Of a DNA stretch of 64,000 nt, positions 1-64,000 are shown piece after piece. The DNA lies in contig JAGXFP010000071.1 of NCBI GenBank assembly GCA_024637225.1, forward strand, positions 48,784 through 112,783. The letters run 5' to 3'. Origin of the DNA: Desulfobacterales bacterium (GTDB taxonomy: Bacteria; Desulfobacterota; Desulfobulbia; Desulfobulbales; JAGXFP01). How positions within the stretch are numbered: the stretch's first letter is position 1; each line of letters begins with the position of its first letter. The notes under the pieces were generated by a model that saw nothing but the letters and a program-made list of their open reading frames with translations, searched no databases and was not told the origin of the DNA. The position numbers and the translations under genes are program-made.

Positions 1-210
1 ACTGACTCGTCTTTATCTTTGAATGGGGTCATTAATCACGTTATTTCATAGAGATTATCGCCCGGCGCCAGCCGGAGTAATTGCATTGTAGGTCCTAAAA
101 AGGGTACAGTGTCAAGGAAAAAGAAAAACGGTTGCGCCGCGGCACAGGGAGTCGGCCTTTTTTCTGATCGTAAGTCTAGATTATAACATTAAACTCCGGA
201 TAAAACAGCT

Positions 211-921
211 ATGGATATCGATATCTCCAAGGTGATGACCCATGAGATCAGAAAGGAGATGGCGGAACGCTACTTCGGATTCCGCAAGCTGATCGAAGAG
301 GATAAAGAGGCCTTGGACCAGGCTATTCGCCGGCAATCCCTCACCATCGAACAGAGGGTTGGTATCGACCTGACCAGGATCTACATGATTCTCAGGGATA
401 GACGGCTGATCGACCGCTTTCTGGAGATTAGCGGCTTGGAAGAGGCGCTCTTCTATGACGATTACGTGATTGATTCCCCGACTATTCGGGCCAGGATATT
501 TGCCGGAATCAAGAGCAGGGGGTTGACCAGATCGGGGCGCTTCACCAAGCTCTTTCTGGGCTGTTACGAGTTGCTGGTCGAACATGTCGGGCAGTACAGG
601 GAAAAATTCGGTGAGCTCCTGGAGGAGCGGGAGTTGATTAACGAAGAGATCGAAGTCTTTTACCGGAAAAACGATATTAACACGATTCTCGCTTTCATGC
701 GCAGTCTGGACAGGCAGGGTGGGGAGGTCCTGGCCGCGCCGGTGCAGACCGGGGGCGCCGAGCTTCTGAAGAGTAAAATGGAGGTCCGGCCCCCGGGGCC
801 GGTGGAGCAACACCTGTCGGCCCTGCCGCCCCTGGTGCCGATGCCCAGGATAAGGGGTGAGCTGAAAAAGCTTGCGCAACAGGCCCTGAAAGGGCATCCT
901 GATGGTTTTTTGGTGAGCTGA
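211..921 (+). CDS. conserved hypothetical protein (236 aa)
   Basis: Longest ORF here. The opposite-strand ORFs 181-897 and 660-1178 look like GC-rich shadow frames (Pro/Arg/Gly-rich). I recognise no diagnostic motif. Confidence 0.55.
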   Translation: MDIDISKVMTHEIRKEMAERYFGFRKLIEEDKEALDQAIRRQSLTIEQRVGIDLTRIYMILRDRRLIDRFLEISGLEEALFYDDYVIDSPTIRARIFAGIKSRGLTRSGRFTKLFLGCYELLVEHVGQYREKFGELLEERELINEEIEVFYRKNDINTILAFMRSLDRQGGEVLAAPVQTGGAELLKSKMEVRPPGPVEQHLSALPPLVPMPRIRGELKKLAQQALKGHPDGFLVS

Positions 922-1072
922 ACCGAATTCCGGGGAAGCAACCTGCCATTGAACTGTTCAAGGCAGGAAATGCCGACAGGATTACACAATTCGGCAAGTT
1001 GAGTTTTGAAGAGAGTTTGAAAGGTTATCGAAAGGGGCCCGCGAGCGCGGCGCCCTTTCGGGGTTGAATTTG

Positions 1073-2032
1073 ATGAACGTGGATCCGAATTTTGCAAACC
1101 TGACCTTATCCATGCTGGCTCTGGCCGCCGGGCTGGTCTTGCTGGTGGTTGGCGGCGAGAGCCTGGTCTCCGGGGCATCCAAATTCGCCTTGCGGCACGG
1201 GATGCGGCCGATGGTGGTCGGCCTGACCATCGTCGCCTTCGGGACCTCCACCCCAGAGCTCTTCGTCAGCATCAATGCCGCCCTCCAGGACCATGTCGAT
1301 ATCATGATCGGCAATGTGGTCGGCAGCAATATCGCCAATATCGGGCTGGTCCTGGCCGTCTGCGCCCTGTTCCGGGGGCTGCCGGTAAGGTTCGAGGCCA
1401 TTCGCCGGGAACTTTTCCTGGCTCTGCTGGTCAGCGTTCTGGTCTTCCTGATAGCCTGGCACGGCGTCTTTTACCGGATCCTGGGCGCGCTCTTTGTCCT
1501 CGGGCTGATCTGGTATACGATCAGCGCCTGCCGGCAAAATAACGGGGGCACGGGGGATGACCCTCTCGCCGATGAGAAAGTTAAAAACGAGTCGCAGATC
1601 AAGATCTTCGCTCTGCAGATCGGTGGTCTGCTGCTCCTGGCCTATGGTTCCGGTCTCTTTATCGACGGCGCCGTGGATGTGGCCAGGCATCTCAAGGTCT
1701 CGGAACTGGTGGTCGGGCTTACCGTGGCCGCGATCGGCACCTCCCTGCCGGAGCTTGCTTCATCCTTGTCGGCGGTCAGGCGGAGGGAGAGCGATATCCT
1801 GGTCGGCAACATAGTCGGCAGCAACATGTTCAACCTGATGATGGTCATGGGCGGCACGGCGATGATCAACCCCTTCCGGATGGGCGGCGAGCTGTTGAGC
1901 AGGGATCTGCCGGTAATGATCCTTTTTGCCGCGGTCCTGGTGCCGGCCCTCTATTTCCGCCACCGCATCGATCGCCTAACCGGGTTGGCCATGCTGCTTG
2001 CCTATATCGGTTATGTTTATTGGCTGATCTAG
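1073..2032 (+). CDS. CaCA-family Na+/Ca2+ antiporter (YrbG-like)
   Basis: Polytopic membrane protein with the two alpha-repeat signatures GNVVGSNIANIGLVLA and GNIVGSNMFNLMMV. The ATG at 1073 is preferred over the TTG at 1064. Confidence 0.85.
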   Translation: MNVDPNFANLTLSMLALAAGLVLLVVGGESLVSGASKFALRHGMRPMVVGLTIVAFGTSTPELFVSINAALQDHVDIMIGNVVGSNIANIGLVLAVCALFRGLPVRFEAIRRELFLALLVSVLVFLIAWHGVFYRILGALFVLGLIWYTISACRQNNGGTGDDPLADEKVKNESQIKIFALQIGGLLLLAYGSGLFIDGAVDVARHLKVSELVVGLTVAAIGTSLPELASSLSAVRRRESDILVGNIVGSNMFNLMMVMGGTAMINPFRMGGELLSRDLPVMILFAAVLVPALYFRHRIDRLTGLAMLLAYIGYVYWLI

Positions 2033-2106
2033 TGTCATGTCAACTCCGATCCGCCGCATCTTTCAGCCCTTTTTCGTGCCTGCTGCGTTACGGATTGAGT
2101 TCCCCC

Positions 2107-2143
2107 TGCATCTGCACCGTTCTCGAACGCTCACGGATTCAGG
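2107..2143 (-). repeat. 37-nt repeat, inverted copy of 12615-12651
   Basis: TGCATCTGCACCGTTCTCGAACGCTCACGGATTCAGG is the reverse complement of 12615-12651 with one mismatch. It lies 32 nt upstream of the aldolase/SDR start. Confidence 0.8.
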
Positions 2144-2174
2144 TTAATCAAAGAAGAGAAGGAGTTCCAACAAG

Positions 2175-4258
2175 ATGGAAAACCGTTACGATCACAGCGA
2201 GGCCCAGCGCTATATCGAAAAATATTCGGAGTATCCGGCCGATCTGGCCTTGCGGGTCTATACCTCAAGATTGATCGGGGCGGAAGCGGATCTCGTCCTC
2301 CACGGCGGCGGCAACACCTCGGTCAAAACCGCGATGACCGACATCCTTGGCGATGAACTGGGGGTGATCTGCGTCAAGGGCAGCGGCTGGGACCTCGGTG
2401 ATATCGAACCGCCGGGCCTGCCTGCCCTTGATCTTGCCTATCTGAAAAAACTTCGGGCCTTACAGGATCTCGGCGATGAAGAGATGGTCAACCAGTTCCG
2501 GACCCATCTCCTCGAGGCCTCGGCGCCGACCCCGTCCATCGAGACCCTGGTCCACGCCTTTCTGCCCCCGAAATTTATTGACCACACCCATGCCGATGCC
2601 ATCGTCACCCTGACCAATCAGCCCGATGCGGAGCGGCTTCTGGGCGAGGCCCTGGGCGAGCGGATCGCCGTCCTGCCCTTCATCATGCCGGGCTTTCCCC
2701 TCGCTCTGGCCATGGCCGAGCTTTATGAAAAAAACCCGGCAGTCGAGGCGATCATCCTGATGAATCACGGTATCTTTACCTTCGGGGATGAGGCCGGGAC
2801 CGCCTATGGGCGGATGATCGATTATGTGAGCCGGGCCGAGGCGTATATCGCCGCAAGGGTTATGCCGGTCGAGGCGGAATCCGTTTCTGCCCCCGACGGA
2901 AGCGTGGTCTTGCCGTTGTTGCGCGGCGCCCTGAGCCGGATCGACGGCGGCCCAACTCCGAGGCATTGCCTTTTCGACCTGCGCGAGGAGGCCGGGCTGC
3001 TGGCCGCCCTGGCCCGGCCCGATGCCGAAGAGCTTCTGGTCACCGGGGTGTTGACGCCCGATCACGTGATCCGCACCAAGAACTATCCCCTCTTTCTCGA
3101 CTTCGGCGCTCTTGCTGATGAGGCAGGGATCGGGGCTTTGATTAACACCGCTGTGGATGATTACCACCAACGCTATGTCAGCTATTTCGAAACCCAGGTG
3201 GCGGCCAAAGGGGCCGACAAGATCCGGCTCGACGGGATGCCGCGGGTGATTCTGATCCGCGGCCTTGGAGTCATCGGGGTTGGCGCCACTCCGAAGGCGG
3301 CCGGGATCGCCGCCGATATCGCCGAACACACGGTCCGGGCCAAGGTCCGGGCCGCCGCGGTCGGCACATTTCGGGAGCTTGCGGAATCGTCAATTTTCGA
3401 TATGGAATACTGGAGCCTCGAGCAGGTCAAGCTCGGCAAGGGCTCTCCTCCCTCCCTCCAGGGCAGAACGGCACTGGTTACCGGCGGCGGCGGGGCCATC
3501 GCCATGGGGATCGGCCGGCAGCTCCTGAAAGCCGGGGCAGTGGTCTATCTCAGCGATATCAGCGAGGAACGCCTCAAGGTCGCCTGCGCCAAACTGGCCG
3601 AGCAGTTTGGCGGTCAGATGGTCCGGCCCCTGGTGATGGATGTTTGCGATGGCGTCTCGGTCGGCGCCGGCCTAGACTTAATCGTCAAGGAGAGCGGCGG
3701 TCTCGATATTCTGGTGCCGAATGCCGGGGTAGCCCATGTGGCCCGGCTTGAAGATCTGGCCGAGGAAAAGTTCGATCAGGTTATCGAGGTCAATCTCAAG
3801 GGCGTCTTTCAGGTGATCAAGGCGGCGACCCCGATCTTTCGCCGGCAGGGCATGGGCGGCAACATCGTCATCAACAGCTCCAAGAATGTCTTTGATCCCG
3901 GCGCGGCCTTCGGCGCCTACAGCTCCTCCAAGGCGGCGCCCATTAGCTTGGCAAGATTGCCGCCCTTGAACTGGCCGAAATCGGGGTCCGGGTCAATATG
4001 ATTAACGCCGATGCCATTTTTGACGACGAGGGCGTATCGTCGGGGCTCTGGGATGTGGTGGGCCCGGAGCGGATGAAGTCGCGCAACCTCGATCCCGAAG
4101 GCCTCAAGGAATATTACCGGCAGCGCAACCTGCTGAAGGCCGCGGTCAGCGCCGACGATGTCGGCCGGGCGGTGCTCTTTTTCGCCTCCGGACAGACCCC
4201 GACCACCGGCGCCACTTTGCCGGTGGACGGCGGGATTCCGGCGGCCTTTCCCCGCTGA
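2175..4258 (+). pseudogene. bifunctional class II aldolase / short-chain dehydrogenase (rhamnulose-1-phosphate aldolase/alcohol dehydrogenase-like), interrupted by a 1-nt frameshift
   Basis: N-terminal aldolase-like region (HGGGNTS). C-terminal SDR motifs are TGGGGAIAMG and YSSSK. After YSSSKAAPISLAR the frame yields nonsense (LPPLNWPKSGSGSI*). The other frame continues as IAALELAEIGVRVNMINADAIF...TTGATLPVDGG, which is ORF 3998-4258. Confidence 0.8.
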
Positions 4259-4383
4259 GCTTAAACGAAGCCGCCTGCTTCAACCGGTCCAGGAAACGGC
4301 CTTGCCGTTATTTTTTGCTGAAGAAGATCGGGGAGAATCAGGTATTCTGTTTATGGAAGTTTTTATGTTAAAAAATCAAAATT

Positions 4384-4525
4384 GACGAGTTTGCCAAAGT
4401 CGAAAATCGAGTCATTGCGCGCGTAGCGAAGCAATCCAGATAGATGTAACTAGCTGAGAATACTGGATTGTTTCGCCGCTTTGTTCTTCGCAATGACTTG
4501 GCAAATCATTTTTTACGAGTTTGTC
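4384..4525 (-). mobile_element. MITE-like palindromic repeat, family 2 (about 142 bp)
   Basis: Its reverse complement aligns along its length with 46424-46567. The shared core is GTCATTGCG..GCGA.GCAATCC / GGATTG..CGCAATGAC, with GA(C/T)GAGTTTGC-type ends. Confidence 0.75.
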
Positions 4526-4665
4526 AAAAAAAAAAGACCGATTCGACTAACGCAAATCAATGAGTTGAATGCCCCTGTCGGTTTCGCGGCTTGTCGAAGT
4601 CTCCTCGCCTTCGCTTACCTTCGGGAACGGCAAAATGAAAAGTTTTAAAACCTACGGGAACGATT

Positions 4666-5265
4666 ATGGCTGAGATCAGGAGTACCATGGAAATGGTGAT
4701 GGAAAGGGCGGCCCGGCTGGAGGCTGAGCAGAGTGGCTCCGACCTGCAGGGCGAGGATGAGGTCAAGGAAGGGATGCGGGCTGCGGCCGCCTTTATGCGG
4801 GAAGAAGAGAGCGACCTGGCTGCCGCCTTAGAGAGGTGCCGACCCGAGGCGCGAAGCAATTTCATCAAGGGGGTGGCCGAAGGATTGCTGCGAAATATCA
4901 TCCTGCCCCGGGAAGAGGACCAGCTCGACGATGCCGGGCAGGCCATGAACGGCCTGGTCCAGGTGGGTCGCAACCATCCGGATCTGCTGGCGATCTTCGG
5001 AGATCTGACCAAGATTCTCGATCAGTACCGCCAGCATCGCCAGCAGCTCAAGGAGCAGCTTGACGCCAATTTCGCTCAGCAGATGCCGCAGTTGGAGGCG
5101 GCCATGGCCCAGAAGACCGGGAGGATGATGAAACTGGAGCCCTCCCAGCATCCTAAATACCAGGAAGAGTGGCAGCGGGTTATGGATGACCTGAACGGTC
5201 AATACGGCAAGGCGGTCGAACAGCACAAGCAGATGGTCGTCAAGATCCTGACCTCGCTGGTTTAA
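4666..5265 (+). CDS. conserved hypothetical protein (199 aa, predicted helical, Glu/Gln-rich)
   Basis: Clean ORF. Its stop overlaps the next ATG (TAATG at 5263-5267). No motif recognised. Confidence 0.6.
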   Translation: MAEIRSTMEMVMERAARLEAEQSGSDLQGEDEVKEGMRAAAAFMREEESDLAAALERCRPEARSNFIKGVAEGLLRNIILPREEDQLDDAGQAMNGLVQVGRNHPDLLAIFGDLTKILDQYRQHRQQLKEQLDANFAQQMPQLEAAMAQKTGRMMKLEPSQHPKYQEEWQRVMDDLNGQYGKAVEQHKQMVVKILTSLV

Positions 5266-5474
5266 TGCGCCTCGAAATTCTCCTGGAACCGCCCGGTGAC
5301 GAGGCTGAAAAGATCATGCGGGAATGGCTTGACACCTTTTCCCTGACCCAGGGGACGGATAACCGGGTCGAGGCCGGCCCGGACGACACTTTCGAGCTGT
5401 TGGCCGAACTGCACAAGCGCTGTTACGAACGGGGGATGACCATCAATGTCAAATTTTACGGTAAAGGTGATTGA
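5265..5474 (+). CDS. small hypothetical protein (69 aa)
   Basis: It overlaps the upstream stop, and its own stop lies 5 nt before the aminopeptidase ATG. Codon style matches its neighbours. No homology recognised. Confidence 0.4.
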   Translation: MRLEILLEPPGDEAEKIMREWLDTFSLTQGTDNRVEAGPDDTFELLAELHKRCYERGMTINVKFYGKGD

Positions 5475-5478
5475 CTTT

Positions 5479-6570
5479 ATGGATCGTCTCGGCCGCTTAA
5501 AAAAAAATTTGCGCACCCGCGGACTTGACGCCCTCCTGGTCACCCAGCCCCAGAACCGCCATTATCTGAGCGGCTTTAGGGCTGGGGACATGAATATCAA
5601 CGAAAGTTCCGGCGCCCTGCTGATCCCCAGGCGCGGTCGGCCGCTACTGATGACCGATTTCCGCTATCAGCTGGAGGCCGAGGCGGAGGCGGCCGGTTTT
5701 GAGGTTCTGGTTTACAAGCGTGGGCTGCTCGATCTTCTGGAAAAAATCCTGGCCGGAAAGGGCATCAAAAGGCTGGCCTTCGAAAGTCATTATTTTTTAC
5801 ATCAGACCGCCGCCAAGCTGGTAAATCTGGCCAAAAAACTCGAAATCGAACCGGTGCCCGCCACCGGGCTGGTCGAAAGGCTGCGGCTCTGCAAGAGTCC
5901 GGCCGAGATTGAAAAGATCAGGGCGGCGGTTCTCTTGAACGAGCAGGTCTTTCAGGAGGTCTTCCAGACCCTGCGGGCCGGGATGAGCGAGCGGCAGGTG
6001 GCGATCCGGATCGAAACCCTGATGCGAGAGAAGGGCGCCGATGCTCCCGCTTTCGAAACCATCGTCGCTGGCGGCCCCAACGGCGCCAAGCCCCATGCCG
6101 TTCCCTCCGAACGGCTTCTGGGTAAAGGCGAGCCGATCGTGATGGATATGGGTCTGGTCCTCGATGGATATTGTTCGGACATGACCCGGACCGTGGTGCT
6201 TGGCGAAATGGACGAAACCAGCAGAGATATCTTCCGTCTGGTCCGCGCTGCCCAGCTGGCCGGGATCAAAATGATCCGGCCCGGAGTGACCGGGGCTGAG
6301 GTCGACCGGGCGGCCCGGCGGATTATCGCCGGGGCCGGTTATGGGAAAAGATTTGGGCACGGGCTTGGCCACGGGGTAGGACTGGCGGTTCACGAGGGGC
6401 CGGGCCTGAGCCCTCGCTATAAAAGAAAATTAAAAGCCGGAATGGTGGTGACGGTCGAACCGGGCATCTATCTCCCAGGCTGGGGCGGGGTCCGGCTGGA
6501 GAATATGGTGGCGGTCACCGAGGGGGGCTGCGAGGTATTGAATACCGACACCACTTTTCTCGAACTGTAA
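5479..6570 (+). CDS. M24-family Xaa-Pro aminopeptidase/dipeptidase
   Basis: Metal-ligand motifs of the pita-bread fold: DMGLVLDGYCSD, HGLGHGVGLAVHEGP, VEPGIY, VRLEN. The ATG at 5479 has an AAAGGTG RBS, so the track start at 5446 is probably too early. Confidence 0.9.
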   Translation: MDRLGRLKKNLRTRGLDALLVTQPQNRHYLSGFRAGDMNINESSGALLIPRRGRPLLMTDFRYQLEAEAEAAGFEVLVYKRGLLDLLEKILAGKGIKRLAFESHYFLHQTAAKLVNLAKKLEIEPVPATGLVERLRLCKSPAEIEKIRAAVLLNEQVFQEVFQTLRAGMSERQVAIRIETLMREKGADAPAFETIVAGGPNGAKPHAVPSERLLGKGEPIVMDMGLVLDGYCSDMTRTVVLGEMDETSRDIFRLVRAAQLAGIKMIRPGVTGAEVDRAARRIIAGAGYGKRFGHGLGHGVGLAVHEGPGLSPRYKRKLKAGMVVTVEPGIYLPGWGGVRLENMVAVTEGGCEVLNTDTTFLEL

Positions 6571-6822
6571 CCGCCTTGGATGATCCTGATAGCGCCTGCC
6601 GCTTTGAATAAGACAGAAATATTTGCTTTTTGCCCAATCATTTCGCCTCTTTTCTCCTCTCTGATCATATCTGTTGAACGTTCCCCTTCAAATGTTCTAG
6701 AATAAATAAATTATTTTTTTGCCGGAGCATTGCCTGGACAGCTGTTTATCCGGAGGAGCTCCAGCCGGAAGAAAAAATCGCCGGGAGTTTGCAGATGGAA
6801 TTCTTGCCCGATTGTGCAAAAG

Positions 6823-8040
6823 ATGACTGAGAATACACCTTCCCGGCATAACAGCAGGGAAATGTATGACGGAAAAATTCTTTCCGGACCTTATAGCTCC
6901 GGGCTCAAAGAAAGTCTTCTCTCCTCCATCGCCCACTTTAAGGCCCTTGAAGGGGCCGGCTCTCCGATAATCCCTTATATTGCCGCCTGGCTTCCGGAGG
7001 GAGGTGATATCTGGTATGAATACGCCGGGACCAGGTTGCGCGAATTGCTCGGATTCCGGACCACCGAAGTGGCGGGGGCGCTGCGGGACAATATCCTCAG
7101 CCGTTGTCTGTACCGGATCCAGGAAAAACCTCCCGGAATCGACAAAATCATTCGGGATAAGGAACAGATCACCCGATTGCGTAAAGTGATGCGGCGCGTG
7201 GCTGAGCGCGGCGGCGGCATTGACGCGGTTTATAAGTTCTCCGCGAACGGCCGCCCCTTGTGGCTCAAGGATCTGGCCAGAATCGAAATCCACGACCGGG
7301 ACCGGATCGTGCTTTCTTACGGGACCCTGATCGACGTCACCAAGGAGATGCAGTTGGAGGAGACTCTTTTCGAGGTTCAGCACGAACTGGAATTCCACAA
7401 GGTAAATCTGGAATCATTGGTGGAGGAACGGTCCAGGGAGCTGAGCAGGGCCCATCTGGATGTCCTGGCCCGCCTCACCCAGGCGACAGCCTTCCGGGAC
7501 GGCAGCACCGGCGCCCACATAAAAAGGTTAAGTCGGTATTGCGCGGTCCTCGGCGACTCATTCGGTTTGAGCAAAAGAGCCCTGGAAATCATCTTCCATG
7601 CCGTGCCCATGCACGATGTCGGCAAGATAGGAATAGCTGATGCGATTCTGCAGAAACAGGGGCCGCTTTCCCATGATGAATTCGAGATCATAAAAACCCA
7701 TTGTCGGGTGGGCTCGGATCTGCTTAGCAAAGGCAAATCCACCCTTTTAAAGGTGGCCCAGTCCATTGCCCTTAACCATCATGAAAGGTGGGATGGCTCC
7801 GGCTATCCGCAAGGGCTGGCGAGCCGGCAGATACCGCTGGCCAGCCGGATTACCTCGATATGCGATGTCTTTGATGCCCTGGCTTCGGAACGGCCGTACA
7901 AAAAGGCCTGGTCCTTCGAAGAGGCGGTGGAGGAAGTCTGGGATCTGCGGGGAAAATATTTTGATCCGGATCTGGTCGACCTTTTTATGAAAAATATCCC
8001 GCGGATAAGAAGGATCTACCGGGAAACCCCTGCGGGTTAG
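6823..8040 (+). CDS. HD-GYP domain protein (putative c-di-GMP phosphodiesterase) with an N-terminal PAS-like sensor region
   Basis: HDVGKIGI ... HHERWDGSGYPQGL motifs. The start is uncertain; the M at 6823 (MTENTPS) is preferred to 6730. Confidence 0.85.
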   Translation: MTENTPSRHNSREMYDGKILSGPYSSGLKESLLSSIAHFKALEGAGSPIIPYIAAWLPEGGDIWYEYAGTRLRELLGFRTTEVAGALRDNILSRCLYRIQEKPPGIDKIIRDKEQITRLRKVMRRVAERGGGIDAVYKFSANGRPLWLKDLARIEIHDRDRIVLSYGTLIDVTKEMQLEETLFEVQHELEFHKVNLESLVEERSRELSRAHLDVLARLTQATAFRDGSTGAHIKRLSRYCAVLGDSFGLSKRALEIIFHAVPMHDVGKIGIADAILQKQGPLSHDEFEIIKTHCRVGSDLLSKGKSTLLKVAQSIALNHHERWDGSGYPQGLASRQIPLASRITSICDVFDALASERPYKKAWSFEEAVEEVWDLRGKYFDPDLVDLFMKNIPRIRRIYRETPAG

Positions 8041-8164
8041 GCCACCAGTGTCTCTGAAAGCTCGGGGGGAGCGCGTTCTACCGAGCTTAAGGGCTGGGAT
8101 TGAAATGCTTTGTGTTTCGGTTACAGCCCTCGAAATTTGCGCACTTTGCTCTGACGATTTCCAA

Positions 8165-8201
8165 CCTGAAATGACTTGGAACATCCTGAAATGACTTGGA
8201 A
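8165..8201. repeat. tandem duplication of the 17-mer CCTGAAATGACTTGGAA (period 20 bp)
   Basis: Exact copies at 8165-8181 and 8185-8201. They lie inside a decayed MITE-like fragment (CTCGAAATTTGCGCACTTTGCTCTGACGATTT resembles the right half of the 127-bp element). Confidence 0.8.
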
Positions 8202-8548
8202 AATCAGTTTTGGCGAATTTAGTGGCTAGCCCTAGTTTTTCATGAGTTTGTAATTAAAAAGTCCCGGCGGACAAATCCGGCATGGTGTTTCTGGCCGATA
8301 ACGGATACCGGCCGGGGCTTTTGATCTTTGATTGCCCGTTTTTTTCACGGGTGGTTGCCCGTCGGCAGATCTTTTCGCCGTTAAGCCCCCTTTCGGGTTT
8401 GGCTTTTTCCTTGAGGGCGAGTACAATCCTCCAATTTTGAAATACTTTATAAATCATACCTGAATTCGTTCTCGGGCGCCCTTAGAGCCGAGTGAAATTT
8501 CCCACGGAGCCATTACGGATTCAGGTCATAGTCAACGGAGAATTACCA

Positions 8549-10382
<1,834 letters not shown>

Positions 10383-10403
10383 AAATAATCTGGAGGAATA
10401 AAA

Positions 10404-10754
10404 ATGACTAGTCTCGCCTGGGCGGCCGATGCGGCGCCCGCAACCGGTCCCGGAGGAATAGCTTCCTTTCTGCCGCTGATCCTTATTTTCGTGATTTTCT
10501 ACTTTCTGCTGATCAGGCCCCAGCAGAAGAAGGTCAAGGAGCATCAGGCTTTTGTGGCCGCCCTGAAAAAGGGTGACAAGGTCGTCACCAACGGCGGCAT
10601 CCACGGCGAGATCACCGGGATTACCGATACGGTGGTTACCCTGGAGATTGCCGATAACGTCAGAATCAAGGTTTCCCGCGCTCATATCGCCGGCGCCCAG
10701 GGTTCGACCATGGCCGTTGAAGGCGGCGGCGAGTCCTCCCAGGGCGGAGGTTGA
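10404..10754 (+). CDS. yajC: preprotein translocase subunit YajC
   Basis: Single TM segment followed by FLLIRPQQKKVKEHQAFVAALKKGDKVVTNGGIHGEI. It sits in the conserved tgt-yajC position. Confidence 0.9.
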   Translation: MTSLAWAADAAPATGPGGIASFLPLILIFVIFYFLLIRPQQKKVKEHQAFVAALKKGDKVVTNGGIHGEITGITDTVVTLEIADNVRIKVSRAHIAGAQGSTMAVEGGGESSQGGG

Positions 10755-10797
10755 GCGATCAATAAATAATTTCCATAGGTTATGGAATGCTGCGATG

Positions 10798-10830
10798 AAA
10801 AAGCCTGGGGCGGAAGCCCCCGGCTTTTTT
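10798..10830 (+). terminator. rho-independent terminator after yajC
   Basis: AGCCTGGGG-CGGAA-GCCCCCGGCT hairpin followed by TTTTTT. Confidence 0.75.
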
Positions 10831-10837
10831 AATTGGC

Positions 10838-10960
10838 GATGAAGTTGCGGAAAGGTAAAAAACCTTCCTGCGACAGGCTCAGCACGAAGGTTAAATCAGG
10901 TAAGTTATTCCGCTCACCCTGAGCCTTTCTAAGGCTTTTCTGGCTTGTTGCGAACGCATC
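10838..10960 (-). mobile_element. MITE-like repeat, family 3 (about 123 bp)
   Basis: Its reverse complement aligns with 46313-46423 (core CCTT.GA.AGGCTCAGG.TGAGCGGAATAACTT...TTCGTGC.GA.CCTGTCG). The ends resemble the GATG.G..CGCAA.AAG terminus. Confidence 0.7.
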
Positions 10961-10966
10961 AATTTT

Positions 10967-11157
10967 GATAAAATTCGCAAAAAGTCGAGATCGTCTTAAG
11001 TTATTTTGCCAACGTGGAAAAATCCAATAGGTTAAAGCTGAGCTGGCACGAAACTTATCCCCTGTGGGTGTAAGAACAAGATTTCTCACATGCGCTCGAA
11101 ATGACAGATGTTTTTCCCGAGGGCTAAATGGGTTCCCGGACTTTTTGCGACGCCATC
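10967..11157. mobile_element. MITE-like repeat (about 191 bp) with superfamily termini
   Basis: The left end GATAAAATTCGCAAAAAGTCGAG and right end CGGACTTTTTGCGACGCCATC are inverted relative to each other. The right terminus overlaps 2 nt of the U32 stop codon. Confidence 0.65.
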
Positions 11158-12397
11158 AATCTGCGGCTTGCTGAACTCCCTTGCGCAAAAGGGCGCCGGC
11201 CAGCCAGTTGTCTGGCCGCGGTTCGGTGATCAGATGGACCAGGTTGCCGGGGTTGGCTTTTTCGAGGCGGAGCCCTTCCGAATCGATGATCTCGATGACC
11301 CGGTGGGAGCTGCCCGCCAGGCGCCGGCCGAGATATTCGACGGTCTGCCCCGGCAGGAGGGGATTTCTGATATCGATCAAAGGACTGTCGCCGCCTTCGA
11401 CGACAATGCCGGCCGGATGATGGGTCGGGGCCAGATGTGATTCGTCGTATAGCATGTCCTTGCGCTCGGGCGGGTCGCTCAGGAAATTTTCGGTATAGCC
11501 CCGGGAGCCCACTTTTTTCAGTTCGGCCATGAATTTCCCGTCGAGGACCGGCAGGCCGGTTTCGGGCCAGTTGTCGAAGAGATCATCGATGGCGGCCCGG
11601 TAGACCCTGGTCACCGCGCCGGTATAGTAGATGGTCTTCATCCTGCCCTCGATCTTCAGGCAGTCGACCCCGGCGCTGATCAGCTCCGGCAGCCGGTTCA
11701 GCAGGCAGAGGTCGCGGGAGTTGAAGATGTAGGTGCCCCGCTGGTCTTCCTCGACCGGAAAATACTGGCCGGGCCGTTTCTCTTCGATCAGCTTGTAGTT
11801 GTAGCGGCAAGGATGGGCGCAGTCACCCCGGTTGGCGCTGCGGCCGGTCAGGTAGCAGCTCAACAGGCAGCGGCCCGAATAGGAGATGCAGAGGGCGCCG
11901 TGGGCGAAGACCTCGATCTCGAGATCGGTACCGTTTTTGATCTCGGTGATCTCGGCCAGGGAAAGCTCGCGGGCGGCGTTGATCCTCTTTACCCCCTGCT
12001 CCTGCCAGAAGCGGGCGCTCTCCAGATTGGTGACGTTGGCCTGGGTGGAGAGGTGAATCGGCAGGCCGGGTAAGGTGTTCCGGGCCAGCCGCATGATGCC
12101 GGGATCGGAGACGATCAGGCCGTCGACCTGCGCTGTGCCGAGGCTTTCCAGGTAAGCCGGCAGCTCGGCGAAATCGCGGTTATGGGCGAAGATATTGACG
12201 GTTACGTATATCTTGACGCCGCGTTCATGGGCATAGTCGGCGGCCCGGGCGATCTCGTTTTCCGAAAAATTGGCGGCATGGGCCCGGAGGCTGAATTTCT
12301 GGCCGCCCAGATAGACGGCGTCGGCGCCGTAATGGATCGCGGCCCGCATCTTGGCGAAGCTGCCGGCCGGGGCGAGTAGTTCGGGTTTTTTCAGCAT
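11156..12397 (-). CDS. peptidase U32 family protein (family includes the RNA hydroxylases RlhA/TrhP)
   Basis: LLAPAGS, YVTVNIF, VDGLIVSDPG, IHLSTQANVTN, EVFAHGALCISYSGRCLLS. The start MLKKPELLAP at 12397 is preferred over the track start at 12463. Confidence 0.85.
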   Translation of the reverse strand: MLKKPELLAPAGSFAKMRAAIHYGADAVYLGGQKFSLRAHAANFSENEIARAADYAHERGVKIYVTVNIFAHNRDFAELPAYLESLGTAQVDGLIVSDPGIMRLARNTLPGLPIHLSTQANVTNLESARFWQEQGVKRINAARELSLAEITEIKNGTDLEIEVFAHGALCISYSGRCLLSCYLTGRSANRGDCAHPCRYNYKLIEEKRPGQYFPVEEDQRGTYIFNSRDLCLLNRLPELISAGVDCLKIEGRMKTIYYTGAVTRVYRAAIDDLFDNWPETGLPVLDGKFMAELKKVGSRGYTENFLSDPPERKDMLYDESHLAPTHHPAGIVVEGGDSPLIDIRNPLLPGQTVEYLGRRLAGSSHRVIEIIDSEGLRLEKANPGNLVHLITEPRPDNWLAGALLRKGVQQAAD

Positions 12398-12422
12398 GTT
12401 ATTCCATGGTCGATTAAGTTGC

Positions 12423-12549
12423 GATGGCGTCGCAAAAAGTCGCCAGCTCCTGCGTTGCTGCAAATTGTCTCGTCATTGCAGCGTACTGGAGTACGCTTCA
12501 TTCCTCGAAATTTGCGCGCCTTGGATCTGACGATTTTTGCTTAGCCATC
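12423..12549 (+). mobile_element. 127-bp MITE-like element, copy A
   Basis: GATGGCGTCGCAAAAAGTCGCC...GACGATTTTTGCTTAGCCATC, with imperfect terminal inverted repeats of about 20 bp and internal hairpins (GCTGCAA..TTGCAGC; GCGTAC-TGGA-GTACGC). It is near-identical to 62844-62970 and to the reverse complement of 18135-18261. Confidence 0.9.
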
Positions 12550-12614
12550 CTCTTTTTTGATTTTTTGCGGGCTTAATTTTTTTCTACCCGCCAGGGGGTA
12601 AGGCAAGCTATGGT

Positions 12615-12861
12615 CCTGAATCCGTGAGCGTTCGAGAGCGGTGCAGATGCAAGGCGGCGACGATGTTGATAATACTAATGGTATTTCACAAGTTGCCTAC
12701 ACGGCACTCCAAGGGCACTTCCTGCGGGGCGCAGATGCGCCGTTATCGGGCGCCTCGCTGGGTGGCGGGGTGAACCATGGCAACCTAAGGGAAAAACGAT
12801 TATCAAATGCAATTACAAACGAATAAAGTAAAATTTACCACGAAGCCGTCACGGATTCAGG
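12615..12861. repeat. inverted-repeat-bounded element (about 247 bp) upstream of mnmA
   Basis: CCTGAATCCGTGA at the left end and TCACGGATTCAGG at the right end form perfect 13-nt inverted repeats. The left 37 nt recur at 2107-2143. Confidence 0.6.
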
Positions 12862-12954
12862 ATGGTGTTAAGCCGGGATCCGTGACAAGGGTGCTATCTT
12901 ACTCTTATCCCGAGGTTTATTGCAATCTTTCCTTTGCCGGAGTTTTCAGCGTAA

Positions 12955-13998
12955 ATGACAGGTAAAAAAGCGGCGGTGGCCATGAGCGGCGGGGTGGACA
13001 GTTCGGTGACCGCCGCCCTTCTCAAAAAAGAGGGCTATGAGGTCCGGGGGGTTTTCATGGCCCTGGCCCAGTCCGATCTCGACGAGCAGGTGGCCCGGGT
13101 CCGGGCGATGGCCGACCGGCTGGGGGTCGAGCTTACCGTGATCGATCTGCGGGCCGATTTTGAAAGAGCGGTTCTTGACTATTTTCGGGACAGCTATTTT
13201 CGGGGCCTGACCCCCAATCCCTGCGTGATCTGCAATCGGCAGATCAAGTTCGGCCTCTTTCTGGAAAAGGCCCTGGCTTCAGGCGCCGACTTTCTGGCCA
13301 CCGGCCATTATGTCAGGCGGCAGAAGGGGGAGGACGGCCGGTACCATCTGCTCAAAGGCGTCGATCCGGCCAAGGACCAGTCCTACTTCCTCTGCCTTCT
13401 TGAGCAGGAACAGCTGGCCAGGAGCCGTTTTCCTCTAGGCGGCTACCATAAGGACCAGGTCTATGAACTGGCCGGCGAACTGGGCCTTGAGTTCGAGCGT
13501 AGCGAAGAAAGCCAGGATGTCTGCTTCCTCAAAGGGCGGGAGATCGGCGCTTATCTCGATAACAGCGGCGCGGTCCGGGACGGGAGCGGACCGGTGGTGA
13601 CGGTCGACGGCAGGGAGGTGGGGCGCCATTCGGGAATTCATCACTTTACCGTGGGTCAGCGGCGCGGCCTGGGCATCCCCGATGCCACCCCCTGGTATGT
13701 GGTGGGGCTTGAGCCGGAAGGCAACCGGGTGGTGGTCGGCAAGCAGGAGGATTTGTATCGTTCCCGGCTGCGGGTGGCGGAACTGAACTGGCTGGCCGGC
13801 CGGCCTCCCGGGTTGCCGGGTGAATTCGAGGTCCGGATCCGCTACCGTCAGCAGCCGGTGCCGGCCCGGGTCGAGCCGGTTGGGGAGGGCGGTTTCGATA
13901 TTTTTTTTACCGCGCCCCAGCGGGCGGTTTCGCCGGGCCAGTTCGCCGCCCTCTACCGGGGAGAGGAGTTGTTGGGCGGCGGGCCGATTGTTCGTTAA
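12955..13998 (+). CDS. mnmA: tRNA 2-thiouridine(34) synthase
   Basis: PP-loop AVAMSGGVDSSV, catalytic NPCVICN, and typical length (347 aa). Confidence 0.95.
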   Translation: MTGKKAAVAMSGGVDSSVTAALLKKEGYEVRGVFMALAQSDLDEQVARVRAMADRLGVELTVIDLRADFERAVLDYFRDSYFRGLTPNPCVICNRQIKFGLFLEKALASGADFLATGHYVRRQKGEDGRYHLLKGVDPAKDQSYFLCLLEQEQLARSRFPLGGYHKDQVYELAGELGLEFERSEESQDVCFLKGREIGAYLDNSGAVRDGSGPVVTVDGREVGRHSGIHHFTVGQRRGLGIPDATPWYVVGLEPEGNRVVVGKQEDLYRSRLRVAELNWLAGRPPGLPGEFEVRIRYRQQPVPARVEPVGEGGFDIFFTAPQRAVSPGQFAALYRGEELLGGGPIVR

Positions 13999-14058
13999 GC
14001 CTTATAAAAAATCCCGGCGGCCATCCCGCTTGACTAATTCGGGTAAACATATATAAAT

Positions 14059-14143
14059 GATGGCGTCGCAAAAACTCCGATCTACTGTGTCGCACCTTGG
14101 GGCACTTCCTTCGGCTGGATATTGGGATTTTTTGCCTAGTCAT
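14059..14143. mobile_element. short MITE-like element (about 85 bp), same terminus superfamily
   Basis: It starts GATGGCGTCGCAAAAACTCC and ends GGGATTTTTTGCCTAGTCATT, an inverted imperfect copy of the terminus. Confidence 0.6.
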
Positions 14144-14337
14144 TTCCTGGTTTTTGCGAAATTATCGTAAACGGCGGCGGCGCAAGAAGGCACCGGCTCT
14201 CAGCGTTGCGGTGATTGTCTGGTTTGTTGCGTGGATATGAGTCCGCGCGCTTGGCTGGAATTTGAGATGATTTTACCCCGCAAGGGGATATTTATGGAAG
14301 ATGCGTTTTCCCCCTTTCTAATTTAAAGTTCTTACCC

Positions 14338-15669
14338 ATGAGCGATTCTTCGACAAAAAAGCGGGTGGCGCTGGCCACCCTGGGCTGCAAGGTGAACCAG
14401 TTCGAGTCCGCCGCTTTTCTCTCATCGCTGGCGGAACGCGGAGTTGAGGTAGTGCCTTTTTCTCAGGAGGCCGACGTCTATATCGTCAATACCTGCGCGG
14501 TTACAGCAAAGGCCGGGGCCCAGTCCCGGCAGATGATCAGGCGGGCGCTGCGGAAGAATCCCGCCGCCCGGCTGGTGGTGACCGGCTGCTATGCCCAGGT
14601 CGCATCCCAGGATATCCTGGAGATCGTCGAGCAACCCCTCTGCGTCGTCGGCAACGGCTTCAAACAGAAGCTGGTTGAGGTCGCCCTCTCCGATGGACAT
14701 TGCGATCTGGAGATGCAGATGGGCGATATCAGCCGGAGCAGGGAGATCAGTCCTCTTACGGTCAAGAGTTTCGGCGAGCGGACCCGCGCCTATCTGCGCA
14801 TCCAGGACGGCTGCAACAGTTTCTGTACGTACTGTATCGTGCCCTTTTCCAGGGGACGGAGCCGCAGCCAATTGCCGGACCGGGCGGTTGAGCAGGCCCG
14901 GATTTTTGCCGACGGGGGCTACCGGGAACTGGTGGTGACCGGCATCCATACCGGCACCTACGGCCATGATCTCGATCCGGCCACCGATCTGGTCAGCCTG
15001 CTGCGCCGCCTCCTCGAGGAATGCCCGCTACGTTACCGGATCAGCTCTCTTGACCCGGGTGAGATCAGCGATGAGCTGCTCGAATTGATCGCGGCCGAGA
15101 AAAACCTGCTGCCCCATCTTCACATCCCGCTGCAGAGCGGCGACGACGGGATTCTCACCAAGATGCACCGGCATTACCGGGGCGAGGATTTTGCCGAATT
15201 GATCGGCCGGATCAGAAAAATTCTGCCGGCGGCGGCGATCGGGGTCGATGTGATGGCCGGTTTCCCTGGTGAGGACGAGCGGGCCTTTCAGAATACCTAC
15301 GATCTGCTGGCCCGGCTGCCGGTCACCTATCTTCATGTTTTCCCTTATTCGAAGCGGCCGGGAACGGTCGCGGCCTCCATGGTCGGCCAGGTTTTGAAAC
15401 AGGTCAAGGATGAACGGGTCGCCGCCCTTCGGGAACTGGGCGAGCGAAAAAGGCAGGAGTTTTATGAGGCCCATCTCGGCGAGACCAGGGAGGTGCTGGT
15501 CGAAGGCGGCGGCTGCCGGAAGCCCGGCGGGCTGAAGGGTTTTACCGACAACTATATCCCGGTCAGCTTCAGGGGAGCACCCGGCTTGATTAATCGGCTG
15601 GTCAAGGTTAGACTCGAGGGTTTGGAGACCGCGGGAGTGGTTGGCACCATGGTGGAGGAGGAAAGATGA
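14338..15669 (+). CDS. mtaB: tRNA (t6A37) methylthiotransferase MtaB (radical SAM)
   Basis: N-terminal UPF0004 region LGCKVNQFES..NTCAVT and the radical-SAM motif CNSFCTYCIVP. The MtaB-type layout was recognised by eye. Confidence 0.85.
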   Translation: MSDSSTKKRVALATLGCKVNQFESAAFLSSLAERGVEVVPFSQEADVYIVNTCAVTAKAGAQSRQMIRRALRKNPAARLVVTGCYAQVASQDILEIVEQPLCVVGNGFKQKLVEVALSDGHCDLEMQMGDISRSREISPLTVKSFGERTRAYLRIQDGCNSFCTYCIVPFSRGRSRSQLPDRAVEQARIFADGGYRELVVTGIHTGTYGHDLDPATDLVSLLRRLLEECPLRYRISSLDPGEISDELLELIAAEKNLLPHLHIPLQSGDDGILTKMHRHYRGEDFAELIGRIRKILPAAAIGVDVMAGFPGEDERAFQNTYDLLARLPVTYLHVFPYSKRPGTVAASMVGQVLKQVKDERVAALRELGERKRQEFYEAHLGETREVLVEGGGCRKPGGLKGFTDNYIPVSFRGAPGLINRLVKVRLEGLETAGVVGTMVEEER

Positions 15670-16940
15670 ACGGTGAAATAATCGCCATCGGCGACGAACT
15701 TACCTCCGGTCGAATTCTTAATACGACCAGCTATTTTGCCGCCGGCCAGTTATTCGCCGCCGGGCACGAGGTAACCGCGATGACCACCATCGGCGATGAT
15801 CCGAAGCTGATCGGCAAAACCCTGCTCGACGCCCTGGCCCGGGCCGATTTCGTCATCGTTACCGGCGGCCTGGGGGCAACCAGCGACGATCTGACCAGTG
15901 AGGCGGTGGCCGATGCCCTGGAGCGGCCTTCGACCTTCTATCCCGAGGTTCTCCGCCAGATCAGGGCGACGAACAAAGCTGCCCCGGCGGAACCACACCC
16001 CTCCCTGGAAAAGCTGGCCTGGCTGCCGGCCGGGGCCCATGCCCTCAAAAACGAAACCAGCGCGGCCGGCTATTTTCTGGTTCATGATAACAAGCCGATC
16101 TTCTTTCTGCCGGGGGTACCCTATGAAATGGAGGAGCTTCTGGTCGAAACGGTGATCAGCCGTCTGGCGGTTTGGGAAGGCGAGGAAGTGCGTCAGGTCA
16201 GACAACGGCTTTACCGGGTGGCCGGGCTGCCCGAAACCGGGATCAACCAGCGGCTGGCCCCCCTGACCGAAGGTCAAGGGCGAATCCGGATCGGTTACTA
16301 TCCGGTCTTTCCCGAGGTCCATGTCAGCTTGACCGTGGTCGGATCCGAAGAAAGGGATACGGATCATCTTTTCGGCGAGGTTGATGCCCGGATTCGCGGC
16401 TTGTTGGAAGAAAATCTTTACGGGACCGAGGAAGAAACCCTTGAAGCCGTGGTCGGTCGCTTGCTGGTCGATAACGGCATGGTCCTGGCTCTGGCCGAGT
16501 CCTGCACCGGCGGTCTGATCTCCTATCGGATCACCAGGGTGCCCGGCAGCTCCGAATATTTTCTGGGCGGGGCGGTGACCTACAGCAATGAATTAAAGGA
16601 ACAGATGCTCGGAGTCGACGGAGAGCTCCTTGCCGAGTACGGCGCGGTGAGTCCTGAGACGGCCCGGGCGATGGCCGAGGGGATCCGCCGGAAGACCGGC
16701 GCCGATATCGCCCTGGCGGTGACCGGTATTGCCGGACCCTCGGGAGGTACCGCGGCCAAACCGGTGGGCACTGTCTGTTACGGCCTGGCGACCTCGGCGG
16801 GTACCGAGGATTGCAAGTCCAGTTTTAACGGAGAGCGCTGGCAGGTCCAGGAAGCGGCCTGTCATAAGGGTTTGGACATATTAAGACTGGCCATGCTCAG
16901 GCATGATTATGCGAAGAATCAATCCTGTCAGCGTTTATAA
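15666..16940 (+). CDS. cinA: CinA-family competence/damage-inducible protein (MoCF-like domain + PncC nicotinamide-nucleotide amidase domain)
   Basis: [16 protein letters not shown] at the N-terminus and ESCTGGLI in the C-terminal domain. ATGA overlap with mtaB. It lies directly upstream of recA, a widely conserved arrangement. Confidence 0.9.
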
Positions 16941-16969
16941 TTAAAACCTCTTTAGGGGGAAATGTACCG

Positions 16970-17995
16970 ATGACTTCAGCCACAGATAAAAGCAAAACGA
17001 TAGACTCGGCGATAAACCAGATCCAGAAACAGTTCGGCAAGGGCTCGATCATGCGGCTCGGCACCGATACGGCCGAAGCGGTACCGGCGATTCCCACCGG
17101 CGCCTTGAGCCTGGACATCGCCACCGGGGTCGGCGGCATTCCACGGGGCCGGATCACCGAGATCTACGGGCCGGAATCCTCCGGCAAGACCACCCTGGCT
17201 CTCCATGTTATCGCCGAGGCCCAGAAGAGGGGCGGCACCGCCGCCTTTATCGACGCCGAACACGCTCTGGATACCACCTATGCCGAGCAGCTCGGGGTCA
17301 ATGTCGACGACCTCCTGGTCTCCCAGCCCGATTACGGCGAGCAGGCCCTGGAGATCGCCGAGATTTTGGTGCGCAGCGGCGCGATCGACGTAATCGTTAT
17401 CGATTCGGTCGCCGCTCTGGTCCCGAAAGCCGAGATTGACGGCAATGTCGGCGATTCCCATGTCGGTCTCCAGGCCCGGCTGATGTCCCAGTCGATGCGG
17501 AAGATGACCGGCATCTTGAACCGCTCCAAGACCGCGCTGATCTTCATCAACCAGATCAGAATCAAGATCGGGGTCATGTACGGCAATCCGGAAACCACCA
17601 CCGGCGGCAACGCCCTGAAATTCTACAGCTCGCTGCGGATGGATATCCGCAAAATGACCGCCATCAAGGACGGCACCGAGGTGATCGGCAACCGCACCAA
17701 GGTCAAGTTCGTCAAGAACAAGGTGGCGCCGCCCTTCAAGATCGTTGAGTTCGATATTATCTACGGGGAGGGGATCTCCAAGGTCGGTGATCTGCTCGAT
17801 CTGGCCGCCGAACAGGATATCGTCGAAAAAAGCGGGGCCTGGTACTCCTTTAACGGCGAACGGATCGGGCAGGGCCGGGAGAATGCCAAGGCCTTCCTGA
17901 AGGACCATCCGGATGTCTGCGCCGATATAGAGCATAAGGTGAAGCTTGGTTATGGTATCGCGGTCGAGGGCGACGAAAAAAAGGCTAAAGCCTGA
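16970..17995 (+). CDS. recA: recombinase RecA
   Basis: Walker [10 protein letters not shown] plus [16 protein letters not shown] and [25 protein letters not shown]. Confidence 0.98.
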
Positions 17996-18045
17996 GAGAT
18001 TCGGGCCGCCCGCGGCTGCCGGACCACGATTTGCCGCAAAACCTC

Positions 18046-18090
18046 AAAAACCGCCGGAGCGGCTTGATTCGCTCCGCTCGCGGTTTTTTG
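18046..18090 (+). terminator. rho-independent terminator after recA
   Basis: AAAAACCGCCGGAGCG-GCTTGATT-CGCTCCGCTCGCGG followed by TTTTTT. Confidence 0.7.
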
Positions 18091-18134
18091 CGAGACCGCT
18101 AATTTTGATAAACTCGCATAAAATCGAAAATAGA

Positions 18135-18261
18135 GATGGCTAAGCAAAAATCGTCAGATCCAAGGCGCGCGAATTTTGAGGAATGAAGCGTACTTCAGTA
18201 CGTTGCAATGACGAGACAATTTGCAGCAACGCAGGAGCTGGCGACTTTTTGCGACGCCATC
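18135..18261 (-). mobile_element. 127-bp MITE-like element, copy B (inverted)
   Basis: Reverse complement of copy A with a few substitutions. It ends 52 nt upstream of the alaS ATG. A solo terminus-like GATAAACTCGCATAAAATCG lies just before it, at about 18103. Confidence 0.9.
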
Positions 18262-18313
18262 AATCCTGGTTCATTTTAATGATATTAAACCTGTGTGAGA
18301 GAAGTTTTAAAAG

Positions 18314-20956
18314 ATGACTGGAAATGAGATAAGAGCTCGTTTTTTAAAGTATTTTGGCGACCGCGATCATGAAATTGTGGCTGGTTCCCCCCTGGTTCCC
18401 CACGACGATCCCACCCTGCTTTTTACCAATGCCGGAATGGTGCAGTTCAAGCGGGTGTTCATGGGCGAGGAAAAAAGAGACTATGTCCGGGCCGCCACCT
18501 CCCAGCGCTGTCTTCGGGCGGGCGGCAAGCATAACGATCTTGAAAACGTCGGCTACACGGCGCGTCACCATACCTTTTTCGAGATGCTCGGCAACTTCTC
18601 CTTCGGCGATTATTTCAAGGAAGAGGCGATTCGCTACGCCTGGGAATTTCTGACCGAGGAACTGGGCCTCGAGCGGAGCAGGTTGTGGATCTCGGTTTTT
18701 GACGACGACGACGAGGCCTTCGCGCTCTGGGAAAAGGTGGAAGGTGTTACCCCGGAGCGGATCGTCAGGATGGGTGAAGAGGAAAACTTCTGGTCCATGG
18801 GCGACACCGGCCCCTGCGGCCCCTGTTCCGAGATTCATTACGATCAGGGGGAGGAGATGGCCTGCGGACCGGACTGCCGATTGGGCTGCGACTGCGACCG
18901 CTACCTGGAGATCTGGAATCTGGTCTTTATGCAGTTCAACCGGGCCGCGGACGGCGCCATGACCCCCCTGCCCAAGCCGAGCATCGACACCGGCATGGGG
19001 TTGGAGCGGATCACCGCGGTTATGCAGGGCAAGCGGACCAATTACGACTCGGATCTCTTCACCGGCATCTTCGCGCGGATCGCCGAGGTAACCGGCCGGG
19101 AGTACGGCAGGGAAGACAAGATCGATACCGCCATGCGGGTTATCGCCGATCACAGCCGGGCCACCACCTTTCTGGTGGCCGACGGGGTGCTGCCCTCGAA
19201 CGAAGGCCGAGGTTATGTCCTGCGGCGCATCATGCGGCGGGCCATCCGCTTCGGCCGCTTTCTGGGGATGAAAACACCTTTCCTGGCCAGTATCACGGCG
19301 GCGGTTGCCGAGCAGATGGGGGAGGCCTATCCCCATCTCCTGGAGAGCCGGGAGCTTTTGGAAAAAGTGGTCGATAATGAGGAGGAGCGCTTTCTGGAGA
19401 CCATCGACCACGGCCTGGTGATGCTCAACCAGGAACTTTCCCGCCTCAAGAAGGCCGGCGAAAAAGTGGTGGCCGGAGATTTTATCTTCAAGCTCTACGA
19501 TACGTACGGTTTCCCGGTGGATATTGTCCGCGATATCGCGATCGAGAAGGGCCTCTCCGCCGATGAAGCGGGTTTTAACCAGGCCATGGCGGCCCAGCGC
19601 CAGCAGTCCAGGAAATCCTGGAGGGGCGCGACTCTCGCCGAACTGGGCCGGGGGGTGAAGACCCTGCTGGAGAAAGGAACGCGGAGCAAATTTCTCGGTT
19701 ACGAAACCTTGCGGTGCGAGACGGAAATTGCCGCCCTTCTTGACGAACAGGGTGAACTGATTTCCGGGGCTACGAACGGGGAGAAGGTCTCGATAGTCTG
19801 TTCCGAAACCCCTTTCTATGCCGAGGCTGGCGGGCAGAGTGGCGACCAGGGCGAAATCATGGGTCCGAACGGCACGGCCGTGGTACTTGACACGATCAGT
19901 GCGGGTGAGGGATTGATTATCCACCGAGCCGAAGTCAGGGCAGGTGCCCTCGCTGAAAATGACAAAGTGACCATGGAAGTTGATCGGGAGCTGCGGCAGC
20001 GCACCGCCGATAACCACACCGCCACCCATCTGTTGCAGGCCGCCCTTAAAAAAGTACTGGGCGAGCACGTCAAACAGGCCGGCTCCCAGGTCGATCCGGA
20101 GCGGATGCGCTTCGATTTCACCAATTTTTCGGCCCTTAACCCGGATCAAATCGAGCAGGTCGAGAATCTGATTAACCGGGAGATCAGGCGCAACAGCCGG
20201 GTCGATACCGCGGTCCTCGCCCGCGAGGAGGCGATCAGGGCGGGGGCCACGGCTCTTTTCGGTGAAAAATACGCGGACGAGGTCCGGGTGGTGAGCGTAG
20301 CTAAATATAGCAAGGAACTGTGCGGCGGCACCCATGTCGGCGCCACCGGCGAAATCGGCCTGTTCAAGATTGTCAGCGAGACCGGTATCGCCGCCGGGGT
20401 TCGCCGGATCGAGGCGGTGACCGGTCCCGGCGCCCTCCATCGTTTTCAGCAGGATGAGCGCCAGCTCGCCGCAATTGCCGAACAACTTAAAAGCACCCCG
20501 GAAGAAATTTCGGCCCGGATCGGCAGAATCCAGGCTCGACAGAAAGAACTTGAGAGAGAGCTTGCCCGTCTTGCGGCCCGGCAATCGGTCAGCGATCTCG
20601 ACAGCATCATCGATGGGGCTCGGCTGGTCGGCGGGACCAGGGTGATTGCCGCCAGGATCTCGGTTGATTCGCCGAAGACCATGCGGGAGGTTGGTGACCG
20701 GCTGCGCGACAAGCTCGGTTCAGGCGTGGCGGTGATCGGGGCGGTTTTTGATGATAAAGTCAGCCTGCTGGCCATTGTCAGCAAGGATCTGACCAAGACA
20801 TTCCATGCCGGCAAGCTGGTCAAGGAAGTGGCGGTAATTGTCGGCGGCAGCGGCGGCGGGCGCCCGGACATGGCCCAGGCCGGCGGCACTATGCCGGACC
20901 GGCTTGACGAGGCCCTGGCGGCGGTACCTGCTGCGGTCGAGAAGCAGAAGGGGTGA
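18314..20956 (+). CDS. alaS: alanine--tRNA ligase
   Basis: FTNAGMVQFK, RAGGKHNDLENVG, FFEMLGNFSFGDYFK, the editing-domain HTATHLL, and C-terminal GGGRPDMAQAGG. Confidence 0.98.
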   Translation: MTGNEIRARFLKYFGDRDHEIVAGSPLVPHDDPTLLFTNAGMVQFKRVFMGEEKRDYVRAATSQRCLRAGGKHNDLENVGYTARHHTFFEMLGNFSFGDYFKEEAIRYAWEFLTEELGLERSRLWISVFDDDDEAFALWEKVEGVTPERIVRMGEEENFWSMGDTGPCGPCSEIHYDQGEEMACGPDCRLGCDCDRYLEIWNLVFMQFNRAADGAMTPLPKPSIDTGMGLERITAVMQGKRTNYDSDLFTGIFARIAEVTGREYGREDKIDTAMRVIADHSRATTFLVADGVLPSNEGRGYVLRRIMRRAIRFGRFLGMKTPFLASITAAVAEQMGEAYPHLLESRELLEKVVDNEEERFLETIDHGLVMLNQELSRLKKAGEKVVAGDFIFKLYDTYGFPVDIVRDIAIEKGLSADEAGFNQAMAAQRQQSRKSWRGATLAELGRGVKTLLEKGTRSKFLGYETLRCETEIAALLDEQGELISGATNGEKVSIVCSETPFYAEAGGQSGDQGEIMGPNGTAVVLDTISAGEGLIIHRAEVRAGALAENDKVTMEVDRELRQRTADNHTATHLLQAALKKVLGEHVKQAGSQVDPERMRFDFTNFSALNPDQIEQVENLINREIRRNSRVDTAVLAREEAIRAGATALFGEKYADEVRVVSVAKYSKELCGGTHVGATGEIGLFKIVSETGIAAGVRRIEAVTGPGALHRFQQDERQLAAIAEQLKSTPEEISARIGRIQARQKELERELARLAARQSVSDLDSIIDGARLVGGTRVIAARISVDSPKTMREVGDRLRDKLGSGVAVIGAVFDDKVSLLAIVSKDLTKTFHAGKLVKEVAVIVGGSGGGRPDMAQAGGTMPDRLDEALAAVPAAVEKQKG

Positions 20957-21044
20957 AATACACCTCTGTCTTTTTGTGCGGACCCGACTCATTTCCCCGT
21001 TTTCACGGTTTGCATGGGCGCTCGTCCGATGTTCAGGAAAAATA

Positions 21045-21073
21045 TTGACAGCGCTTTTCTAATGGGTTAGAAA
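21045..21073 (+). promoter_or_regulatory. candidate sigma70-type promoter of the atp operon
   Basis: TTGACA (21045-21050), a 17-nt spacer, then TAGAAA (21068-21073). Pattern match only. Confidence 0.3.
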
Positions 21074-21195
21074 TCCGTATTTTAAATGAACGGCTATTCA
21101 TTTGCTGCTTGGGTGATAAACCCCGTGAGATGAGGCGATAGCAGTCAATCTCCTCTAAAAATTTGAATTATAAAGCAGGTATCAGGGAGCGGATA

Positions 21196-21621
21196 ATGAT
21201 AACCATTGATTTGACAATGCCTATCCAGATCATCAACATTCTGATCCTCATCGTGATCATGAATATTGTTCTGTACAGGCCGATTCGGACCATTCTCGCC
21301 GAAAGAGAGAAACGGGTAAGGGGCCTCGAAAAGGATGTTGAGGAATTCACCAAGAACGCCAGGCTGCGTCTTGAGGAATTCGATGCCAAGCTTAATGACG
21401 CCCGAAGCCGGGCCAAGGCCGAACTCGATCAGGCCCGGGGCGAAGCGCAGGCCGCCGGCGCCGAGAAATTGGCCGGAATCCGCAAGGAGGTCGATAACCG
21501 CAAGGCCGAAAGCCTCGCCCAGATCCAGGAGCAGATCACCAAGGCTGGTGAAGAGCTTAAGACTCAGGTGGAGGGCTTTGCCTCCGAGATGGCCGCCAAG
21601 GTTTTGGGGAGGGCAGTTTAA
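21196..21621 (+). CDS. atpF: F0F1 ATP synthase subunit b'
   Basis: Single N-terminal TM segment followed by a long charged helix. First of two tandem b-type genes. The ATG at 21196 follows a GGGAGCGG RBS. Confidence 0.8.
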   Translation: MITIDLTMPIQIINILILIVIMNIVLYRPIRTILAEREKRVRGLEKDVEEFTKNARLRLEEFDAKLNDARSRAKAELDQARGEAQAAGAEKLAGIRKEVDNRKAESLAQIQEQITKAGEELKTQVEGFASEMAAKVLGRAV

Positions 21622-22205
21622 TGAAAAAAATCAACGCAAAAATAATTCCGCTTCTCGTGGTCGCGGCTCTGGTTTTATGCACAACTCTGGCCCAGGCCGC
21701 GAGTGGTGAGACCGGAATTCCCAAGGAGAAGTGGATGGATCTGCTCTGGCGGACCCTTAACTTCGCCGCCTTGTTGATCATTCTGGTTTGGGCCCTCAAG
21801 AGACCGCTCGCCAACGCCTTGAACAGCAGGCGCCAGGGAATTATCGAAAAATTCGAGGATTTGGAGGCCCAGAAAAGCGAGGCTGAAAGGATCTATAAGG
21901 AGTATGAGGATAGACTGACCAAGATTGACCAAGAGGTTCAGTCCATCATTGGAAGCGCCGTCCAGCAGGGCGAGGCCGAAAAGGCCAGGATAATCGAGGA
22001 GGCCGGCCGGGCCGCTGAGGATATTCAGCGGCAGGCCGAAATGGCGGTTCAGCACGAACTTGCCGAAGCCAAATTGAGATTGCGCGCCGAGATAGCCGAA
22101 CAGGCGGTGCAGATGGCCGAGAATCTCCTCAAGCAAAATCTTAAGGAAGCCGACCAGACCAAGATGGTTGAAGATTACCTTGAAAAGGTGGGAGCGCTAC
22201 AGTGA
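21621..22205 (+). CDS. atpF: F0F1 ATP synthase subunit b
   Basis: TM segment plus a coiled-coil rich in A/E/K/Q. The stop of b' overlaps this start (TAATG). Confidence 0.85.
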   Translation: MKKINAKIIPLLVVAALVLCTTLAQAASGETGIPKEKWMDLLWRTLNFAALLIILVWALKRPLANALNSRRQGIIEKFEDLEAQKSEAERIYKEYEDRLTKIDQEVQSIIGSAVQQGEAEKARIIEEAGRAAEDIQRQAEMAVQHELAEAKLRLRAEIAEQAVQMAENLLKQNLKEADQTKMVEDYLEKVGALQ

Positions 22206-22747
22206 ATAATACGGTTCTAGCGAAGAGATATGCCAAGGCCCTGTTCCAGGTCGGCAAGGAAGAGAACGCCCTGGACGATTTCAATAAAGCGTTGGCTGAA
22301 ATGGCGAAACTCCATGCGGAGGTTCCCGAAGTCGGCGACGTCCTGACCAACCCGCTTTATCCCCAGGATGTCCGTGAGAAAGTGATGACCCATCTGGTTG
22401 AGGCCCTGCAGGCTCCGACCCTGATGGCTAATTTTTTTAACCTTCTGGTGCAGAAACGGCGGGCCGATGTCCTGCCGGACATCGCCCAGGTCTTTCGGGT
22501 CCTGGTCGACGAAGAGAGGAATATGTGCCGGGGCACGGTGATTTCGGCCGCCGCAATATCCAGCGACCTCAACGACAAGATCAAATCGACCCTGGAAAAG
22601 ATTACCGGCAAGCAGGTTGTGGTTGCCAACGAGGTTGACCCGGCCATCATCGGCGGCATTATCGCCCGGGTCGGCGATCTGGTTCTGGACGGCAGTATCA
22701 AGACGCAATTAAAAGGTTTAGAAGAATCCATAAAAGGGAGTGAGTAG
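22202..22747 (+). CDS. atpH: F0F1 ATP synthase subunit delta
   Basis: OSCP-like N-terminus (LAKRYAKALFQVGKE) and C-terminal IIGGIIARVGDLVLDGSIK. Confidence 0.9.
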   Translation: MNNTVLAKRYAKALFQVGKEENALDDFNKALAEMAKLHAEVPEVGDVLTNPLYPQDVREKVMTHLVEALQAPTLMANFFNLLVQKRRADVLPDIAQVFRVLVDEERNMCRGTVISAAAISSDLNDKIKSTLEKITGKQVVVANEVDPAIIGGIIARVGDLVLDGSIKTQLKGLEESIKGSE

Positions 22748-24274
<1,527 letters not shown>

Positions 24275-24291
24275 CAGGAGGGTGAGCTCTG

Positions 24292-25167
24292 ATGGCCAGT
24301 CTTAAAGATGTTCAGATGAAGATCCAGGGGGTGAAGAAGACCTCCCAGATCACCAAGGCGATGAATATGGTCGCCGCGGCCAAGCTGCGGGGAGCCCAGC
24401 AGCGGATGGAGGATTTCCGTCCCTATGCCGATCAGTTCAACGATGCGATGACCAGCATGTCCGGAAGCATGGAGACCTCGCTTTTCCCGTTAATGGAGGT
24501 GAGGGAAGTTAACTCCGTGGAACTTATTGTCGTTACTTCTGACCGGGGATTGTGCGGCAGCTTCAACGCCCATATCCTCAAAACCGCCGAACGGCAAATG
24601 GCCCGGCTTGAGGAGGAAGGGAAGACGGTTTCCCTGGTCTGTGTTGGCAAGAAGGGCAACGCTTATTTCAAAAAGTTCGGGAAGGTCAGAAAGTCCTATC
24701 CCGATCTTATGGGCACCTTTCAGATGTTTAATGCCCGGGAGATAGTCCAGGATGCCGCTGCTAACTTTCTGGCCGGTGAGACCGACGAAGTGCGGCTCGT
24801 TTTTGGCGAGTATATCAGTGTCGCCGCGCAGCGTCCGGCCGTAAAGGCGCTGTTGCCGATTCAGCCCCTGGCAGGCGACGAAGCGGCAGCCGAGGTCGCC
24901 GAAGGCGGGGACTTTATCTACGAGCCAAGCCCCACCGAGATTATGGACGTGCTTCTTCCCCTTTATCTCAATGTCATGCTTTATCGGGTCATGCTGGAAG
25001 TCTCGGCCAGTGAGCACGCCGCCAGGATGAGCGCGATGGATAATGCAACCAATGCCTGTGCCGATATAATCAGCAGCCTTACCCTGATTTACAACAAGGC
25101 CAGGCAGGCCGGGATTACGGCCGAGTTGATGGATATTGTCGGCGGAGCGGAGGCCCTTAAGGGATGA
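24292..25167 (+). CDS. atpG: F0F1 ATP synthase subunit gamma
   Basis: ITKAMNMVAAAKLR at the N-terminus and ITAELMDIVGGAEAL at the C-terminus. Confidence 0.95.
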   Translation: MASLKDVQMKIQGVKKTSQITKAMNMVAAAKLRGAQQRMEDFRPYADQFNDAMTSMSGSMETSLFPLMEVREVNSVELIVVTSDRGLCGSFNAHILKTAERQMARLEEEGKTVSLVCVGKKGNAYFKKFGKVRKSYPDLMGTFQMFNAREIVQDAAANFLAGETDEVRLVFGEYISVAAQRPAVKALLPIQPLAGDEAAAEVAEGGDFIYEPSPTEIMDVLLPLYLNVMLYRVMLEVSASEHAARMSAMDNATNACADIISSLTLIYNKARQAGITAELMDIVGGAEALKG

Positions 25168-25266
25168 CGAATTCCCCAAATTCGGGATGAGTCAAGCAGA
25201 ATAATTTTCAGGTGCCGGCCGCTTGCAGGTGAACCTGGATCAGCAAATAAAGCTTAGGAGGCTTGA

Positions 25267-26691
<1,425 letters not shown>

Positions 26692-26774
26692 TCCGGCAAT
26701 AAACCGTATCCGGTAGTCCGCCCCGCATCCGGCGGCGGACGGCCGGCGTAAATATCCAGTGAAGAGGCTGATTG

Positions 26775-27194
26775 ATGGCTGAGACCATAAAACTTGAAGT
26801 TGTAACTCCCCGTGGAGCCGTGTTGAGTGAGAATGTCGATATTGTGACCGCTCCCGGTTATGGCGGCGAGTTTGGCGTTCTAGCAAATCACGCGCCCCTC
26901 TTGAGTACGATCAAGATCGGGGTAATGTCCTACAAGAAAAGCGGCAAAGACCAGCAGCTGATGATCAGCGGCGGCTTCTGCAAGGTGGCCGATAACCGGA
27001 TCACTTTTCTGGTCGAGTCCGCCGAATTCGGGGGCGATATCGATGTCGATCGGGCCATGCGTGCCAAAGAGCGGGCCGAGAAAAGACTTGCCGAGGCCCT
27101 ACGCAAGGCCGAGCACCTCAATCAGGCCAGGGCCGAAGCCGCCCTGCAACGCTCCCTTGCTCGTCTTAGGGCGGCCGGGCACGAACCGTCCTAG
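26775..27194 (+). CDS. atpC: F0F1 ATP synthase subunit epsilon
   Basis: [10 protein letters not shown]..., [14 protein letters not shown], and a C-terminal helical hairpin. Confidence 0.95.
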
Positions 27195-27217
27195 AATTTT
27201 CAGTATAGTTTTTATCG

Positions 27218-27249
27218 AAAAGCCGCACTTTATGTGCGGCTTTTTTTTG
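27218..27249 (+). terminator. rho-independent terminator of the atp operon
   Basis: AAAGCCGCAC-TTTA-TGTGCGGC followed by TTTTTTTT. Confidence 0.85.
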
Positions 27250-27611
27250 CTTGCTTTTCGCTGGGCTCGGCCGGGTCTCGCGAAGGCGGCGAAATAGCGG
27301 GTTGAAAAAACCCGTTAAGGTATTAATATTAGGTGAATAAGTATCGTTTGCCGCCATCCGGGAATTTGGCAATTTTCAAAACCGGACGATGGACGACCAC
27401 GGTTTTGAGGCAAGAGGGCGACAATGTGTTGATCATCCCGAAGGCAGGTCAACCGGGCGGCCGTCTCGACGGATTCGCTCCCGTTAGCTGTCAAGATTTC
27501 AGGAATATATTTACTGGTCTTTAACCCTAGTTAATCCCATACGAATTCAACTGATTCAGATCAGTTATTTTTTTCTGTTTATTTCAATTATTTGATCGGA
27601 GGCTAAGCCAG

Positions 27612-29015
27612 ATGGACGCAAAAGAACGGATGTCGATTCCCAGACAGAAGGTGTGGGAACTTGCACCTGAGGAACGGGTGACTAATTTCAGCGAGGTGGT
27701 CTTCGGTTTCGACGAAGAGACCGCGATCCGCGAGGCCGAACGCTGCCTGCAATGCAAGAAGCCGAAATGCCGGGAAGGCTGCCCGATTCACAATGATATT
27801 CCGCGGTTTATCAGGCTGCTTCGCGAAGGCAGGATCGAAGAAGGTTACTGGGCCGATCGCGAAACCAATTCCCTGCCGGCAATCTGCTCCCGGGTCTGTC
27901 CCCATGAGTTTCAGTGTGAAGGTTTTTGTATCAGGGGCAAGAAGGGCGAGCCGGTCGCGATCGGTATGCTGGAGCGCTATCTGGTTGACTGGATGGTGGC
28001 TAACGGCAAGAATCTGGTCAAGCCCTGCGCCATGCCCAAGGAGGAAAAGGTGGCCATCGTCGGTTCCGGTCCGGCCGGAATGACCGTGGCCAATCTCATG
28101 GCCCATGCCGGCTATCGTTGCACGATTTTCGAGAGTCTGCCGGTAGTGGGCGGGATGCTCGGGGTCGGCATTCCCGCTTATCGCCTGCCCAGAGCGATAA
28201 TCGCCGCCGAATTCGACTCCCTGAAAAGCTGCGGGGTTGATGTGGTGACCAATCTGACGATCGGCAGTGACAAGACCCTCTCCCAGCTCCGCGCCGAGGG
28301 TTATGATGCCGTGTTCGTCGGGGTCGGCGCCCATGCCAGCCGCAAGCTCGGCGTCGAGGGCGAAGAGCTGGAAGGGGTCGTGCACGGGGTCGATTACCTC
28401 AGGAGAATCAATCTCGGCGAAGAGATGAACCTCGGCCGCAATGTCGTAGTGGTGGGCGGCGGCAACGTGGCCATCGACTGCGCCAGGACAGCCCTGCGGA
28501 CCGGATCCGATAAGGTGTTCATCCTATATCGCCGCGGCAAGGGAGAGATGCCGGCCTCCAGGGCCGAGATCCATCATCTCGAAGAGGAGGGCGTCAAGGT
28601 CGAGACCCTGGCGGCGCCGGTCAAGATCCACGGTGATAACTGCAGGCTTAATAAAATAGAATGTATCCGGATGGAGCTTGGCGAATGCGATGCCTCCGGG
28701 CGCTGCCGGCCGGTGCCGATCGAGGGTTCGAACTTCATGATCGAGGCCGATGCGATCGTGCCGGCGATCAGCCAGTCCGTCGATCTCGGCGCTATCGACG
28801 GGGTAGAGCTGAAGCTGTCGCGCTGGAACACCATTGAGGTCGATGAGCTGACCATGCAGAGTTCGGTTGACTGGCTGTTTGCCGGTGGCGACGCGGTGCT
28901 TGGTCCCGAAACGGCCGCCAAGGCGATTTATCAGGCCAAGGAGGCGGCGGAATCGATGATCAGAATGTTCGAGGACCGGGATCTTAAGGAGGGCCGGGAG
29001 CCGGAGAGCTTTTAA
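27612..29015 (+). CDS. GltD-like NAD(P)H-dependent oxidoreductase (glutamate synthase small-subunit family)
   Basis: N-terminal Fe-S motif CLQCKKPKCREGCP..., FAD site VAIVGSGPAGMTVA, second dinucleotide site VVVGGGNVAIDCA. The physiological partner is not inferable from this window. Confidence 0.85.
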   Translation: MDAKERMSIPRQKVWELAPEERVTNFSEVVFGFDEETAIREAERCLQCKKPKCREGCPIHNDIPRFIRLLREGRIEEGYWADRETNSLPAICSRVCPHEFQCEGFCIRGKKGEPVAIGMLERYLVDWMVANGKNLVKPCAMPKEEKVAIVGSGPAGMTVANLMAHAGYRCTIFESLPVVGGMLGVGIPAYRLPRAIIAAEFDSLKSCGVDVVTNLTIGSDKTLSQLRAEGYDAVFVGVGAHASRKLGVEGEELEGVVHGVDYLRRINLGEEMNLGRNVVVVGGGNVAIDCARTALRTGSDKVFILYRRGKGEMPASRAEIHHLEEEGVKVETLAAPVKIHGDNCRLNKIECIRMELGECDASGRCRPVPIEGSNFMIEADAIVPAISQSVDLGAIDGVELKLSRWNTIEVDELTMQSSVDWLFAGGDAVLGPETAAKAIYQAKEAAESMIRMFEDRDLKEGREPESF

Positions 29016-29046
29016 GGAAAGAGGAGATCTTCAGATCTTAAAAAAA

Positions 29047-29080
29047 AGCCGGTTCCCCATTGCGGGGCCGGCTTTTTTTT
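29047..29080. terminator. bidirectional rho-independent terminator between convergent genes
   Basis: AAAAAAA-GCCGGTTCCCC-ATTG-CGGGGCCGGC-TTTTTTTT. The A-run and T-run flank the hairpin. Confidence 0.8.
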
Positions 29081-29180
29081 ACCTGAATTCGGGGCACCTT
29101 TGAGAATGTTCGGATGCCTCAAGGAAGTATCCCCCGCTTTATAAAGGCAAACCGCCCAATCGCCGCTCCCGGTTCAGTGT

Positions 29181-30959
29181 TTACCTGATATCCATGGAGG
29201 CTAGATTCATTTCATTGACGTAGCTGGAGATCCCGCCGACCATCTGCTCCGCAACCCCGCTGATGTAATCATCCGATTGCAGCCAGCGCGCTTCGGTGGG
29301 GTTGCTGATAAAGGCGATCTCGGTGAGGATCGCCGGCATCTGGGCTCCGACCAGAACGATGAACGGGGCCTGTTTGACTCCGAGATTCCGGGCGGGATAG
29401 CGGGGGAAGAGGCCGTTGACCATGTTGTCCTGGACATATTCCGCCAGTTTGATCGATTCGCTTTTCTTGCTGTTCTGGATGAGGTCCAGGAGGATATTCT
29501 GCAGATCGCTGATCCGGCTGGTCGAGGTGGAGTTCTCCCGGGCGGCGAGTTCCATGGCTTTCTGGTTGCGGGCCAGATCGAGGATATAGGTCTCGACTCC
29601 TCTGGCCTGGGGGGTGGGAGCCGCGTTGACGTGGATGGAGATAAATAGATCGGCTTCCCTGCTGTTGGCAATGGCGGTACGTTCTTCCAGGGGGACGAAA
29701 ATGTCGCGGTCCCGGGTCAGGATTACTTCGCAACCCAGCTCTTTTTCCAATTTACGGGCAAGTTGCAGGGCGATTTTCAAGACAATATCCTTTTCCATAA
29801 GACCGTTTTTGCCGCAGGCGCCCGGATCCTTGCCGCCGTGACCCGGGTCGAGGACAATCCGCTTAATGCCGAGGCCGAGTTGCCGGGCCAGAGAAGGCGG
29901 GTAGCTGACTTTAGTAGAGGCAGGGCCGTCTATCGCAATTTTTGCGCTGGCCAGGAGCGGCGCCGCCTGGTCCGGGTCTTTGTCGTCTTTTTGCTGGCCT
30001 TTGAGATCAATGACGATCCGGAAAGGGTCTTCCAGATTAAATATCTTGTAATCGGACAGGGTTTGGGTGTCGAGAACCACCCTGGTCGTATTAGGCAGGT
30101 GCTGGCCGCTCCTTACCCGTTTGAGCAGGCCGTCGTTAATCGGAATCGGCGCCTGCAGTTCCGGGGCGATCCGGCAGTTTTCCAGATCGATATAGAGCCG
30201 GCGGGGCTTGTCCCCAATTTTTTTAAGGAGATTTTCCTGGTACTTGACCGGCGTGGTGGTCTCGATCACCACCCTGGTATAGTTGTCGTTTGACCAGTGG
30301 CGCAAGGGCATCAGGAAGGCTGTCTGCCCGGTGCTCTTTCCCTCCTCCGCTTGTGATTCGATCGAATTTTTCTTGACCCCGGTCAGGAGAACCGTTCCGG
30401 CCGGGGTGTTGCCGGCGGAGATTTTTTGCAGGGCGGTGGTGGCGGCCGGCACCATGTCGCCGTCCGGATAGATTCTCAATAACCTTTGCAGATATCTGGC
30501 ACTCTTTTCAGGATCTTGCCTTTCCTTGAGATAGATATCGGCAATGGCCAGCAGAGCATCGTCGCCCAAGCGGTTTTTCGGGTAGAGGGAGACAATGTCC
30601 TCGTAGTAGGCGATCGATTCGTTCAAATCCATCGAATTATTGAAGCGGCCGTACATCTCGCGATAGAGACGGGCCATCAGGAAAAGAGAAGAGGGGGCCA
30701 GGCGGTGGGCCTGATTGGTCCGGTAGATCTCCCGGAATTTCCTGACCGCGGTGAACCAGTTGCCTTTATCGGAGGCCATGCCGGGGTCGCTGCTCAGTTT
30801 CCGGCTGTACTCCTTGGCCTGGGCGTAACGGGCGGCCGGATCGGCCTGGTTGGCGGCGGCCTGGCCCGACAGGGGCGCCAGTAACAGGCTGAGTGCGAGC
30901 AGGCCGGCAAATATGACTGTCAGAGAATATATATTGTTTTGGCGAACAAAACTCATCAT
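29181..30959 (-). CDS. N-acetylmuramoyl-L-alanine amidase (AmiC-like) with signal peptide, TPR-like N-terminal region and AMIN-like domain
   Basis: Amidase_3 motifs VLDPGHGGKDPGA and SIHVNA. N-terminal hydrophobic signal LLALSLLLAPLSGQAAA. Confidence 0.9.
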   Translation of the reverse strand: MMSFVRQNNIYSLTVIFAGLLALSLLLAPLSGQAAANQADPAARYAQAKEYSRKLSSDPGMASDKGNWFTAVRKFREIYRTNQAHRLAPSSLFLMARLYREMYGRFNNSMDLNESIAYYEDIVSLYPKNRLGDDALLAIADIYLKERQDPEKSARYLQRLLRIYPDGDMVPAATTALQKISAGNTPAGTVLLTGVKKNSIESQAEEGKSTGQTAFLMPLRHWSNDNYTRVVIETTTPVKYQENLLKKIGDKPRRLYIDLENCRIAPELQAPIPINDGLLKRVRSGQHLPNTTRVVLDTQTLSDYKIFNLEDPFRIVIDLKGQQKDDKDPDQAAPLLASAKIAIDGPASTKVSYPPSLARQLGLGIKRIVLDPGHGGKDPGACGKNGLMEKDIVLKIALQLARKLEKELGCEVILTRDRDIFVPLEERTAIANSREADLFISIHVNAAPTPQARGVETYILDLARNQKAMELAARENSTSTSRISDLQNILLDLIQNSKKSESIKLAEYVQDNMVNGLFPRYPARNLGVKQAPFIVLVGAQMPAILTEIAFISNPTEARWLQSDDYISGVAEQMVGGISSYVNEMNLASMDIR

Positions 30960-30991
30960 TACCTTACCTTTCTTTCAGCCGGTATAGCCGA

Positions 30992-33616
30992 TCAATCGCT
31001 TTCGTTCAACTCTTTTAACTCATAAAGGGCGGCCAGGGCATCGCGCGGGCTCAGGCTGTCCGGCTGCAATCGATCAAGGTGGCGCCGCACGGGGTGAGGC
31101 TCTGGGTTGAACAGGCCGAGCTGGTTGGGCTGGGGAAGTTCGATCGAGCCCTTGCCGGCGATGCGCGGTTCGCCGCGTTGATTAAGCTCGCCCTTTTCAA
31201 TATTGCGGAGGATATCCTTGGCCCTGGCTACCACCTGGGGGGGCACCCCGGCCAGGGCCGCTACCTGGATGCCGTAGCTGCGGTTGGTGCCGCCGGGCAG
31301 CAGCTTGTGGAGGAAGACAATGGAATCGTTCCATTCCCGCACGGCGATATTGAAATTGTTGATTCGCGGATTGGTCAAGGCGAGATCGGTGAGCTCGTGG
31401 TAATGGGTGGCGAAAATGGTCTTGACCCCCTTGCCGTTTTTGTTGACCAGATCCTCGGTTACCGCCCAGGCGATGGCGAGGCCGTCGAAGGTGCTGGTGC
31501 CGCGGCCGATTTCGTCGAGGATCACCAGGCTGTGCTCAGTGGCGTTGTTGAGAATATTGGCGGTCTCGTTCATCTCGACCATGAAGGTCGACTGGGCCTT
31601 GCGCAGGTCGTCCATGGCTCCGACCCGGGTGAAAATCCGGTCGACCACTCCGATCCGGGCCTCGGCGGCGGGTACCATCCCGCCCATCTGGGCCATCAGG
31701 ACGATCAGGGCGGTCTGCCGGAGCACCGTCGATTTGCCGGCCATGTTCGGCCCGGTGATGATCAGAACCTCGTTGGCGGTCTGGTCGAGTTTGATGTCGT
31801 TCGGCACGAAACGGCCGGCCGGCAGGGCCTGCTCGATTACGGGGTGGCGCCCTTCGATTATCTCGATCTCATCCGAGTCATCGACCGTGGGCCGGACATA
31901 ATGATGCCGGCGGGCCACCTCGGCGAGGCAGCAGAAAAAATCAAGTTCCGCCACGAAAGAGGCGGCCCGGAGGATTCTGGAGCTTTGCCCGGCAACCTCG
32001 GCCCGGATCGCGGTGAACAGCCGGTATTCGAGATCGAGGCGTTTGTCCTGGGCGGTGAGCACTTTCTCCTCGAATTCCTTGAGCTCCGGGGTGATGAAGC
32101 GTTCGGCGTTGACCAGGGTCTGTTTGCGGATGTAGTAGTCCGGAACCTCGGCCTGTCTCGCCTTGCTTACTTCGAGATAGTAGCCGAACACCTTGTTGAA
32201 GCCGATCTTCAGCTTGGCGATTCCGGTTTTCTCCTTTTCCCGGCTTTCCAGGGCGAGGATAAGTTCCTTGCCCCGGGTCAGGATGGTGATCAGCTCGTCC
32301 AGTTCGCTGTTGTAGCCTTCTTTGATCAAGCCGCCTTCCCGGAGGGTTACCGGGGTGTCTTCCCTGATCCCTTTATCAAGCAGAGCCCGGATATCGGCGA
32401 GCTCATCGAGTTCGACGCATTTTTCCGGAATAATTCCGGCGGTTTCGGCGGTTTTTCGCAAAGCGGGCAGCTGGTGCAGGGAATGCTTGAGGGCATTAAG
32501 GTCGCGGCCGTTGCCGCTGCCGAGGACGATCCTGCTGTTCAAGCGCTCCAGATCATAGACCTTTGCCAGCAGTTCGCGCAGTTCTTCGCAGTAACCGGGG
32601 TTGCGGAGCAGTTGCTCGATGGTGTCGAGCCGCCGGTTGATGATAGCAACGTTTCGCAGGGGAAAAAGGAGATTGCGCCTTAACAGACGGGCGCCCATCG
32701 GGGTGCGGGTCCGGTCCAGACAGTGGAGCAGGGAACCCTCCCGGTCGGCGCCGATCAGGGTCTGGGTCAGCTCCAGGTTGCGCCGGGACGAGTCGTCGAT
32801 CATCAGTACATCATCGATAAAGAGCGGCGCCAGCCGTTCAATATGGTCGAGTCCGGTTTTCTGGGTTTCGATCAGGTACTGGAGCAGCCCCCCCGCCGCG
32901 GTCAGTCCGGCGGTCATCTGGTCGCAGCCGAAACCGGCCAGATTGGCGGTTTGGAAATGTTCAAGCAATATTTCCCGGCAAGTCTCGGTCTGGAAAAAAC
33001 CTTCCGGCCGCCGGGTTATGCAGATGGAGGGGAACAGAGCCAGGCTGTCGGGCAGTTCGGCCTGGTCAACCGGTTCGAGCAGGAGCTCGGAGGGCATCAT
33101 CCGGTTGAGTTCGTCGATCAGCTCCTCGCCTTCTTCCCGCTCGGTAACCAGAAATTCGCCGGTCGACAGATCCAGAAAGCTTGCCCCCCATACCTTGCGG
33201 ACCCGGCAGACGGCGGCAAGGTAGCGGTTGCTCTTGTCGTCCAGAACCTGTTCTTCGGTGACCAGACCGGGGGTGACCACCCGCACCACCTCCCGTTTGA
33301 CCACGCCGCTGGCCTGCTTCGGGTCTTCGACTTGTTCACAGATGGCCACCCGATGTCCGGCCTCGACCAGCCTGGCCAGATAGGAGGCGGCGGCATGGTA
33401 AGGCACGCCGCACAAAGGAATCCGCTCTTCCTCCTTGTCCTTGTTGTTGCGGGAAGTGAGAGTGATGCCCAGCACCTTCGAGGCGATCCTGGCGTCTTCG
33501 AAAAACATTTCGTAGAAGTCGCCCAGCCGGTAGAAGAGGATGGCGTCCTGGTGTTCCGCCTTGATGGCCAGATACTGCTTGAGCATCGGAGTTATTTTTT
33601 TGGGCGATTCGGTCAT
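30992..33616 (-). CDS. mutS: DNA mismatch repair protein MutS
   Basis: TPMLKQYL..K, Walker A GPNMAGKSTVLRQ, TFMVEMNETANIL, DEIGRGTSTFDG. The start MTESPKK at 33616 is preferred to the track start at 33679. Confidence 0.97.
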   Translation of the reverse strand: MTESPKKITPMLKQYLAIKAEHQDAILFYRLGDFYEMFFEDARIASKVLGITLTSRNNKDKEEERIPLCGVPYHAAASYLARLVEAGHRVAICEQVEDPKQASGVVKREVVRVVTPGLVTEEQVLDDKSNRYLAAVCRVRKVWGASFLDLSTGEFLVTEREEGEELIDELNRMMPSELLLEPVDQAELPDSLALFPSICITRRPEGFFQTETCREILLEHFQTANLAGFGCDQMTAGLTAAGGLLQYLIETQKTGLDHIERLAPLFIDDVLMIDDSSRRNLELTQTLIGADREGSLLHCLDRTRTPMGARLLRRNLLFPLRNVAIINRRLDTIEQLLRNPGYCEELRELLAKVYDLERLNSRIVLGSGNGRDLNALKHSLHQLPALRKTAETAGIIPEKCVELDELADIRALLDKGIREDTPVTLREGGLIKEGYNSELDELITILTRGKELILALESREKEKTGIAKLKIGFNKVFGYYLEVSKARQAEVPDYYIRKQTLVNAERFITPELKEFEEKVLTAQDKRLDLEYRLFTAIRAEVAGQSSRILRAASFVAELDFFCCLAEVARRHHYVRPTVDDSDEIEIIEGRHPVIEQALPAGRFVPNDIKLDQTANEVLIITGPNMAGKSTVLRQTALIVLMAQMGGMVPAAEARIGVVDRIFTRVGAMDDLRKAQSTFMVEMNETANILNNATEHSLVILDEIGRGTSTFDGLAIAWAVTEDLVNKNGKGVKTIFATHYHELTDLALTNPRINNFNIAVREWNDSIVFLHKLLPGGTNRSYGIQVAALAGVPPQVVARAKDILRNIEKGELNQRGEPRIAGKGSIELPQPNQLGLFNPEPHPVRRHLDRLQPDSLSPRDALAALYELKELNESD

Positions 33617-34134
33617 GGTCGGCAGGCGCTTGACGGTTCGGGTTCGGTCAGAACCTGGAAGTCGTCGAGCAAGCGGCAAAAGGTATGGTCAAGCTCTTCG
33701 GGGATCAGACGAATCCCGGCGACGGTGGTCATGAAATTGTGATCGCCGTCCCATCTGGGGACGATGTGAAAGTGCAGATGGTCGGCCAAGCCGGCTCCGG
33801 CGGTTTCGCCCTGGTTGAGGCCGATATTGAAACCGTCCGGTTTAAGGTGTTTTTTAAGGATCGCGGTGCTTTTTCTGAGCATGTCCATCAGCCGGTGGGC
33901 CTCGATGTCGTTGAGTTCGGCCAGACCGGCGAGATGGCGGGCCGGGGCCACCAGCAGATGGCCGTTGGCGTAGGGGAAACGGTTGAGCAGCACCAGGGAG
34001 TGCTGGTCCCGGTACAGAATCAGTTTTTCCCGGTCGAACAAGCAGTTGCCGGTTATGTCGAAAATGCAGGCCGGCTCCCGGGCTTCATGGCCGAGAATAT
34101 ACGACATCCGCCACGGCGTCCAGAGGTTCTTCAT
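33613..34134 (-). CDS. HIT-family nucleotide hydrolase/transferase
   Basis: Histidine triad HLHFHIVPRW. It overlaps the mutS start region, so an operon is likely. Confidence 0.85.
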   Translation of the reverse strand: MKNLWTPWRMSYILGHEAREPACIFDITGNCLFDREKLILYRDQHSLVLLNRFPYANGHLLVAPARHLAGLAELNDIEAHRLMDMLRKSTAILKKHLKPDGFNIGLNQGETAGAGLADHLHFHIVPRWDGDHNFMTTVAGIRLIPEELDHTFCRLLDDFQVLTEPEPSSACRP

Positions 34135-34634
34135 CGGACCTCCGGAATCGGCATGATCCGGCCGCTCAGTTGGTCGCCGGTTTCGAGAATCGCGTAGGTG
34201 CCCGGGCTTCCGAAGCGGCCGGTCGACCTGAAACTGCCTGGGTTGATGAAAAGGACATGGCCGAGCCGATGGCAGACCGCCTTATGGGTGTGGCCGTAGA
34301 CGATGCAGTCGGCCTCGGCGAACTGGCTGAATAAACGGTCTTCAAGGTCGTGATAACCGAAGTTGTGGCCATGGGTGAGGATTATCCTGAAACCGTCGAT
34401 GCTGATCTCGCGCAGGGACGGCAGGCGCTGCCGCGAGGAATGGTCGCACATGTTGCCGTGGACCCCATGCACCTCCTTGCCCCGAAAAACATCGAGAATG
34501 GAAGCACTAGTCAGGTCGCCGGCATGGAAAATTATCGGGATCCCGGCGAAGCACGCCTCTACCTCTTTCGTGAAGCGCTCGGTCGGGCGGCTGAGATGGG
34601 TGTCGGAAAGGATGCCGATCCTGGTTGATGCCAT
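34131..34634 (-). CDS. YfcE/MJ0936-type metallophosphoesterase
   Basis: ILSDTHL, HAGD, LTHGH and GHTH metal-ligand motifs. ATGA-type overlap with the HIT gene. Confidence 0.85.
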   Translation of the reverse strand: MASTRIGILSDTHLSRPTERFTKEVEACFAGIPIIFHAGDLTSASILDVFRGKEVHGVHGNMCDHSSRQRLPSLREISIDGFRIILTHGHNFGYHDLEDRLFSQFAEADCIVYGHTHKAVCHRLGHVLFINPGSFRSTGRFGSPGTYAILETGDQLSGRIMPIPEVR

Positions 34635-34759
34635 TAGATTTTTTCACGGTTTAAGATAGAGGTTACGGTTAAAGAATAACTAATCAAGATTCAAAAAAAA
34701 ATCAATGGGGTCGGAGGCTTAGCCCGGAAATTTGGGCCGATCACGGCGGGAAGATCGGA

Positions 34760-34816
34760 GATGGCGGCGCAAAAAGTCGCGGGCTCCGGCGTTTGCGGCA
34801 AATTGTCTCGTCATTT
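34760..34816 (+). repeat. half-copy of the 127-bp MITE
   Basis: GATGGCGGCGCAAAAAGTCGCGGGCTCCGGCGTTTGCGGCAAATTGTCTCGTCATT matches the left half of copy A. It ends 2 nt before the yggU-like stop codon. Confidence 0.75.
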
Positions 34817-34818
34817 AA

Positions 34819-35115
34819 TCAAAGCAAGGGGTCGATAATCCGGCGAACCTCCAGGGGTTCGCACCCGCGAAGGGCGACTCGCTTGCGGCGCCCTTGGTGG
34901 CCGCTGTGCAGGGTGACCGCCGATTTGGGCAGCTTGAGGAGTTTGGCGATAAAAGTGATCACCTGGGCATTGGCCTTGCCGTCAACCGGCGGCGCGGTGA
35001 TGGCAAGCTTGATCGCCCCGTCGTGCAAACCCACCACCCTGGTCCGGGACGCTTTCGGCTGTACATAAAGATCGAGGATCAGCAGGTTGTCCCCGCTGGA
35101 TGTCAAGTAGGGCAT
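34819..35115 (-). CDS. DUF167 (YggU) family protein
   Basis: L..YVQPKASR..V.G.H.G.IK..I.APPVDGKAN pattern, about 98 aa, in a yggT/divIVA neighbourhood. Confidence 0.85.
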   Translation of the reverse strand: MPYLTSSGDNLLILDLYVQPKASRTRVVGLHDGAIKLAITAPPVDGKANAQVITFIAKLLKLPKSAVTLHSGHQGRRKRVALRGCEPLEVRRIIDPLL

Positions 35116-35153
35116 GGGATAGGGAGCGATGTCCTCCTCGACTGGATTAGTGG

Positions 35154-36047
35154 TCAGTCGTTCTTGTCTTCGTCGCTGATCGAGATCGAAGGCTCCAGGT
35201 CATCGAGAGGGTCCTCCAGGGAAAAGAGCATCTCTTCATCCTCGTCGTTCAGGTCTTCCATGGAAATAAATGGGGCCAGATCCTCATCCGTATCGCCCTC
35301 CAGGTCGTCGATATCGTTTAGATCCAAGGTCGCCGGTTCGTCATCCTCCGGGTTTTGGTGATGGTCGGCCAGATCGATCTTTTCATAAAGATCCTCGAGA
35401 TCGTCTTCACCTAGGCCGGCGTGGTTGGCGCCGGGCTCTTCCTCAAAGGAGGGCGCAGCCTCCTCGTTCTCGACCGGCAAGGGCTCAAGGGCGTTCAGCC
35501 CGGTTGGAACCGCTTGGTCGATGTGCTCCAGATAGTTGTTCAGCAGCTGCCGCAGGTCGGTCAAGATCCGGTCTTTGATTTTGATCAACCGGTTGATGTT
35601 GGCGGTCAGCTCCCGGTGTTCTTTTTTGGAATTATCCAATACCCGCCCGGCCTCGATTTCGGCATTGGCGGTTAGTTCCTCCGCCTCGCGGCGCGAATTT
35701 TCGAGGAGTTCGTCGACTTCCCGGCGCACCCTTTGCTCCATCTCGTCGGCGCTTTCCCGGGCGTTGACGACGATTTCCTCCGCCTCCCGGCGGCTCTTGG
35801 CCTGCATTTCGTCGCTTATCCTCTGGGCTGACAGGATAGCGCTTTGGAAGGCCTGCTCCTTGTTGCGGAAATTGGCCAGCTCCTTGTTCATGGTTTCGAC
35901 TTTTTCAAGAAGTTGTTTGTTTTCCAGGGTTACGACCAGGAATTCTTCCGCGACTGTCTCCAGGAATTTATCGACCTCGTCCATGTCGAAGCCGCGCATG
36001 CGGGTATGGAATTGTTTGGCTTGAATATCTTGCGGGGTAATGGTCAT
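35154..36047 (-). CDS. DivIVA domain protein with a long acidic C-terminal tail
   Basis: N-terminus ITPQDIQAKQFHTRMRGFDMDEVDKFL, followed by coiled-coil and a D/E-rich tail. Confidence 0.85.
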   Translation of the reverse strand: MTITPQDIQAKQFHTRMRGFDMDEVDKFLETVAEEFLVVTLENKQLLEKVETMNKELANFRNKEQAFQSAILSAQRISDEMQAKSRREAEEIVVNARESADEMEQRVRREVDELLENSRREAEELTANAEIEAGRVLDNSKKEHRELTANINRLIKIKDRILTDLRQLLNNYLEHIDQAVPTGLNALEPLPVENEEAAPSFEEEPGANHAGLGEDDLEDLYEKIDLADHHQNPEDDEPATLDLNDIDDLEGDTDEDLAPFISMEDLNDEDEEMLFSLEDPLDDLEPSISISDEDKND

Positions 36048-36086
36048 GTGCTTTCTGCTCCTGTTTGTGATGGCGTCGGCATGGGG

Positions 36087-36389
36087 TCATCCTCCGATAG
36101 AGAGCGCGATCTGCTGCAGGGTGGGCACGATAAAGCTTCGCAGAAACATAATGGCGATAATCAGGATCATCGGCGAAAAATCGATAGCGCCGCCGATCAT
36201 CGGGACCACCCTTCTGATTTGAGCCAGCAGGGGTTCGGTGACCTCATAGACAAAGCGGACAATGGGATTGTAGGGATCGGCGTTGACCCATGAGATAATG
36301 GCCCGGCCGATCACGATCCAGATATAGGCGCTTAAAACCAGATCCAGCAGGGTGGCCAGGGCTCTTAAGAAATTACTGATCACGAACAT
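36087..36389 (-). CDS. YggT family membrane protein
   Basis: About 100 aa with two hydrophobic segments. It has the typical ...ISW....PYNP...F.Y..TEP.L..IR pattern. Confidence 0.85.
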   Translation of the reverse strand: MFVISNFLRALATLLDLVLSAYIWIVIGRAIISWVNADPYNPIVRFVYEVTEPLLAQIRRVVPMIGGAIDFSPMILIIAIMFLRSFIVPTLQQIALSIGG

Positions 36390-36638
36390 GTTTATGAAAA
36401 TCTCCTGATTACTGATTATGACGGCGGCACAAAAAAAGGCCCTGAAGGCATATCGCCGATCTACCGCGGCTAAGCAGTGCCTGGTTCTTTGCCAAAGCGA
36501 CTGTAAATAATAATTCTTAATCTATCAAAAAAACAACATCTTAGGCAATAAAACAATTTCGGGAGGATATCCCGCCGGCGGAAATTGCCCGGTCGGATAC
36601 TTAAAAGTCCGGTTCCGCCGCTCTGGCTTCCCCGGCGG

Positions 36639-38576
36639 CTATGCCACCTTGCTGCCGGCCGCGGCGGCGCCGGTGACTGTGGTGAGAACCAGGTTGTCGC
36701 CGTCTCTGGCGGCCAGGACCATGCCCTGGGAGGTGACCCCCATCAGCTTGGTCGGCTTCAGGTTGGCGACGATTATCACCTTTTTGCCGACTAACTCCTC
36801 CGGCTGGTAAAACTCGGCGATACCTGCAACGATGGTCCGCTCTTCCGGGGCGTTGACGGTGAGCTTGAGAAGGCGGTCCGATTTCTTGATCGCTTCGGCA
36901 CGGGTTATCTCCCCGACCCGAAGGTCGATCTCCTTGAAACGTTCAAAGCCGATCAACCCCTCGGGCATCTCCGCCTCCAGGCGGCCCGCTTTGGCCCCCT
37001 TTTTGGGGGAGTCGGTTGCCGGGTTCCCGGCCGGGGCCGGTGTCGGGGTCTTCTTTTTAAGACGGGGGAACAAGGTCTCCCCCGGGGTTATCGATGAGGC
37101 CGGGACCAGGAGGCCCCATCGCCCCTGACTGTCAAGGTTCGGCGGTGAAACCGCACCCAGGGCGGCCCCCATCCTGATCGCGGTAGCCGGCATGACGGGA
37201 TGCAGGGTCAGGGTGATCAGCCGCAAGGTCTCCAGCAGGGTGTAGAGCACGGTATCGAGCCGTTCCCGGTTGGCCGGATCCTTGGCCAGTTCCCAGGGGG
37301 CATTGGTGACGATATAGCGGTTGGCCATGCCGATCACCTTCCAGATTTCCCGGAGGGCCCGGTTGAAGGCAAAAGCCTCCATCTGCTCCCGGTATTCGGC
37401 GACCATGGTGATGGCGGCTTCGGCCAGTTCCCGGTCACTGTCCTGCATCGTGCCCTGGTCCGGCACTTTGCCGGCGCAGAAATTTTTGACCATGGTCAGG
37501 GAGCGGCTGACCAGATTGCCGAGGTCGTTGGCCAGATCGGCGTTATGCCGGTTGATCAGGGCGTCGTAGCTGAAAGAGGAGTCCAGGCCGAAGGACATCT
37601 CCCGCAGGAGAAAGTAGCGGACCGAGTCGGCCCCGCATTCGTTGATCAGATCGGCCGGCCGGATTACGTTGCCGATCGATTTGGACATCTTGGTTTCATT
37701 GACGTTCCAGTAGCCGTGGACGTGCAGTTTCCGGTAAGGCTCCAGGCCCAGGGACTTCAGCATGGTCGGCCAGTAGATCGCGTGGGGTTTGAGGATGTCC
37801 TTGGCGATCAGGTGTTCGGCCCCCTGCCAGTAGCGCGCGAAATCGGGGCCGTCCGGATAGTCGATTCCGGTCAGGTAGTTGATCAGGGCGTCGAACCAGA
37901 CGTAGGTGACGAACTTGTCGTCAAAGGGCAGGGGGATGCCCCAGGTCAGGCGGCTGGTTGGCCTGGAGATGCAGAGGTCTTCCAGCGGTTCCTTGAGGAA
38001 GGAGAGGACCTCGTTGCGGTAGCGCTCCGGCTGGATGAAATCTGGATTTTGTTCGATGTGGCCGATCAGCCATTCCTGGTACTTCGACATCCGGAAGAAG
38101 TAATTCTGCTCGGAGATTGATTCCGGCGGGGTCAGGTGGTCGGGGCAGTTGCCGTCAACCAGTTCCTTCTCGGTGAGGAAGCGGTCGCACCCCTTGCAGT
38201 AGAGGCCCGAGTATTCGCTGAAGTATATGTCGCCCCGGTCGTGGACCTGCCGGAGGATGTCCTGGACCGTTTTGATATGATTCGGGTCGGTGGTGCGGAT
38301 GAAGTTGTCCGGTTCGATATGCAGGGGCGGCCAGGCCTCCCGGAACATCAGGCTGATCCGGTCCACGTATTCCTTGGGGGTTTCGTTCGCTCGGGCCGCT
38401 GCTTCGGCGATCTTGTCGCCGTGTTCGTCAGTGCCGGTCTGAAAGCGCACCTCGTTGCCGGCTATCTTCTGAAAACGGCTGACGGTATCGGCGATAATGG
38501 TCGAGTAGGCGTGGCCGAGATGCGGTTGGGCGTTGACGTAGAAAATCGGGGTGGTTATGTAGAAACTCATGATCAC
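36639..38576 (-). CDS. metG: methionine--tRNA ligase with a C-terminal tRNA-binding (Trbp111/EMAP-like) domain
   Basis: HLGHAYS (HIGH), KMSKS, and C-terminal DLRVGEI..AE.I..SD.LLKL.V. Confidence 0.97.
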   Translation of the reverse strand: MIMSFYITTPIFYVNAQPHLGHAYSTIIADTVSRFQKIAGNEVRFQTGTDEHGDKIAEAAARANETPKEYVDRISLMFREAWPPLHIEPDNFIRTTDPNHIKTVQDILRQVHDRGDIYFSEYSGLYCKGCDRFLTEKELVDGNCPDHLTPPESISEQNYFFRMSKYQEWLIGHIEQNPDFIQPERYRNEVLSFLKEPLEDLCISRPTSRLTWGIPLPFDDKFVTYVWFDALINYLTGIDYPDGPDFARYWQGAEHLIAKDILKPHAIYWPTMLKSLGLEPYRKLHVHGYWNVNETKMSKSIGNVIRPADLINECGADSVRYFLLREMSFGLDSSFSYDALINRHNADLANDLGNLVSRSLTMVKNFCAGKVPDQGTMQDSDRELAEAAITMVAEYREQMEAFAFNRALREIWKVIGMANRYIVTNAPWELAKDPANRERLDTVLYTLLETLRLITLTLHPVMPATAIRMGAALGAVSPPNLDSQGRWGLLVPASSITPGETLFPRLKKKTPTPAPAGNPATDSPKKGAKAGRLEAEMPEGLIGFERFKEIDLRVGEITRAEAIKKSDRLLKLTVNAPEERTIVAGIAEFYQPEELVGKKVIIVANLKPTKLMGVTSQGMVLAARDGDNLVLTTVTGAAAAGSKVA

Positions 38577-39646
38577 TCTTCCCGGGATTTTCCGGTCGGT
38601 TGCCTGGAGCCCCGCCGGGATTCCCTTTCGGTTCCGGCGGGAGCTTTCTGGGATTTATGCTGACGGCCCTTGTTCTTCTGCTTTTTCGGCGGCGCCGGTC
38701 TGTTTTGGTTCTGCTCCCTGGCCGGTTCTACTCCCTTCATGGCCAGCCATTCTTCCTTGGTGATAACCTGTTTCTGATCGGGATTGCCAAGGGGCATGAT
38801 GGTTACTTCTTCTTTGAGGATATTACTTTGCATGACTTTGTAATCGACGCCGTCCGAGGTGAAGGTCTTGCCCGGTCTCGGCATGCCCTTGCGGAGTTTG
38901 TGATAGGTCTTGTACTCATAGGTGAGGCAGCAGAGAAGCCGGTTGCATACCCCGGAAATCTTGGCGGGGTTCAGGGGCAGGTTCTGCTCCTTGGCCATTT
39001 TGATCGAGACCGGCGCGAAATCCTGCAGAAAAGAGGAACAGCATAATTCGCGGCCGCAGCCGCCCAGGCCGCCGATCATCTTGGTTTCGTGGCGCACCCC
39101 GATCTGGCGAATCTCGACCCTGGTCCGGAACTCCTGGACCAGATCCTTGACCAGTTCCCGGAAATCGACCCGGTTTTCGGCGGTGAAATAGAAGATGATC
39201 TTGCTGCCGTTGAAGAGTCTTTCCACCCTGGTCAGCTTCATGGCCAGCCGGTGCTTTTCGATATGCTTCCGGCAGATGGCGAAGGCCTCGGTTTCCCTTT
39301 CCATCAATCTTTCGATCTTGGGCTGCTCGTCGCGATTGGCCCTTCTGACGATGAGGTAGCTGGCCTTCTGAGTGGCCTCGTTGCCGGGAATGTCCAGTTG
39401 GGGGCCGATTCCGGTTACCGTAGCCGGCTCAAGTCCGTGGTCGGTCTGGATCATTACCGATTCGTTCCGCTCAAGGTCGGCGATCCGGGAGGTGGCTGAG
39501 ACGGCGGGCAGATTGGTCCTGAACCGCACGTAATAAAAATTATCCAGAAGCGGCGCCGGCTTGTTATCCTGGGGGTCGGGGGTCCCGCCGGCCTCGTCGG
39601 GCTTTTCAATATCTTTGGGAGAGTTATCCTGCAAGATTTTCCTCAA
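38573..39646 (-). CDS. PSP1 domain protein (RicT/YaaT-like) with a basic C-terminal extension
   Basis: PSP1 C-terminal-domain pattern (IIFYFTAENRVDFRELVKDL, GGCGRELCCSSFL). ATGA overlap with the metG start. Confidence 0.8.
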   Translation of the reverse strand: MRKILQDNSPKDIEKPDEAGGTPDPQDNKPAPLLDNFYYVRFRTNLPAVSATSRIADLERNESVMIQTDHGLEPATVTGIGPQLDIPGNEATQKASYLIVRRANRDEQPKIERLMERETEAFAICRKHIEKHRLAMKLTRVERLFNGSKIIFYFTAENRVDFRELVKDLVQEFRTRVEIRQIGVRHETKMIGGLGGCGRELCCSSFLQDFAPVSIKMAKEQNLPLNPAKISGVCNRLLCCLTYEYKTYHKLRKGMPRPGKTFTSDGVDYKVMQSNILKEEVTIMPLGNPDQKQVITKEEWLAMKGVEPAREQNQNRPAPPKKQKNKGRQHKSQKAPAGTERESRRGSRQPTGKSREE

Positions 39647-39654
39647 TTAATGAT

Positions 39655-39799
39655 GATGGCGTTCGCGATATTTTTATAAAACTAAGTCATTGAGCGGCGC
39701 GAGGCAATCGAGAAACTTGTGGCTGGTTGAAAACAGCGGCTGGCTCGGTCTCTTCGCCTCCGTAATAGGGTCAGCAAACCGGGTTTCCGCGAACTTATC
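39655..39799. repeat. degenerate MITE-like element (family 2-related)
   Basis: GATGGCGTTCGCGATATTT ... GGTTTCCGCGAACTTATC imperfect inverted ends. The core GTCATTGAGCGGCGCGAGGCAATCGAG resembles the family-2 core. Confidence 0.4.
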
Positions 39800-39881
39800 A
39801 ACAATTACGGGCAATTGGTTTGAGTTCCCACCCGCTCCGGGCGAGGCTAAATCAATCTCACATAATAACAGGACCGGTTGT

Positions 39882-40877
39882 TTAAAGCAATCCAAAGAAG
39901 AGGTCTTCGCAGACCAGGGACTTGTTGCAGTTGCGGGCCAGTTGGCGGCGTGCCCGGTCGAACAGTTCGAGTCGGTCGAGAAGCTCGGCGGTCGTCCAGG
40001 CGGGCATATCCCGGTCCGTCAGGCCCGGCAGATCGCGGTTGACGATCTCCTCCGGCAGGTAGTTGGCGAGCATGATCAGATCCCGGAACCATAATTTGAG
40101 CAGATCGAGCAGGTCGGGAAGGCGATCGGCGAGGGCGGCAGCCTGTTCGGCAAGGCCGAAAACGGTAACAGCGGCGGCTCGGTCGGCTTGTTCCATCTCC
40201 ATCAATTTGTCAATTATGAGCCGTCTGGTCAGGAGCAGTTCCGAATCGGCCAGCATCGCGGCCCGGCCCAGGCTGCCGTCGGTAATGGCGGCCAGGGCGG
40301 CGGCAGCATCCCGATCGATCCCGGAACTGCCCAGCCTTTCCGCAACCACTTCCCGGTCCAGGCCGGTGAAGGGGATGATCTGGCAGCGGGAAATAATGGT
40401 CGGCAGGATTTCCCCCGCCTCGTCGCCGGTCAGGATCAGCTGGTTGCCGGGCGGCGGCTCCTCGATGATTTTCAGCAGGCTGTTGGCAGCCTCGCGCCGC
40501 ATCGTGTGCACATCGGCGATCATGATGATCCGGTAGGCGGCCTCAAAGGGCGGGAAGGACAAGGCGTGTTTCAGTTCCCGGATCTGTTTGATCTTGATAG
40601 AAGCGCCTTCGGGTTCGACCAGGAGCAGGTCGGGATGATTGCCCGATTTAAGTTTGCGGCAGGAACGGCACAAGCCGCAGGCGTCCTGGTCGGCGGTGGG
40701 GTTTTGGCAGTTCAGGTAATTGCCGAAGGCCCGGGCCAGGGTTTTCTTGCCAACTCCGGCCGGGCCCCTGAACAGATATGCGTGACCCAGGCGGCTGCCC
40801 TGCACCGCCCGGCGCAGCAGCTTCTTGGCCTTGTCCTGGCCGAGAACCGAAGCGATGGTGAATTGATCGCCCGTCAC
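39882..40877 (-). CDS. holB: DNA polymerase III subunit delta'
   Basis: HAYLFRGPAGVGKKTLA and the Zn module C..C..CRSCRK...GNHPD. A GTG start at 40877 forms a GTGA overlap with the upstream stop. The track start at 41006 would overlap the neighbour by 130 nt. Confidence 0.85.
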   Translation of the reverse strand: MTGDQFTIASVLGQDKAKKLLRRAVQGSRLGHAYLFRGPAGVGKKTLARAFGNYLNCQNPTADQDACGLCRSCRKLKSGNHPDLLLVEPEGASIKIKQIRELKHALSFPPFEAAYRIIMIADVHTMRREAANSLLKIIEEPPPGNQLILTGDEAGEILPTIISRCQIIPFTGLDREVVAERLGSSGIDRDAAAALAAITDGSLGRAAMLADSELLLTRRLIIDKLMEMEQADRAAAVTVFGLAEQAAALADRLPDLLDLLKLWFRDLIMLANYLPEEIVNRDLPGLTDRDMPAWTTAELLDRLELFDRARRQLARNCNKSLVCEDLFFGLL

Positions 40878-41926
40878 CGGAAGAGGCTCCCCTGCCGGGG
40901 ATCGATTTCGTCGTCGGGGTCGCCCCCCGGGGCCGCGGGATCTATCTCTCCTCCCGTCTGGCGCAGGAACAGGAATCGTTCCAGGTTGCGTTGATATTCG
41001 CTCCACTGATAACCCTCGCCTTCCATCTTGCGGCTCAGGCCGCCGAGATAATCTATTTTGGCGTCAAGATCGTCGAGAAAATTCAGGACAAAGGCTTCCA
41101 GCATCATCGGCAGGCTCGGCGAACCGAACTCGTGGCGGCCGTGGTGGGCGAGGATCAAATGCTTCAGGTGGGTGGCGCTTTCTTCCGGGAACCCGACAAT
41201 CCCGTTGATTTTCTCCTGGATCATCTCGATGCCCAGGACCATGTGGCCGACCAGGCGGCCCCGGTCGGAGTAGTCGTAAGGAAGGACCTCATAGTCGAAT
41301 TCGATCAGTTTGCCGATGTCGTGAAGGATCGCTCCGGCCATCAGCAGGGAACGGTCGACCGCCGGATAAAGCGCGCTGACCGCCGCCGCCGTCCTGGCCA
41401 CCCCCAGGGTGTGCTCGAGAAGCCCGCCCAGGCAGGCGTGGTGCATGTATTTTGCGGCCGGGGCCTTTTTGAACAGGGTGAATATGTGCCGGTCGTTGAT
41501 GAAGGCCAGGGTCAATTCACGGAGATGGGCGTTACTGATACTCTCGGCGAGGGTGGTCAGTTCCGCCGCCATGGACGGTATATCCCCCGCGGTGGCCGGA
41601 ACCAGGGCGGCCATCTCCTCGGCCGGAACCTCGCATTCTTCGAGATGGTCGATCTTGAGCTGCAGGACGTTTCGGTAGGACTGGGCCTGGGCCTTGATTT
41701 TAACGGTGGAGCCCGGCCGGCAGCTTTCCAGGTAGCGGTCGGCGTTTTCCCAGACCCGGCCGGCGATTTCGCCGGAGGCGTCCATTACGGTCAGGGCCAG
41801 GAAGGGTTTGCCGTTTTTTGTTTCGCTGCGGCTTACCTCGCGAACCAGAAAGGTTCCCTGGACGATCTGGTTGTCGCGGATATCCTTGATCATCAACCCT
41901 TTGCTCTTTGCAGAATCGGCAGCCAT
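40874..41926 (-). CDS. OB-fold + HD-domain protein (YhaM/Cbf1-like 3'-5' exoribonuclease family)
   Basis: N-terminal OB-fold-like region (FLV.EV...TKNGKPFLALTVMDASGEI) and HD motifs HHACLGGLLEHTL and ILHDIGK. It shares 1 nt with the purL stop (TGATG). Confidence 0.75.
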   Translation of the reverse strand: MAADSAKSKGLMIKDIRDNQIVQGTFLVREVSRSETKNGKPFLALTVMDASGEIAGRVWENADRYLESCRPGSTVKIKAQAQSYRNVLQLKIDHLEECEVPAEEMAALVPATAGDIPSMAAELTTLAESISNAHLRELTLAFINDRHIFTLFKKAPAAKYMHHACLGGLLEHTLGVARTAAAVSALYPAVDRSLLMAGAILHDIGKLIEFDYEVLPYDYSDRGRLVGHMVLGIEMIQEKINGIVGFPEESATHLKHLILAHHGRHEFGSPSLPMMLEAFVLNFLDDLDAKIDYLGGLSRKMEGEGYQWSEYQRNLERFLFLRQTGGEIDPAAPGGDPDDEIDPRQGSLFR

Positions 41927-44916
41927 CAGAAATCCAGGGTCTTTTGCCAGGCGGACTTGAGTCCGGCCAATGGTTCACTCAGCACCGCGTTACCGTTCAG
42001 GCCGGTGGCGCTAAGGGTTTGCGCGTCGGTCACCTCGCCGATCCTGGCCAGGATCGTCCCGGCCATGGCATTTTCAAAGGCTTCCGCCTTATCGGGAGAA
42101 ACCGTGACCAGCAGGCGGCTCTGGGATTCGGAAAAGAGCAGGACGTCGTCGCGGTCGATCTCCTCGGCGATCACCTCGCGCAGATCGATCGCCATGCCCA
42201 AGCCGCCGGCGAAGGCGGTTTCGGCCAAGGCCACGCCAAGGCCGCCGTCGGAGCAGTCATGGCAGGAGGCGACCAGGCCGGCCACCATCGCTTTTGACAG
42301 GGCCTGGTATCTGGCAAGGGCCTCTTCGCCGTTGACCTTCGGGACCCGGTTGCCGATCGCCCCTAGCTGGGCGGCGTATTCGGAAGCGCCGAGTTCAGGA
42401 TAAGTGGCGCCGAGCAGGTAGACCAGGTCGCCCGCCTTTTTGGCGTCCATGGTCACCGCCTTTCTGACGTCGTCGATTTTGGCGACCACCGAGAAGAGCA
42501 GGGTGGGCGGGATCGAGATCTTGGTGCCGCCCACCTGATAATCGTTTTTCATGCTGTCCTTGCCGGAGATGCAGGGCACTCCGTAGGTCCGGGCGTAATG
42601 GGCCAGGGCCTTGTTGGCCCGGACCAGTTGGGCCAGTTTGTAGGGGCCGTCCGGGGTCTTGTCGGATAAGATCGGATCGCACCAGCAGAAGTTGTCGAGC
42701 CCGGCCATGATCTCAAGGCCGGCCCCGACCGCAACGGCATTACGCACCGCCTCGTCGAAGGCGCAGGCCACCATGTGGTAGCTGTCGATATCGGAGTAGC
42801 GGGGACAGATGCCGTGGGCGATGACCAGCCCCTCGAATGAATCGAGCAGGGGGCGGATCACCGCCGCGTCGCTCGGCCCGTCGTTGGCAATGCCGGTCAG
42901 GGGCTTGACCACGCTGCCGCCCTGGACCTCGTGGTCGTACTGACGGACCACATACTCCTTGCTGCAGACGTTCAGGCGGCCGAGCAGCCCTTTTAGTTCG
43001 CGGCCTAGATCGGGGTCGGCGGCCAGGACCGGTTCGTCGTATTGTTTTTGCTCCCAGCGGGCGGTCATCTGCATCGGCGGCAGCCCCTGGTGGACGAAAT
43101 CCATGTCCATGTAGGCCACGGTTTTGCCCTCGTAGAGCACGTGGAACTTGCCGGAATCGGTGTAGGCGCCGAGGACGGTAGCCTCGACATCCATCTTCTC
43201 GCACAGGGCCATGAATTCGTCGAGTTTCGCGGCCGGCACCGCCAGGGTCATCCGCTCCTGGGCCTCGGAGATGAAGATCTCCCAGGGCTGCAAGCCGGCA
43301 TATTTCAGGGGCGCCTTGTCGAGATGCATTTCGAAACCGTTGGTGTCCTGGGCCATTTCCCCGACTGACGAGGAAAGGCCGCCGGCGCCGTTGTCGGTCA
43401 TGCAGTTATACAGTCCCCGGTCGCGGGCGATCAGCAGGCAGTCGAACATCTTCTTCTGGGTGATCGGATCGCCGATCTGGACCGCGGTCGCCGGCGAGTT
43501 CTCGTTCAGCTCTTCCGAGGAAAAGGTGGCCCCGTGGATGCCGTCCTTGCCGATCCGGCCGCCGGTCATGACGATATGGTCGCCGACCTCAGCCTTCTTG
43601 GCCTCGGAGGGTTTGCCGTTGATTTTGGCCGGCATCATCGCGACGGTGCCGCAGAAGACCAGGGGCTTGCCGGCGAAGCGGTCGTCGAAGACCAGGGAAC
43701 CGTTGACGGTCGGGATGCCGCTCTTGTTGCCGCCGTGCTCGACCCCCTCCCGAACCCCCTCCATGATCCTTTTCGGATGGAGGAGGCGGGCGGGCAGTTC
43801 CTTGTCGTAAAAGGGCGAGGCGAAGCAGAAGACATCGGTGTTGCAGATCAGTTTGGCGCCCATCCCGGTCCCGAAGGGATCGCGATTGACCCCGACGATG
43901 CCGGTCAAGGCCCCGCCGTAAGGGTCCAGGGCCGACGGGCTGTTGTGGGTTTCGGCCTTGAAGACCGTCGACCAGTCGTTATTGAAGCGGACCACCCCGG
44001 CGTTGTCTTTGAAGACCGAGAGGCACCAGTCGTCATCCCCCATGCTCTGGCGGATCTCGGCGGTGGGCTTACGGATATAGGTATCGAAGAGGCTGTGGAT
44101 CCTTTCCCGGGCACCGGTCTCGGCATCCTCGTAGTCGATATCGCCGGCGAAGATCTTGTGCTTGCAGTGCTCCGACCAGGTCTGGGCCAGAACCTCAAGC
44201 TCCACGTCGGTGGACTTTTCGCTTAAGCCCCGGCTCCGGCGCGCCTCGAGGTTGGCCGGATCGGCCAGATAGTCGCGGATGAATTTCATTTCGGCCAGGG
44301 TCAGGGCCAGAACCCCTTCCCGACTGATCCGGACCAGCTCCTCGTCGGGGACCTCGAGATCGATCTCGTTGACCAACGCCTCGCTTTCGACCAGGACCTT
44401 GGGGGCGAAGGGCTCAATGCCGCCGGCCTCCTTGAATTCGTCCCGGCTCATGATGGTGCAGCGCTGGATCAGTTCGTTGGCCAGGGATTTTCTGGCGACC
44501 TTCTCGGCCTCCGCCCGGCTGATTTGGCCGGAGAGAAGGTACTGGATCGAGGTGTAGACTGCCTCGTCGCGGCCGAGCTTGCGGCCGATCATGATCTCCA
44601 GGGCCTGGCCGGCGGTCCTCCCTTCGTTATCGGTGACCCCGGGCCGGAAGCCCACCTCGATCAGCCAGTCGAAAGGGTGGTCCCAGTCGAGGGCAAGGGG
44701 GGAAAGCGACCAGTCCTGGGTGACCGGGTCGCTGTAGGGACCGGCGGCGGCGGCGGCAAGCTGCTCGCCACTGATCTCGGCATCGACCGTAAAGACCTTG
44801 ACGGTCCTGACCGCGTCGATCTTCAACCCTAGATCGGTGCGGATCTTCCGGCGGGTGTTTTCCCCGAAGGAATCGTTTAGGGAAGGCTTGAGTCCTACCT
44901 GGATGCGGGCGAGCAT
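41926..44916 (-). CDS. purL: phosphoribosylformylglycinamidine synthase, large PurL-type protein with an N-terminal PurS-like extension
   Basis: ETHNSPSALDPYGGA, DNAGVV and duplicated AIR-synthase-like domains; 996 aa. Confidence 0.93.
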   Translation of the reverse strand: MLARIQVGLKPSLNDSFGENTRRKIRTDLGLKIDAVRTVKVFTVDAEISGEQLAAAAAGPYSDPVTQDWSLSPLALDWDHPFDWLIEVGFRPGVTDNEGRTAGQALEIMIGRKLGRDEAVYTSIQYLLSGQISRAEAEKVARKSLANELIQRCTIMSRDEFKEAGGIEPFAPKVLVESEALVNEIDLEVPDEELVRISREGVLALTLAEMKFIRDYLADPANLEARRSRGLSEKSTDVELEVLAQTWSEHCKHKIFAGDIDYEDAETGARERIHSLFDTYIRKPTAEIRQSMGDDDWCLSVFKDNAGVVRFNNDWSTVFKAETHNSPSALDPYGGALTGIVGVNRDPFGTGMGAKLICNTDVFCFASPFYDKELPARLLHPKRIMEGVREGVEHGGNKSGIPTVNGSLVFDDRFAGKPLVFCGTVAMMPAKINGKPSEAKKAEVGDHIVMTGGRIGKDGIHGATFSSEELNENSPATAVQIGDPITQKKMFDCLLIARDRGLYNCMTDNGAGGLSSSVGEMAQDTNGFEMHLDKAPLKYAGLQPWEIFISEAQERMTLAVPAAKLDEFMALCEKMDVEATVLGAYTDSGKFHVLYEGKTVAYMDMDFVHQGLPPMQMTARWEQKQYDEPVLAADPDLGRELKGLLGRLNVCSKEYVVRQYDHEVQGGSVVKPLTGIANDGPSDAAVIRPLLDSFEGLVIAHGICPRYSDIDSYHMVACAFDEAVRNAVAVGAGLEIMAGLDNFCWCDPILSDKTPDGPYKLAQLVRANKALAHYARTYGVPCISGKDSMKNDYQVGGTKISIPPTLLFSVVAKIDDVRKAVTMDAKKAGDLVYLLGATYPELGASEYAAQLGAIGNRVPKVNGEEALARYQALSKAMVAGLVASCHDCSDGGLGVALAETAFAGGLGMAIDLREVIAEEIDRDDVLLFSESQSRLLVTVSPDKAEAFENAMAGTILARIGEVTDAQTLSATGLNGNAVLSEPLAGLKSAWQKTLDF

Positions 44917-45406
44917 GGATTTTCCTCACGTATTTTGAGTTGCCGGCGGAGCAACTTTGTGCCGGCCTGAAATTTTCAATCGGGGAGCAAAAAATAAATA
45001 TACTAAATCGACCCTGATTTTTAAACGGCGAAAAAGAAAATATGAAAGAAAAGGAAGGGTAGGACGGCGCTCCATGATGAATAAAAAATAAAAAGAGATG
45101 GTAAGATATTAATATGCAGTAATAGTAGCCAGTTCTTTTGCATAAATACGACGTTAGCTGTAATGAAATCGTACAGTAAGGCATCTTTTGGCCATGTTTT
45201 TGTGATATCATGTAAAAATATGATAGATTTCGTTTAATTAAAGAAGACATTTCGTGTTTAAATATGATATAGTGTAGAAGGTTCAGATGTATATTAAAAC
45301 TAATTGAATAACTGTACTAAAATCTGACACCTATTCAAAAGAAGAGACGTTTTTGCGTTTAGAGGTTTTGTGTATGGAAGGCGAAACAGAAAGGGAGGAA
45401 GTAAAG

Positions 45407-46195
45407 ATGAAAAGGATGCTGACTTTATCGATAGTTGTTCTGTTATCCGTGCTGGCGGCAAACGTCCAGGCTGCTAATCTCAGTTTCAATCCAGATGCGG
45501 TGGAACTTGCCGTTTCTCCGGGAGCGCATGCCATTGCAACCATTGAGGCCAAACTTGACGCAGCCGGGTTTTGCGCTGTCGATATGGAAATAGATTTAAC
45601 CGATAGCCAAGGGAATCTGCCCCACGGCTGGTTTCCCCCTGCGAGAGTCCGCTTGGGAACCAGAACTGGTGTTGCGTCCGCCCCGGTCGCCCTTAAGGTT
45701 AATGTCCCTGCCGATGCCCCGGCCGGTAAGTATTCGGCTCGTGTAAAACCGCGAATTGCGCGAGCCACCGAGTCGGTGGAGAGCGATGATATTATTCTGG
45801 TCGTCCAGGTCCTTGCCGACAATAAATGCGACGGTTCCTTGGCATTCGAAAATGTGAAAGTCGGGCCCGAAAATATCTGGGCTCCGACCGACAAGGAAGT
45901 CATGATTGAATTGTCCGGGAATATTGTTGTCTCCCTCGGTTGCGAGGTTAAAGGGGTTTACAGTATGGAAAGCAATAATGGTCCCGTCGCCGGTAACCTC
46001 GATATCGAGGACGGAAGTTTTGTCCGGCAGTTTCCCGTAATGGTGTCCAAAACAGGAAAAGACAAGGAGGGTACGGCCTATCAGGGGACTCTGTCCATTG
46101 AAGATGAAGCGGGCAACAAGGCAATTCAGGGATTTCTTGTCACGGTGGACCATGATCGGGGCAAAGATGGGGAGCGGAATCCTAAAAACAAATAA
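45407..46195 (+). CDS. orphan secreted protein (262 aa, beta-rich, Ig-like by composition)
   Basis: Strong RBS GGGAGGAAG 8 nt before the ATG at 45407. Signal peptide MKRMLTLSIVVLLSVLAANVQA. No motif recognised. Flanked by AT-rich DNA and a terminator. Confidence 0.65.
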   Translation: MKRMLTLSIVVLLSVLAANVQAANLSFNPDAVELAVSPGAHAIATIEAKLDAAGFCAVDMEIDLTDSQGNLPHGWFPPARVRLGTRTGVASAPVALKVNVPADAPAGKYSARVKPRIARATESVESDDIILVVQVLADNKCDGSLAFENVKVGPENIWAPTDKEVMIELSGNIVVSLGCEVKGVYSMESNNGPVAGNLDIEDGSFVRQFPVMVSKTGKDKEGTAYQGTLSIEDEAGNKAIQGFLVTVDHDRGKDGERNPKNK

Positions 46196-46243
46196 TCATG
46201 CGCGCATGGCATTGTTGACCCTGCCGGAAAAATAAAACATGAT

Positions 46244-46268
46244 GGGCCGCCTTTGGCGGCCCTTTTTG
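46244..46268 (+). terminator. rho-independent terminator
   Basis: GGGCCGCC-TTTG-GCGGCCC followed by TTTTT. Confidence 0.75.
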
Positions 46269-46312
46269 TTAATTGGTTCCGGGCCGTTCGGTGTAACGGG
46301 GCAAAGAGTGGT

Positions 46313-46423
46313 GGTGGCGCAAAAAAGTCAGAAAACCGTTCCTTCGACAGGCTCAGGATGAGCGGAATAACTTTATTGACTTAACGTTCGTGCCGAACCT
46401 GTCGAGGTGCGCTTCATCAAGGC
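46313..46423 (+). mobile_element. MITE-like repeat, family 3
   Basis: GGTGGCGCAAAAAAGTCAG terminus. The core aligns with the reverse complement of 10838-10960. Confidence 0.7.
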
Positions 46424-46567
46424 TGATGAGTTTGCAAAAAATGATTTGTCACGTCATTGCGAGGAGCAAAGCGACGAAGCAATCAAGTTCTTTCAATAAG
46501 TTAGATGTTCCTGGATTGTTTTGCTATGCTAGCGATGACAGGTTTTTTGACTTTTTGCGAACTCATC
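46424..46567 (+). mobile_element. MITE-like repeat, family 2 (144 bp)
   Basis: GATGAGTTTGCAAAAAATG...CTTTTTGCGAACTCATC terminal inverted repeats. It aligns with the reverse complement of 4384-4525. Confidence 0.8.
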
Positions 46568-46744
46568 AAAAAGTTCAGATAGTGCTAAAAGCAAAAGTGA
46601 GACTAAATAAATTTTATGTTTGACGTTATTTTATTAAAACATTTTATATTTGTTTCCGAGTGAGTATAAAGGGGTTTGTTGTAAGATAGTTGTAAGTTCC
46701 TGAATTAAGAAGGAAAATCCTTGAGTGGGATTTACAGGTGATCC

Positions 46745-46760
46745 CGGTATAAAGATTGCT
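46745..46760 (+). promoter_or_regulatory. candidate sigma54 (-24/-12) promoter upstream of the minor-pilin operon
   Basis: CGGTATAAAGATTGCT has GG and TTGC at exactly the consensus spacing of TGGCAC-N5-TTGCW. It lies 59 nt upstream of the ATG at 46819. Confidence 0.3.
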
Positions 46761-46818
46761 TAGGTAAATAGTAAGTGGGATCAGGACAATTTAAATTCCG
46801 CTCAATAACGGATAATCC

Positions 46819-47514
46819 ATGAAAATAAACAAATCGACAGCTAAATCGGCAAACCGGGGCAGCCGGGGCTTTTCCCTGGTCGAATTGATGATCGTGGTCG
46901 CGATTCTCGGCATCCTGGCGGTTGCGGTCGGGGTGAATATCAATTCTGCCAATAGCAGGCTGAAGTCCTTTGTCTTCAACACCAAGGCCCGCTTCAATCA
47001 GACCCGTTTCGAGGCTGTCAAGCGCAGCCGCGATGTCTATCTTGAGTTTCATCTAAACATGGACGAGACTGGTTATTCGTCGACGGCGGCGCCGGACAAC
47101 GGTTTTACGATCTGGGTGGATGAAAATGGCGATGGAAACTATACTTCATGGGACATCGGGACGGATGATGACAACAGCAACGGCGAATGTGATGCGGGCG
47201 AGGGCGATTGTGTCTTATCCGTGGTTACGTTTCCCGCTGATGGTCCGGAGATCTATCGTCCCACCATCACCGGCGGGCCGGGTACGGACGGTCCGGGGTC
47301 AATTACCATCAGCAGCGACGGGGTGACTGCACCTAGTAATCGTTTCATGTTCAGGCCCGACGGTGACTGTCCCAATAATGGTTCTGTCTATTTTTATTAC
47401 CCTTCCGGCGGCAAGGTCGCGTCCGGCCCCTGGGCGATCATCGTCAATACTGTGGGCCGGATCCGGGTTGACGAATGGCGCTCCACCAACGGCTGGCAGG
47501 GTGATTTGCCTTGA
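46819..47514 (+). CDS. GspH/FimT-like type IV minor pilin
   Basis: Prepilin N-terminal cleavage/methylation motif RG|FSLVELMIVVAILGILA with Glu at +5. First gene of the cluster. Confidence 0.75.
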   Translation: MKINKSTAKSANRGSRGFSLVELMIVVAILGILAVAVGVNINSANSRLKSFVFNTKARFNQTRFEAVKRSRDVYLEFHLNMDETGYSSTAAPDNGFTIWVDENGDGNYTSWDIGTDDDNSNGECDAGEGDCVLSVVTFPADGPEIYRPTITGGPGTDGPGSITISSDGVTAPSNRFMFRPDGDCPNNGSVYFYYPSGGKVASGPWAIIVNTVGRIRVDEWRSTNGWQGDLP

Positions 47515-47555
47515 TTTTCTTAAGATCGCCGGTCTGCCCGGGAAAAGGAAAAGAT

Positions 47556-48539
47556 ATGGATGCCGGAACTATAAAGAAAAACGGTGGTTATACCCTGGTC
47601 GAGGTGATGGTCGCCATGGCCATCTCCCTTATTGTTCTGGCCGGGGTTTATAAAGCGATTGTCGATGAGAGCGTCAATTTCGAAAAAGATGAGGCGGTCC
47701 TGGATATGCAAAACAACGCCCGGGTCGCCATCGCCAGGATTGCCCGGGATATCCGCCGGACCGGTTTTTTCGGCTGCGGCGGCGAGCTTAGCGCCAATAC
47801 GGTGGCAGGTTTCAGTTTTCCCCCGACTTCCATTGTCTTCGCCGGTGACGATTCCACTAATTCCGCCATCGATGACGGCACCGATTCGATTACCCTGCAA
47901 TTTCTGGCCGGGGATGTTCCGGTCGATGTTGATACCCCTACTACCCTGCCGTCCGCAACAGACCCCATTACCCTTTACAGGAAGGCCTTTAATAATGGTG
48001 ACACCCTCTATGTCACTGATTGTGAGGAATACGCCATTTTTGATAAGACAAATGGTACGGAGCCCTCCAAGACTGTGGAACATGGAGTCAACTTGGGTCG
48101 GGCCTACGGGACGCCTCTGCCGGCCCGGGTCTATCGTTTCGAAACGGCTGTCTATCGGGTTAACGGCGCTCAGCTAAGAGATATAAATGGGCAGGTGATC
48201 GCTAACAATATCGAGGACCTGCAGTTCGAGTTTATCACCGATTCCGATGATGACGGTGAGCTAAACGATGAAAACTGGGCCAATACCTTTACCAATGCCG
48301 CCGATGTCCGGGCCATCCGGATCTGGGTGCTGGCCATGAGCGATACGGCCTATTCCTATACCGATACCAATACCTACGACTACCCGAACAGCCCTTATCA
48401 CAGCGGGACAGCTCCGTACAATACCAACGGAACCGGCGGCTCGCCCGCCTCCCAGACCGGGTTGTCCGCGGATCTAAAACATCGCTACCGGTATCTGGCT
48501 TCTACTATTGTCTACCTGCGTAACGCCGCGATTGTCTGA
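47556..48539 (+). CDS. pilW: PilW-like type IV minor pilin
   Basis: G|YTLVEVMVAMAISLIVL prepilin motif. Size and position are typical of PilW. The ATG at 47556 has an AAAGGAAAAG RBS. Confidence 0.7.
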   Translation: MDAGTIKKNGGYTLVEVMVAMAISLIVLAGVYKAIVDESVNFEKDEAVLDMQNNARVAIARIARDIRRTGFFGCGGELSANTVAGFSFPPTSIVFAGDDSTNSAIDDGTDSITLQFLAGDVPVDVDTPTTLPSATDPITLYRKAFNNGDTLYVTDCEEYAIFDKTNGTEPSKTVEHGVNLGRAYGTPLPARVYRFETAVYRVNGAQLRDINGQVIANNIEDLQFEFITDSDDDGELNDENWANTFTNAADVRAIRIWVLAMSDTAYSYTDTNTYDYPNSPYHSGTAPYNTNGTGGSPASQTGLSADLKHRYRYLASTIVYLRNAAIV

Positions 48540-48557
48540 GTCTTACAGGAGAGTTTT

Positions 48558-48983
48558 ATGAGAAGATCGTTTCTGCGTAATGAAAAAGGTTTCACCATCC
48601 TGGAGGCGGTGTTCGCCGCCGGCATTCTGGCCTTTGCCATCCTCAGTTATACGATGCTGAAAACCTCAAGCCGTTACAGCCAGGGTTTTTCCAAGCAGCT
48701 TTCCCAGGGCATCCAGCTGTCGGACTCGCAGATGGATGACTTCGCCCGACGCGGTTACAACGACGGTCTACTGACGGCCACGGCCGGCACGGCTGTCCAC
48801 CTGTATTCGGAGCTGGGGGATGCACTGGAAATCGGAGATTTTACCATGGGTGGCGCCACCTGGACCGTCAAGGAAGGCTGCCCCGGGGAATTAAGCAAGC
48901 TTATCACGTTTACCGGCCAGTGGAATATGCAGGCCGATCCTCCTAAAGAATTTCAAACCACTAGGGTGCAGGTGAGGCCATGA
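48558..48983 (+). CDS. pilV: PilV-like type IV minor pilin
   Basis: KG|FTILEAVFAAGILAF prepilin motif, 141 aa, AGGAGAG RBS. Confidence 0.65.
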   Translation: MRRSFLRNEKGFTILEAVFAAGILAFAILSYTMLKTSSRYSQGFSKQLSQGIQLSDSQMDDFARRGYNDGLLTATAGTAVHLYSELGDALEIGDFTMGGATWTVKEGCPGELSKLITFTGQWNMQADPPKEFQTTRVQVRP

Positions 48984-49585
48984 GAGGAACGAGAACAGTC
49001 GAATTGACGTCTTTGAATCAGCGGGGAATGGCGCTTGTTTCCGCCCTGCTGATGCTGGTGGTCCTTTCGCTGATGGCAATCGCTTTGAGCATGGACAGCT
49101 CGATGAATGTGCGGATTGCCGGATATGAGCGCCTCAAGGCCCGCTCCTTCGGGTTTGCCGAATCGGGCCTGATGGCCTCCACCGATCTGCTGGAAGATAA
49201 TATCCATGAGGCAGGCTGGGATGAGGCGCTCCCCTTTGAATACCCCAATCTCAGCTCCCTTTATACCGGCGATTCCGATGGGAATAAGATCGATATTGTC
49301 GGCAGCAGCGGGGTTTTTTATCTGGAGGCTAACCCCGGAGATTGTGGCGAGGGTGATCCGGTCATGGAAATGAGGGGCGATATCGAAGCCGATGTCGTTG
49401 TACAGCGGTTGATCGCCAAGGTCGCCACTGGCGGCGCCATGCAGGTGGCCGCCGGCTACGAAGGGGTCGGCAAGAGCCTTGGCGCCGGCGGCGCCCATAT
49501 TCTCTACAATATCCGCGCCGTCGGTATGGAAGCGAATGATACGGCTACGGAGCTGGCCATGCATTATCGGGTGGTAACGAATTAG
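48980..49585 (+). CDS. pilX: PilX-like pilus assembly protein
   Basis: N-terminus RGMALVSALLMLVVLSLMAIAL is the PilX_N-type hydrophobic segment and lacks Glu5. ATGA overlap with the preceding gene. Confidence 0.6.
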   Translation: MRGTRTVELTSLNQRGMALVSALLMLVVLSLMAIALSMDSSMNVRIAGYERLKARSFGFAESGLMASTDLLEDNIHEAGWDEALPFEYPNLSSLYTGDSDGNKIDIVGSSGVFYLEANPGDCGEGDPVMEMRGDIEADVVVQRLIAKVATGGAMQVAAGYEGVGKSLGAGGAHILYNIRAVGMEANDTATELAMHYRVVTN

Positions 49586-49660
49586 CCCCCGTTTTTTCAG
49601 GAATAGCATGGATCGGCAAGCTGATTCGGAGAACATCCGGGTCTTGGAGATCAGTTATAT

Positions 49661-52600
49661 ATGGAGCAAGGTAATGCCATGAAGGGGATGATCGGAAGAG
49701 AAGCCTGGAAGCTCGTGATTTTTGCAATTTTTCTGGGATTGCTGCCGGCTCTCAACGTCGGCGCGGTTAGGGCTGCCGGCGAGACCATGTCTGACTATAC
49801 GAAACTGCCGGCCTTTCTTGAAACCGGCTTAAAACCCAACCTGCTGCTGTTGATTGATAATTCGGCCAGCATGTACGATCCGGCCTATCTGGATCCGGTT
49901 GTTGAAGAACTGGATGCTCAAGGCGACCCCACCGGTAAGACATTATCCGGCGGGATCGATTTTTGTTTTGCCGATGATTACGACAATGCCGTGGCCTATG
50001 CCGGCTATTTCAGTCCGCTGGCGGAAATCTGGTATAGATATGTCGATTCCCCGTTCTGCTCCAATGACACTTACGCCAATGAGTCCGATTGTACGGCTAA
50101 TTCGGGAACATGGAATGATGCCGACGACCAGTTTATCCAGCTATCGAAGAGCGAAGCTGAAACTTTTTGTTCGGACGAAACCGGCATCGAATATGCCAGC
50201 GACGACCTGTGCATCACCGTTAACTCCGGAACAGACCCCGATACGGTGACGGCTTTTGCCGCCAAGGGCAGATTCCTGAACTGGCTGGCCGCCTCCAAGT
50301 TCGATGTCGAAAAGGAGATCCTCAGCGGCGGTAAATATCATCAAACCAATAACGAACTGATTATGGAAACCCGGGGCTGCATGGGCAAAAGGTTTGTCAA
50401 GTCTGAGGAGGTCTACCTCAACGGCGATTCCACCACCACCCCATATTATTCCACCTTTGCGATCAGGCCGCCCGATGACGGCTCAGACGGGACCGATGAG
50501 ATCACCGATGATCAGGCCTACAACGGCTCTTCGCACAACACCAGGATCGAGATATACAAAGTCAGTTTGACCGGGTTCGATGCCGATAGCTGTAATACCG
50601 TCATCTCGGAGTTCACCGAATCGCGGCCGGAGCTCGGCAGCATAACCTCGGTAATCGATACCTGTCTGGGCCCGGAGACCCCGGAGGAATCCGTGGTCTT
50701 GAACCACGTAACCCAGGAGTGCTGGTACTATAATGTCTTTGGTGTGTTTCAGTCGGGTGAGGGCTCGGTTACTTCGCTGAAGGGCAAATGCGAGGATATA
50801 TATAACGCCAGTTCCGGAGACAAACCGCCGCCCGACGATTACCAGAGTCCCGCCGAACTGTCGGCCGGCGAGCTGTGTTACGGTGAATACGATTCATCCC
50901 ATTCAGCAGGGGGCGAGCCTTGGGGGTCGGGCTACATGGGTCAGTGCTGGGAGGAGCAGTATGCTAGGTGGGACGATAATCCGTGCGTAGGCGACGGGAC
51001 CAATGTCTCGGCGGCCACCGCCATCCAGGACGCGAACGAATTCTGGTATTACTGCGCCGATAACGACAGCGATAGCGTGGATGAATATATCAGGTGCGGT
51101 AAAAACCAGCGACATTCCTGTCAAGCCAGCGACTGGACCGTATGGCAAACTCCCGTTTCAGCCGATCCATCCGGTGTGCCCGCGGAAGTATACTGGACCA
51201 ATGACGAGGTGGTAGCCGGCAGTGAGACCACCGCCAAGCAGGGCAACACTTGCGCGCAATATGCTCTGGAATCCTTTTGCACGGAACTGGATCAGCAAAC
51301 CACGGTTGATCCCTCCGATGGTATAAAGGGCTCAAACAGCGGAGCTAAAATCCCGGCGACCTTGGTGGATTACGCGGTGAGCGGCCAACTTGGCGACCCC
51401 CTGAAAACGCTGAAAGGCAGAGTGGTTCCGCCGCAAGAGCCGGTGGGCTTGATCAATGAATTCAAATACAACCTCCGCATGGGAGCGATGGTCTTTAACG
51501 ACGGCACCGCCACGGAGTGCGCCTCGGTGGAGGACCGTCCCGGCAGCGGGCGTTATGTGGCTTCTCTTTATGGTTGTATGGAAGTCGATCATACCAACGG
51601 CGCAATCCTGAGTAATCCTCCCAAAAAAGACGGGGGGCGGATAATTGCATATATCGATGAAGGTGACGGTCACATCGACTCACTGGTGGAGGCGATTAAC
51701 GATGTCAATGCCGATACCTGGACTCCGACCGCCGAGGCGATGTACAACGCGATCGGCTACTTTACCCAGGACAGCACCAATGACCTCCGGATCAACCCGC
51801 CGACCGGGGACCCTGCCCTGGGGTTTGGCGGCGATTTTATCCGCGATAGCGATTGGGGACTTAATTTCGGGGCCTCCGATATGAACGCCTGGGCGATCGG
51901 AACTCCCTACGCGAAAGGCGATATTGTCTATACGGCCGCCAATAAAATGGGCTATACCAAGCTTTATCGGGCCAAAAACGCCGGGACCTCCGCCTATTGC
52001 GCCGATTGCAGCTATATCGAGGAGGACAGCGGGGTGAAATGGATGCCTTATGACCCGGTCCAGGCCGGCTGCCAGAGCAACAATGTTCTTCTGATCACCG
52101 ACGGCGCCTCGACGGCCGATATCCATGGGAATGGTATCGCCTCCGGGATGACCGACTTCGTCACCGCGGGCAACGACGACAGCGATTTGGCCGCCACCTG
52201 GATTGCGACCGAGACCGAGCCGACAGATTACGAATGCATGAGCTGGATTGACAAAACGGGGGCGAGCAATACCGACGGCGTATTTGATTTTGGAGAACCG
52301 ATTGTCCATAAAAATTACGGCAGCACCCTGCTCGACGATCTGACTTACTATGGGCATAGCGGCTCGACAATTTATTCCCATTCGGCTATCGGCGGCGTCG
52401 ACAAGGAGCCGATCAAGACCCATATCGTCGCGGCCGGCACCCTGCGGAATGACGCTCCCGGTCTGGAATGTAATTCCCGGACCATTCTCAACTCGGCGGC
52501 CGACAACGGCGGCACCACTCTGGTTGAGGCCGCCGACCCCACCGACCTTGAAGAGAAATTGCGGGATGTTTTCGAGGCCATCGGCGGCGAGGTTTCGTCC

Positions 52601-55600
52601 GGTTCGGCCGCCTCGGTCATCTCCCACTCTCGTAGCGGTGACGGCGCGATTTATCAGGCGATCTTCTACCCCAAGCAGGTCGACGCCCAGATGAACGAGG
52701 TCGACTGGACTGGCGATGTCCATGCCTTGTGGCTTGACGCCCACGGCAATATCCGCGAGGATTGCGGCGCCACTGACTGTACGGGAACGACCGGCGATAA
52801 AACAATGAACCCCCGGGTTGACCGAATAGTGACGTTTTACACGGATGCCACCGGCTCCGCCATGGCAAGGTTGTTCAGCGATGCGAATGGCGACGGCAGT
52901 TACGATAATTCCGCCTCCTGTTCCGACCCGACCTATACCAATGAAGACGATTGCGAGGACAATTTCAAGGTCTGGAGCTACGCGGACAATCCTGATTTTG
53001 TCGATGATGGTGTCTTGTTGAAGGATTTGCTTTATATCTGGAGCGCCGCCGACTGGCTGGCCGACGCCTCGCCTGGCCAGAGAGCTTATGACAGCGTCGC
53101 TTCGGAGCGCTATATCTTCACGATGCTGCCTGACGCCAGCGGCAATCCAGACATGGTGGCTTTTACCACGAGCGCCCTTGGTCCGCCGAGTGGAGCGTTT
53201 ACAGCCGATGAGTATGACGGTTACTTAAACGCCTTCTCCTCGCTGGATTCCGATATAAACCGCACCGCTGACGGGATCGTCAACTATGTCCGGGGGCTGG
53301 ACCAGACCGGTTACCGGTCGAGGCAGATCGACTGGACCCCCTCGACCGGTCTGGAGACCGTTAAGCTGGGCGATATCATTCATTCCACCCCGACCCTGGT
53401 CGGATCGCCGGCGGAAAACTACGATGTAATCTATGGCGATCCCACCTATCGGAACTTTCGGAAAAAATATCAGAACCGGCGGGCGGTGATCTACGCCGGC
53501 GGCAACGACGGTGGCATGCACGCCTTTAACGGCGGCTATTACGACCGGCACAACAAGCGGTTTCTTAAGGCCCCGCCGGTGCCCGGGTCCGACCCGGTTG
53601 TCTACGAGACCCAATATGATCTGGCCGCCGAGTTATGGATGTATGTGCCGAAAAATATTTTACCGCATCTCCGCTGGCTGACCGATCATAATTATGGTGA
53701 CGGCCATGTCTATTATGTTGACGGCAAGCCCTATATCTTCGATGGCAAGATTTTCTCGGAAGAAGCGGCATGTACTGATGCCGATTTGACGAATGATGAC
53801 CAGTGTCTCCATCCCGGCGGCTGGGGCACGGTCCTGGTCGGCGGCATGCGCTTCGGCGGCGGTAATATCGGGGTGGACATTGATGGTGCCGGTGATGACG
53901 AGATCATTCGCTCCGCCTATTTTATTCTGGACATCACCAATCCCGAATATCCGCCGGTGGTCCTGGCGGAATTCACCGATGAGGACTTGGGATATACCAT
54001 CGGGTCGCCCACCGCCATTCCGATGTTGCGCTGCGATAAGAACACCGTCGCCGGCCTGGGCGACTGCAATACCAAGAACTGGCCGATGGACTGGTATCTG
54101 GCCTTCGGCTCCGGCCCCCACAGCGATGATCCGGTTCCGGCCGGCCCCCAGGAAGGGATGCGGGGGGTGAGCGACCAAAACGCCAAGCTTTATGTAATGA
54201 GGTTGGGCGGCACCAATACCAGCGGGCTGACCCCGGCCTCTCTCGGCCATCTCGGCAGCGGCCAGGTCGCCAGCGGCGTTGTCTCCTTCAGCAACCAGCC
54301 GATTCTGGTGAGTGTCAATGGCGTAACTTCCGGGCAATGCAGTGATCCTGCCCATACCACCGAGGCTGACTGTTTGGGCGCCGCGGAAATATGGATTAGC
54401 GATCCCTTTACACCCGGAGCCTGCAGTGATTTCACTTCGGCCGACGAGGCGGCTTGCCTGGCCGCCGGTAAGGTGTGGAACCCGGTTTCCTGTAAGGGTA
54501 TTCCCGGCGTTTGGGATACCTATTCCTCTTTTAACTGCGTGGGTTCCGGCCCGGGCCGCTATTGGGATCACTGGTGGGGATTGAATACTGGAAGGGGATG
54601 TTACGAGAGGACTTCCACCGAGGAGTGTCTGGCAAGGTCAGGTTGGTGGGTTCCGGGAAATAACGCTTCGGGGATATGCAGCGACACCCGGGATACGAGT
54701 AAAAGTGAGTGCTTGCGTTTTTACGGCACTTGGAAAAATACCTATCCGAATTCCTTTTTCGGCGATTTTATCGCGGTCGATTATGATCTGGACTTCAAGA
54801 CCGATACGCTTTATTTCGGTTCGGTCCTGGATACTCGGAGCTGGGCCGGCCATGAGGCCCACGGCGGCGCTTTGCATCGGCTGGTGAGCGGCGATAACCC
54901 CGACCCGGCCACCTGGAGCTTTAATCTGTTTTCCAACGTCGGCAGTCCGGTTGCCGCCGCCCCCTCGGTGGCCTCCGACGGCCAGCGGGCCTGGGTCTAT
55001 TTCGGCACCGGACGCTATTACTCCGCCGAGGAGGACAAGGCGATTGCCACCCCGTTCCAGCCCACCAGGTTTCTGGGGCTTAAGGAGCGCTACGGCGACG
55101 ACGGCAATATGGACCTTACCCTGCCGAACGGCGGCAATCTGGTCGATGTTACCGCGACCTGGGTCAAGCCGGGCGGGGAGCTCGTTTCACCTCCACCTTC
55201 AATCACGGGCGTTGGCACGTTCGATGAGTTGAACGTTAAAATCTCGGAACTGGATACCGACACGACGAATGACGACAAGGATATATATCACGGCTGGAAA
55301 ATCAATCTGGCCGGCCGGGAGCGGGTTATCGGCCAACCCGCCATTCTGGGGGATATCGTGACCTTCACCTCGTATATTCCATCGGATGACCCCTGTGAGC
55401 CCGATGGTACCAGTTACCTGTGGGCGGTATATTACCGGACCGGCACCGCTTACCATAAATCGGTTATCGGCACGAAGGTCAGGACTGAAGGCACCGAGGT
55501 CTTGAGAAAGGTCGGCCTCGGCAGCGGACTTTCCACCACCCCCAATATCCATGCCGGCGCCGGCGATGGTACCAAGGCCTTTGTCCAGAGCAGTACCGGC

Positions 55601-55696
55601 GCTATCCTGAGTATCGAACAGACCAATCCCGGCGTGGTAAAAAGCGGGATGAGATCGTGGCGGGAGCTGAGCGGAAAAGGTAGTAGCTGCAATTGA
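49661..55696 (+). CDS. pilY1: giant PilY1/PilC-family type IV pilus tip adhesin (2011 aa) with split vWA motifs and Cys-rich insertions
   Basis: Signal peptide. vWA/MIDAS elements are LLLLIDNSASM (aa 61-71), NLRMGAMVFND, TWTPTAEAM and VLLITDGAST (aa 809-818). PilY1 propeller signatures are LGDIIHSTPTLVGSP, IYAGGNDGGMHAFN, WGTVLVGGMRFGG, YFILDITNP and DYDLDFKTDTLYFG. Confidence 0.85.
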   Translation: MEQGNAMKGMIGREAWKLVIFAIFLGLLPALNVGAVRAAGETMSDYTKLPAFLETGLKPNLLLLIDNSASMYDPAYLDPVVEELDAQGDPTGKTLSGGIDFCFADDYDNAVAYAGYFSPLAEIWYRYVDSPFCSNDTYANESDCTANSGTWNDADDQFIQLSKSEAETFCSDETGIEYASDDLCITVNSGTDPDTVTAFAAKGRFLNWLAASKFDVEKEILSGGKYHQTNNELIMETRGCMGKRFVKSEEVYLNGDSTTTPYYSTFAIRPPDDGSDGTDEITDDQAYNGSSHNTRIEIYKVSLTGFDADSCNTVISEFTESRPELGSITSVIDTCLGPETPEESVVLNHVTQECWYYNVFGVFQSGEGSVTSLKGKCEDIYNASSGDKPPPDDYQSPAELSAGELCYGEYDSSHSAGGEPWGSGYMGQCWEEQYARWDDNPCVGDGTNVSAATAIQDANEFWYYCADNDSDSVDEYIRCGKNQRHSCQASDWTVWQTPVSADPSGVPAEVYWTNDEVVAGSETTAKQGNTCAQYALESFCTELDQQTTVDPSDGIKGSNSGAKIPATLVDYAVSGQLGDPLKTLKGRVVPPQEPVGLINEFKYNLRMGAMVFNDGTATECASVEDRPGSGRYVASLYGCMEVDHTNGAILSNPPKKDGGRIIAYIDEGDGHIDSLVEAINDVNADTWTPTAEAMYNAIGYFTQDSTNDLRINPPTGDPALGFGGDFIRDSDWGLNFGASDMNAWAIGTPYAKGDIVYTAANKMGYTKLYRAKNAGTSAYCADCSYIEEDSGVKWMPYDPVQAGCQSNNVLLITDGASTADIHGNGIASGMTDFVTAGNDDSDLAATWIATETEPTDYECMSWIDKTGASNTDGVFDFGEPIVHKNYGSTLLDDLTYYGHSGSTIYSHSAIGGVDKEPIKTHIVAAGTLRNDAPGLECNSRTILNSAADNGGTTLVEAADPTDLEEKLRDVFEAIGGEVSSGSAASVISHSRSGDGAIYQAIFYPKQVDAQMNEVDWTGDVHALWLDAHGNIREDCGATDCTGTTGDKTMNPRVDRIVTFYTDATGSAMARLFSDANGDGSYDNSASCSDPTYTNEDDCEDNFKVWSYADNPDFVDDGVLLKDLLYIWSAADWLADASPGQRAYDSVASERYIFTMLPDASGNPDMVAFTTSALGPPSGAFTADEYDGYLNAFSSLDSDINRTADGIVNYVRGLDQTGYRSRQIDWTPSTGLETVKLGDIIHSTPTLVGSPAENYDVIYGDPTYRNFRKKYQNRRAVIYAGGNDGGMHAFNGGYYDRHNKRFLKAPPVPGSDPVVYETQYDLAAELWMYVPKNILPHLRWLTDHNYGDGHVYYVDGKPYIFDGKIFSEEAACTDADLTNDDQCLHPGGWGTVLVGGMRFGGGNIGVDIDGAGDDEIIRSAYFILDITNPEYPPVVLAEFTDEDLGYTIGSPTAIPMLRCDKNTVAGLGDCNTKNWPMDWYLAFGSGPHSDDPVPAGPQEGMRGVSDQNAKLYVMRLGGTNTSGLTPASLGHLGSGQVASGVVSFSNQPILVSVNGVTSGQCSDPAHTTEADCLGAAEIWISDPFTPGACSDFTSADEAACLAAGKVWNPVSCKGIPGVWDTYSSFNCVGSGPGRYWDHWWGLNTGRGCYERTSTEECLARSGWWVPGNNASGICSDTRDTSKSECLRFYGTWKNTYPNSFFGDFIAVDYDLDFKTDTLYFGSVLDTRSWAGHEAHGGALHRLVSGDNPDPATWSFNLFSNVGSPVAAAPSVASDGQRAWVYFGTGRYYSAEEDKAIATPFQPTRFLGLKERYGDDGNMDLTLPNGGNLVDVTATWVKPGGELVSPPPSITGVGTFDELNVKISELDTDTTNDDKDIYHGWKINLAGRERVIGQPAILGDIVTFTSYIPSDDPCEPDGTSYLWAVYYRTGTAYHKSVIGTKVRTEGTEVLRKVGLGSGLSTTPNIHAGAGDGTKAFVQSSTGAILSIEQTNPGVVKSGMRSWRELSGKGSSCN

Positions 55697-55809
55697 TGAT
55701 TGCCGGTCCTGAAAAAAACAGGGCACGGGCCGGGAGCGCACGGATACATGAATAACTCAGGTTGAGGACATGTGCCAGGGAACTGAAGATTAAAGGTAGT
55801 TAAAACTGA

Positions 55810-56268
55810 ATGGGACGTAAGATGACAAGGATGTTGAAAGCAGGATCAGGAAGCGGGGGCTTCAGTCTGATCGAGGTGATGGTCGTGATCGCTATTATCG
55901 GGATTCTGTCGGCGGTGGCGGTGCCGGCCTATTTCAATCATGTCATGCGGAACCGCCAGACCGACGCGGTTTACGAGTTGATGGCGATCAATGCCTCCCA
56001 GGAGAGGTATTTCGCCGAAAAGGGCACCTATGCCGCTGTTTTTGGAGACCTGGATCATTATGACGGCGCCGGCACCGATTATACCGGCAAATATTTTACC
56101 TATAATCTGTCCGGCGGCATGATTACCGCCACCGCCGATCTTGACGGTGATCCGGCCACTCAAACGATTTGGCGGGTAAGGGTCGGGGATATCAACGATA
56201 AGCCGAGCCAGGTCAGTTCCAACGAGGAATTCGGCTGGTCTGCCCTGGCGGCGGTGCTGGCCGATTAG
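55810..56268 (+). CDS. type IVa pilin (PilE/PilA-like)
   Basis: GG|FSLIEVMVVIAIIGILSAVAVPAYFNHVMRNRQ. The exact start is ambiguous (ATGs at 55810, 55822 and 55831). Confidence 0.85.
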   Translation: MGRKMTRMLKAGSGSGGFSLIEVMVVIAIIGILSAVAVPAYFNHVMRNRQTDAVYELMAINASQERYFAEKGTYAAVFGDLDHYDGAGTDYTGKYFTYNLSGGMITATADLDGDPATQTIWRVRVGDINDKPSQVSSNEEFGWSALAAVLAD

Positions 56269-56328
56269 GAGATTTACCGGTTTCGGCAAAGCGATGCCGG
56301 AATCATCTTGACTTGATGGAGATGGAAG

Positions 56329-56787
56329 ATGTCTTTTGTGAAAAGGATCTTGTTGTTCGCCGGGACGGTGGTTTTGTCCCAGCTGTTTTGTATGTACGCC
56401 GCCGCTGCTCAAACTCCGCTGAAAAGAGCGGATGTTTTCATTAATCAAAAATACAGCATGCCGATAGAGTTCGATAAAAGACTGCTGGACAGGAATTTTC
56501 GGCAAAAGATCGACAGGCAGCAGCTTAAAGAATTGCTCCGGCCCCGGGAGGTTTCCTATGTGCCTTTCCAGATCAGCACCACGGCCGGCCCCTTTGCCGT
56601 TTCGGTTCACACCGAGGTAGTTAGGGATGGCGGCGCCATCAATATTGACGATCTGCCCGTGCCGTGTTCGGCCTATGTCTTTTTTTACTCTTCTTCGGAG
56701 GGAAGACCTCCGATCGCGATGAAAATTGTGGTTAATAATGTCGCCGATGAGGCCACGGTAAGATGGAGCCGGGCGGCCCCGAAATAA
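56329..56787 (+). CDS. orphan secreted protein (152 aa)
   Basis: GGAGATGG RBS. Signal peptide ILLFAGTVVLSQLFCMYAAAAQ. No recognised motif. It lies between the pilin and the ATPase gene. Confidence 0.55.
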   Translation: MSFVKRILLFAGTVVLSQLFCMYAAAAQTPLKRADVFINQKYSMPIEFDKRLLDRNFRQKIDRQQLKELLRPREVSYVPFQISTTAGPFAVSVHTEVVRDGGAINIDDLPVPCSAYVFFYSSSEGRPPIAMKIVVNNVADEATVRWSRAAPK

Positions 56788-56884
56788 TTAAGCCTGGATT
56801 TTATTTGAGTAAGCTGGATGGCTATCGGCTGATGATAAGAGCATCTTTTTGTTGTGCAAAATTATATTCGTTTAACAGTGTCCG

Positions 56885-58675
56885 ATGAGCTATATCAATA
56901 ACTCCACATACCTTTTCGACCTGCTGGTCCGGGAGGAGCTGATCTCGGAAGAGCAGAAGGAGATGCTTGCCCGAAAGGGTTCCCATCAGCGCCAGCTCCT
57001 GCTCCGGGAGCGGCGCAAGAAGAGCGGTTCGACCCGGCGGGTCCGGGAGCCGGATCTGGTCGAGGTTATTGTCTCCCTCCACCTGGAGATTCCCGGCGAC
57101 AAACATCATCCCCTGACCGAAGAGATGATCATGCGGACCGTGGCCGGGGACCACGATTTGCCGTTCAAGAAGCTCGACCCCCTGGAACTCGATCTGGAGG
57201 TGGTCACCAGGACCATTCCCAAGAATTACGCGGTCAAGCATCTGATGATCCCGTTCGCCCTTAAAAACGGGGTGCACGAGATCGCCATGTACGATCCGGT
57301 CAAGCTCGAGGTCCTGGAGGAAATCGAGCGGGCCAACAAGATCACCATCAAGCCCTATATCAGCACCCGGACCGATATCAGCCGGATGCTGGCCGAGTTT
57401 TTCGGCTTCCAGAGCTCAATTTCGGCGGCCGAGGTCCATCTGGCCAAGCCGCTGGTCGATCTCGGCAACCTCGAGCAGTACGTCAAGATCAATCGGGCCG
57501 GCGAGATCACCTCTTCCGACCATCATATCACCGCCGCGGTCGATCATTTTTTCACCTACGCCTTCGATCAGCGGGCCAGCGACATCCATATCGAGCCGAA
57601 ACGGGAAAAGAGCCTGATCCGGCTGCGGATCGACGGGGTGCTCCACACCATCTACACCCTGCCGATGGCGGTCCATTCGGCCATCGTTTCCCGACTGAAG
57701 ACCCTGGCCCGGATGAACATCGCCGAGCGCCGGCGCCCCCAGGACGGCCGGATCAAGGTGGATCACGAGGATCAGGAGGCCGAGATCCGGGTCTCCACCG
57801 TGCCGGTGGCCTTCGGCGAGAAGGTGGTGATGCGGATTCTCGATTCGGCGGTGATGTTCCAGGATGTCGAGACCCTGGGGTTCAGCGCCCGCGATCTCGA
57901 AATCTACCGGGGCTTCATGAAGAGCCCCCACGGCATCGTCCTGGTCACCGGCCCGACCGGCAGCGGTAAATCGACCACCCTCTACTCAACCTTAAAGCAG
58001 ATCTCCACTTCCGAAAACAATGTGACCACCGTCGAAGATCCGATCGAGATGATTCACGAGGAGTTCAACCAGATCGCGGTCCAGAACCAGATCGACGTGA
58101 CCTTTTCGACGATCCTCCGCAATATCCTCCGCCAGGACCCGGATATCATCATGATCGGCGAGATCCGGGATCTGGATACGGCGGTCAATGCGATCCAGGC
58201 CGCCCTCACCGGCCATCTGGTTTTTTCGACTCTGCACACCAACGATGCGGTCTCCTCGATCAGCCGGCTTACCGATCTGGGCACCCAGCCCTTTCTGATC
58301 GGCTCGACTCTGTTGGGGGCCATGGCCCAGCGCCTGGTCCGGACCATCTGCCCGGACTGCCGGCAGCCCGTCAAGGTCGATGCCGGCCTGCTGCGCAATT
58401 TCGGCTTTCCCGTCGAGGGCGAGGGCAAGATCGAACTCCAGGCCGGGAAGGGCTGCCGGCAATGCCGGCAAACCGGCTTTCTGGGGCGGTCGGGCGTTTT
58501 CGAGATATTCCCCGTTTCCGATGCGATCAATCGGATGATCTGCCAGGGGGAGTCCGAAGCGGAGATCCGCGAGCAGGCGATCAAGGAAGGGATGACCACC
58601 CTTAAGGAAGATGCCTGGCGGAAGGTTAAAAAGGGGATCACCACCTACGAGGAGGCGGCCCGGGTCACCGGGTAA
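56885..58675 (+). CDS. pilB: GspE/PilB-family type IV pilus assembly ATPase
   Basis: T2SSE N-terminal domain, Walker A VTGPTGSGKSTTLY, Walker B IMIGEIRD, and the tetracysteine Zn motif CPDC...CRQC. Confidence 0.9.
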   Translation: MSYINNSTYLFDLLVREELISEEQKEMLARKGSHQRQLLLRERRKKSGSTRRVREPDLVEVIVSLHLEIPGDKHHPLTEEMIMRTVAGDHDLPFKKLDPLELDLEVVTRTIPKNYAVKHLMIPFALKNGVHEIAMYDPVKLEVLEEIERANKITIKPYISTRTDISRMLAEFFGFQSSISAAEVHLAKPLVDLGNLEQYVKINRAGEITSSDHHITAAVDHFFTYAFDQRASDIHIEPKREKSLIRLRIDGVLHTIYTLPMAVHSAIVSRLKTLARMNIAERRRPQDGRIKVDHEDQEAEIRVSTVPVAFGEKVVMRILDSAVMFQDVETLGFSARDLEIYRGFMKSPHGIVLVTGPTGSGKSTTLYSTLKQISTSENNVTTVEDPIEMIHEEFNQIAVQNQIDVTFSTILRNILRQDPDIIMIGEIRDLDTAVNAIQAALTGHLVFSTLHTNDAVSSISRLTDLGTQPFLIGSTLLGAMAQRLVRTICPDCRQPVKVDAGLLRNFGFPVEGEGKIELQAGKGCRQCRQTGFLGRSGVFEIFPVSDAINRMICQGESEAEIREQAIKEGMTTLKEDAWRKVKKGITTYEEAARVTG

Positions 58676-58830
58676 TCGCTTACAGGGCACCACATCTTGC
58701 GGCGATCGGTCCGGCTTACTTACTGAAGTACGCATCGCCGTCCCGCTTGCCGCAACCTGCGGCACCCCGTAATCGCTTACCGGATGGAAGAATGGCAGAA
58801 CCTGGGCGGCTTATCCAGTGATCGGGTAAG
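58672..58830 (+). repeat. about 160-bp palindromic repeat, copy 1
   Basis: GTAATCGCTTACAGGGCACCACATCTTGCGGCGATCG...GTACGCATCGCCGTCCCGCTTGCCGCAACCTGCGGCACCCCGTAATCGCTTACC...GGGCGGCTTATCC. It starts inside the pilB stop codon and matches 58943-59105. Confidence 0.85.
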
Positions 58831-58909
58831 ATTCGAGTTGTCCCGGGCAGTCTCTCTTTGCCAAAAAGCGCGATACTGGTTATAGTAATAAACAAGCAGT
58901 TGACAGCGT

Positions 58910-58942
58910 CCCTTGCTTTCGTCCGAAAGGCAGGGGTTTTTT
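58910..58942 (+). terminator. hairpin plus T-run (likely terminator of the pilus operon)
   Basis: CCCTTGCTTTCG-TC-CGAAAGGCAGGGG followed by TTTTTT. It lies between the two 160-bp repeats. Confidence 0.6.
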
Positions 58943-59105
58943 GTAAGCGATCACAGGGCACCACATTTTGCGGCGATCGACCCGGCTCACGTACAAAATG
59001 TACGCATCGCCGTCCCGCTTGCCGCAATCTGCGGCACCCTGTAAACGCTTACCGACCGGGAGATTGGCCAATTATGGGCGGCTTATCCCCGTAATCGGTT
59101 ACGCA
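58943..59105 (+). repeat. about 160-bp palindromic repeat, copy 2
   Basis: Direct repeat of 58672-58830 with scattered substitutions. It ends 38 nt before the smpB start. Confidence 0.85.
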
Positions 59106-59143
59106 TTTTTTATTGGTGTTTTTGAGAAGAAGGAGAAGGGCGG

Positions 59144-59596
59144 GTGTCCGGCAAGGTAGCGGCAAAAAACAAGAAGGCCTATCACGATTATTTCATCGAT
59201 GACACTCTGGAGGCCGGCATGGTCTTGAAGGGCTCCGAGGTGAAGTCGATCCGGGCCGGCAAGGTCAATCTGAAGGACGGCTTTGCCAAGGTCAAAAACG
59301 GCGAGGTCTTCCTCTATAATGTCCATATTTCGCCATACAGTCATGCCAGCTACAACGCGCCCGAGGCCGAGCGGGTCAGGAAACTGCTGCTTCATCGCCG
59401 GGAGATCAAAAAACTGATCGGCAAGATTCAGGAAAAAGGATTTGCCCTGATCCCCTTGAAGATATACTTTATAAGCAGCGGCAAGGCCAAGATCGAATTG
59501 GGCCTGGGCCGCGGCAAGCGTCTCTACGACAAGCGGGCTACGCTGAAGAAGAAGGAAAGCGACCGCGAAATGGAGCGAGCCTTAAGAAAGGAATAA
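59144..59596 (+). CDS. smpB: SsrA-binding protein
   Basis: [17 protein letters not shown], and a basic C-terminal tail. GTG start with an AGGAGA RBS. Confidence 0.95.
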
Positions 59597-59630
59597 AATA
59601 AGTCGGAATTATGGATCCCCCGATTCTTAA

Positions 59631-59657
59631 TTCCACACGATTAAATATTAATATAAT
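59631..59657 (+). promoter_or_regulatory. candidate ssrA promoter (-10 TATAAT at 59652-59657)
   Basis: A perfect TATAAT lies 4 nt upstream of the mature tmRNA 5' end. The -35 is weak (TTCCAC with a short spacer). Confidence 0.35.
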
Positions 59658-59660
59658 TAT

Positions 59661-60019
59661 GGGGGCGAAACGGATTCGACGGGGACATATAAGCTTGGGC
59701 TGCGTGCCGAGTTCTGATAACTCGTTAAACTGTCAGATATAAACATAATCGCTGACGATTATGCACATGCTGTAGCAGCGTAAATTGCTACCGTTCATCA
59801 TAACCCCTTCCCGTGGGGTTTTGACTGAACGTCGCTAATACGGGATAGCCTGCCGGCTGCGCTTGCCGGCCGATGGGCGAAACCTCAGCAAGATAGTGTT
59901 GGAAATTCTAGTCCTGGAGATGCTCCGACACGATAAATAACTTTTTGACAGGACTATGCATGTAGACGCCTACAGGGGAGTGTTTCCGGACGCGGGTTCG
60001 ACTCCCGCCGCCTCCACCA
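59661..60019 (+). ncRNA. ssrA: tmRNA (SsrA), tag reading frame ...ADDYAHAVAA*
   Basis: 5' GGGGGCGAAACGGATTCGACGGGG and 3' GGACGCGGGTTCGACTCCCGCCGCCTCCACCA. The acceptor stem has a G3:U pair. The tag ORF GCT GAC GAT TAT GCA CAT GCT GTA GCA GCG TAA is at 59751-59783. Confidence 0.95.
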
Positions 60020-60024
60020 TTGTT

Positions 60025-60071
60025 AAAGCCGGTAAAATCAGGTGATTATCTTGATTCTACCGGCTTTTTTT
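60025..60071 (+). terminator. rho-independent terminator after ssrA
   Basis: AAAGCCGGTA...TACCGGC followed by TTTTTTT. Confidence 0.75.
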
Positions 60072-60247
60072 ACGTGTCGGATCGGTATCCACAATCAGCC
60101 GGTTGTAAATGGTTCTGAGTATTTCTTTTTTCCACCGGAAATATCCTGCAAAGATCTTGCTGGTTCCCCGCACAACTTTGCATTGGCATAGTTGCCGGGA
60201 ACCCGTTAGAGTTTGGCCGAGATCAAGAGAAGTGCGGATGTTTCAAT

Positions 60248-61153
60248 CTATTTTTCGCCGTGACATGTTTCACAACCAGTTGCAGCTGTAGAATCACCAC
60301 TTTGATTATCAGAATAAGTAAAGCGCAGCAGGTCCGGCTCCCCGGAACCATGAGGGCGGTGGCATGAAATGCACATTACCATATCGGTGTCGAGACCCGT
60401 GGTCCCCATGGGTGTTGTCTGACTTCCGGTAAAGGTGGCGGCGGGGTATTCATTGGAAAGACTTACATCTGTCGGATGCCTGATCCATGCGTTGGGAGTT
60501 GGATCCTGCCCGGCGCCTTGATTGCTGGGGCCGGAACCGTGAAAAAGGCCATGGCATGTAGCACAAAAGAGATTGAGTGAAGCGGCATCGTAGATGTTTT
60601 GTCCCGCTGCGATTTCAAAATTGGCATCTCCGGTCCCTTTTACATAGACCGAGTCACGGCCAAGCATCCGATAGGAACTTGTCGCATCACCCAGGCGGGG
60701 GGCGTCGGCGGTCATATGTCCGATAGTTCTGTCGTGACAGTTTTCACAGGTTATTTGTGAACTGGCATCGTACGTCGTGGCTGTACCCGGAATCGTGGTG
60801 AATTGGGGATCAAGAGGCAAGATGAGGTCGGAAACATTATGTTGCATTCCATTGGAACTCGAGGTGGAAAAGTACCCGCCGGCAATCGGGTTTCCGCTGT
60901 CAATGACCTGTGGTGCCTTGGGGGAGCCATCGGCTCGGCCGGTCGTAAGGTTGTTTGATGAATACGCGTGACAGCCGATGCAGTCAAATTTCTTTAAAAG
61001 GTTTGGAAGGGGGCCGTCGGTGGCCACCGGGTTGCCATCTTGGCTGTCATGCATGGTGTGGCATTCGGCGCATGGGCCGGTCAGACCCTGGTGGGCGGTG
61101 GCTAGAGCCGGAATTGACAAAAACGCGGCCAGCACAAAAAATCGCTTTATCAT
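60248..61153 (-). CDS. secreted hexahaem c-type cytochrome (301 aa)
   Basis: Six CXXCH motifs (CAECH, CIGCH, CENCH, CATCH, CISCH, CETCH). Signal peptide MIKRFFVLAAFLSIPALATA. GGGGGG RBS. The C-terminal CISCHRPHGS...CETCH resembles the doubled-CXXCH arrangement. Confidence 0.85.
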   Translation of the reverse strand: MIKRFFVLAAFLSIPALATAHQGLTGPCAECHTMHDSQDGNPVATDGPLPNLLKKFDCIGCHAYSSNNLTTGRADGSPKAPQVIDSGNPIAGGYFSTSSSNGMQHNVSDLILPLDPQFTTIPGTATTYDASSQITCENCHDRTIGHMTADAPRLGDATSSYRMLGRDSVYVKGTGDANFEIAAGQNIYDAASLNLFCATCHGLFHGSGPSNQGAGQDPTPNAWIRHPTDVSLSNEYPAATFTGSQTTPMGTTGLDTDMVMCISCHRPHGSGEPDLLRFTYSDNQSGDSTAATGCETCHGEK

Positions 61154-61721
61154 TTTTTTTATTTCCCCCCTGAGTATTTCTATGCCGCCCGGTTTAATGT
61201 AAATAGCGCCGCCAGCCGCCGTAGACCTTGTTACACTTTTTTGCCTTTGTTGCGGAAGATAATTCAATTCCCCCTATGCCATCGGTAGATCTTTGATGCC
61301 ACCCTGGTCGGCCTGTCCATGATTGGTGCTCTGGCAGTCAGAAACCTCGGCGGAAGCCCGGCTGGAAGGATTTATATAAAGGGGGCCAATAAGTTAACCA
61401 ACGGTTTCATTTTTATAACTCAAATTGAATGATGCTTCAATCAAATAAACAATGTGATAGACAATTTAGTCTGAACAGACTTTGGGGAAAGGATCTGGTC
61501 AGGCCTTGGCTCATTCAGACAAGGGATCGGCGGGCAATTGTCCTATTTAATCTACTGGGAACTTTTAAATTCTTGAAGGCGAGGATGGTTTTGTTACGTT
61601 TTCAACAGGATATTTTGGCTCTTTGCTGAGTTTATTGTCTGGCTCTGGACATCGAGACAGCAACGGCTTATTGTATGAAGTCGTGTAATTCTTTTGGGCG
61701 GATTTTTTTCTGGATCAAACT

Positions 61722-62840
61722 ATGAAACTTGAGATTTTCCCTTTATTGATATTGCTGGGTGCCATCTTTCCGCTCCATTCCTTCGGTTTTGACGAGGGGA
61801 GTTGCGTGGCGGGCGATTGCGTAAACGGCCAGGGCACCTGGGAGTTTCCCAACGGTTCCAAGTTCATCGGGGGCTGGCAGGAGGGGAAGAGGCACGGCAA
61901 GGTGATCTGGGTTTCGGTTGAGGGCAAAAAGGACGTGCGGGAGTACAAGAACGGGGTCCGGCAGGGAAAATGTTTCGAGGGTGACTGCGAGAACGGCACC
62001 GGCCTGATCGTCTATCTGGATCAATCGATGTACGCCGGCGAATTCAAGAACGGCCGAAGAGATGGCCAGGGGGTCTGGTCCCAACCCCGGGGCTCTAAAT
62101 ATGAAGGATCCTGGGAAGACGACCAGATTCAGGGCCATGGCACCCTGACCTATGCCAACGGCTCCAGATATGTCGGCGGGGTCGATAACGGTCGCCAGCA
62201 TGGCCGCGGTACCTATTCCTTTGCCGACGGCAGCAGTTATGAGGGCGAGTGGCGTTATGGCAAGCAGCAGGGCAACGGCCGGGGGGAGCTGGCCAATAAT
62301 GACGGCTCCAGATATGTCGGCGAGATAAAGGATGGGGTGCCAAACGGCCAGGGAACCTTTACCCATCCCGACGGCAGCCGCTATGTCGGGGAATGGCGGG
62401 AGGGGGTTTACCACGGCCGGGGGAAATACCGGTTTGCCGACGGCGGTAAATACGAGGGAGAATTCAAGGACGGCCTGTTCCACGGGCAGGGATTTCTGAC
62501 CGCCACCGGCGGCAGCACTTATCAGGGAGAACACAAAAACGGCAAGCCGGACGGAGCCGGGGTCTATCAATATGCCGACGGCGGCCGCTATGTCGGGGAA
62601 TACAGGGAAGGCAAATGCCATGGCTGGGGGACCTACACCTATCCCGAAGGCCGGGAGTACGTCGGGGAATGGCGGGACGGCAAGCCGGCCGGTTACGGCA
62701 CCTTGACCTATATCGACGGCAGCAAATATGTCGGCGAGTGGCAGGACGGCAAAAAACACGGGCAGGGGGCCATGGTTGAGGAAGGGGTCAGTGTCCTGGC
62801 CGGCATGTGGCTGGCGGGTGTTTATGTCGGAGTTCAATAG
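61722..62840 (+). CDS. secreted MORN-repeat protein (372 aa)
   Basis: Signal peptide, then at least 12 tandem Y.G.(W/F)..G...G.G units (for example RYVGEWREGVYHGRG). Two C..GDC.NG.G motifs occur near the N-terminus. Confidence 0.85.
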   Translation: MKLEIFPLLILLGAIFPLHSFGFDEGSCVAGDCVNGQGTWEFPNGSKFIGGWQEGKRHGKVIWVSVEGKKDVREYKNGVRQGKCFEGDCENGTGLIVYLDQSMYAGEFKNGRRDGQGVWSQPRGSKYEGSWEDDQIQGHGTLTYANGSRYVGGVDNGRQHGRGTYSFADGSSYEGEWRYGKQQGNGRGELANNDGSRYVGEIKDGVPNGQGTFTHPDGSRYVGEWREGVYHGRGKYRFADGGKYEGEFKDGLFHGQGFLTATGGSTYQGEHKNGKPDGAGVYQYADGGRYVGEYREGKCHGWGTYTYPEGREYVGEWRDGKPAGYGTLTYIDGSKYVGEWQDGKKHGQGAMVEEGVSVLAGMWLAGVYVGVQ

Positions 62841-62843
62841 TTT

Positions 62844-62970
62844 GATGGCGTCGCAAAAAGTCGCCAGCTCCTGCGTTGCTGCAAATTGTCTCGTCTTTGC
62901 AGCGTACTGAAGTACGCCTCATTCCTCGAAATTTACGCGCCTTGGATCTGACGATTTTTGCTTAGCCATC
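62844..62970 (+). mobile_element. 127-bp MITE-like element, copy C
   Basis: Near-identical to copy A (a handful of substitutions). It starts 3 nt after the MORN gene stop codon. Confidence 0.9.
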
Positions 62971-62972
62971 TC

Positions 62973-63045
62973 GAGGCTTTTTGCGATAGCGAAGCGAAGC
63001 AATTCAGGATCTTCGCTTCCCTCGCAATGGCTTGATTTTAGTTGT
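62973..63045. repeat. fragment of a family-2-like palindromic repeat
   Basis: GCGATAGCGAAGCGAAGCAATTCAGG / CTTCGCTTCCCTCGCAATGGC palindromic core without clear termini. Confidence 0.4.
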
Positions 63046-63164
63046 AGCGAGTGTCTCGTTGTTTAGTTCGTTCGCTGAACAAGCCCGGACGCTTTTTGCC
63101 ATGCGCAAAAGCCAGCCTGGGCTTTTCTTTTACGCAGATTTTTATCGAGGCTTATTGGTAATTT

Positions 63165-64000
63165 ATGGCACTGATTGATTTACAGGAAGTATCTCTCTCC
63201 TTTGGCGGGGCGCCGTTGTTTGATGGCATCACCATGCAGATTGAGGCCGGGGAGCGGCTCTGTCTGGTCGGGCGCAATGGCGAGGGCAAGTCGACGCTGA
63301 TGAAGCTGATTGCCGGGGAACTCGAAGCCGATGGCGGCCAGGTCTTCAGGCAGCAGGGTTTGACGGTCGCCCGTCTCCGCCAGGAGGTCCCCGATCATCT
63401 GACCGGCAGCGTTTACGATGTGGTGGCCGGCGGGATCGGCGAATTGCTCGGACTGCTGGCCAGACATCACAGCGTGGTCAGCCGGATGGCGGAGAGCGGC
63501 AACGACGCCTTGGTGGAAGAACTGGCCGCGGTGGAAGAGGAAATGGCCCACGCCGATGCCTGGCAGGCCCAACAGAGGATCGACACGGTCCTCTCCCGGC
63601 TGGAGCTTGACGGCGATCAGGAGTTTCCCTCGCTGTCCGGCGGCATGAAAAGGCGGGTTCTGTTGGCCCGGGCTCTGGTCAGCGATCCGGACCTGCTGCT
63701 TTTGGACGAGCCCACCAACCATCTCGATCTGGCGGCGATCTCCTGGCTGGAGGAATTCCTGCTCTCCTGCCGCTGCGCCCTGCTCTTTGTGACCCACGAC
63801 CGGGAACTGCTCAGGAAAATCGCCACCAGAATAATCGATCTTGACCGAGGCCGGGTTACGAGCTGGCCGGGAAATTATGAGACCTATCTGCGCCGCAAGG
63901 ATGAGGTGCTCGCCGAGGAGGTTGTCCATAACGCCAAGTTCGACAAGAAACTGGCCCAGGAAGAGGTCTGGATCCGCAAAGGGGTCAAGGCGCGCCGGAC
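63165..64000 (+). CDS. ABC-F family ATPase (Uup/YheS-like), 5' partial: runs off the window end
   Basis: My own translation from the ATG at 63165: MALIDLQEVSLSFGGAPLFDGITMQIEAGERLCLVGRNGEGKSTLMKLIAG..., with signature LSGGMKRRVLLARAL and Walker B LLLLDEPTNHLD. It is absent from the ORF track because no stop lies in the window. The listed 63180-63929 minus ORF is its shadow. Confidence 0.9.
   Translation, partial: MALIDLQEVSLSFGGAPLFDGITMQIEAGERLCLVGRNGEGKSTLMKLIAGELEADGGQVFRQQGLTVARLRQEVPDHLTGSVYDVVAGGIGELLGLLARHHSVVSRMAESGNDALVEELAAVEEEMAHADAWQAQQRIDTVLSRLELDGDQEFPSLSGGMKRRVLLARALVSDPDLLLLDEPTNHLDLAAISWLEEFLLSCRCALLFVTHDRELLRKIATRIIDLDRGRVTSWPGNYETYLRRKDEVLAEEVVHNAKFDKKLAQEEVWIRKGVKARR

Follow-up and report, generated by a model that had tools for sequence, protein, structure and literature searches.

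Three near-identical intergenic repeats lie in the 64,000-nt stretch of contig JAGXFP010000071.1 analysed here (the window), and the question which they raise is what kind of sequence they are and how they came to occupy their present sites. In the first-pass annotation they were described, from the letters alone, as a MITE-like element of 127 bp. MITEs are defined as elements of ~50-600 bp which carry no transposase gene (PMC6382973; also PMC3184786). The results of the present analysis indicate that the repeats are copies of such a non-autonomous DNA transposon, with a unit of ~155 bp, a reading to which we assign a probability of roughly 0.85. The repeats have the size of a MITE, terminal inverted repeats, duplicated targets and many dispersed copies, with sites that are filled in some genomes and empty at the orthologous position in others, and they contain no transposase gene or domain; the earlier designation was therefore retained. 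The copies and fragments present in the window are as follows.

12423 to 12549, + strand: copy 1, core of 127 nt with left terminal repeat GATGGCGTCGCAAAAAGTC, long hairpin interior and inner repeat GACGATTTTTGCTTAGCCATC.
12550 to 12577, + strand: tail of copy 1, a spacer and the degenerate right terminal repeat GATTTTTTGCGGGCTTAAT.
18135 to 18261, - strand: copy 2, core of 127 nt, in the recA-alaS spacer.
18107 to 18134, - strand: tail of copy 2, with degenerate right terminal repeat GATTTTATGCGAGTTTATC.
62844 to 62970, + strand: copy 3, core of 127 nt, 3' of a MORN-repeat gene on the same strand.
62971 to 62986, + strand: truncated tail of copy 3, TCGAGGCTTTTTGCGA, running into a different short hairpin repeat.
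34760 to 34815, + strand: half copy of 56 nt, element positions 1-55, 89% identity.
8128 to 8160, + strand: decayed internal fragment of 33 nt, element positions 81-114, 88% identity, intergenic.

Direct reading, a 39-mer search and a repeat finder agreed on the positions and strands of the three copies, which are those given in the first-pass annotation. The first 39 nt, used as query, gave three exact matches in the window compared to none expected from shuffles, and the pairwise identity of the copies was 95-97% (repeat finder). A half copy previously placed at 34760-34816 was recovered within one nucleotide of that position; it is truncated at the 3' end of a convergent DUF167 gene. The decayed fragment previously placed at ~8129-8160 was also recovered, although the match was weak (34 aligned nt, 88%, E = 5e-4 in a sensitive BLASTN search with copy 1 against a small database). 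The intergenic location claimed for all copies was confirmed for the three copies, the half copy and the fragment.

Copy 1 precedes the ATG of a peptidase-U32 gene (- strand) by 25 nt and is divergent from mnmA; the left end of copy 2 is 52 nt upstream of the alaS ATG and its tail adjoins a decayed fragment of another superfamily element. Copy 3 starts 3 nt past the MORN-repeat gene (TAG stop), and 194 nt separate its end from an ABC-F gene. It has the gene-end placement which is common in the family, while the other two copies are antisense to the gene starts that they face. An ORF at 62728-62910, attributed to copy 3 in the first-pass annotation as spurious, is indeed a mechanical ORF overlapping that copy, but it also overlaps the 3' end of the MORN-repeat gene. 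Directly 3' of copy 3, and replacing its right end, is a short GC-rich hairpin repeat (62971-63040, GCGATAGCGAAGCGAAG...CTTCGCTTCCCTCGC), which resembles the interior of the 'family C' elements listed further on.

To define the unit, 62 full copies were extracted with their flanks from 22 Desulfobulbales assemblies, and 56 of them were aligned (alignment A2). In nearly all 62 copies the 127-nt core was followed by a tail of ~28 nt carrying the true right inverted repeat; the consensus of the tail is CCCnAAAAT-GACTTTTT(A/G)CGAnnnCATC, which reads as the left end in reverse complement, and the left and right terminal repeats are perfectly complementary in L057 and L008. The full unit is ~155 nt and the earlier length of 127 bp is that of the core only. 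Its layout is the left repeat GATGGCGTCGCAAAAAGTC, the hairpin interior, an inner diverged repeat, a spacer of ~9 nt and the right repeat GACTTTTT[A/G]CGAnnnCATC. The imperfect terminal inverted repeats of ~20 bp described earlier were correct at the left end; as the true right repeat is found ~28 nt past the core, the right repeat then quoted, GACGATTTTTGCTTAGCCATC, is a diverged version of the terminal repeat which lies further in. Among the window copies, 1 and 2 have a degenerate true right end, for which reason the repeat pair which they form (I1) extends to 153 nt, and that of copy 3 is cut off by the other short hairpin repeat.

Target-site duplications of 6-7 bp were found around the ~155-nt unit. 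Exact 6-mer direct repeats flanked core plus tail in 24 of the 62 copies, compared to 1.2 expected (maximum 6 in 500 re-pairings of the flanks), and with up to one mismatch the figure was 39 of 62, compared to 14.1 expected from re-paired flanks. The 6 nt to the left of GATGG recur at 28-29 nt beyond the core, where they directly follow ...CATC(A), and several of the duplications reach 7 nt. No duplication signal was obtained with a loosely anchored right end, while it appeared once that end was anchored. The reconstructed target is A/T- or purine-rich, of the form AAWNWT and usually followed by two purines. The window copies, whose right ends have decayed, are without clean duplications (4/6 matches or none).

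Orthologous neighbourhoods from seven relatives (L103-L105 and L205-L208), located via their RecA homologues, were compared with the window. The recA-alaS spacer of the window, copy 2 included, measures 318 nt. That of L205-L207, the RecA proteins of which fall in the same 90%-identity cluster as that of the window, is empty and has 61 nt; elsewhere the spacer contains 194 nt of unrelated sequence (L103 and L104) or has a length of 57 nt (L105). Copy 2 was found only in the window genome and was absent from L103, L104, L105 and L205-L208. Copy 1, at the U32-mnmA site, was present in four of the six genomes compared (the window, L103, L205 and L206); L208 and L105 lack it. Other insertions are common to sister genomes (L007/L044, L018/L039 and L087/L092) and, taken with the polymorphism of the window sites, they indicate that the family holds both old and recent insertions.

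If the repeats were duplicated gene ends or terminators homogenised by gene conversion, with no transposition involved, the close similarity of copies within a genome and the position of many of them at gene ends would be accounted for. We consider this highly improbable, given that the flanking genes are unrelated housekeeping genes, that similarity ends exactly at the repeat ends, where the target is duplicated, and that filled and empty sites occur among close relatives. The copies were found to belong to a ~155-nt repeat unit, and not to gene ends or a longer functional RNA, the two alternatives which had been named in the first-pass annotation.

Some copies of the family ('family A') have themselves been entered by, or lie against, other elements. 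Those at L026 (3110-3400) and L053 are interrupted by a nested palindromic insert of ~140 nt, and tandem or adjacent copies were observed in L047, L072, L068 and L044, which suggests insertion beside or into existing elements. In addition, a second, unrelated MITE family is present directly downstream of copy 1 (12598-12865), and part of an inverted copy is found at 2104-2143. This family has the ends (T)CCTGAATCCGTGA and TCACGGATTCAGG(A) and the duplication ATGG; there is a clean empty site in L205 and L206, copies occur in L008, L021, L077, L078 and L102, and in L208 a copy lies in the recA-alaS spacer on the recA stop codon.

On either strand, the core was predicted to form a single long, imperfect hairpin with a stem-loop at its apex (dG -49.9 kcal/mol for the + strand and -54.3 kcal/mol for the - strand; z -4.9 and -6.2), in place of the two internal hairpins described earlier, and a copy from a distant clade folds identically. 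Covariation was assessed by mapping the single-sequence fold onto alignment A2 (56 copies). Standard pairs were formed in 95.4% of pair cells, compared to 31-40% in control structures in which the 3' partner was slid by 1-3 columns. Four pairs covaried strongly (24:110 GC/AU, 27:107 CG/GC/AU, 41:94 AU/CG and 58:77 GC/AU), and changes on both sides were counted in 92 cells compared to 37.6 in shuffles (0 of 500 shuffles reached 92). As judged from this alignment, compensatory changes have preserved the hairpin over the whole core. Since the covarying pairs differ between clades, they represent few independent events, and compensation within a palindrome can also come from template switching or gene conversion instead of selection.

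That the compensatory changes cover the whole hairpin, and not the ends alone, is consistent with a co-opted RNA element, which would have arrived by transposition and of which the resident copies would be kept for a function of the transcribed hairpin in 3' untranslated or inter-gene regions. This proposal overlaps with that of a MITE, and we regard it as possible but not probable. The hairpin could act in 3'-end protection, as a processing site, as a weak terminator or as a roadblock slowing ribosomes at the stop. In two of three orthologous pairs the core was 96.9% alike compared to 90-91% at the third codon positions of the flanking genes, as a retained function would predict, whereas in the third pair the core was less conserved than its flanks. 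Also weighing against such a function, the two strands had similar numbers of G:U wobbles once one fixed U:G pair was set aside (49 for the - strand, 45 for the + strand), a symmetry which favours neither RNA strand and so gives no sign that one of them is selected. Rfam contained no family for the element, either at the gathering score or with E values up to 10: only tmRNA passed the gathering score in the window, and the best match on the element was TarB, with 17 bits, the gathering score of that family being 80. Predictions of canonical promoters and terminators in or at the three window copies were negative.

Clustered palindromic repeats between genes and near stop codons are also a feature of REP, BIME and REPIN sequences, and spread by a RAYT (Y1) transposase via single-stranded DNA hairpins would suit an intergenic palindrome which is often clustered or in tandem and folds well as single-stranded DNA. 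Spread of the REP type leaves no target duplication. REP-type families are 20-40 nt in length, carry a GTAG/CGTC tag and are spread by RAYT proteins (PMC3733652, PMC3116915), while the unit described here is ~155 nt, ends in GATGG and is flanked by direct target repeats of 6-7 bp, and no Y1 transposase domain was detected among the window proteins tested. From the target duplications, the absence of the GTAG/CGTC tag and the lack of a RAYT gene among those found, it follows that the element is not of the REP/REPIN type, and we assign that origin only a very small probability.

The ends of the element are not confined to this family. The terminal motif GATGnnnnnGCAAAAA occurs 17 times in the window compared to 1.8 times expected, and it ends several other small elements with different interiors, both in the window and in other genomes. 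Those identified in the window are listed below.

10967 to 11157, - strand: superfamily relative with an identical left terminal repeat and a different interior.
14059 to 14166, + strand: superfamily relative of 108 nt, consisting of left repeat, inner repeat, spacer and right repeat.
10838 to 10960, + strand: 'family B' relative with interior CGACAGGCTCAG...; the right end fits the terminal motif and the left end is degenerate.
46310 to 46418, + strand: second 'family B' copy, directly adjoining a family C copy.
46425 to 46567, + strand: 'family C' relative of 143 nt, with ends GATGAGTTTGCAAAAA and GATGAGTTCGCAAAAA.
4384 to 4525, - strand: second 'family C' copy, 77% complementary to 46436-46554, with degenerate ends.

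The window copies are one sub-family of this larger end-sharing set, which was not noticed in the first-pass annotation. The first two bases of the 10967-11157 element form part of the TGA stop of the peptidase-U32 gene (at 11139-11157, - strand), and conservation of this junction in L103, L105 and L208 points to an old insertion. In L103, L104 and L105 the orthologous site also retains the left end of the 14059-14166 element, and copies related to the 'family B' element at 10838-10960 were found in L003 and L012. Superfamily elements often abut one another, which fits a target resembling the element's own ...CATCAA end.

Two observations concern the genes beside these relatives. The peptidase-U32 gene has a superfamily element on its stop codon as well as copy 1 ahead of its start. 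At 14031-14074, directly before the left end of the 14059-14166 element and upstream of a MiaB-like radical-SAM gene, there is a promoter-like sequence (TTGACT-N17-TATAAAT) which is invariant in four genomes; from its position, the element would form the 5' end of any transcript arising there.

A scan with the left-end 19 nt (one genome per species) returned at least 102 blocks. The element itself gave at least 96 matches in 23 sources, and BLASTN was positive in at least 22 assemblies besides that of the window, so that many copies are present in many genomes. Among the matches listed, almost all were to metagenome-assembled genomes of Desulfobulbales (Desulfurivibrionaceae, Desulfocapsaceae, Desulfobulbaceae and unclassified relatives), and many were at contig ends, as expected of a repeat which breaks assemblies. 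Cores of one genome or clade were 93-97% identical, and those of different clades 85-88%, values which are biased upward as the copy set was seeded with an exact 19-mer. This lineage pattern fits vertically inherited source copies which would have amplified within lineages, and a core identity of 85-90% across families of one order is high for a purely selfish element. A typical Desulfobulbales copy was also present in a metagenome-assembled genome labelled 'Leptospira biflexa' (L056, contig DYNZ01000109.1), probably through wrong binning or labelling of the public record.

Neither Rfam nor the searchable literature (queried with MITE plus Desulfobulbales genera, sequence words and ISDol1) yielded a description of the element. 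It is newly described, its kind (MITE) being already known, and the properties which set it apart, namely an orientation-biased insertion that rebuilds stop codons, a hairpin compensated over its full length and ends common to several families of an order, were documented by sequence comparison.

A parent transposase was sought in the window and beyond it. Among the window ORFs of at least 100 aa which were tested (39 proteins by Pfam, and the ATP-synthase operon by synteny), no transposase family was found, in agreement with the earlier statement that the window holds no cognate transposase; the ORFs tested were housekeeping, pilus and cytochrome genes only. No autonomous partner with matching ends was detected in ~0.8 Mb of fetched flanking DNA (102 genome blocks), and an all-against-all comparison of the ORFs in the fetched loci revealed no repeated transposase-like ORF, the largest cluster being sigma-54 activators. 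When viral contigs were searched with a degenerate pattern of the ends, only single chance matches without an inverted partner were obtained, many of them in related phage contigs, and the plasmid collection gave no match. Repeat pairs spaced 0.4-4 kb apart in L046, L063, L100, L026 and L034 were considered as candidate parents and rejected, as they enclose ordinary genes or nested elements; the solo left repeats in L045 and L101 were rejected also, being followed by ordinary genes.

The duplications of 6-7 bp recall the ISDol1 group of ISNCY, which makes duplications of this length and was first found in a sulfate reducer. An ISNCY/ISDol1 group of insertion sequences is recognised (PMC8147514). 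In the mechanism which we propose, a transposase encoded elsewhere would recognise the ~19-bp ends, and the same ends flank the other small elements; the parent gene would be flanked by GATGnnnnnCGCAAAAAGTC ends with 6-7-bp duplications. Insertion would take place into A/T- or purine-rich targets of 6-7 bp (AAWNWT plus two purines), which would be duplicated in the process, and the copies that survive would very often be those at the end of a gene on the same strand. There, the last T of the duplicated target together with the GA of the element would rebuild a TGA stop and so leave the protein unchanged, and in operons the right-hand copy of the target could preserve the ribosome binding site (RBS) of the next gene. 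As part of the 3' untranslated or inter-gene region, the element would then probably be co-transcribed and form a long RNA hairpin. We infer the transposase, the transcription and any effect on expression, whereas the anatomy, the target duplications, the polymorphism of insertion sites, the distribution, the conserved hairpin and the placement on stop codons were observed directly in the sequences.

Placement was assessed in the 62 copies. For 35 left ends (56%), an ORF of 100 codons or more on the same strand had its stop no more than 12 nt away, compared to 4.1% of random non-genic sites, 3.5% for the internal repeat and 15% for other superfamily ends. In 19 of the 62, the TGA stop consists of the last target base and the first two bases of the element (T|GATGG). 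Ten of these 19 ORFs were checked by Pfam and proved to be complete housekeeping genes with the last domain reaching the C-terminus (rpoN, a radical-SAM gene, murF, zwf, ribF, fmt, a glutamine amidotransferase, efp, an S24 peptidase and an NFACT-domain gene), while ORFs entering the element in the other two frames were rare (~3 each). In the reconstructed empty sites the last target T was followed by GA, AA or AG in 15 of 24, so that insertion usually swapped one stop for another. Approximately 8-10 copies are in tight operon spacers, where the RBS and start codon of the next gene follow ~10-20 nt past the right end, and in some cases the RBS is the duplicated target itself (L084 and L027). 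The equivalent placement of the right end was 4-5 times rarer (6-9 of 62 vs 35 of 62 left ends).

This pattern may reflect a target preference together with an asymmetric target, or selection among insertions, including an orientation-dependent effect of the transcribed hairpin; the position on stop codons in particular could stem from selection among insertions and not from targeting. For a co-opted RNA, the left/right bias is a point in favour, as it exists despite the presence of TGATG at both ends and suggests an orientation-dependent effect of the transcript, and the copies in tight operon spacers point the same way; comparable roles have been reported for ERIC, and many repeats are co-transcribed at gene 3' ends (PMC3184786). 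Against it, two of the three window copies are antisense to gene starts. A more specific proposal combines the two lines of thought. In it the element would be a transposon homing to stop codons in a fixed orientation, with the target AAWNWT|RR, the stop rebuilt and the downstream RBS kept, and its hairpin, which begins at the stop codon and includes the overlapping stop/start UGAUG, would have been co-opted throughout the Desulfobulbales to adjust termination, ribosome release or the stability of mRNA for housekeeping genes. We consider this proposal doubtful. Liang, Rudd and Deutscher (2015) are said to have found that REPs at up to ~15 nt from a stop codon reduce translation of the upstream gene, which offers a possible analogy for copies starting at the stop codon. 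If either targeting or co-option is true, the family would provide a natural system for the harmless insertion of a transposon into compact genomes and for the effect of a stop-codon hairpin on expression.

The junction on which this placement turns (T|GATGG, at 12422-12427 and at the equivalent positions in all copies) reads as the overlapping stop/start UGAUG. Its ATG, inside TGATGG, opens a frame beginning MASQKVA..., and a small protein-coding gene might be supposed, since the start overlaps the upstream stop and the frame is open across the core in 32 of the 62 copies. Variation in the element tracks base-pair compensation and not codon positions, however, and the copies occur in both orientations to genes, without an RBS of their own. 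The frame stops after 21 codons in nearly every copy of the window clade and after 13 to >60 codons in other clades, and an open frame is expected from inheritance of a stop-free consensus, so that a gene of this kind is very unlikely. In the window clade the frame ends at a UGA in the apical loop, while in other clades it mostly runs for 40 to >60 codons. Small proteins are probably annotated falsely on account of it, and it is conceivable that re-initiation would unwind the hairpin.

Among known systems, the MITE described here most resembles ERIC (IRU) in size, fold, gene-end location and cross-genus conservation, and Correia elements are also similar. With the ERIC elements of Enterobacteriaceae, which are MITEs of ~127 bp, it has in common the size, an imperfect palindrome forming a long hairpin, the intergenic location, conservation across genera and the lack of a known transposase. 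ERIC copies are often co-transcribed at gene 3' ends, have orientation-dependent effects on mRNA and have a TA flank (PMC3184786). They differ in that flank, which contrasts with the A/T-rich duplications of 6-7 bp, and in the phylum of their hosts, and the extra inner copy of the terminal repeat and the tail belong to the Desulfobulbales element; no sequence similarity to the ERIC consensus was apparent.

The Correia (NEMIS) elements of Neisseria, MITEs of 104-157 bp, are alike in having terminal repeats of ~20-26 bp, many copies and sub-families with different interiors; they duplicate TA. No sequence similarity to them was seen, and the window copies differ in having no consensus promoter. 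In Correia, positions beside genes can affect expression, and an IHF site and functional promoters are present (PMC3184786). The element can also be set beside Chunjie, by description only, as the MITE of another anaerobe formerly placed in the Deltaproteobacteria, although the length differs. The parent insertion sequence of Chunjie is known and, according to the title of its paper, this MITE reportedly inserted in an operon without disturbing it; some of the Desulfobulbales copies also lie between a stop codon and the next RBS. Chunjie, from Geobacter uraniireducens, is 178-235 bp in length (PMC3184786). MITEAba12 of Acinetobacter is a 113-bp element with duplications in 40% of copies and an A/T-rich target (PMC6382973). 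The Desulfobulbales element also has terminal repeats, a similarly partial set of duplications (39% exact) and an A/T-rich target, but MITEAba12 has a co-resident parent (ISAba12), duplications of 9 bp and stops in all six frames, in contrast to the element described here, for which no parent was found and which has duplications of 6-7 bp and one open frame.

Repeats of this kind break metagenome assemblies and generate false small ORFs of the MASQKVA... type, while their insertion polymorphism provides strain markers for uncultured, sulfur-cycling Desulfobulbales. Of wider interest are the use of one terminal-repeat set to end several element families across an order, the preservation of the hairpin through compensatory changes, and the strong placement on the stop codons or in the operon spacers of core genes (rpoN, efp, fmt, murF, zwf and recA-alaS).

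Further features of the window were noted in passing. An 85% identical direct repeat (58672-58816 and 58943-59088, spaced 271 nt) is flanked by a type II/IV secretion ATPase gene and smpB, with the tmRNA gene (59661-60019) downstream. Genes resembling GspH and PilW, with N-terminal methylation motifs, are present at 46819-48539, and an ORF of 2011 aa with no Pfam match (49661-55696) lies inside a minor-pilin-like gene cluster.

Follow-up and report, generated by a model that had tools for sequence, protein, structure and literature searches.

A conserved minor-pilin and PilY1 operon adjoined by a TfpB-like ATPase gene in a Desulfurivibrionaceae-type bacterium

In Pseudomonas aeruginosa, the fimU-pilV-pilW-pilX-pilY1-pilY2-pilE operon begins with a GspH-like pilin and ends with PilE, is encoded apart from pilBCD and pilMNOPQ, and has a PilY1 that combines a vWA N-terminus with a Ca-binding C-terminal propeller. 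The minor-pilin/PilY1 clusters 1-3 of Myxococcus xanthus likewise pair a variable N-terminal PilY1 domain with a conserved propeller; accessory small proteins such as TfcP in cluster 1 can be attached to them, and no ATPase has been reported in them (PMC7541494; PMC13190605). The MSHA locus of Vibrio cholerae, on the other hand, encodes, along with its minor pilins, an extension ATPase whose N-domain is of the MshEN type. Another described relative, from the same family as the DNA studied here, is the ‘pil4’ cluster of Desulfurivibrio alkaliphilus AHT2 (DA_2309-2314), in which fimT-pilW-pilV-pilX-pilY1 has a divergent pilA upstream, while pilB (DA_837), pilC (DA_872), pilT (DA_1080), pilMNOP, pilD and pilQ lie at separate loci; the published table lists nothing beyond pilY1 (PMC12545173 supplement). 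A further kind of extension ATPase is TfpB of Acinetobacter baylyi, a PilB-like protein of a non-PilB clade whose gene is not syntenic with pilC or pilD and which has been proposed to initiate pilus extension (PMC8213720; see also PMC11656802 on its role).

Here, we analyze a locus of this kind in a 64-kb stretch of DNA (the window). Its eight genes (Table 1) are all on the + strand, with junctions that range from an overlap of 4 nt to a gap of 113 nt, and their identities and order confirm the likeness to the Pseudomonas priming/tip operon that an earlier note on this DNA had pointed out together with the co-orientation and the short or overlapping junctions. The operon for a type IV pilus priming/tip complex is real and largely ordinary. 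As in P. aeruginosa, a GspH-like pilin comes first, PilW, PilV and PilX follow, and PilY1 and PilE come last; here, however, pilV comes after pilW, PilY1 exceeds its counterpart by about 850 aa and has Cys-rich inserts, pilY2 is missing between pilY1 and pilE, the unrelated secreted orf152 follows pilE, and an ATPase gene stands after the operon. The order from fimT to pilY1 is identical to that of D. alkaliphilus, but the PilY1 of that species has 1572 aa instead of 2011 (PMC12545173 supplement), and here orf280 is upstream and a PilE-like pilin downstream. The remainder of the window is devoted to housekeeping functions (ATP synthase, recA, alaS, mutS, metG, holB, purL), and no pilC, pilD, pilMNOPQ or pilT was found in its 64 kb, as the note had stated. 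Without a platform, peptidase, alignment complex or secretin, the locus cannot be self-contained, and the dedicated module that the note had supposed is not supported; the MSHA locus differs in having secretin, platform and MshI-N genes.

Table 1. Features of the pilus locus and its flanks (window positions)
Feature	Position	Strand	Remarks
purL, left-hand anchor	41926-44916	-	996-aa ORF; metG-PSP1-holB-HD-purL block
AT-rich purL-fimT spacer	44917-46818	+	43.8% GC; orf280 and two MITE-like repeats
orf280	45353-46195		in purL-fimT spacer; secreted; own terminator 46244-46262
MITE-like repeats	46341-46407 and 46424-46569		copies at 10867-10934 and 4382-4514
Putative sigma-54-type promoter-like element cGGtataaagaTTGCt	46746-46762	+	57 nt upstream of fimT
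Pilus cluster, fimT to ATPase gene	46819-58675	+	eight genes
fimT	46819-47514	+	FimT/FimU-type (GspH-like) minor pilin, 231 aa; N_methyl 34.7, GspH 31.4 bits
pilW	47556-48539	+	PilW minor pilin, 327 aa; N_methyl 35.8, PilW PF16074 34.7 bits, above cut-off
pilV	48558-48983	+	PilV-like (GspI-position) minor pilin, 141 aa; GFTILE leader; N_methyl below cut-off
pilX	48980-49585	+	PilX (GspK-like) minor pilin, 201 aa; PilX_N 36.3 bits (cut-off 25.5)
pilY1	49661-55696	+	giant PilY1 adhesin, 2011 aa; homologues, 3HX6 profile match, motifs
pilE	55810-56268	+	PilE-like pilin, 152 aa; N_methyl 31.2, ComP_DUS 30.5 bits, above cut-off
orf152	56329-56787	+	small secreted protein, 152 aa; signal peptide; lineage-restricted
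ATPase gene	56885-58675	+	TfpB-like extension-type ATPase, 596 aa; Pfam MshEN and T2SSE domains
ATPase-smpB spacer	58672-59098	+	twin repeats around promoter-like box and intrinsic terminator
Twin direct repeats, ~155 nt	58672-58825 and 58943-59098		83% identical to each other
Promoter-like box and intrinsic terminator between twin repeats	58858-58942		promoter-like site 58858-58886; terminator 58910-58936
smpB, right-hand anchor	59144-59596	+	SmpB Pfam match
ssrA/tmRNA, right-hand anchor	59661-60019	+	ARAGORN and Rfam
Multihaem cytochrome	60248-61267	-	six CxxCH motifs; beyond ssrA

The class-III (prepilin) leader pattern G|F/Y-[ST]-L/I-[VIL]-E can be seen in the products of fimT (GFSLVE), pilW (GYTLVE), pilV (GFTILE) and pilE (GFSLIE) which, with the PilX-type start at 48980, account for the five pilin N-termini previously noticed. 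Pfam N_methyl is above cut-off in three of these four ORFs and below it in pilV (17.2 vs 21.2 bits), and the GspH, PilW, PilX_N and ComP_DUS domains are all above cut-off in the cluster's pilins. The PilV-like assignment is based on position, size and orthologues, the annotation of D. alkaliphilus having the same order. The pilX gene overlaps pilV by 4 nt, and an alternative TTG start of pilW at 47511 would overlap fimT. The mature PilE-like pilin has 135 aa, of which 13.3% are aromatic, and it is 80% identical to its copy in the related locus L003.

At full length, the PilY1 protein has neither a Pfam match nor a PDB sequence match. Its recognition as a PilY1 homologue is nonetheless borne out by 97 homologues, many of which are named PilY1 or carry PF05567 (PF28373 is also among their domains), and by a profile from 24 homologues that matches 3HX6, the C-terminal domain of P. 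aeruginosa PilY1, with E=5.6e-49; residues 1236-1451 match PF05567 below threshold (24.3 vs 28.1 bits). In the N-terminal part, a signal peptide is followed by a vWA MIDAS motif (DNSAS 66-70 ... TDG 813), the Cys-rich inserts hold nine C-x8-10-C-x5-7-W motifs, and the C-terminal beta-propeller (~1236-1990) has a Ca-loop-like DYDLDFKTD at 1707-1715. The orphan status that the note gave to orf152 also stands: it matches no Pfam or NCBIfam model, a search of 1.8 billion representatives yielded a single homologue cluster, and it is found in L001 (51% identity) but is missing from L003 and L006. It lacks a haem motif, unlike the TfcP-type cytochromes of M. xanthus, to which it is dissimilar; its AF2 model (pLDDT 48.7) is too low for use.

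The new point of our analysis is the class of the ATPase. The earlier note had placed it in the PilB/GspE class, which its MshEN and T2SSE domains uphold, but had missed that it is TfpB-like and not a canonical PilB. Walker A (GPTGSGKST), Walker B (DPDIIMIGEIRD), His box and tetracysteine motifs are all present, and among the NCBIfam models TfpB (633.5 bits) scores better than GspE (516) and PilB (506) by about 117-127 bits, though below the NCBI equivalog cut-off of 850 bits, which gammaproteobacterial orphan ATPases used for comparison exceed (930 and 958 bits). In a tree built without MshE, the window ATPase, its deltaproteobacterial homologues and the gammaproteobacterial TfpB orphans form one clade in 100/100 bootstraps, to the exclusion of PilB of Geobacter sulfurreducens and M. 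xanthus, PilF of Thermus thermophilus, and GspE and HofB of Escherichia coli; identity is 48-51% to TfpB versus 38-42% to PilB, PilF, GspE and HofB. This placement shows the last gene to encode a TfpB-family ATPase of a paralogue clade distinct from all of these. As in A. baylyi, no pilC or pilD adjoins its gene within the window. Visual inspection of its N-terminus revealed no recognisable copy of the two-fold motif with which MshE binds c-di-GMP. The adjoining TfpB-like motor, in place of a canonical PilB, is the one unusual feature of the cluster; the tfpB genes of gamma- and betaproteobacteria are orphans, whereas this gene and several Thermodesulfobacteriota copies adjoin minor-pilin/PilY1 genes.

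Transcription probably starts at the sigma-54-type promoter-like element upstream of fimT, and not from an AlgR-dependent promoter as in P. aeruginosa. On both strands together (128 kb), the pattern GG-N8-TTGCW has only 15 occurrences, and the same motif precedes fimT in L003 (with identical sequence), L001, L006 and L089; in L090, genes for a sigma-54 activator and for a sensor kinase stand directly upstream of its cluster. No sigma-54-like motif of its own was found for pilE, and the pilY1-pilE spacer in L006 is 23 nt. Separate transcription of the ATPase gene from the pilin genes is plausible, since the spacer before it (97 nt in the window, 125-391 nt in relatives) has no conserved sequence and its GC3 of 0.83, like that of purL and metG, contrasts with 0.62-0.68 in the pilin genes.

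The closest homologues are in Desulfurivibrionaceae and other Desulfobulbales MAGs, and the order purL / fimT-pilW-pilV-pilX-pilY1-pilE-(orf152)-ATPase / smpB-ssrA is found again in L001, L003 and L006, although the L003 contig stops short of smpB and does not cover the right-hand anchor. The synteny comparison that the earlier note had proposed for its accessory reading thus largely contradicts that reading. A horizontally acquired adhesive or contact-sensing pilus module inserted beside smpB-ssrA, which the note had thought possible, is very improbable and largely refuted. tmRNA genes are classic integration sites of islands, and the AT-rich DNA and MITE-like repeats upstream, the twin repeats downstream, and the smpB-ssrA genes and multihaem cytochrome next door are all as the note described them; to these may be added the atypical GC3 of orf280, orf152 and the cytochrome, and the want of a minor-pilin block beside the ATPase in some Desulfobulbales families. 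Yet the site and order are kept in the three relatives despite strong divergence of PilY1 (43-51% identity, against 81-94% for PurL and 75-96% for the ATPase), the cluster has native GC (56.3% vs 57.1% in the whole window) and an ATPase gene with a GC3 like that of purL and metG, and it is located on the 5' side of smpB, the gene content being variable beyond the 3' end of ssrA and not on the pilus side. The entire purL-fimT spacer is conserved in L003 (80-92% nucleotide identity), as is the first twin-repeat copy (92%), and the spacers of L001 and L006 are likewise AT-rich (42-47% GC); one repeat copy, like the MITE-like repeats and the AT-rich spacer that holds them, is evidently older than the split from L003. 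The cluster is not enclosed by the twin repeats, and there is no integrase or transposase among the ORFs of at least 130 aa between 44.9 and 59.7 kb, a set that is fully accounted for. Judged from these sequence comparisons, the cluster has descended vertically while keeping its place in the chromosome and is no recent acquisition. A secretion role has been argued for the Geobacter PilA-N/C pili, the model for another reading in which the genes encode a T2SS-like secretion pseudopilus (GspH/I/J/K-like pilins, a GspG-like PilE and a GspE-like ATPase) and not a surface pilus. The minor pilins do match the GspH and GspK models (the latter an N-terminal match of PilX) and PilE matches the N-terminus of GspG, but these matches are weak; the ATPase scores on the GspE model but is split from E. 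coli GspE with full bootstrap support; all these Gsp scores, that for GspE included, are far below cut-off; and the nearby multihaem cytochrome is on the opposite strand and its position is not conserved in relatives. With a propeller-bearing PilY1 tip adhesin, a feature of T4aP and not of T2SS, and no GspC/D/F/L/M in the 64-kb window, we regard this reading as highly unlikely.

A more serious doubt is that the ATPase and the pilin genes may be neighbours by history, the former being an old smpB partner in the Desulfobulbales with no functional tie to the minor-pilin operon or, in a variant, the general or sole extension motor of the lineage or the motor of another type IV filament. The pairing of the ATPase gene with smpB is kept across the Desulfobulbales, and in L011-L016 (Desulfocapsaceae, Desulfobulbus and other Desulfobulbales MAGs) it stands without any pilin genes upstream, so that the adjacency may be historical and not functional; the unconserved spacer of at least 97 nt and the core-like codon usage and GC3 of the ATPase gene, unlike those of the pilins, point the same way. 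A TfpB-type protein may moreover be a sole motor, since P. fluorescens A506 reportedly carries tfpB but lacks pilB (PMC8213720). Against this, the ATPase homologue adjoins minor pilins and/or a PilY1-like gene in L089 and L090, and also in L009, L010, L017, L026 and L038 (where the pilin block is divergently oriented), with weak PilY1-like matches near it in L018, L022, L023, L024 and L030. Such linkage in separate orders, in 10 of 35 nongammaproteobacterial loci versus none of 45 gamma/beta loci, is hard to obtain by chance, and it is independent of smpB, since smpB is not the neighbour of the ATPase in L017, with a RecN-like ORF downstream (by eye), in L026 or in the divergently arranged L038. 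The separate gene annotated as pilB in D. alkaliphilus (PMC12545173 supplement) also makes it unlikely that the TfpB-like gene is the family's only motor. We therefore hold a merely historical association to be possible but rather unlikely.

The reading that we favor, and consider fairly probable, is that of a vertically inherited core-chromosome operon for a type IVa pilus priming/tip complex, with a TfpB-like motor for the same pilus. The sequence shows its components to be four core minor pilins, the giant PilY1 and a PilE-like connector pilin. On the model of Pseudomonas and Myxococcus, the leaders would be cleaved by a prepilin peptidase whose gene lies elsewhere, and the minor pilins and PilY1 would assemble on the inner-membrane platform, nucleate polymerization of a major pilin and finish at the tip of the pilus; there PilY1, which evolves fast, would serve as an adhesin or contact sensor. 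PilC, PilD, PilMNOP, PilQ, PilT and probably a canonical PilB would be supplied from other loci, by analogy with D. alkaliphilus. We propose with moderate confidence that the ATPase acts on the cluster's own pilus and most likely does so at initiation, the step under the control of the priming complex. Since TfpB has been proposed to initiate extension in Acinetobacter, the co-encoding of a priming complex with an initiation-type motor is an unproven but testable hypothesis.

On the right-hand side, the adjacency of smpB-ssrA to the locus is kept in L001, L006, L089 and L090, and in the same four loci the promoter-plus-terminator unit of the ATPase-smpB spacer is conserved. The motif GTAAnCGnTTAC has five occurrences, which are confined to this spacer. 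In a Desulfobulbaceae MAG, two PilT-like genes stand beside a minor-pilin cluster.

The eight genes that fill the interval 46819-58675, all of them on the + strand and joined by junctions that range from a 4-nt overlap up to 113 nt (see table), are best read as a T4aP minor-pilin/PilY1 priming operon, and as an ordinary, vertically inherited one. Four of the ORFs carry a class III leader (G followed by F/Y-x-x-x-E) and a hydrophobic N-terminal helix, and a fifth has a PilX-type N-terminus; the Pfam N_methyl model exceeds its cut-off in three of the window's pilin-like ORFs. Domain matches above threshold were obtained for FimT/FimU (GspH domain PF12019, 31.4 bits, cut-off 21), PilW (PF16074, 34.7 bits, cut-off 26) and PilX (PF14341, 36.3 bits, cut-off 25.5). 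The ORF at 48558-48983 reaches 17.2 bits with N_methyl, below the 21.2 cut-off, and we call it PilV-like on its leader motif, position, size and conserved orthologues. When repeats were sought in the window, the DNA for the prepilin N-termini was scored as one repeat family. A sigma-54-type GG-N8-TTGC element lies 57 nt upstream of fimT and is conserved in relatives, in one of which a sigma-54 activator is encoded next door. Minor-pilin/PilY1 operons are already well known, and the window copy is a normal core-genome example.

Positions of the pilus operon genes and of the neighboring and comparable features (nucleotides, except for the Cys/Trp motifs)
Feature	Sequence	Position	Strand	Basis
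GspH-like FimT/FimU pilin	window	46819-47514	+	Pfam, NCBIfam
PilW	window	47556-48539	+	Pfam, NCBIfam
PilV-like, 141 aa	window	48558-48983	+	GFTILE leader, position, size, conserved orthologues
PilX	window	48980-49585	+	Pfam, NCBIfam
PilY1, 2011 aa	window	49661-55696	+	family profile, motifs
PilE/ComP-type pilin	window	55810-56268	+	Pfam, NCBIfam
orf152, secreted orphan	window	56329-56787	+	
PilB/GspE-class ATPase	window	56885-58675	+	Pfam, NCBIfam
Cys/Trp motif copies	window PilY1	residues 133, 479, 1087, 1371, 1458, 1560, 1588, 1647, 1673		
orf280	window	45353-46195		
orf280 terminator	window	46244-46262		
MITE-like elements	window	46318-46569; copies 4382-4514, 10867-10934		
MITE-like element	L003	14390-14686		
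Twin repeats	window	58672-58825, 58943-59098		
Promoter-like box + terminator	window	58858-58942		
Promoter-like box + terminator	L001	19388-19514		
Promoter-like box + terminator	L006	17904-18023		
Promoter-like box + terminator	L089	11810-11931		
Promoter-like box + terminator	L090	11810-11890		
Cytochrome, 3' of ssrA	window	60248-61267	-	
MORN protein, 3' of ssrA	window	61722-62840	+	
Fic, giant TED/CarboxypepD_reg protein, 3' of ssrA	L001	20886-25997		
Oxidoreductase, ABC-binding proteins, 3' of ssrA	L006	19146-25291		
Small secreted ORF after pilY1	L089	9511-9870		
Small secreted ORF after pilY1	L090	9512-9871		
Small secreted ORF after pilY1	L026	9402-9776		
Small secreted ORF after pilY1	L009	3241-3627		
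Small secreted ORF after pilY1	L038	2838-3398		

The earlier note had seen in this cluster an accessory pilus module, possibly horizontally acquired and self-contained. What it observed is borne out: the grouping of pilin, PilY1 and ATPase genes by Pfam/NCBIfam, the leader motifs and a PilY1 family profile, and the AT-rich spacer, the two MITE-like repeats, the twin ~155-nt repeats, smpB, the tmRNA and the six-haem cytochrome by their positions. Its interpretation survives in part only, since the priming operon stands and the acquired, accessory and self-contained character does not. The order purL, fimT-pilW-pilV-pilX-pilY1-pilE-(orf152)-ATPase, smpB-ssrA is common to the window and to three relatives, a Thermodesulfobacteriota MAG (L001), a Desulfurivibrionaceae MAG (L003, whose contig stops before smpB) and a JGI contig (L006). 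The purL-smpB site is thus occupied in all three, which speaks against variable presence, and the upstream metG-PSP1-holB-HD block is partly present in L001 and L006. Identity to the window in these relatives is 81-94% for PurL and 75-96% for the ATPase, and only 43-51% for PilY1, a pattern that indicates a chromosomal locus that is stable and encodes a rapidly evolving adhesin of the cell surface. Nor does horizontal acquisition agree with a native GC content (56.3% in the cluster vs 57.1% in the window), with the lack of any integrase or transposase among the ORFs of the cluster region, with twin repeats that both lie on one side of the cluster and hence do not flank it, or with a PilY1 that has diverged at the same site. 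The AT-rich spacer, including orf280 (the gene of a secreted protein between purL and fimT) and the MITE-like elements, is kept over its whole length in L003 at 80-92% nucleotide identity, and AT-rich DNA likewise separates purL from fimT in L001 and L006; AT-richness is therefore a property of this regulatory spacer and no scar of transfer. The idea of an acquired accessory pilus can be dropped. It is 3' of ssrA that the locus is truly variable, and gene content there differs in each relative examined. The far side of ssrA is a usual site of island integration. The window cytochrome encoded there has an atypical GC3 of 0.52.

Both spacers that border the operon have features of their own. The orf280 product is a secreted protein of 280 aa with a weak choice-of-anchor-T match only; the gene has its own terminator and a low GC3 (0.53), is found at the equivalent place in L003 (60% identical) and is absent from L001 and L006. 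The MITE-like elements have inverted-repeat ends GCAAAAAAGTCAG...GACTTTTTGC and an internal core cattgcgaggagcaaagcgacgaagcaatc, and because a related element is present in the pilY1-pilE spacer of L003, the family has apparently been active in the lineage. The ATPase-smpB spacer contains a conserved -35/-10-like box and, within ~20-50 nt after it, a strong intrinsic terminator, a unit that could specify a very short RNA or act as an smpB leader/attenuator. It is bracketed by the twin direct repeats, which are 83% identical and contain GTAAnCGnTTAC, an inverted-repeat motif of 12 nt, five times (0.75 copies expected by chance); the motif is absent from the rest of the window. The first repeat copy is present in L003 too, at 92%, and a contig of the same strain (L008) terminates inside it. 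Rfam gave no match in the twin repeats or the spacers, the promoter-terminator unit included.

The full-length 2011-aa product of the largest gene matched nothing in Pfam scans or in a PDB sequence search. Its 97 homologues come from Desulfobulbales, Geobacter/Geomonas and Nitrospirota, and a good number of them carry PF05567/PF28373 or the name PilY1. A profile built from 24 of the homologues and compared with the PDB found 3HX6, the crystal structure of the P. aeruginosa PilY1 C-terminal domain, at E=5.6e-49, and residues 1236-1451 alone score 24.3 bits with PF05567, which is sub-threshold (cut-off 28.1). The sequence has a signal peptide, a vWA MIDAS motif (DNSAS 66-70 ... TDG 813) and, at residues 1707-1715, a Ca-loop-like DYDLDFKTD that fits Dx[DN]xDxxxD and by inspection falls within the profile region aligned to the P. 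aeruginosa loop DNNSDGVAD. On the homologues, the 3HX6 profile match and the motifs, we regard the protein as a bona fide PilY1, very large and decorated, with a predicted C-terminal beta-propeller domain that contains a putative calcium-binding loop. Nine Cys-x8-10-Cys-x5-7-Trp motifs (typically CSDxxxTxExxC.....W), which matched no family, are dispersed along it, some within the propeller region, and a further DxNxDxxxD site, DANGDGSYD, occurs at residue 1074. A CBM5/12-like stretch suspected at residues ~745-800 was dropped for want of Pfam support.

The PilE-like pilin (55810-56268) was compared with the e-pilin sequence screen of Bray et al. (bioRxiv 10.1101/668343), which calls for at least 9.8% aromatics, gaps of no more than 22 aa, and aromatics at positions 1, 24, 27, 50/51 and 32/57. 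Aromatics make up 13.3% of it, its longest aromatic gap is 22, and it has F1, Y24, H27, Y50, F51 and Y57; it thereby satisfies this aromatic-dense screen, as a predicted class only; these features are kept in L001 and L003, and in L006 the key positions are kept with a gap of 23. No sigma-54-like motif was found upstream of pilE, and in L006 the gene follows pilY1 by 23 nt. Hence, being so close to pilY1 in that relative and having no promoter signal of its own, it probably encodes a minor pilin as a member of the operon. The gene of the six-haem cytochrome is 4 kb distant from it. The next gene, orf152, has a single homologue cluster among 1.8 billion representatives, occurs among the relatives in L001 only, and gave an AF2 model with a pLDDT of 48.7, which is unusable. 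Small secreted ORFs of 119-186 aa also follow pilY1 at other loci, beside a TfpB-like ATPase or its pilin block; homology of orf119, orf124, orf128 and orf186 to orf152 or among themselves is undetectable, and such ORFs may be positional analogues.

Neither pilC, pilD, pilMNOPQ nor pilT is present in the 64-kb window, the remaining genes of which are housekeeping genes (ATP synthase, recA, alaS, mutS, metG, holB, purL), and a cluster that has no platform, peptidase, alignment complex, secretin or retraction ATPase is not a self-contained pilus module. In D. alkaliphilus AHT2, T4P genes are found at seven loci, with pilB (separately annotated as DA_837), pilC, pilT, pilMNOP, pilD and pilQ each at a separate locus, and the seventh holds fimT-pilW-pilV-pilX-pilY1 in the order seen in the window, with pilA beside it (PMC12545173 supplement, the table of which stops short of the genes downstream of pilY1). 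Minor-pilin clusters are as a rule separate in Pseudomonas and Myxococcota as well (PMC7541494; PMC13190605). In a Desulfobulbaceae MAG, two PilT-like genes and a two-component system adjoin its own minor-pilin/PilY1 block. From what is established for T4aP, a prepilin peptidase with its gene at another locus would cleave the leaders; FimT, PilW, PilV, PilX and PilY1 would assemble on the platform as a primer that PilE would bridge to the major pilin, and an extension ATPase would drive polymerisation. The priming complex would end at the pilus tip, where the vWA-/Cys-rich PilY1 may mediate adhesion or contact sensing, and its Ca-loop might modulate the balance between extension and retraction.

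The last of the eight genes encodes an ATPase whose predicted architecture is that of PilB/GspE (T2SSE 408.6 bits, MshEN 58.9 bits), and the Walker A/B, His box and tetracysteine motifs are all present in its translation. The class proposed in the earlier note is thus upheld, and neighbor-joining (NJ) trees refine it to the TfpB clade. Among NCBIfam models TfpB ranks best (633.5 bits, against 516 for GspE and 506 for PilB); this score fails the equivalog cut-off of 850 bits (NF053534), so the protein does not count as an NCBI TfpB equivalog. On the TfpB model its delta homologues score 512-672 bits (the lowest being a truncated copy) and the gammaproteobacterial orphans tested 810-958, two of the three over the cut-off. 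Comparison with the PDB gave ~355-375 bits to Geobacter and Myxococcus PilB, Thermus PilF and Vibrio GspE alike. In NJ trees of extension ATPases (434-460 ungapped columns; MshE and A. baylyi TfpB itself not included), the window ATPase, its Thermodesulfobacteriota homologues and gammaproteobacterial TfpB form a clade with 100/100 support, to which one Geobacter orphan and one Myxococcota orphan also belong; the PilB of G. sulfurreducens and M. xanthus, PilF, and E. coli GspE and HofB fall outside it. Identity is 48-51% to TfpB, vs 38-42% to PilB, PilF, GspE and HofB. Membership in the wider TfpB clade is therefore supported at the level of sequence; the database label of this clade is only "GspE/PulE family." A c-di-GMP-binding MshEN motif is not recognisable by eye in the N-terminus. 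No T2SSF or peptidase A24 gene (pilC/pilD) is present in the 64-kb window, and no PilC-sized neighbor was seen in the homologue loci inspected. TfpB has so far been characterised only in Acinetobacter, and the clade of the window protein is now placed with it.

A homology search with the window ATPase gave close orthologues only, with no canonical PilB paralogue of this family among them, and a genome scan with it gave at least 80 homologous loci. The gammaproteobacterial homologues among the matches listed are orphans with no pilC neighbor. The ATPase-smpB pair is kept across Desulfobulbales. In Desulfurivibrio sp. and a widespread relative (L089, L090) the order is fimT-pilW-pilV-pilX-pilY1-orf119-ATPase-smpB; minor pilins or PilY1 adjoin a TfpB-like ATPase in L009 and L010, in L017 and L026, where the neighbor is not smpB, and, in divergent orientation, in L038, and several Desulfobacteraceae loci have weak PilY1-like giants upstream of the ATPase. 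As sought by tblastn, a PilY1-like neighbor is present at 10 of the 35 non-gamma loci, many of them on short contigs, and at none of the 45 gamma/beta loci among the matches listed, at all of which the ATPase gene is an orphan. Because this linkage recurs, functional coupling of the motor to the minor pilins and PilY1 is probable. Against coupling, the spacer 5' of the ATPase is unconserved and at least 97 nt long, the ATPase gene has a core-like codon usage that is unlike that of the pilin genes, and the ATPase-smpB pair also occurs without pilins, as in L011-L016, where housekeeping genes lie upstream instead. Alignment of the regions 5' of the ATPase revealed no conserved promoter.

It is the association with a TfpB-family motor that distinguishes the window operon, and it is apparently unreported; a literature search found no linkage of a TfpB-type ATPase to minor-pilin/PilY1 genes among the publications covered. 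In A. baylyi, TfpB is a second extension motor, hypothesised to initiate extension that PilB then sustains (PMC8213720; PMC11656802). By analogy, initiation is the step at which the TfpB-like motor would most likely act, an assignment that we make tentatively. A broader proposal, offered as a conjecture that may well prove wrong, is that motor and primer make up a single "initiation module" in Thermodesulfobacteriota, in genetic as well as functional terms: the TfpB-family ATPase would be a dedicated motor that loads or launches the minor-pilin/PilY1 priming complex, after which processive extension would fall to a canonical PilB whose gene lies elsewhere. Were this true, it would give independent comparative-genomic support to the Acinetobacter two-motor model of initiation vs elongation and would directly link TfpB-type motors in function to machines loaded with minor pilins and PilY1. 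The linkage yields a concrete prediction of why some bacteria own two extension motors. Several Thermodesulfobacteriota of the sulfur and metal cycles keep a TfpB-like ATPase beside pilus-priming genes, and the family is environmentally important, being kin of cable bacteria and Desulfurivibrio, the pili of which are discussed for extracellular electron transfer and mineral attachment.

A different arrangement is seen in GCA_018822855.1 (L004/L005, 172-7741), where pilW-pilV-pilX-pilY1 is followed by one gene for a protein with a PilZ domain and one for a protein with MORN repeats. This locus has no pilE, ATPase or smpB, and its PilY1 is 45% identical to that of the window, which also contains a MORN-repeat gene.

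Follow-up and report, generated by a model that had tools for sequence, protein, structure and literature searches.

A 24-residue two-cysteine module inserted into a PilY1-type pilus tip protein and found again in phage virion proteins

Background

Ig-like, FN3 and Big_2 domains are promiscuous, self-folding decorations of unrelated structural proteins and adhesins; they vary among close relatives and their role is probably accessory. They are beta-sandwiches of 80-100 residues without an obligatory disulfide, and Fraser et al. are said to have reported them in 2006 on phage virion as well as bacterial surface proteins. The module treated here differs from them in having 24 residues with two invariant cysteines and one tryptophan, and in usually being inserted in a loop instead of appended. 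As a very short, cysteine-held, often tandem and extracellular unit it resembles the EGF-like, thrombospondin type 3, twin CX9C/CHCH and Myxococcus cysteine-rich repeats, from which it is set apart by another number and spacing of cysteines, and profile searches gave no match to them. EGF_2 and TSP_3 do accompany the module in a few carriers, but only as domains distinct from it.

For PilY1 itself, the available part of a survey of Myxococcota reports that length and cysteine content rise jointly and that many disulfides are predicted (PMC13190605). Disulfide chemistry matters to PilY1 function according to the accessible text of that survey and of a further study (PMC8806160). The former counts cysteines and the latter treats one cysteine of the vWA domain; in the portions available, neither defines the repeat of the module. 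In the literature on CX10C motifs, cysteine-rich PilY1 repeats and a disulfide in gp8, no description of the module was found.

Results

Host protein and gene neighbourhood

The window, i.e. the whole stretch of 64,000 nucleotides that was analysed, carries a long open reading frame in which an earlier note had described nine copies of a repeated two-cysteine, one-tryptophan motif. The reading frame and its putative metal-binding loop are as follows.

49661-55696, plus strand: gene for a PilY1-type type IV pilus tip protein, 2011 aa, host of the modules
54779-54805, plus strand: D-x-D-x-D-x-x-x-D loop (DYDLDFKTD, aa 1707-1715), putative Ca-binding site

This gene encodes a PilY1-type type IV pilus tip adhesin. 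Its homologues carry the names PilY1 or PilC, and those with a named source point to Thermodesulfobacteriota (Desulfurivibrionaceae). The product begins with a signal-like hydrophobic stretch, so that its location suits disulfide formation. The earlier note had placed a block of copies within a PilY1 propeller, and the fold agrees: the propeller region was found by Foldseek to resemble 3HX6, the C-terminal domain of P. aeruginosa PilY1 (E = 5e-15, target TM-score 0.64-0.66), and the family profile searched against PDB gave E = 1.5e-36 for the same entry. At full length the protein had no match in Pfam. When an insert covering aa 1552-1694 was taken out, the PilY1 match was restored (PF05567, 30.9 bits at a cut-off of 28.1), and inserts of this kind would explain why profile searches miss host domains, as the Pfam PilY1 model does here.

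The gene is flanked by pilW/pilX-like genes on one side and by pilin and pilB genes on the other. Upstream are a PilW homologue (PF16074), an N_methyl protein and a PilX_N protein; downstream follow a pilin (N_methyl) and a T2SSE ATPase (E = 2e-122). The aspartates of the loop are conserved among 91 aligned sequences (D1707 in 91, D1709 in 72 and D1715 in 81), and the loop may be equivalent to the Ca site of P. aeruginosa PilY1, with Ca binding itself putative. Two precomputed or apparent domain assignments were discarded. PF28373, which is precomputed on the window protein, is not the module, as homologues without the module have it as well, and a CBM5/12-like stretch at aa 743-797 was without Pfam support.

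Module copies in the window protein

All nine strings of the earlier note were found where it had placed them, in the frame of the PilY1 gene. The pattern is far above chance: the loose expression C-x8-12-C-x4-7-W has 9 matches, where 2000 residue shuffles predict 0.40 (maximum 5), and the strict expression C[ST][DN]-x6-9-C-x4-7-W has 6, where they predict 0.0075 (maximum 1). For scoring the single copies we used an independent profile, built solely from 106 modules that belong to unrelated proteins other than PilY1; its noise level, taken as the best of 300 shuffles of the window protein, was 4.4 bits. Five copies are supported by this profile.

50051-50119, plus strand: copy A, PFCSNDTYANESDCTANSGTWND, aa 131-153, 37.5 bits (29.1 bits in a second scan)
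52913-52978, plus strand: copy B, ASCSDPTYTNEDDCEDNFKVWS, aa 1085-1106, 40.6 bits
54314-54742, plus strand: propeller insertion block, aa 1552-1694, ending about 13 aa ahead of the DxDxDxxxD loop
54329-54400, plus strand: copy C1, SGQCSDPAHTTEADCLGAAEIWIS, aa 1557-1580, 42.7 bits (35.9 bits in the second scan)
54413-54484, plus strand: copy C2, PGACSDFTSADEAACLAAGKVWNP, aa 1585-1608, 36.8 bits
54668-54733, plus strand: copy C3, SGICSDTRDTSKSECLRFYGTW, aa 1670-1691, 16.7 bits (23.9 bits in the second scan)

The remaining four strings scored close to noise or below it.

50168-50212, plus strand: CSDETGIEYASDDLC, Cys 170, a loose copy already in the earlier note, 3.0 bits; CSD alone matches, non-member
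53771-53824, plus strand: CTDADLTNDDQCLHPGGW, Cys 1371, 6.1 bits; borderline, membership doubtful
54032-54082, plus strand: CDKNTVAGLGDCNTKNW, Cys 1458, -2.8 bits; non-member
54599-54649, plus strand: CYERTSTEECLARSGWW, the CYERTSTEEC loop, Cys 1647, 0.5 bits; membership unsupported

The claim that nine copies form one module was thus narrowed to five, at Cys 133, 1087, 1560, 1588 and 1673, the first four of them scoring 37-43 bits; 1371 is doubtful, and 170, 1458 and 1647 match the loose regular expression only. Scores of 17-43 bits against a shuffle maximum of 4.4 show that the five are true members of one family. The motif might have arisen by chance or from the composition of a protein rich in Cys, Thr and Asp, and four of the nine listed copies do match nothing but the loose expression. 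We give this reading next to no credence, considering the shuffled counts of 0.4 and 0.0075 against 9 and 6 observed, the scores of five copies against a profile from unrelated proteins, and the hundreds of other proteins that carry the module. For the five canonical copies the artefact reading is already refuted.

As to the rejected or doubtful strings, the insertion in the region of CTDADLTNDDQCLHPGGW is limited to aa 1366-1373, and its tryptophan sits in the conserved scaffold motif HPGGWGT. CDKNTVAGLGDCNTKNW is a scaffold loop common to close homologues, modelled with a helix at aa 1463-1471 (pLDDT 86-91). CYERTSTEECLARSGWW may be a degenerate or a different cysteine loop; a loop resembling it is found in homologue P0002.

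Insertion and copy number among PilY1 homologues

Occupancy was computed on the BLAST-trimmed regions of 90 PilY1 homologues. The module copies lie in stretches with an occupancy below 0.1, i.e. missing in more than 90% of these homologues, and are lineage-specific insertions. Three sites of the window protein are decorated: an N-terminal one, one ahead of the propeller, and the array within the propeller beside the DxDxDxxxD loop. At the site of copy A, homologue P0003 also has a module copy. Copy B lies inside an insertion at aa 1084-1114 with a mean occupancy of 0.09, and a copy at its site is shared by homologues P0002-P0006 and P0013.

The earlier note had spoken of a block of four copies just before the DxDxDxxxD loop. 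An insertion is indeed present at aa 1552-1694 (occupancy 0.02-0.13 in the 90 homologues), with three canonical copies; the fourth, the CYERTSTEEC loop, is unsupported, and one extra Cys-x14-Cys loop (aa 1611-1626) completes the content of the block. Copy C2 is kept in P0002. Copy C3 adjoins the conserved PilY1 scaffold, and a copy in its register, 27-29 aa ahead of the FFGDFIAVDYD anchor, is found in P0002-P0007 and P0013. At this site, about 28 aa ahead of the DxDxDxxxD loop, the number of canonical copies is 0 in P0008-12, 1 in P0003, P0005, P0006 and P0013, 2-3 in P0002, P0004 and the window protein, and 12 in P0007, where neighbouring copies are near-identical, which points to recent tandem duplication. 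A range from 0 to 12 copies at one site and the low occupancy bear out the view that the module has been grafted into an adhesin.

The module family and its carriers

The module has 24 residues with the consensus x-G-x-C-S-[DN]-x-x-[YH]-T-[TDN]-[QEK]-x-x-C-x-A-A-x-x-T-W-T-P. Across 206 distinct instances, conservation is 100% for C4, C15 and W22, 94% for S5 and 83% for G2. A reading of the unit as a Cys-Gln thioester was discarded, position 12 being Q in just 35% of the instances.

Searching 1.84 billion representatives with the 24-position profile gave 310 protein clusters at E <= 1e-3, of which 62 reached E <= 1e-10 with 2-19 copies apiece. The carriers include prepilins, many of them from methanotrophs, multihaem cytochromes and FN3 proteins. 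Of 97 carriers, 22 have N_methyl as a partner domain, and further partners include multihaem cytochromes, FN3, VWA, Tad and Phage_Tail_Tip; for 120 module-rich prepilins, PF07963 is the sole precomputed Pfam entry. The module is spread across many bacterial phyla and is not specific to PilY1.

That the module belongs to no named family, as had been supposed, agrees with our searches: neither the window block, nor the 12-copy array of P0007, nor consensus-like arrays of other proteins matched a model of Pfam-A, NCBIfam or PHROGs significantly. A word-indexed search with a synthetic double module returned 153 candidates, none of them significant.

Phage carriers and T4 gp8

The strict pattern, applied at the DNA level to IMG/VR, matched 111 stretches of viral contigs, and the module is apparently enriched in viruses. 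The viral carriers comprise a head-tail adaptor (gp13-like neck protein), a tail protein, a gpL-like minor tail protein, a head closure protein and a virion protein, and baseplate proteins are also among the viral hits. A single copy of the module was present in 80 of 112 viral ORFs. A tblastn search of GenBank phages gave no match for the P0007 array or for P0119, probably as a result of the low-complexity filter and the short units.

Judged by its sequence, the segment of residues 140-162 in the baseplate wedge protein gp8 of phage T4 (PDB 1N7Z, 5IV5 and others) is a divergent member. The gp8 segment GMCSIASLTDKDECLKLGGKWTP (aa 140-162) aligns with profile positions 2-24, retaining the Gly, the two cysteines Cys142 and Cys153, the tryptophan Trp160 and the closing Thr-Pro. 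Searched alone against PDB the copy gave E = 0.79, i.e. it is divergent. Both Cys and the Trp are kept at this site in four diverse gp8 sequences, the equivalent site of Vibrio phage D484 gp8 scored 32 bits, and the peptide of the gp8 module matches 1469 phage records. No match to the beta-sandwich of PF09215 (the T4 gp8 family) was obtained; the module stretch alone touches profile positions 136-167 (E = 0.8). As in the window PilY1, the unit of gp8 interrupts a loop within a larger fold, whereas it is present there as a single copy, in a protein that is assembled in the cytoplasm and whose remainder is unrelated to PilY1, and the likeness is one of the module only.

Predicted fold

In the AlphaFold model, copy B is bridged at Cys1087 and again at Trp1105, and between them a helix (aa 1095-1100) spans Cys1098; pLDDT is 67-82. 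The model of an independent protein, prepilin P0098, shows the order bridge, loop, helix, bridge in six or seven of ten modules, with pLDDT mostly at 60-80. The same small unit, with a short helix, was therefore predicted in two independent proteins, in keeping with the small knob that the earlier note had proposed. Searching the prepilin model against PDB with Foldseek gave nothing significant. The propeller array (aa 1552-1694) was modelled at low confidence, pLDDT 30-60, an observation that tells against a knob.

Discussion

Proposed explanation

Our preferred reading is that the module is a self-folding surface knob, probably stapled by a disulfide, which has been inserted into loops and multiplied by tandem duplication; we put its probability at about 0.6, with the disulfide and the role inferred. 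The lineage of the window PilY1 would have acquired copies of an autonomous mini-domain of about 24 residues. Each would start with a short beta-bridge at the first Cys, followed by a loop; a helix of 5-6 residues, N-capped by position 11 (T/D/N), would bear the second Cys, and a second bridge would form at the invariant Trp. A disulfide between the two cysteines would shut the loop of 11 residues, with the Trp and Tyr packing on it. If the cysteines and aromatic residues are so used, nearly all conserved positions serve the fold and not a ligand. Such an oxidation-stabilised knob would be tolerated in surface loops, singly or head to tail with a period of 23-25 aa, and arrays would grow by tandem duplication.

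Most likely, the module adds a robust and variable exposed surface for adhesion or protection; a catalytic role is probably absent. With copies on phage virion proteins and on pilins, the module behaves like the Ig-like and FN3 accessory domains at a far smaller size. Phage virion proteins, T4 gp8 included, fold in the reducing cytoplasm, from which it follows that the fold either does without a disulfide or gains one once the cell has lysed. In the hosts, which are probably anaerobic Thermodesulfobacteriota, extracellular disulfides may be less stable, and this speaks against a staple. The carriers in neck and head closure are not obviously adhesive, which favours a structural over an adhesive role.

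Rival readings

Adhesins, pilins and phage tail and baseplate proteins all bear the module, which is rich in aromatic and hydroxyl residues and varies in copy number at an exposed PilY1 site. It could accordingly be a specific, lectin-like unit whose exposed Tyr, Trp, Thr and Asp bind polysaccharide or another shared surface ligand, with arrays raising avidity. We think this unlikely: nearly all the conserved positions have obvious roles in the fold (the Cys pair, Gly, the N-cap at position 11 and the Trp/Tyr core), leaving few for a ligand; neck and head-closure proteins carry the module and meet no receptors; and profile searches found no similarity to any carbohydrate-binding family. Quite improbable, in our judgement, is a metal-stapled knob or metal-handling site in which the two cysteines bind Zn, Cu or Fe and form no disulfide. 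It would suit phage proteins assembled in the cytoplasm, and the carriers do include several multihaem cytochromes, two Cu-binding_MopE matches and the many prepilins of methanotrophs; however, two Cys, no conserved His and the usual single copy in viral ORFs do not allow a four-ligand site within the chain, and the module itself matches no metal-binding family.

The disulfide-clamped units might instead serve the pilus tip mechanically or as redox elements, setting how far PilY1 extends under retraction force or acting as a redox switch, and so feed surface sensing. The array adjoins the conserved DxDxDxxxD loop, the available part of the Myxococcota survey finds more Cys and more predicted disulfides in long PilY1 variants (PMC13190605), and a cysteine of the vWA domain of P. 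aeruginosa PilY1 is required for force-dependent surface signalling, according to the accessible text of the sources (PMC8806160; reviewed in PMC9210963). That cysteine, however, sits in a different domain, nothing found here links the array to signalling, and the module is common in phage virion proteins, where such signalling is inapplicable; we regard this reading as very improbable.

Implications

Going beyond the preferred reading of a stapled knob, we propose tentatively, as possible rather than probable, that the module is an undescribed promiscuous mini-domain of 24 residues, among the smallest autonomous modules, apparently more frequent in contigs of viruses than in cellular genomes and swapped between phage virions and PilY1 or large prepilins. 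If this were true, a solved example would have gone unnoticed in T4 gp8 since 2003, the presence of the module on phage particles and pili would reflect a common ligand or a common need to survive outside the cell, and tandem expansion beside the DxDxDxxxD loop of PilY1 would tune adhesion of the pilus tip.

With a profile of the module, now blank parts of hundreds of protein clusters could be annotated, among them phage neck, tail and baseplate proteins, large methanotroph prepilins, PilY1 adhesins and extracellular cytochromes. Being tiny, self-contained and tolerated in many loops, the module is an instance from nature of grafting into loops and might serve as a scaffold for display. In PilY1, it flags a hypervariable array next to the conserved DxDxDxxxD loop.

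Host protein and gene neighbourhood

The repeat lies in an open reading frame (ORF) of 2011 amino acids with 45 cysteines, an odd number, and 45 tryptophans. The full-length protein gave zero matches in Pfam-A and NCBIfam, and phmmer gave none in PDB. Its 96 homologues (own database copy excluded) are mostly named PilY1 or PilC and belong to Thermodesulfobacteriota, Desulfobulbaceae, Geobacter/Geomonas and Nitrospirota. Modelled with AlphaFold2 (mean pLDDT 75), aa 1060-2011 match the C-terminal domain of P. aeruginosa PilY1 (3HX6, E = 5e-15), and a profile of the host family matches 3hx6 with E = 1.5e-36. Pfam T4P_PilY1 (PF05567) has no match in the full-length protein, even with the cut-off relaxed to E <= 1; when aa 1552-1694 were removed and the propeller part was scanned alone, it scored 30.9 bits against a threshold of 28.1. 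The host domain is masked from routine annotation by the 143-aa module block and the extra protein length. The DxDxDxxxD loop occupies aa 1707-1715, with D1707 found in all 91 sequences compared.

The region 47511-58675 looks like a complete type IV pilus tip and assembly cluster:

47511-48539, PilW
48558-48983, small prepilin
48980-49585, PilX_N protein
49661-55696, forward strand, PilY1
55810-56268, pilin with a ComP_DUS-type match
56885-58675, PilB/MshE-type ATPase

The PilY1 protein ends in S-C-N (aa 2009-2011, nt 55685-55693), and the final Cys-Asn is also present in the close homologues P0002, P0003, P0005 and P0007. A stretch at aa 743-797 (nt 51887-52051), AWAIGTPYAKGDIVYTA...VKWMPY, resembles a CBM5/12 chitin-binding module, and PF02839 is precomputed on several homologues; we regard this as resemblance only, since a local Pfam scan of the stretch gave no match.

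Assignment of the repeat copies

The nine C-x10-C-x5-6-W strings listed in the earlier note were all located in the ORF where it had placed them. The protein has 9 matches to a loose pattern, C-x8-12-C-x4-7-W, where shuffling predicts 0.40 (2000 shuffles, maximum 5), and 6 to a strict one, C[ST][DN]-x6-9-C-x4-7-W, where it predicts 0.0075. The repeat is therefore not a chance product. The nine copies had been taken as a single module, and this was evaluated with an independent profile built from 106 unit instances, all from outside the PilY1 family. The top score in 300 shuffles of the window protein was 4.4 bits.

Scores of the nine copies, named by first cysteine, with the independent profile
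Cys 133: 37.5 bits
Cys 1087: 40.6 bits
Cys 1560: 42.7 bits
Cys 1588: 36.8 bits
Cys 1673: 16.7 bits
Cys 1371: 6.1 bits
Cys 170, 1647 and 1458: about 0 bits each

Judged by profile score, the first five copies (16.7-42.7 bits) are members of one unit family, copy 1371 is borderline, and the remaining three match no more than the loose pattern. The tryptophan of copy 1371 is part of a conserved HPGGWGT scaffold, and copy 1458 is a scaffold loop common to close homologues. The description of four copies inserted as a propeller block stands for the insertion itself (aa 1552-1694), not for the CYERTSTEEC copy (Cys 1647, about 0 bits). The block holds two Cys-closed loops that are not modules, CKGIPGVWDTYSSFNC (aa 1611-1626, nt 54491-54538) and CYERTSTEEC (aa 1647-1656, nt 54599-54628); both have counterparts in homologue P0002. 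No other ORF of the 64-kb window carries the unit. The earlier observation is largely right, with five of its nine copies real, and the reading given to it is supported wherever it could be put to the test.

Definition of the unit family

Thirty instances taken from the window protein and close homologues served to build a seed profile. Among 1.84 billion proteins it matched 310 representatives at E <= 1e-3 (62 at E <= 1e-10, 5 at E <= 1e-30), with 2-19 matched stretches per protein among the matches listed. From profile hits and viral ORFs we assembled 206 distinct 24-residue instances, having the consensus x-G-[TS]-C-S-[DN]-P-x-[YH]-T-[TDN]-[QEK]-A-x-C-[ET]-A-A-[GS]-[EG]-T-W-T-P. C4, C15 and W22 are conserved in 100%, S5 in 94% and G2 in 83%.

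Nothing significant was found in Pfam-A, NCBIfam or PHROGs for the window block, the array of homologue P0007 or ten consensus-like carriers. This agrees with the earlier failure to name the module, within the scope of those three collections. For 120 module-rich prepilins, the precomputed Pfam annotation lists PF07963 alone. The only recurring faint matches were to T4-type baseplate profiles, namely Gp8 (positions about 124-174), Gp10_D3 and phrog_977. The unit appears to represent a family of small domains, of a generally familiar type and unnamed in Pfam-A, NCBIfam and PHROGs.

PF28373 is precomputed on the database copy of the window protein (P0001) and on most PilY1 homologues, and is absent from local Pfam scans of the window protein; it was rejected as the unit because it is also found on homologues lacking one. 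A 17-residue short form, G-x-C-S-D-P-T-H-T-x-x-x-x-C-x-A-A, without the Trp or T-W-T-P end, occurs in other proteins. It stands head to tail in P0101, another carrier (aa 66-119), and in a Candidatus Foliamicus locus (L164, ORF 6806-7999, minus strand). A unit spacing of 17 aa is as frequent among carriers as one of 23 aa.

Insertion sites and copy number

Window aa 1060-2011 were aligned with the corresponding regions of 90 homologues, and each of the stretches aa 1084-1114, 1366-1373 and 1552-1694 was present in less than about 10% of these. At site B (about aa 1085) P0001-P0006 and P0013 have a single copy each. Site C, the propeller block, ends 27-29 aa ahead of the anchor FFGDFIAVDYD, and the suggested check on copy number, run across PilY1 homologues, revealed variation from 0 to 12.

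Canonical copies at site C
0: P0008-P0012
1: P0003, P0005, P0006, P0013
2-3, plus degenerate loops: P0002, P0004, window protein
12: P0007 (Desulfurivibrionaceae)

The P0007 array, in a PilC/PilY protein from a metagenome-assembled genome, covers aa 1441-1781 at the same propeller site and adds 2-3 degenerate units. Adjacent units are near-identical, e.g. CSNDDYSNQDDCVAAFEKW and CSNDDYSNKTDCEAAFEKW, and three in succession are nearly alike, which points to recent tandem duplication. The window copies are old, as Tandem Repeats Finder detects no DNA repeat in their block.

Distribution in cellular and viral proteins

Of 97 carriers (up to 928 aa) sampled for partner domains, 22 have a prepilin N_methyl leader; other partners are multihaem cytochrome, FN3, Glug, EGF_2, PLD, VWA, Tad, Phage_Tail_Tip, PilY1 and Phage-Gp8. 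A crude screen for N-terminal hydrophobic stretches gave signal-like N-termini for 45 further proteins among 126 Met-starting hits. The large prepilins related to P0098 comprise at least 193 proteins of 350-760 aa with up to 12 units; most come from Methylococcales methanotrophs, among them cultured Methylobacter and Methylotuvimicrobium. Their units follow the pilin helix and precede a C-terminal beta-sandwich (P0098 aa 102-492), and their annotation consists of the N_methyl leader only.

A strict back-translated DNA pattern was scanned over IMG/VR viral contigs and GTDB species genomes (596 Gb), giving 111 viral against 50 genomic stretches. Chance matches are estimated at about 1 and about 9, respectively, the genome figure from the stated collection size and the viral one assuming roughly 6e10-1e11 bases. 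In the genomes, 47 of the 50 stretches are real ORFs with high-scoring units, and only three appear spurious. The taxa are very broad, including Desulfuromusa, Dehalococcoidia, Holophagales, Bdellovibrionales, candidate-phyla-radiation bacteria, a Woesearchaeote, Bradyrhizobium isolates and Actinobacteria. If, as assumed, the collection of viral contigs is much smaller than that of genomes, the apparent viral enrichment of the unit amounts to roughly tenfold or more. In viral ORFs it sits within otherwise unrelated virion proteins:

head-tail adaptor (phrog_211), T4 gp13-like neck protein of 292 aa; closest cultured relatives align over about 254 aa
tail protein (phrog_10775)
gpL-like minor tail protein (phrog_18)
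head closure protein (phrog_679)
virion structural protein (phrog_2941)

Viral ORFs of 1700-2700 aa carry 4-7 units each. The distribution is much wider than the PilY1 setting visible in the window.

Predicted structure and a probable solved example

In the window model, the unit at aa 1087 (pLDDT 67-82) has a bridge Ser1086-Cys1087, a helix at aa 1095-1100 including Cys1098, and a bridge Trp1105-Ser1106; the propeller block is poorly modelled (pLDDT 30-60). A separate model of prepilin P0098, from 79 sequences, has the matching pattern in 6-7 of 10 units, with a five-residue helix ending at the second Cys (pLDDT mostly 60-80), and flanking bridges in four of those. Foldseek found no analogue of this model in PDB. 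Position 11 is T, D, N or S, compatible with a helix N-cap, and the unit has no large hydrophobic residues besides Trp and Tyr; its conservation therefore seems mainly structural.

A broad profile matched one sequence in PDB, T4 gp8 (1N7Z and ten further entries), with residues 140-162, GMCSIASLTDKDECLKLGGKWTP, aligned to profile positions 2-24; the E-value of 0.79 is weak alone. Membership is supported by 1469 phage records matching the gp8 peptide in tblastn, by the presence of the two Cys and the Trp in each of four aligned gp8 proteins, and by the Vibrio phage D484 gp8 copy, GTCSVPTITNKSDCVAVGGTWDA, which scores 32 bits with the independent profile. On these alignments T4 gp8 is probably a solved example of the unit. 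The gp8 structure reportedly has finger-like loops with a helix inside, which would fit.

Proposed role

The best-supported reading is that the unit would be a self-folding knob, with a probable C4-C15 disulfide holding it closed, whose insertion may be tolerated in exposed loops and whose copies may multiply in tandem. It would serve as a robust accessory decoration of proteins working outside the cell, and in the window PilY1 the units may supply a variable surface adjoining the DxDxDxxxD loop.

Among the rivals, a putative role as a specific ligand binder is plausible and ranks highest; the occurrence of the unit in neck and head-closure proteins speaks against it. The metal stapling raised in the earlier note is unlikely, since just two Cys and no conserved His are available per unit and, in 80 of 112 viral ORFs, the unit occurs only once. 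Still lower we place a mechanical or redox element, suggested only by analogy with the vWA cysteine of P. aeruginosa PilY1 (PMC8806160, PMC9210963). Chance comes last and, for the five canonical copies, is ruled out. The passages searched of a 2026 PilY1 survey contain no definition of the unit; they describe long PilY1 variants as Cys-rich, with many predicted disulfides (PMC13190605).
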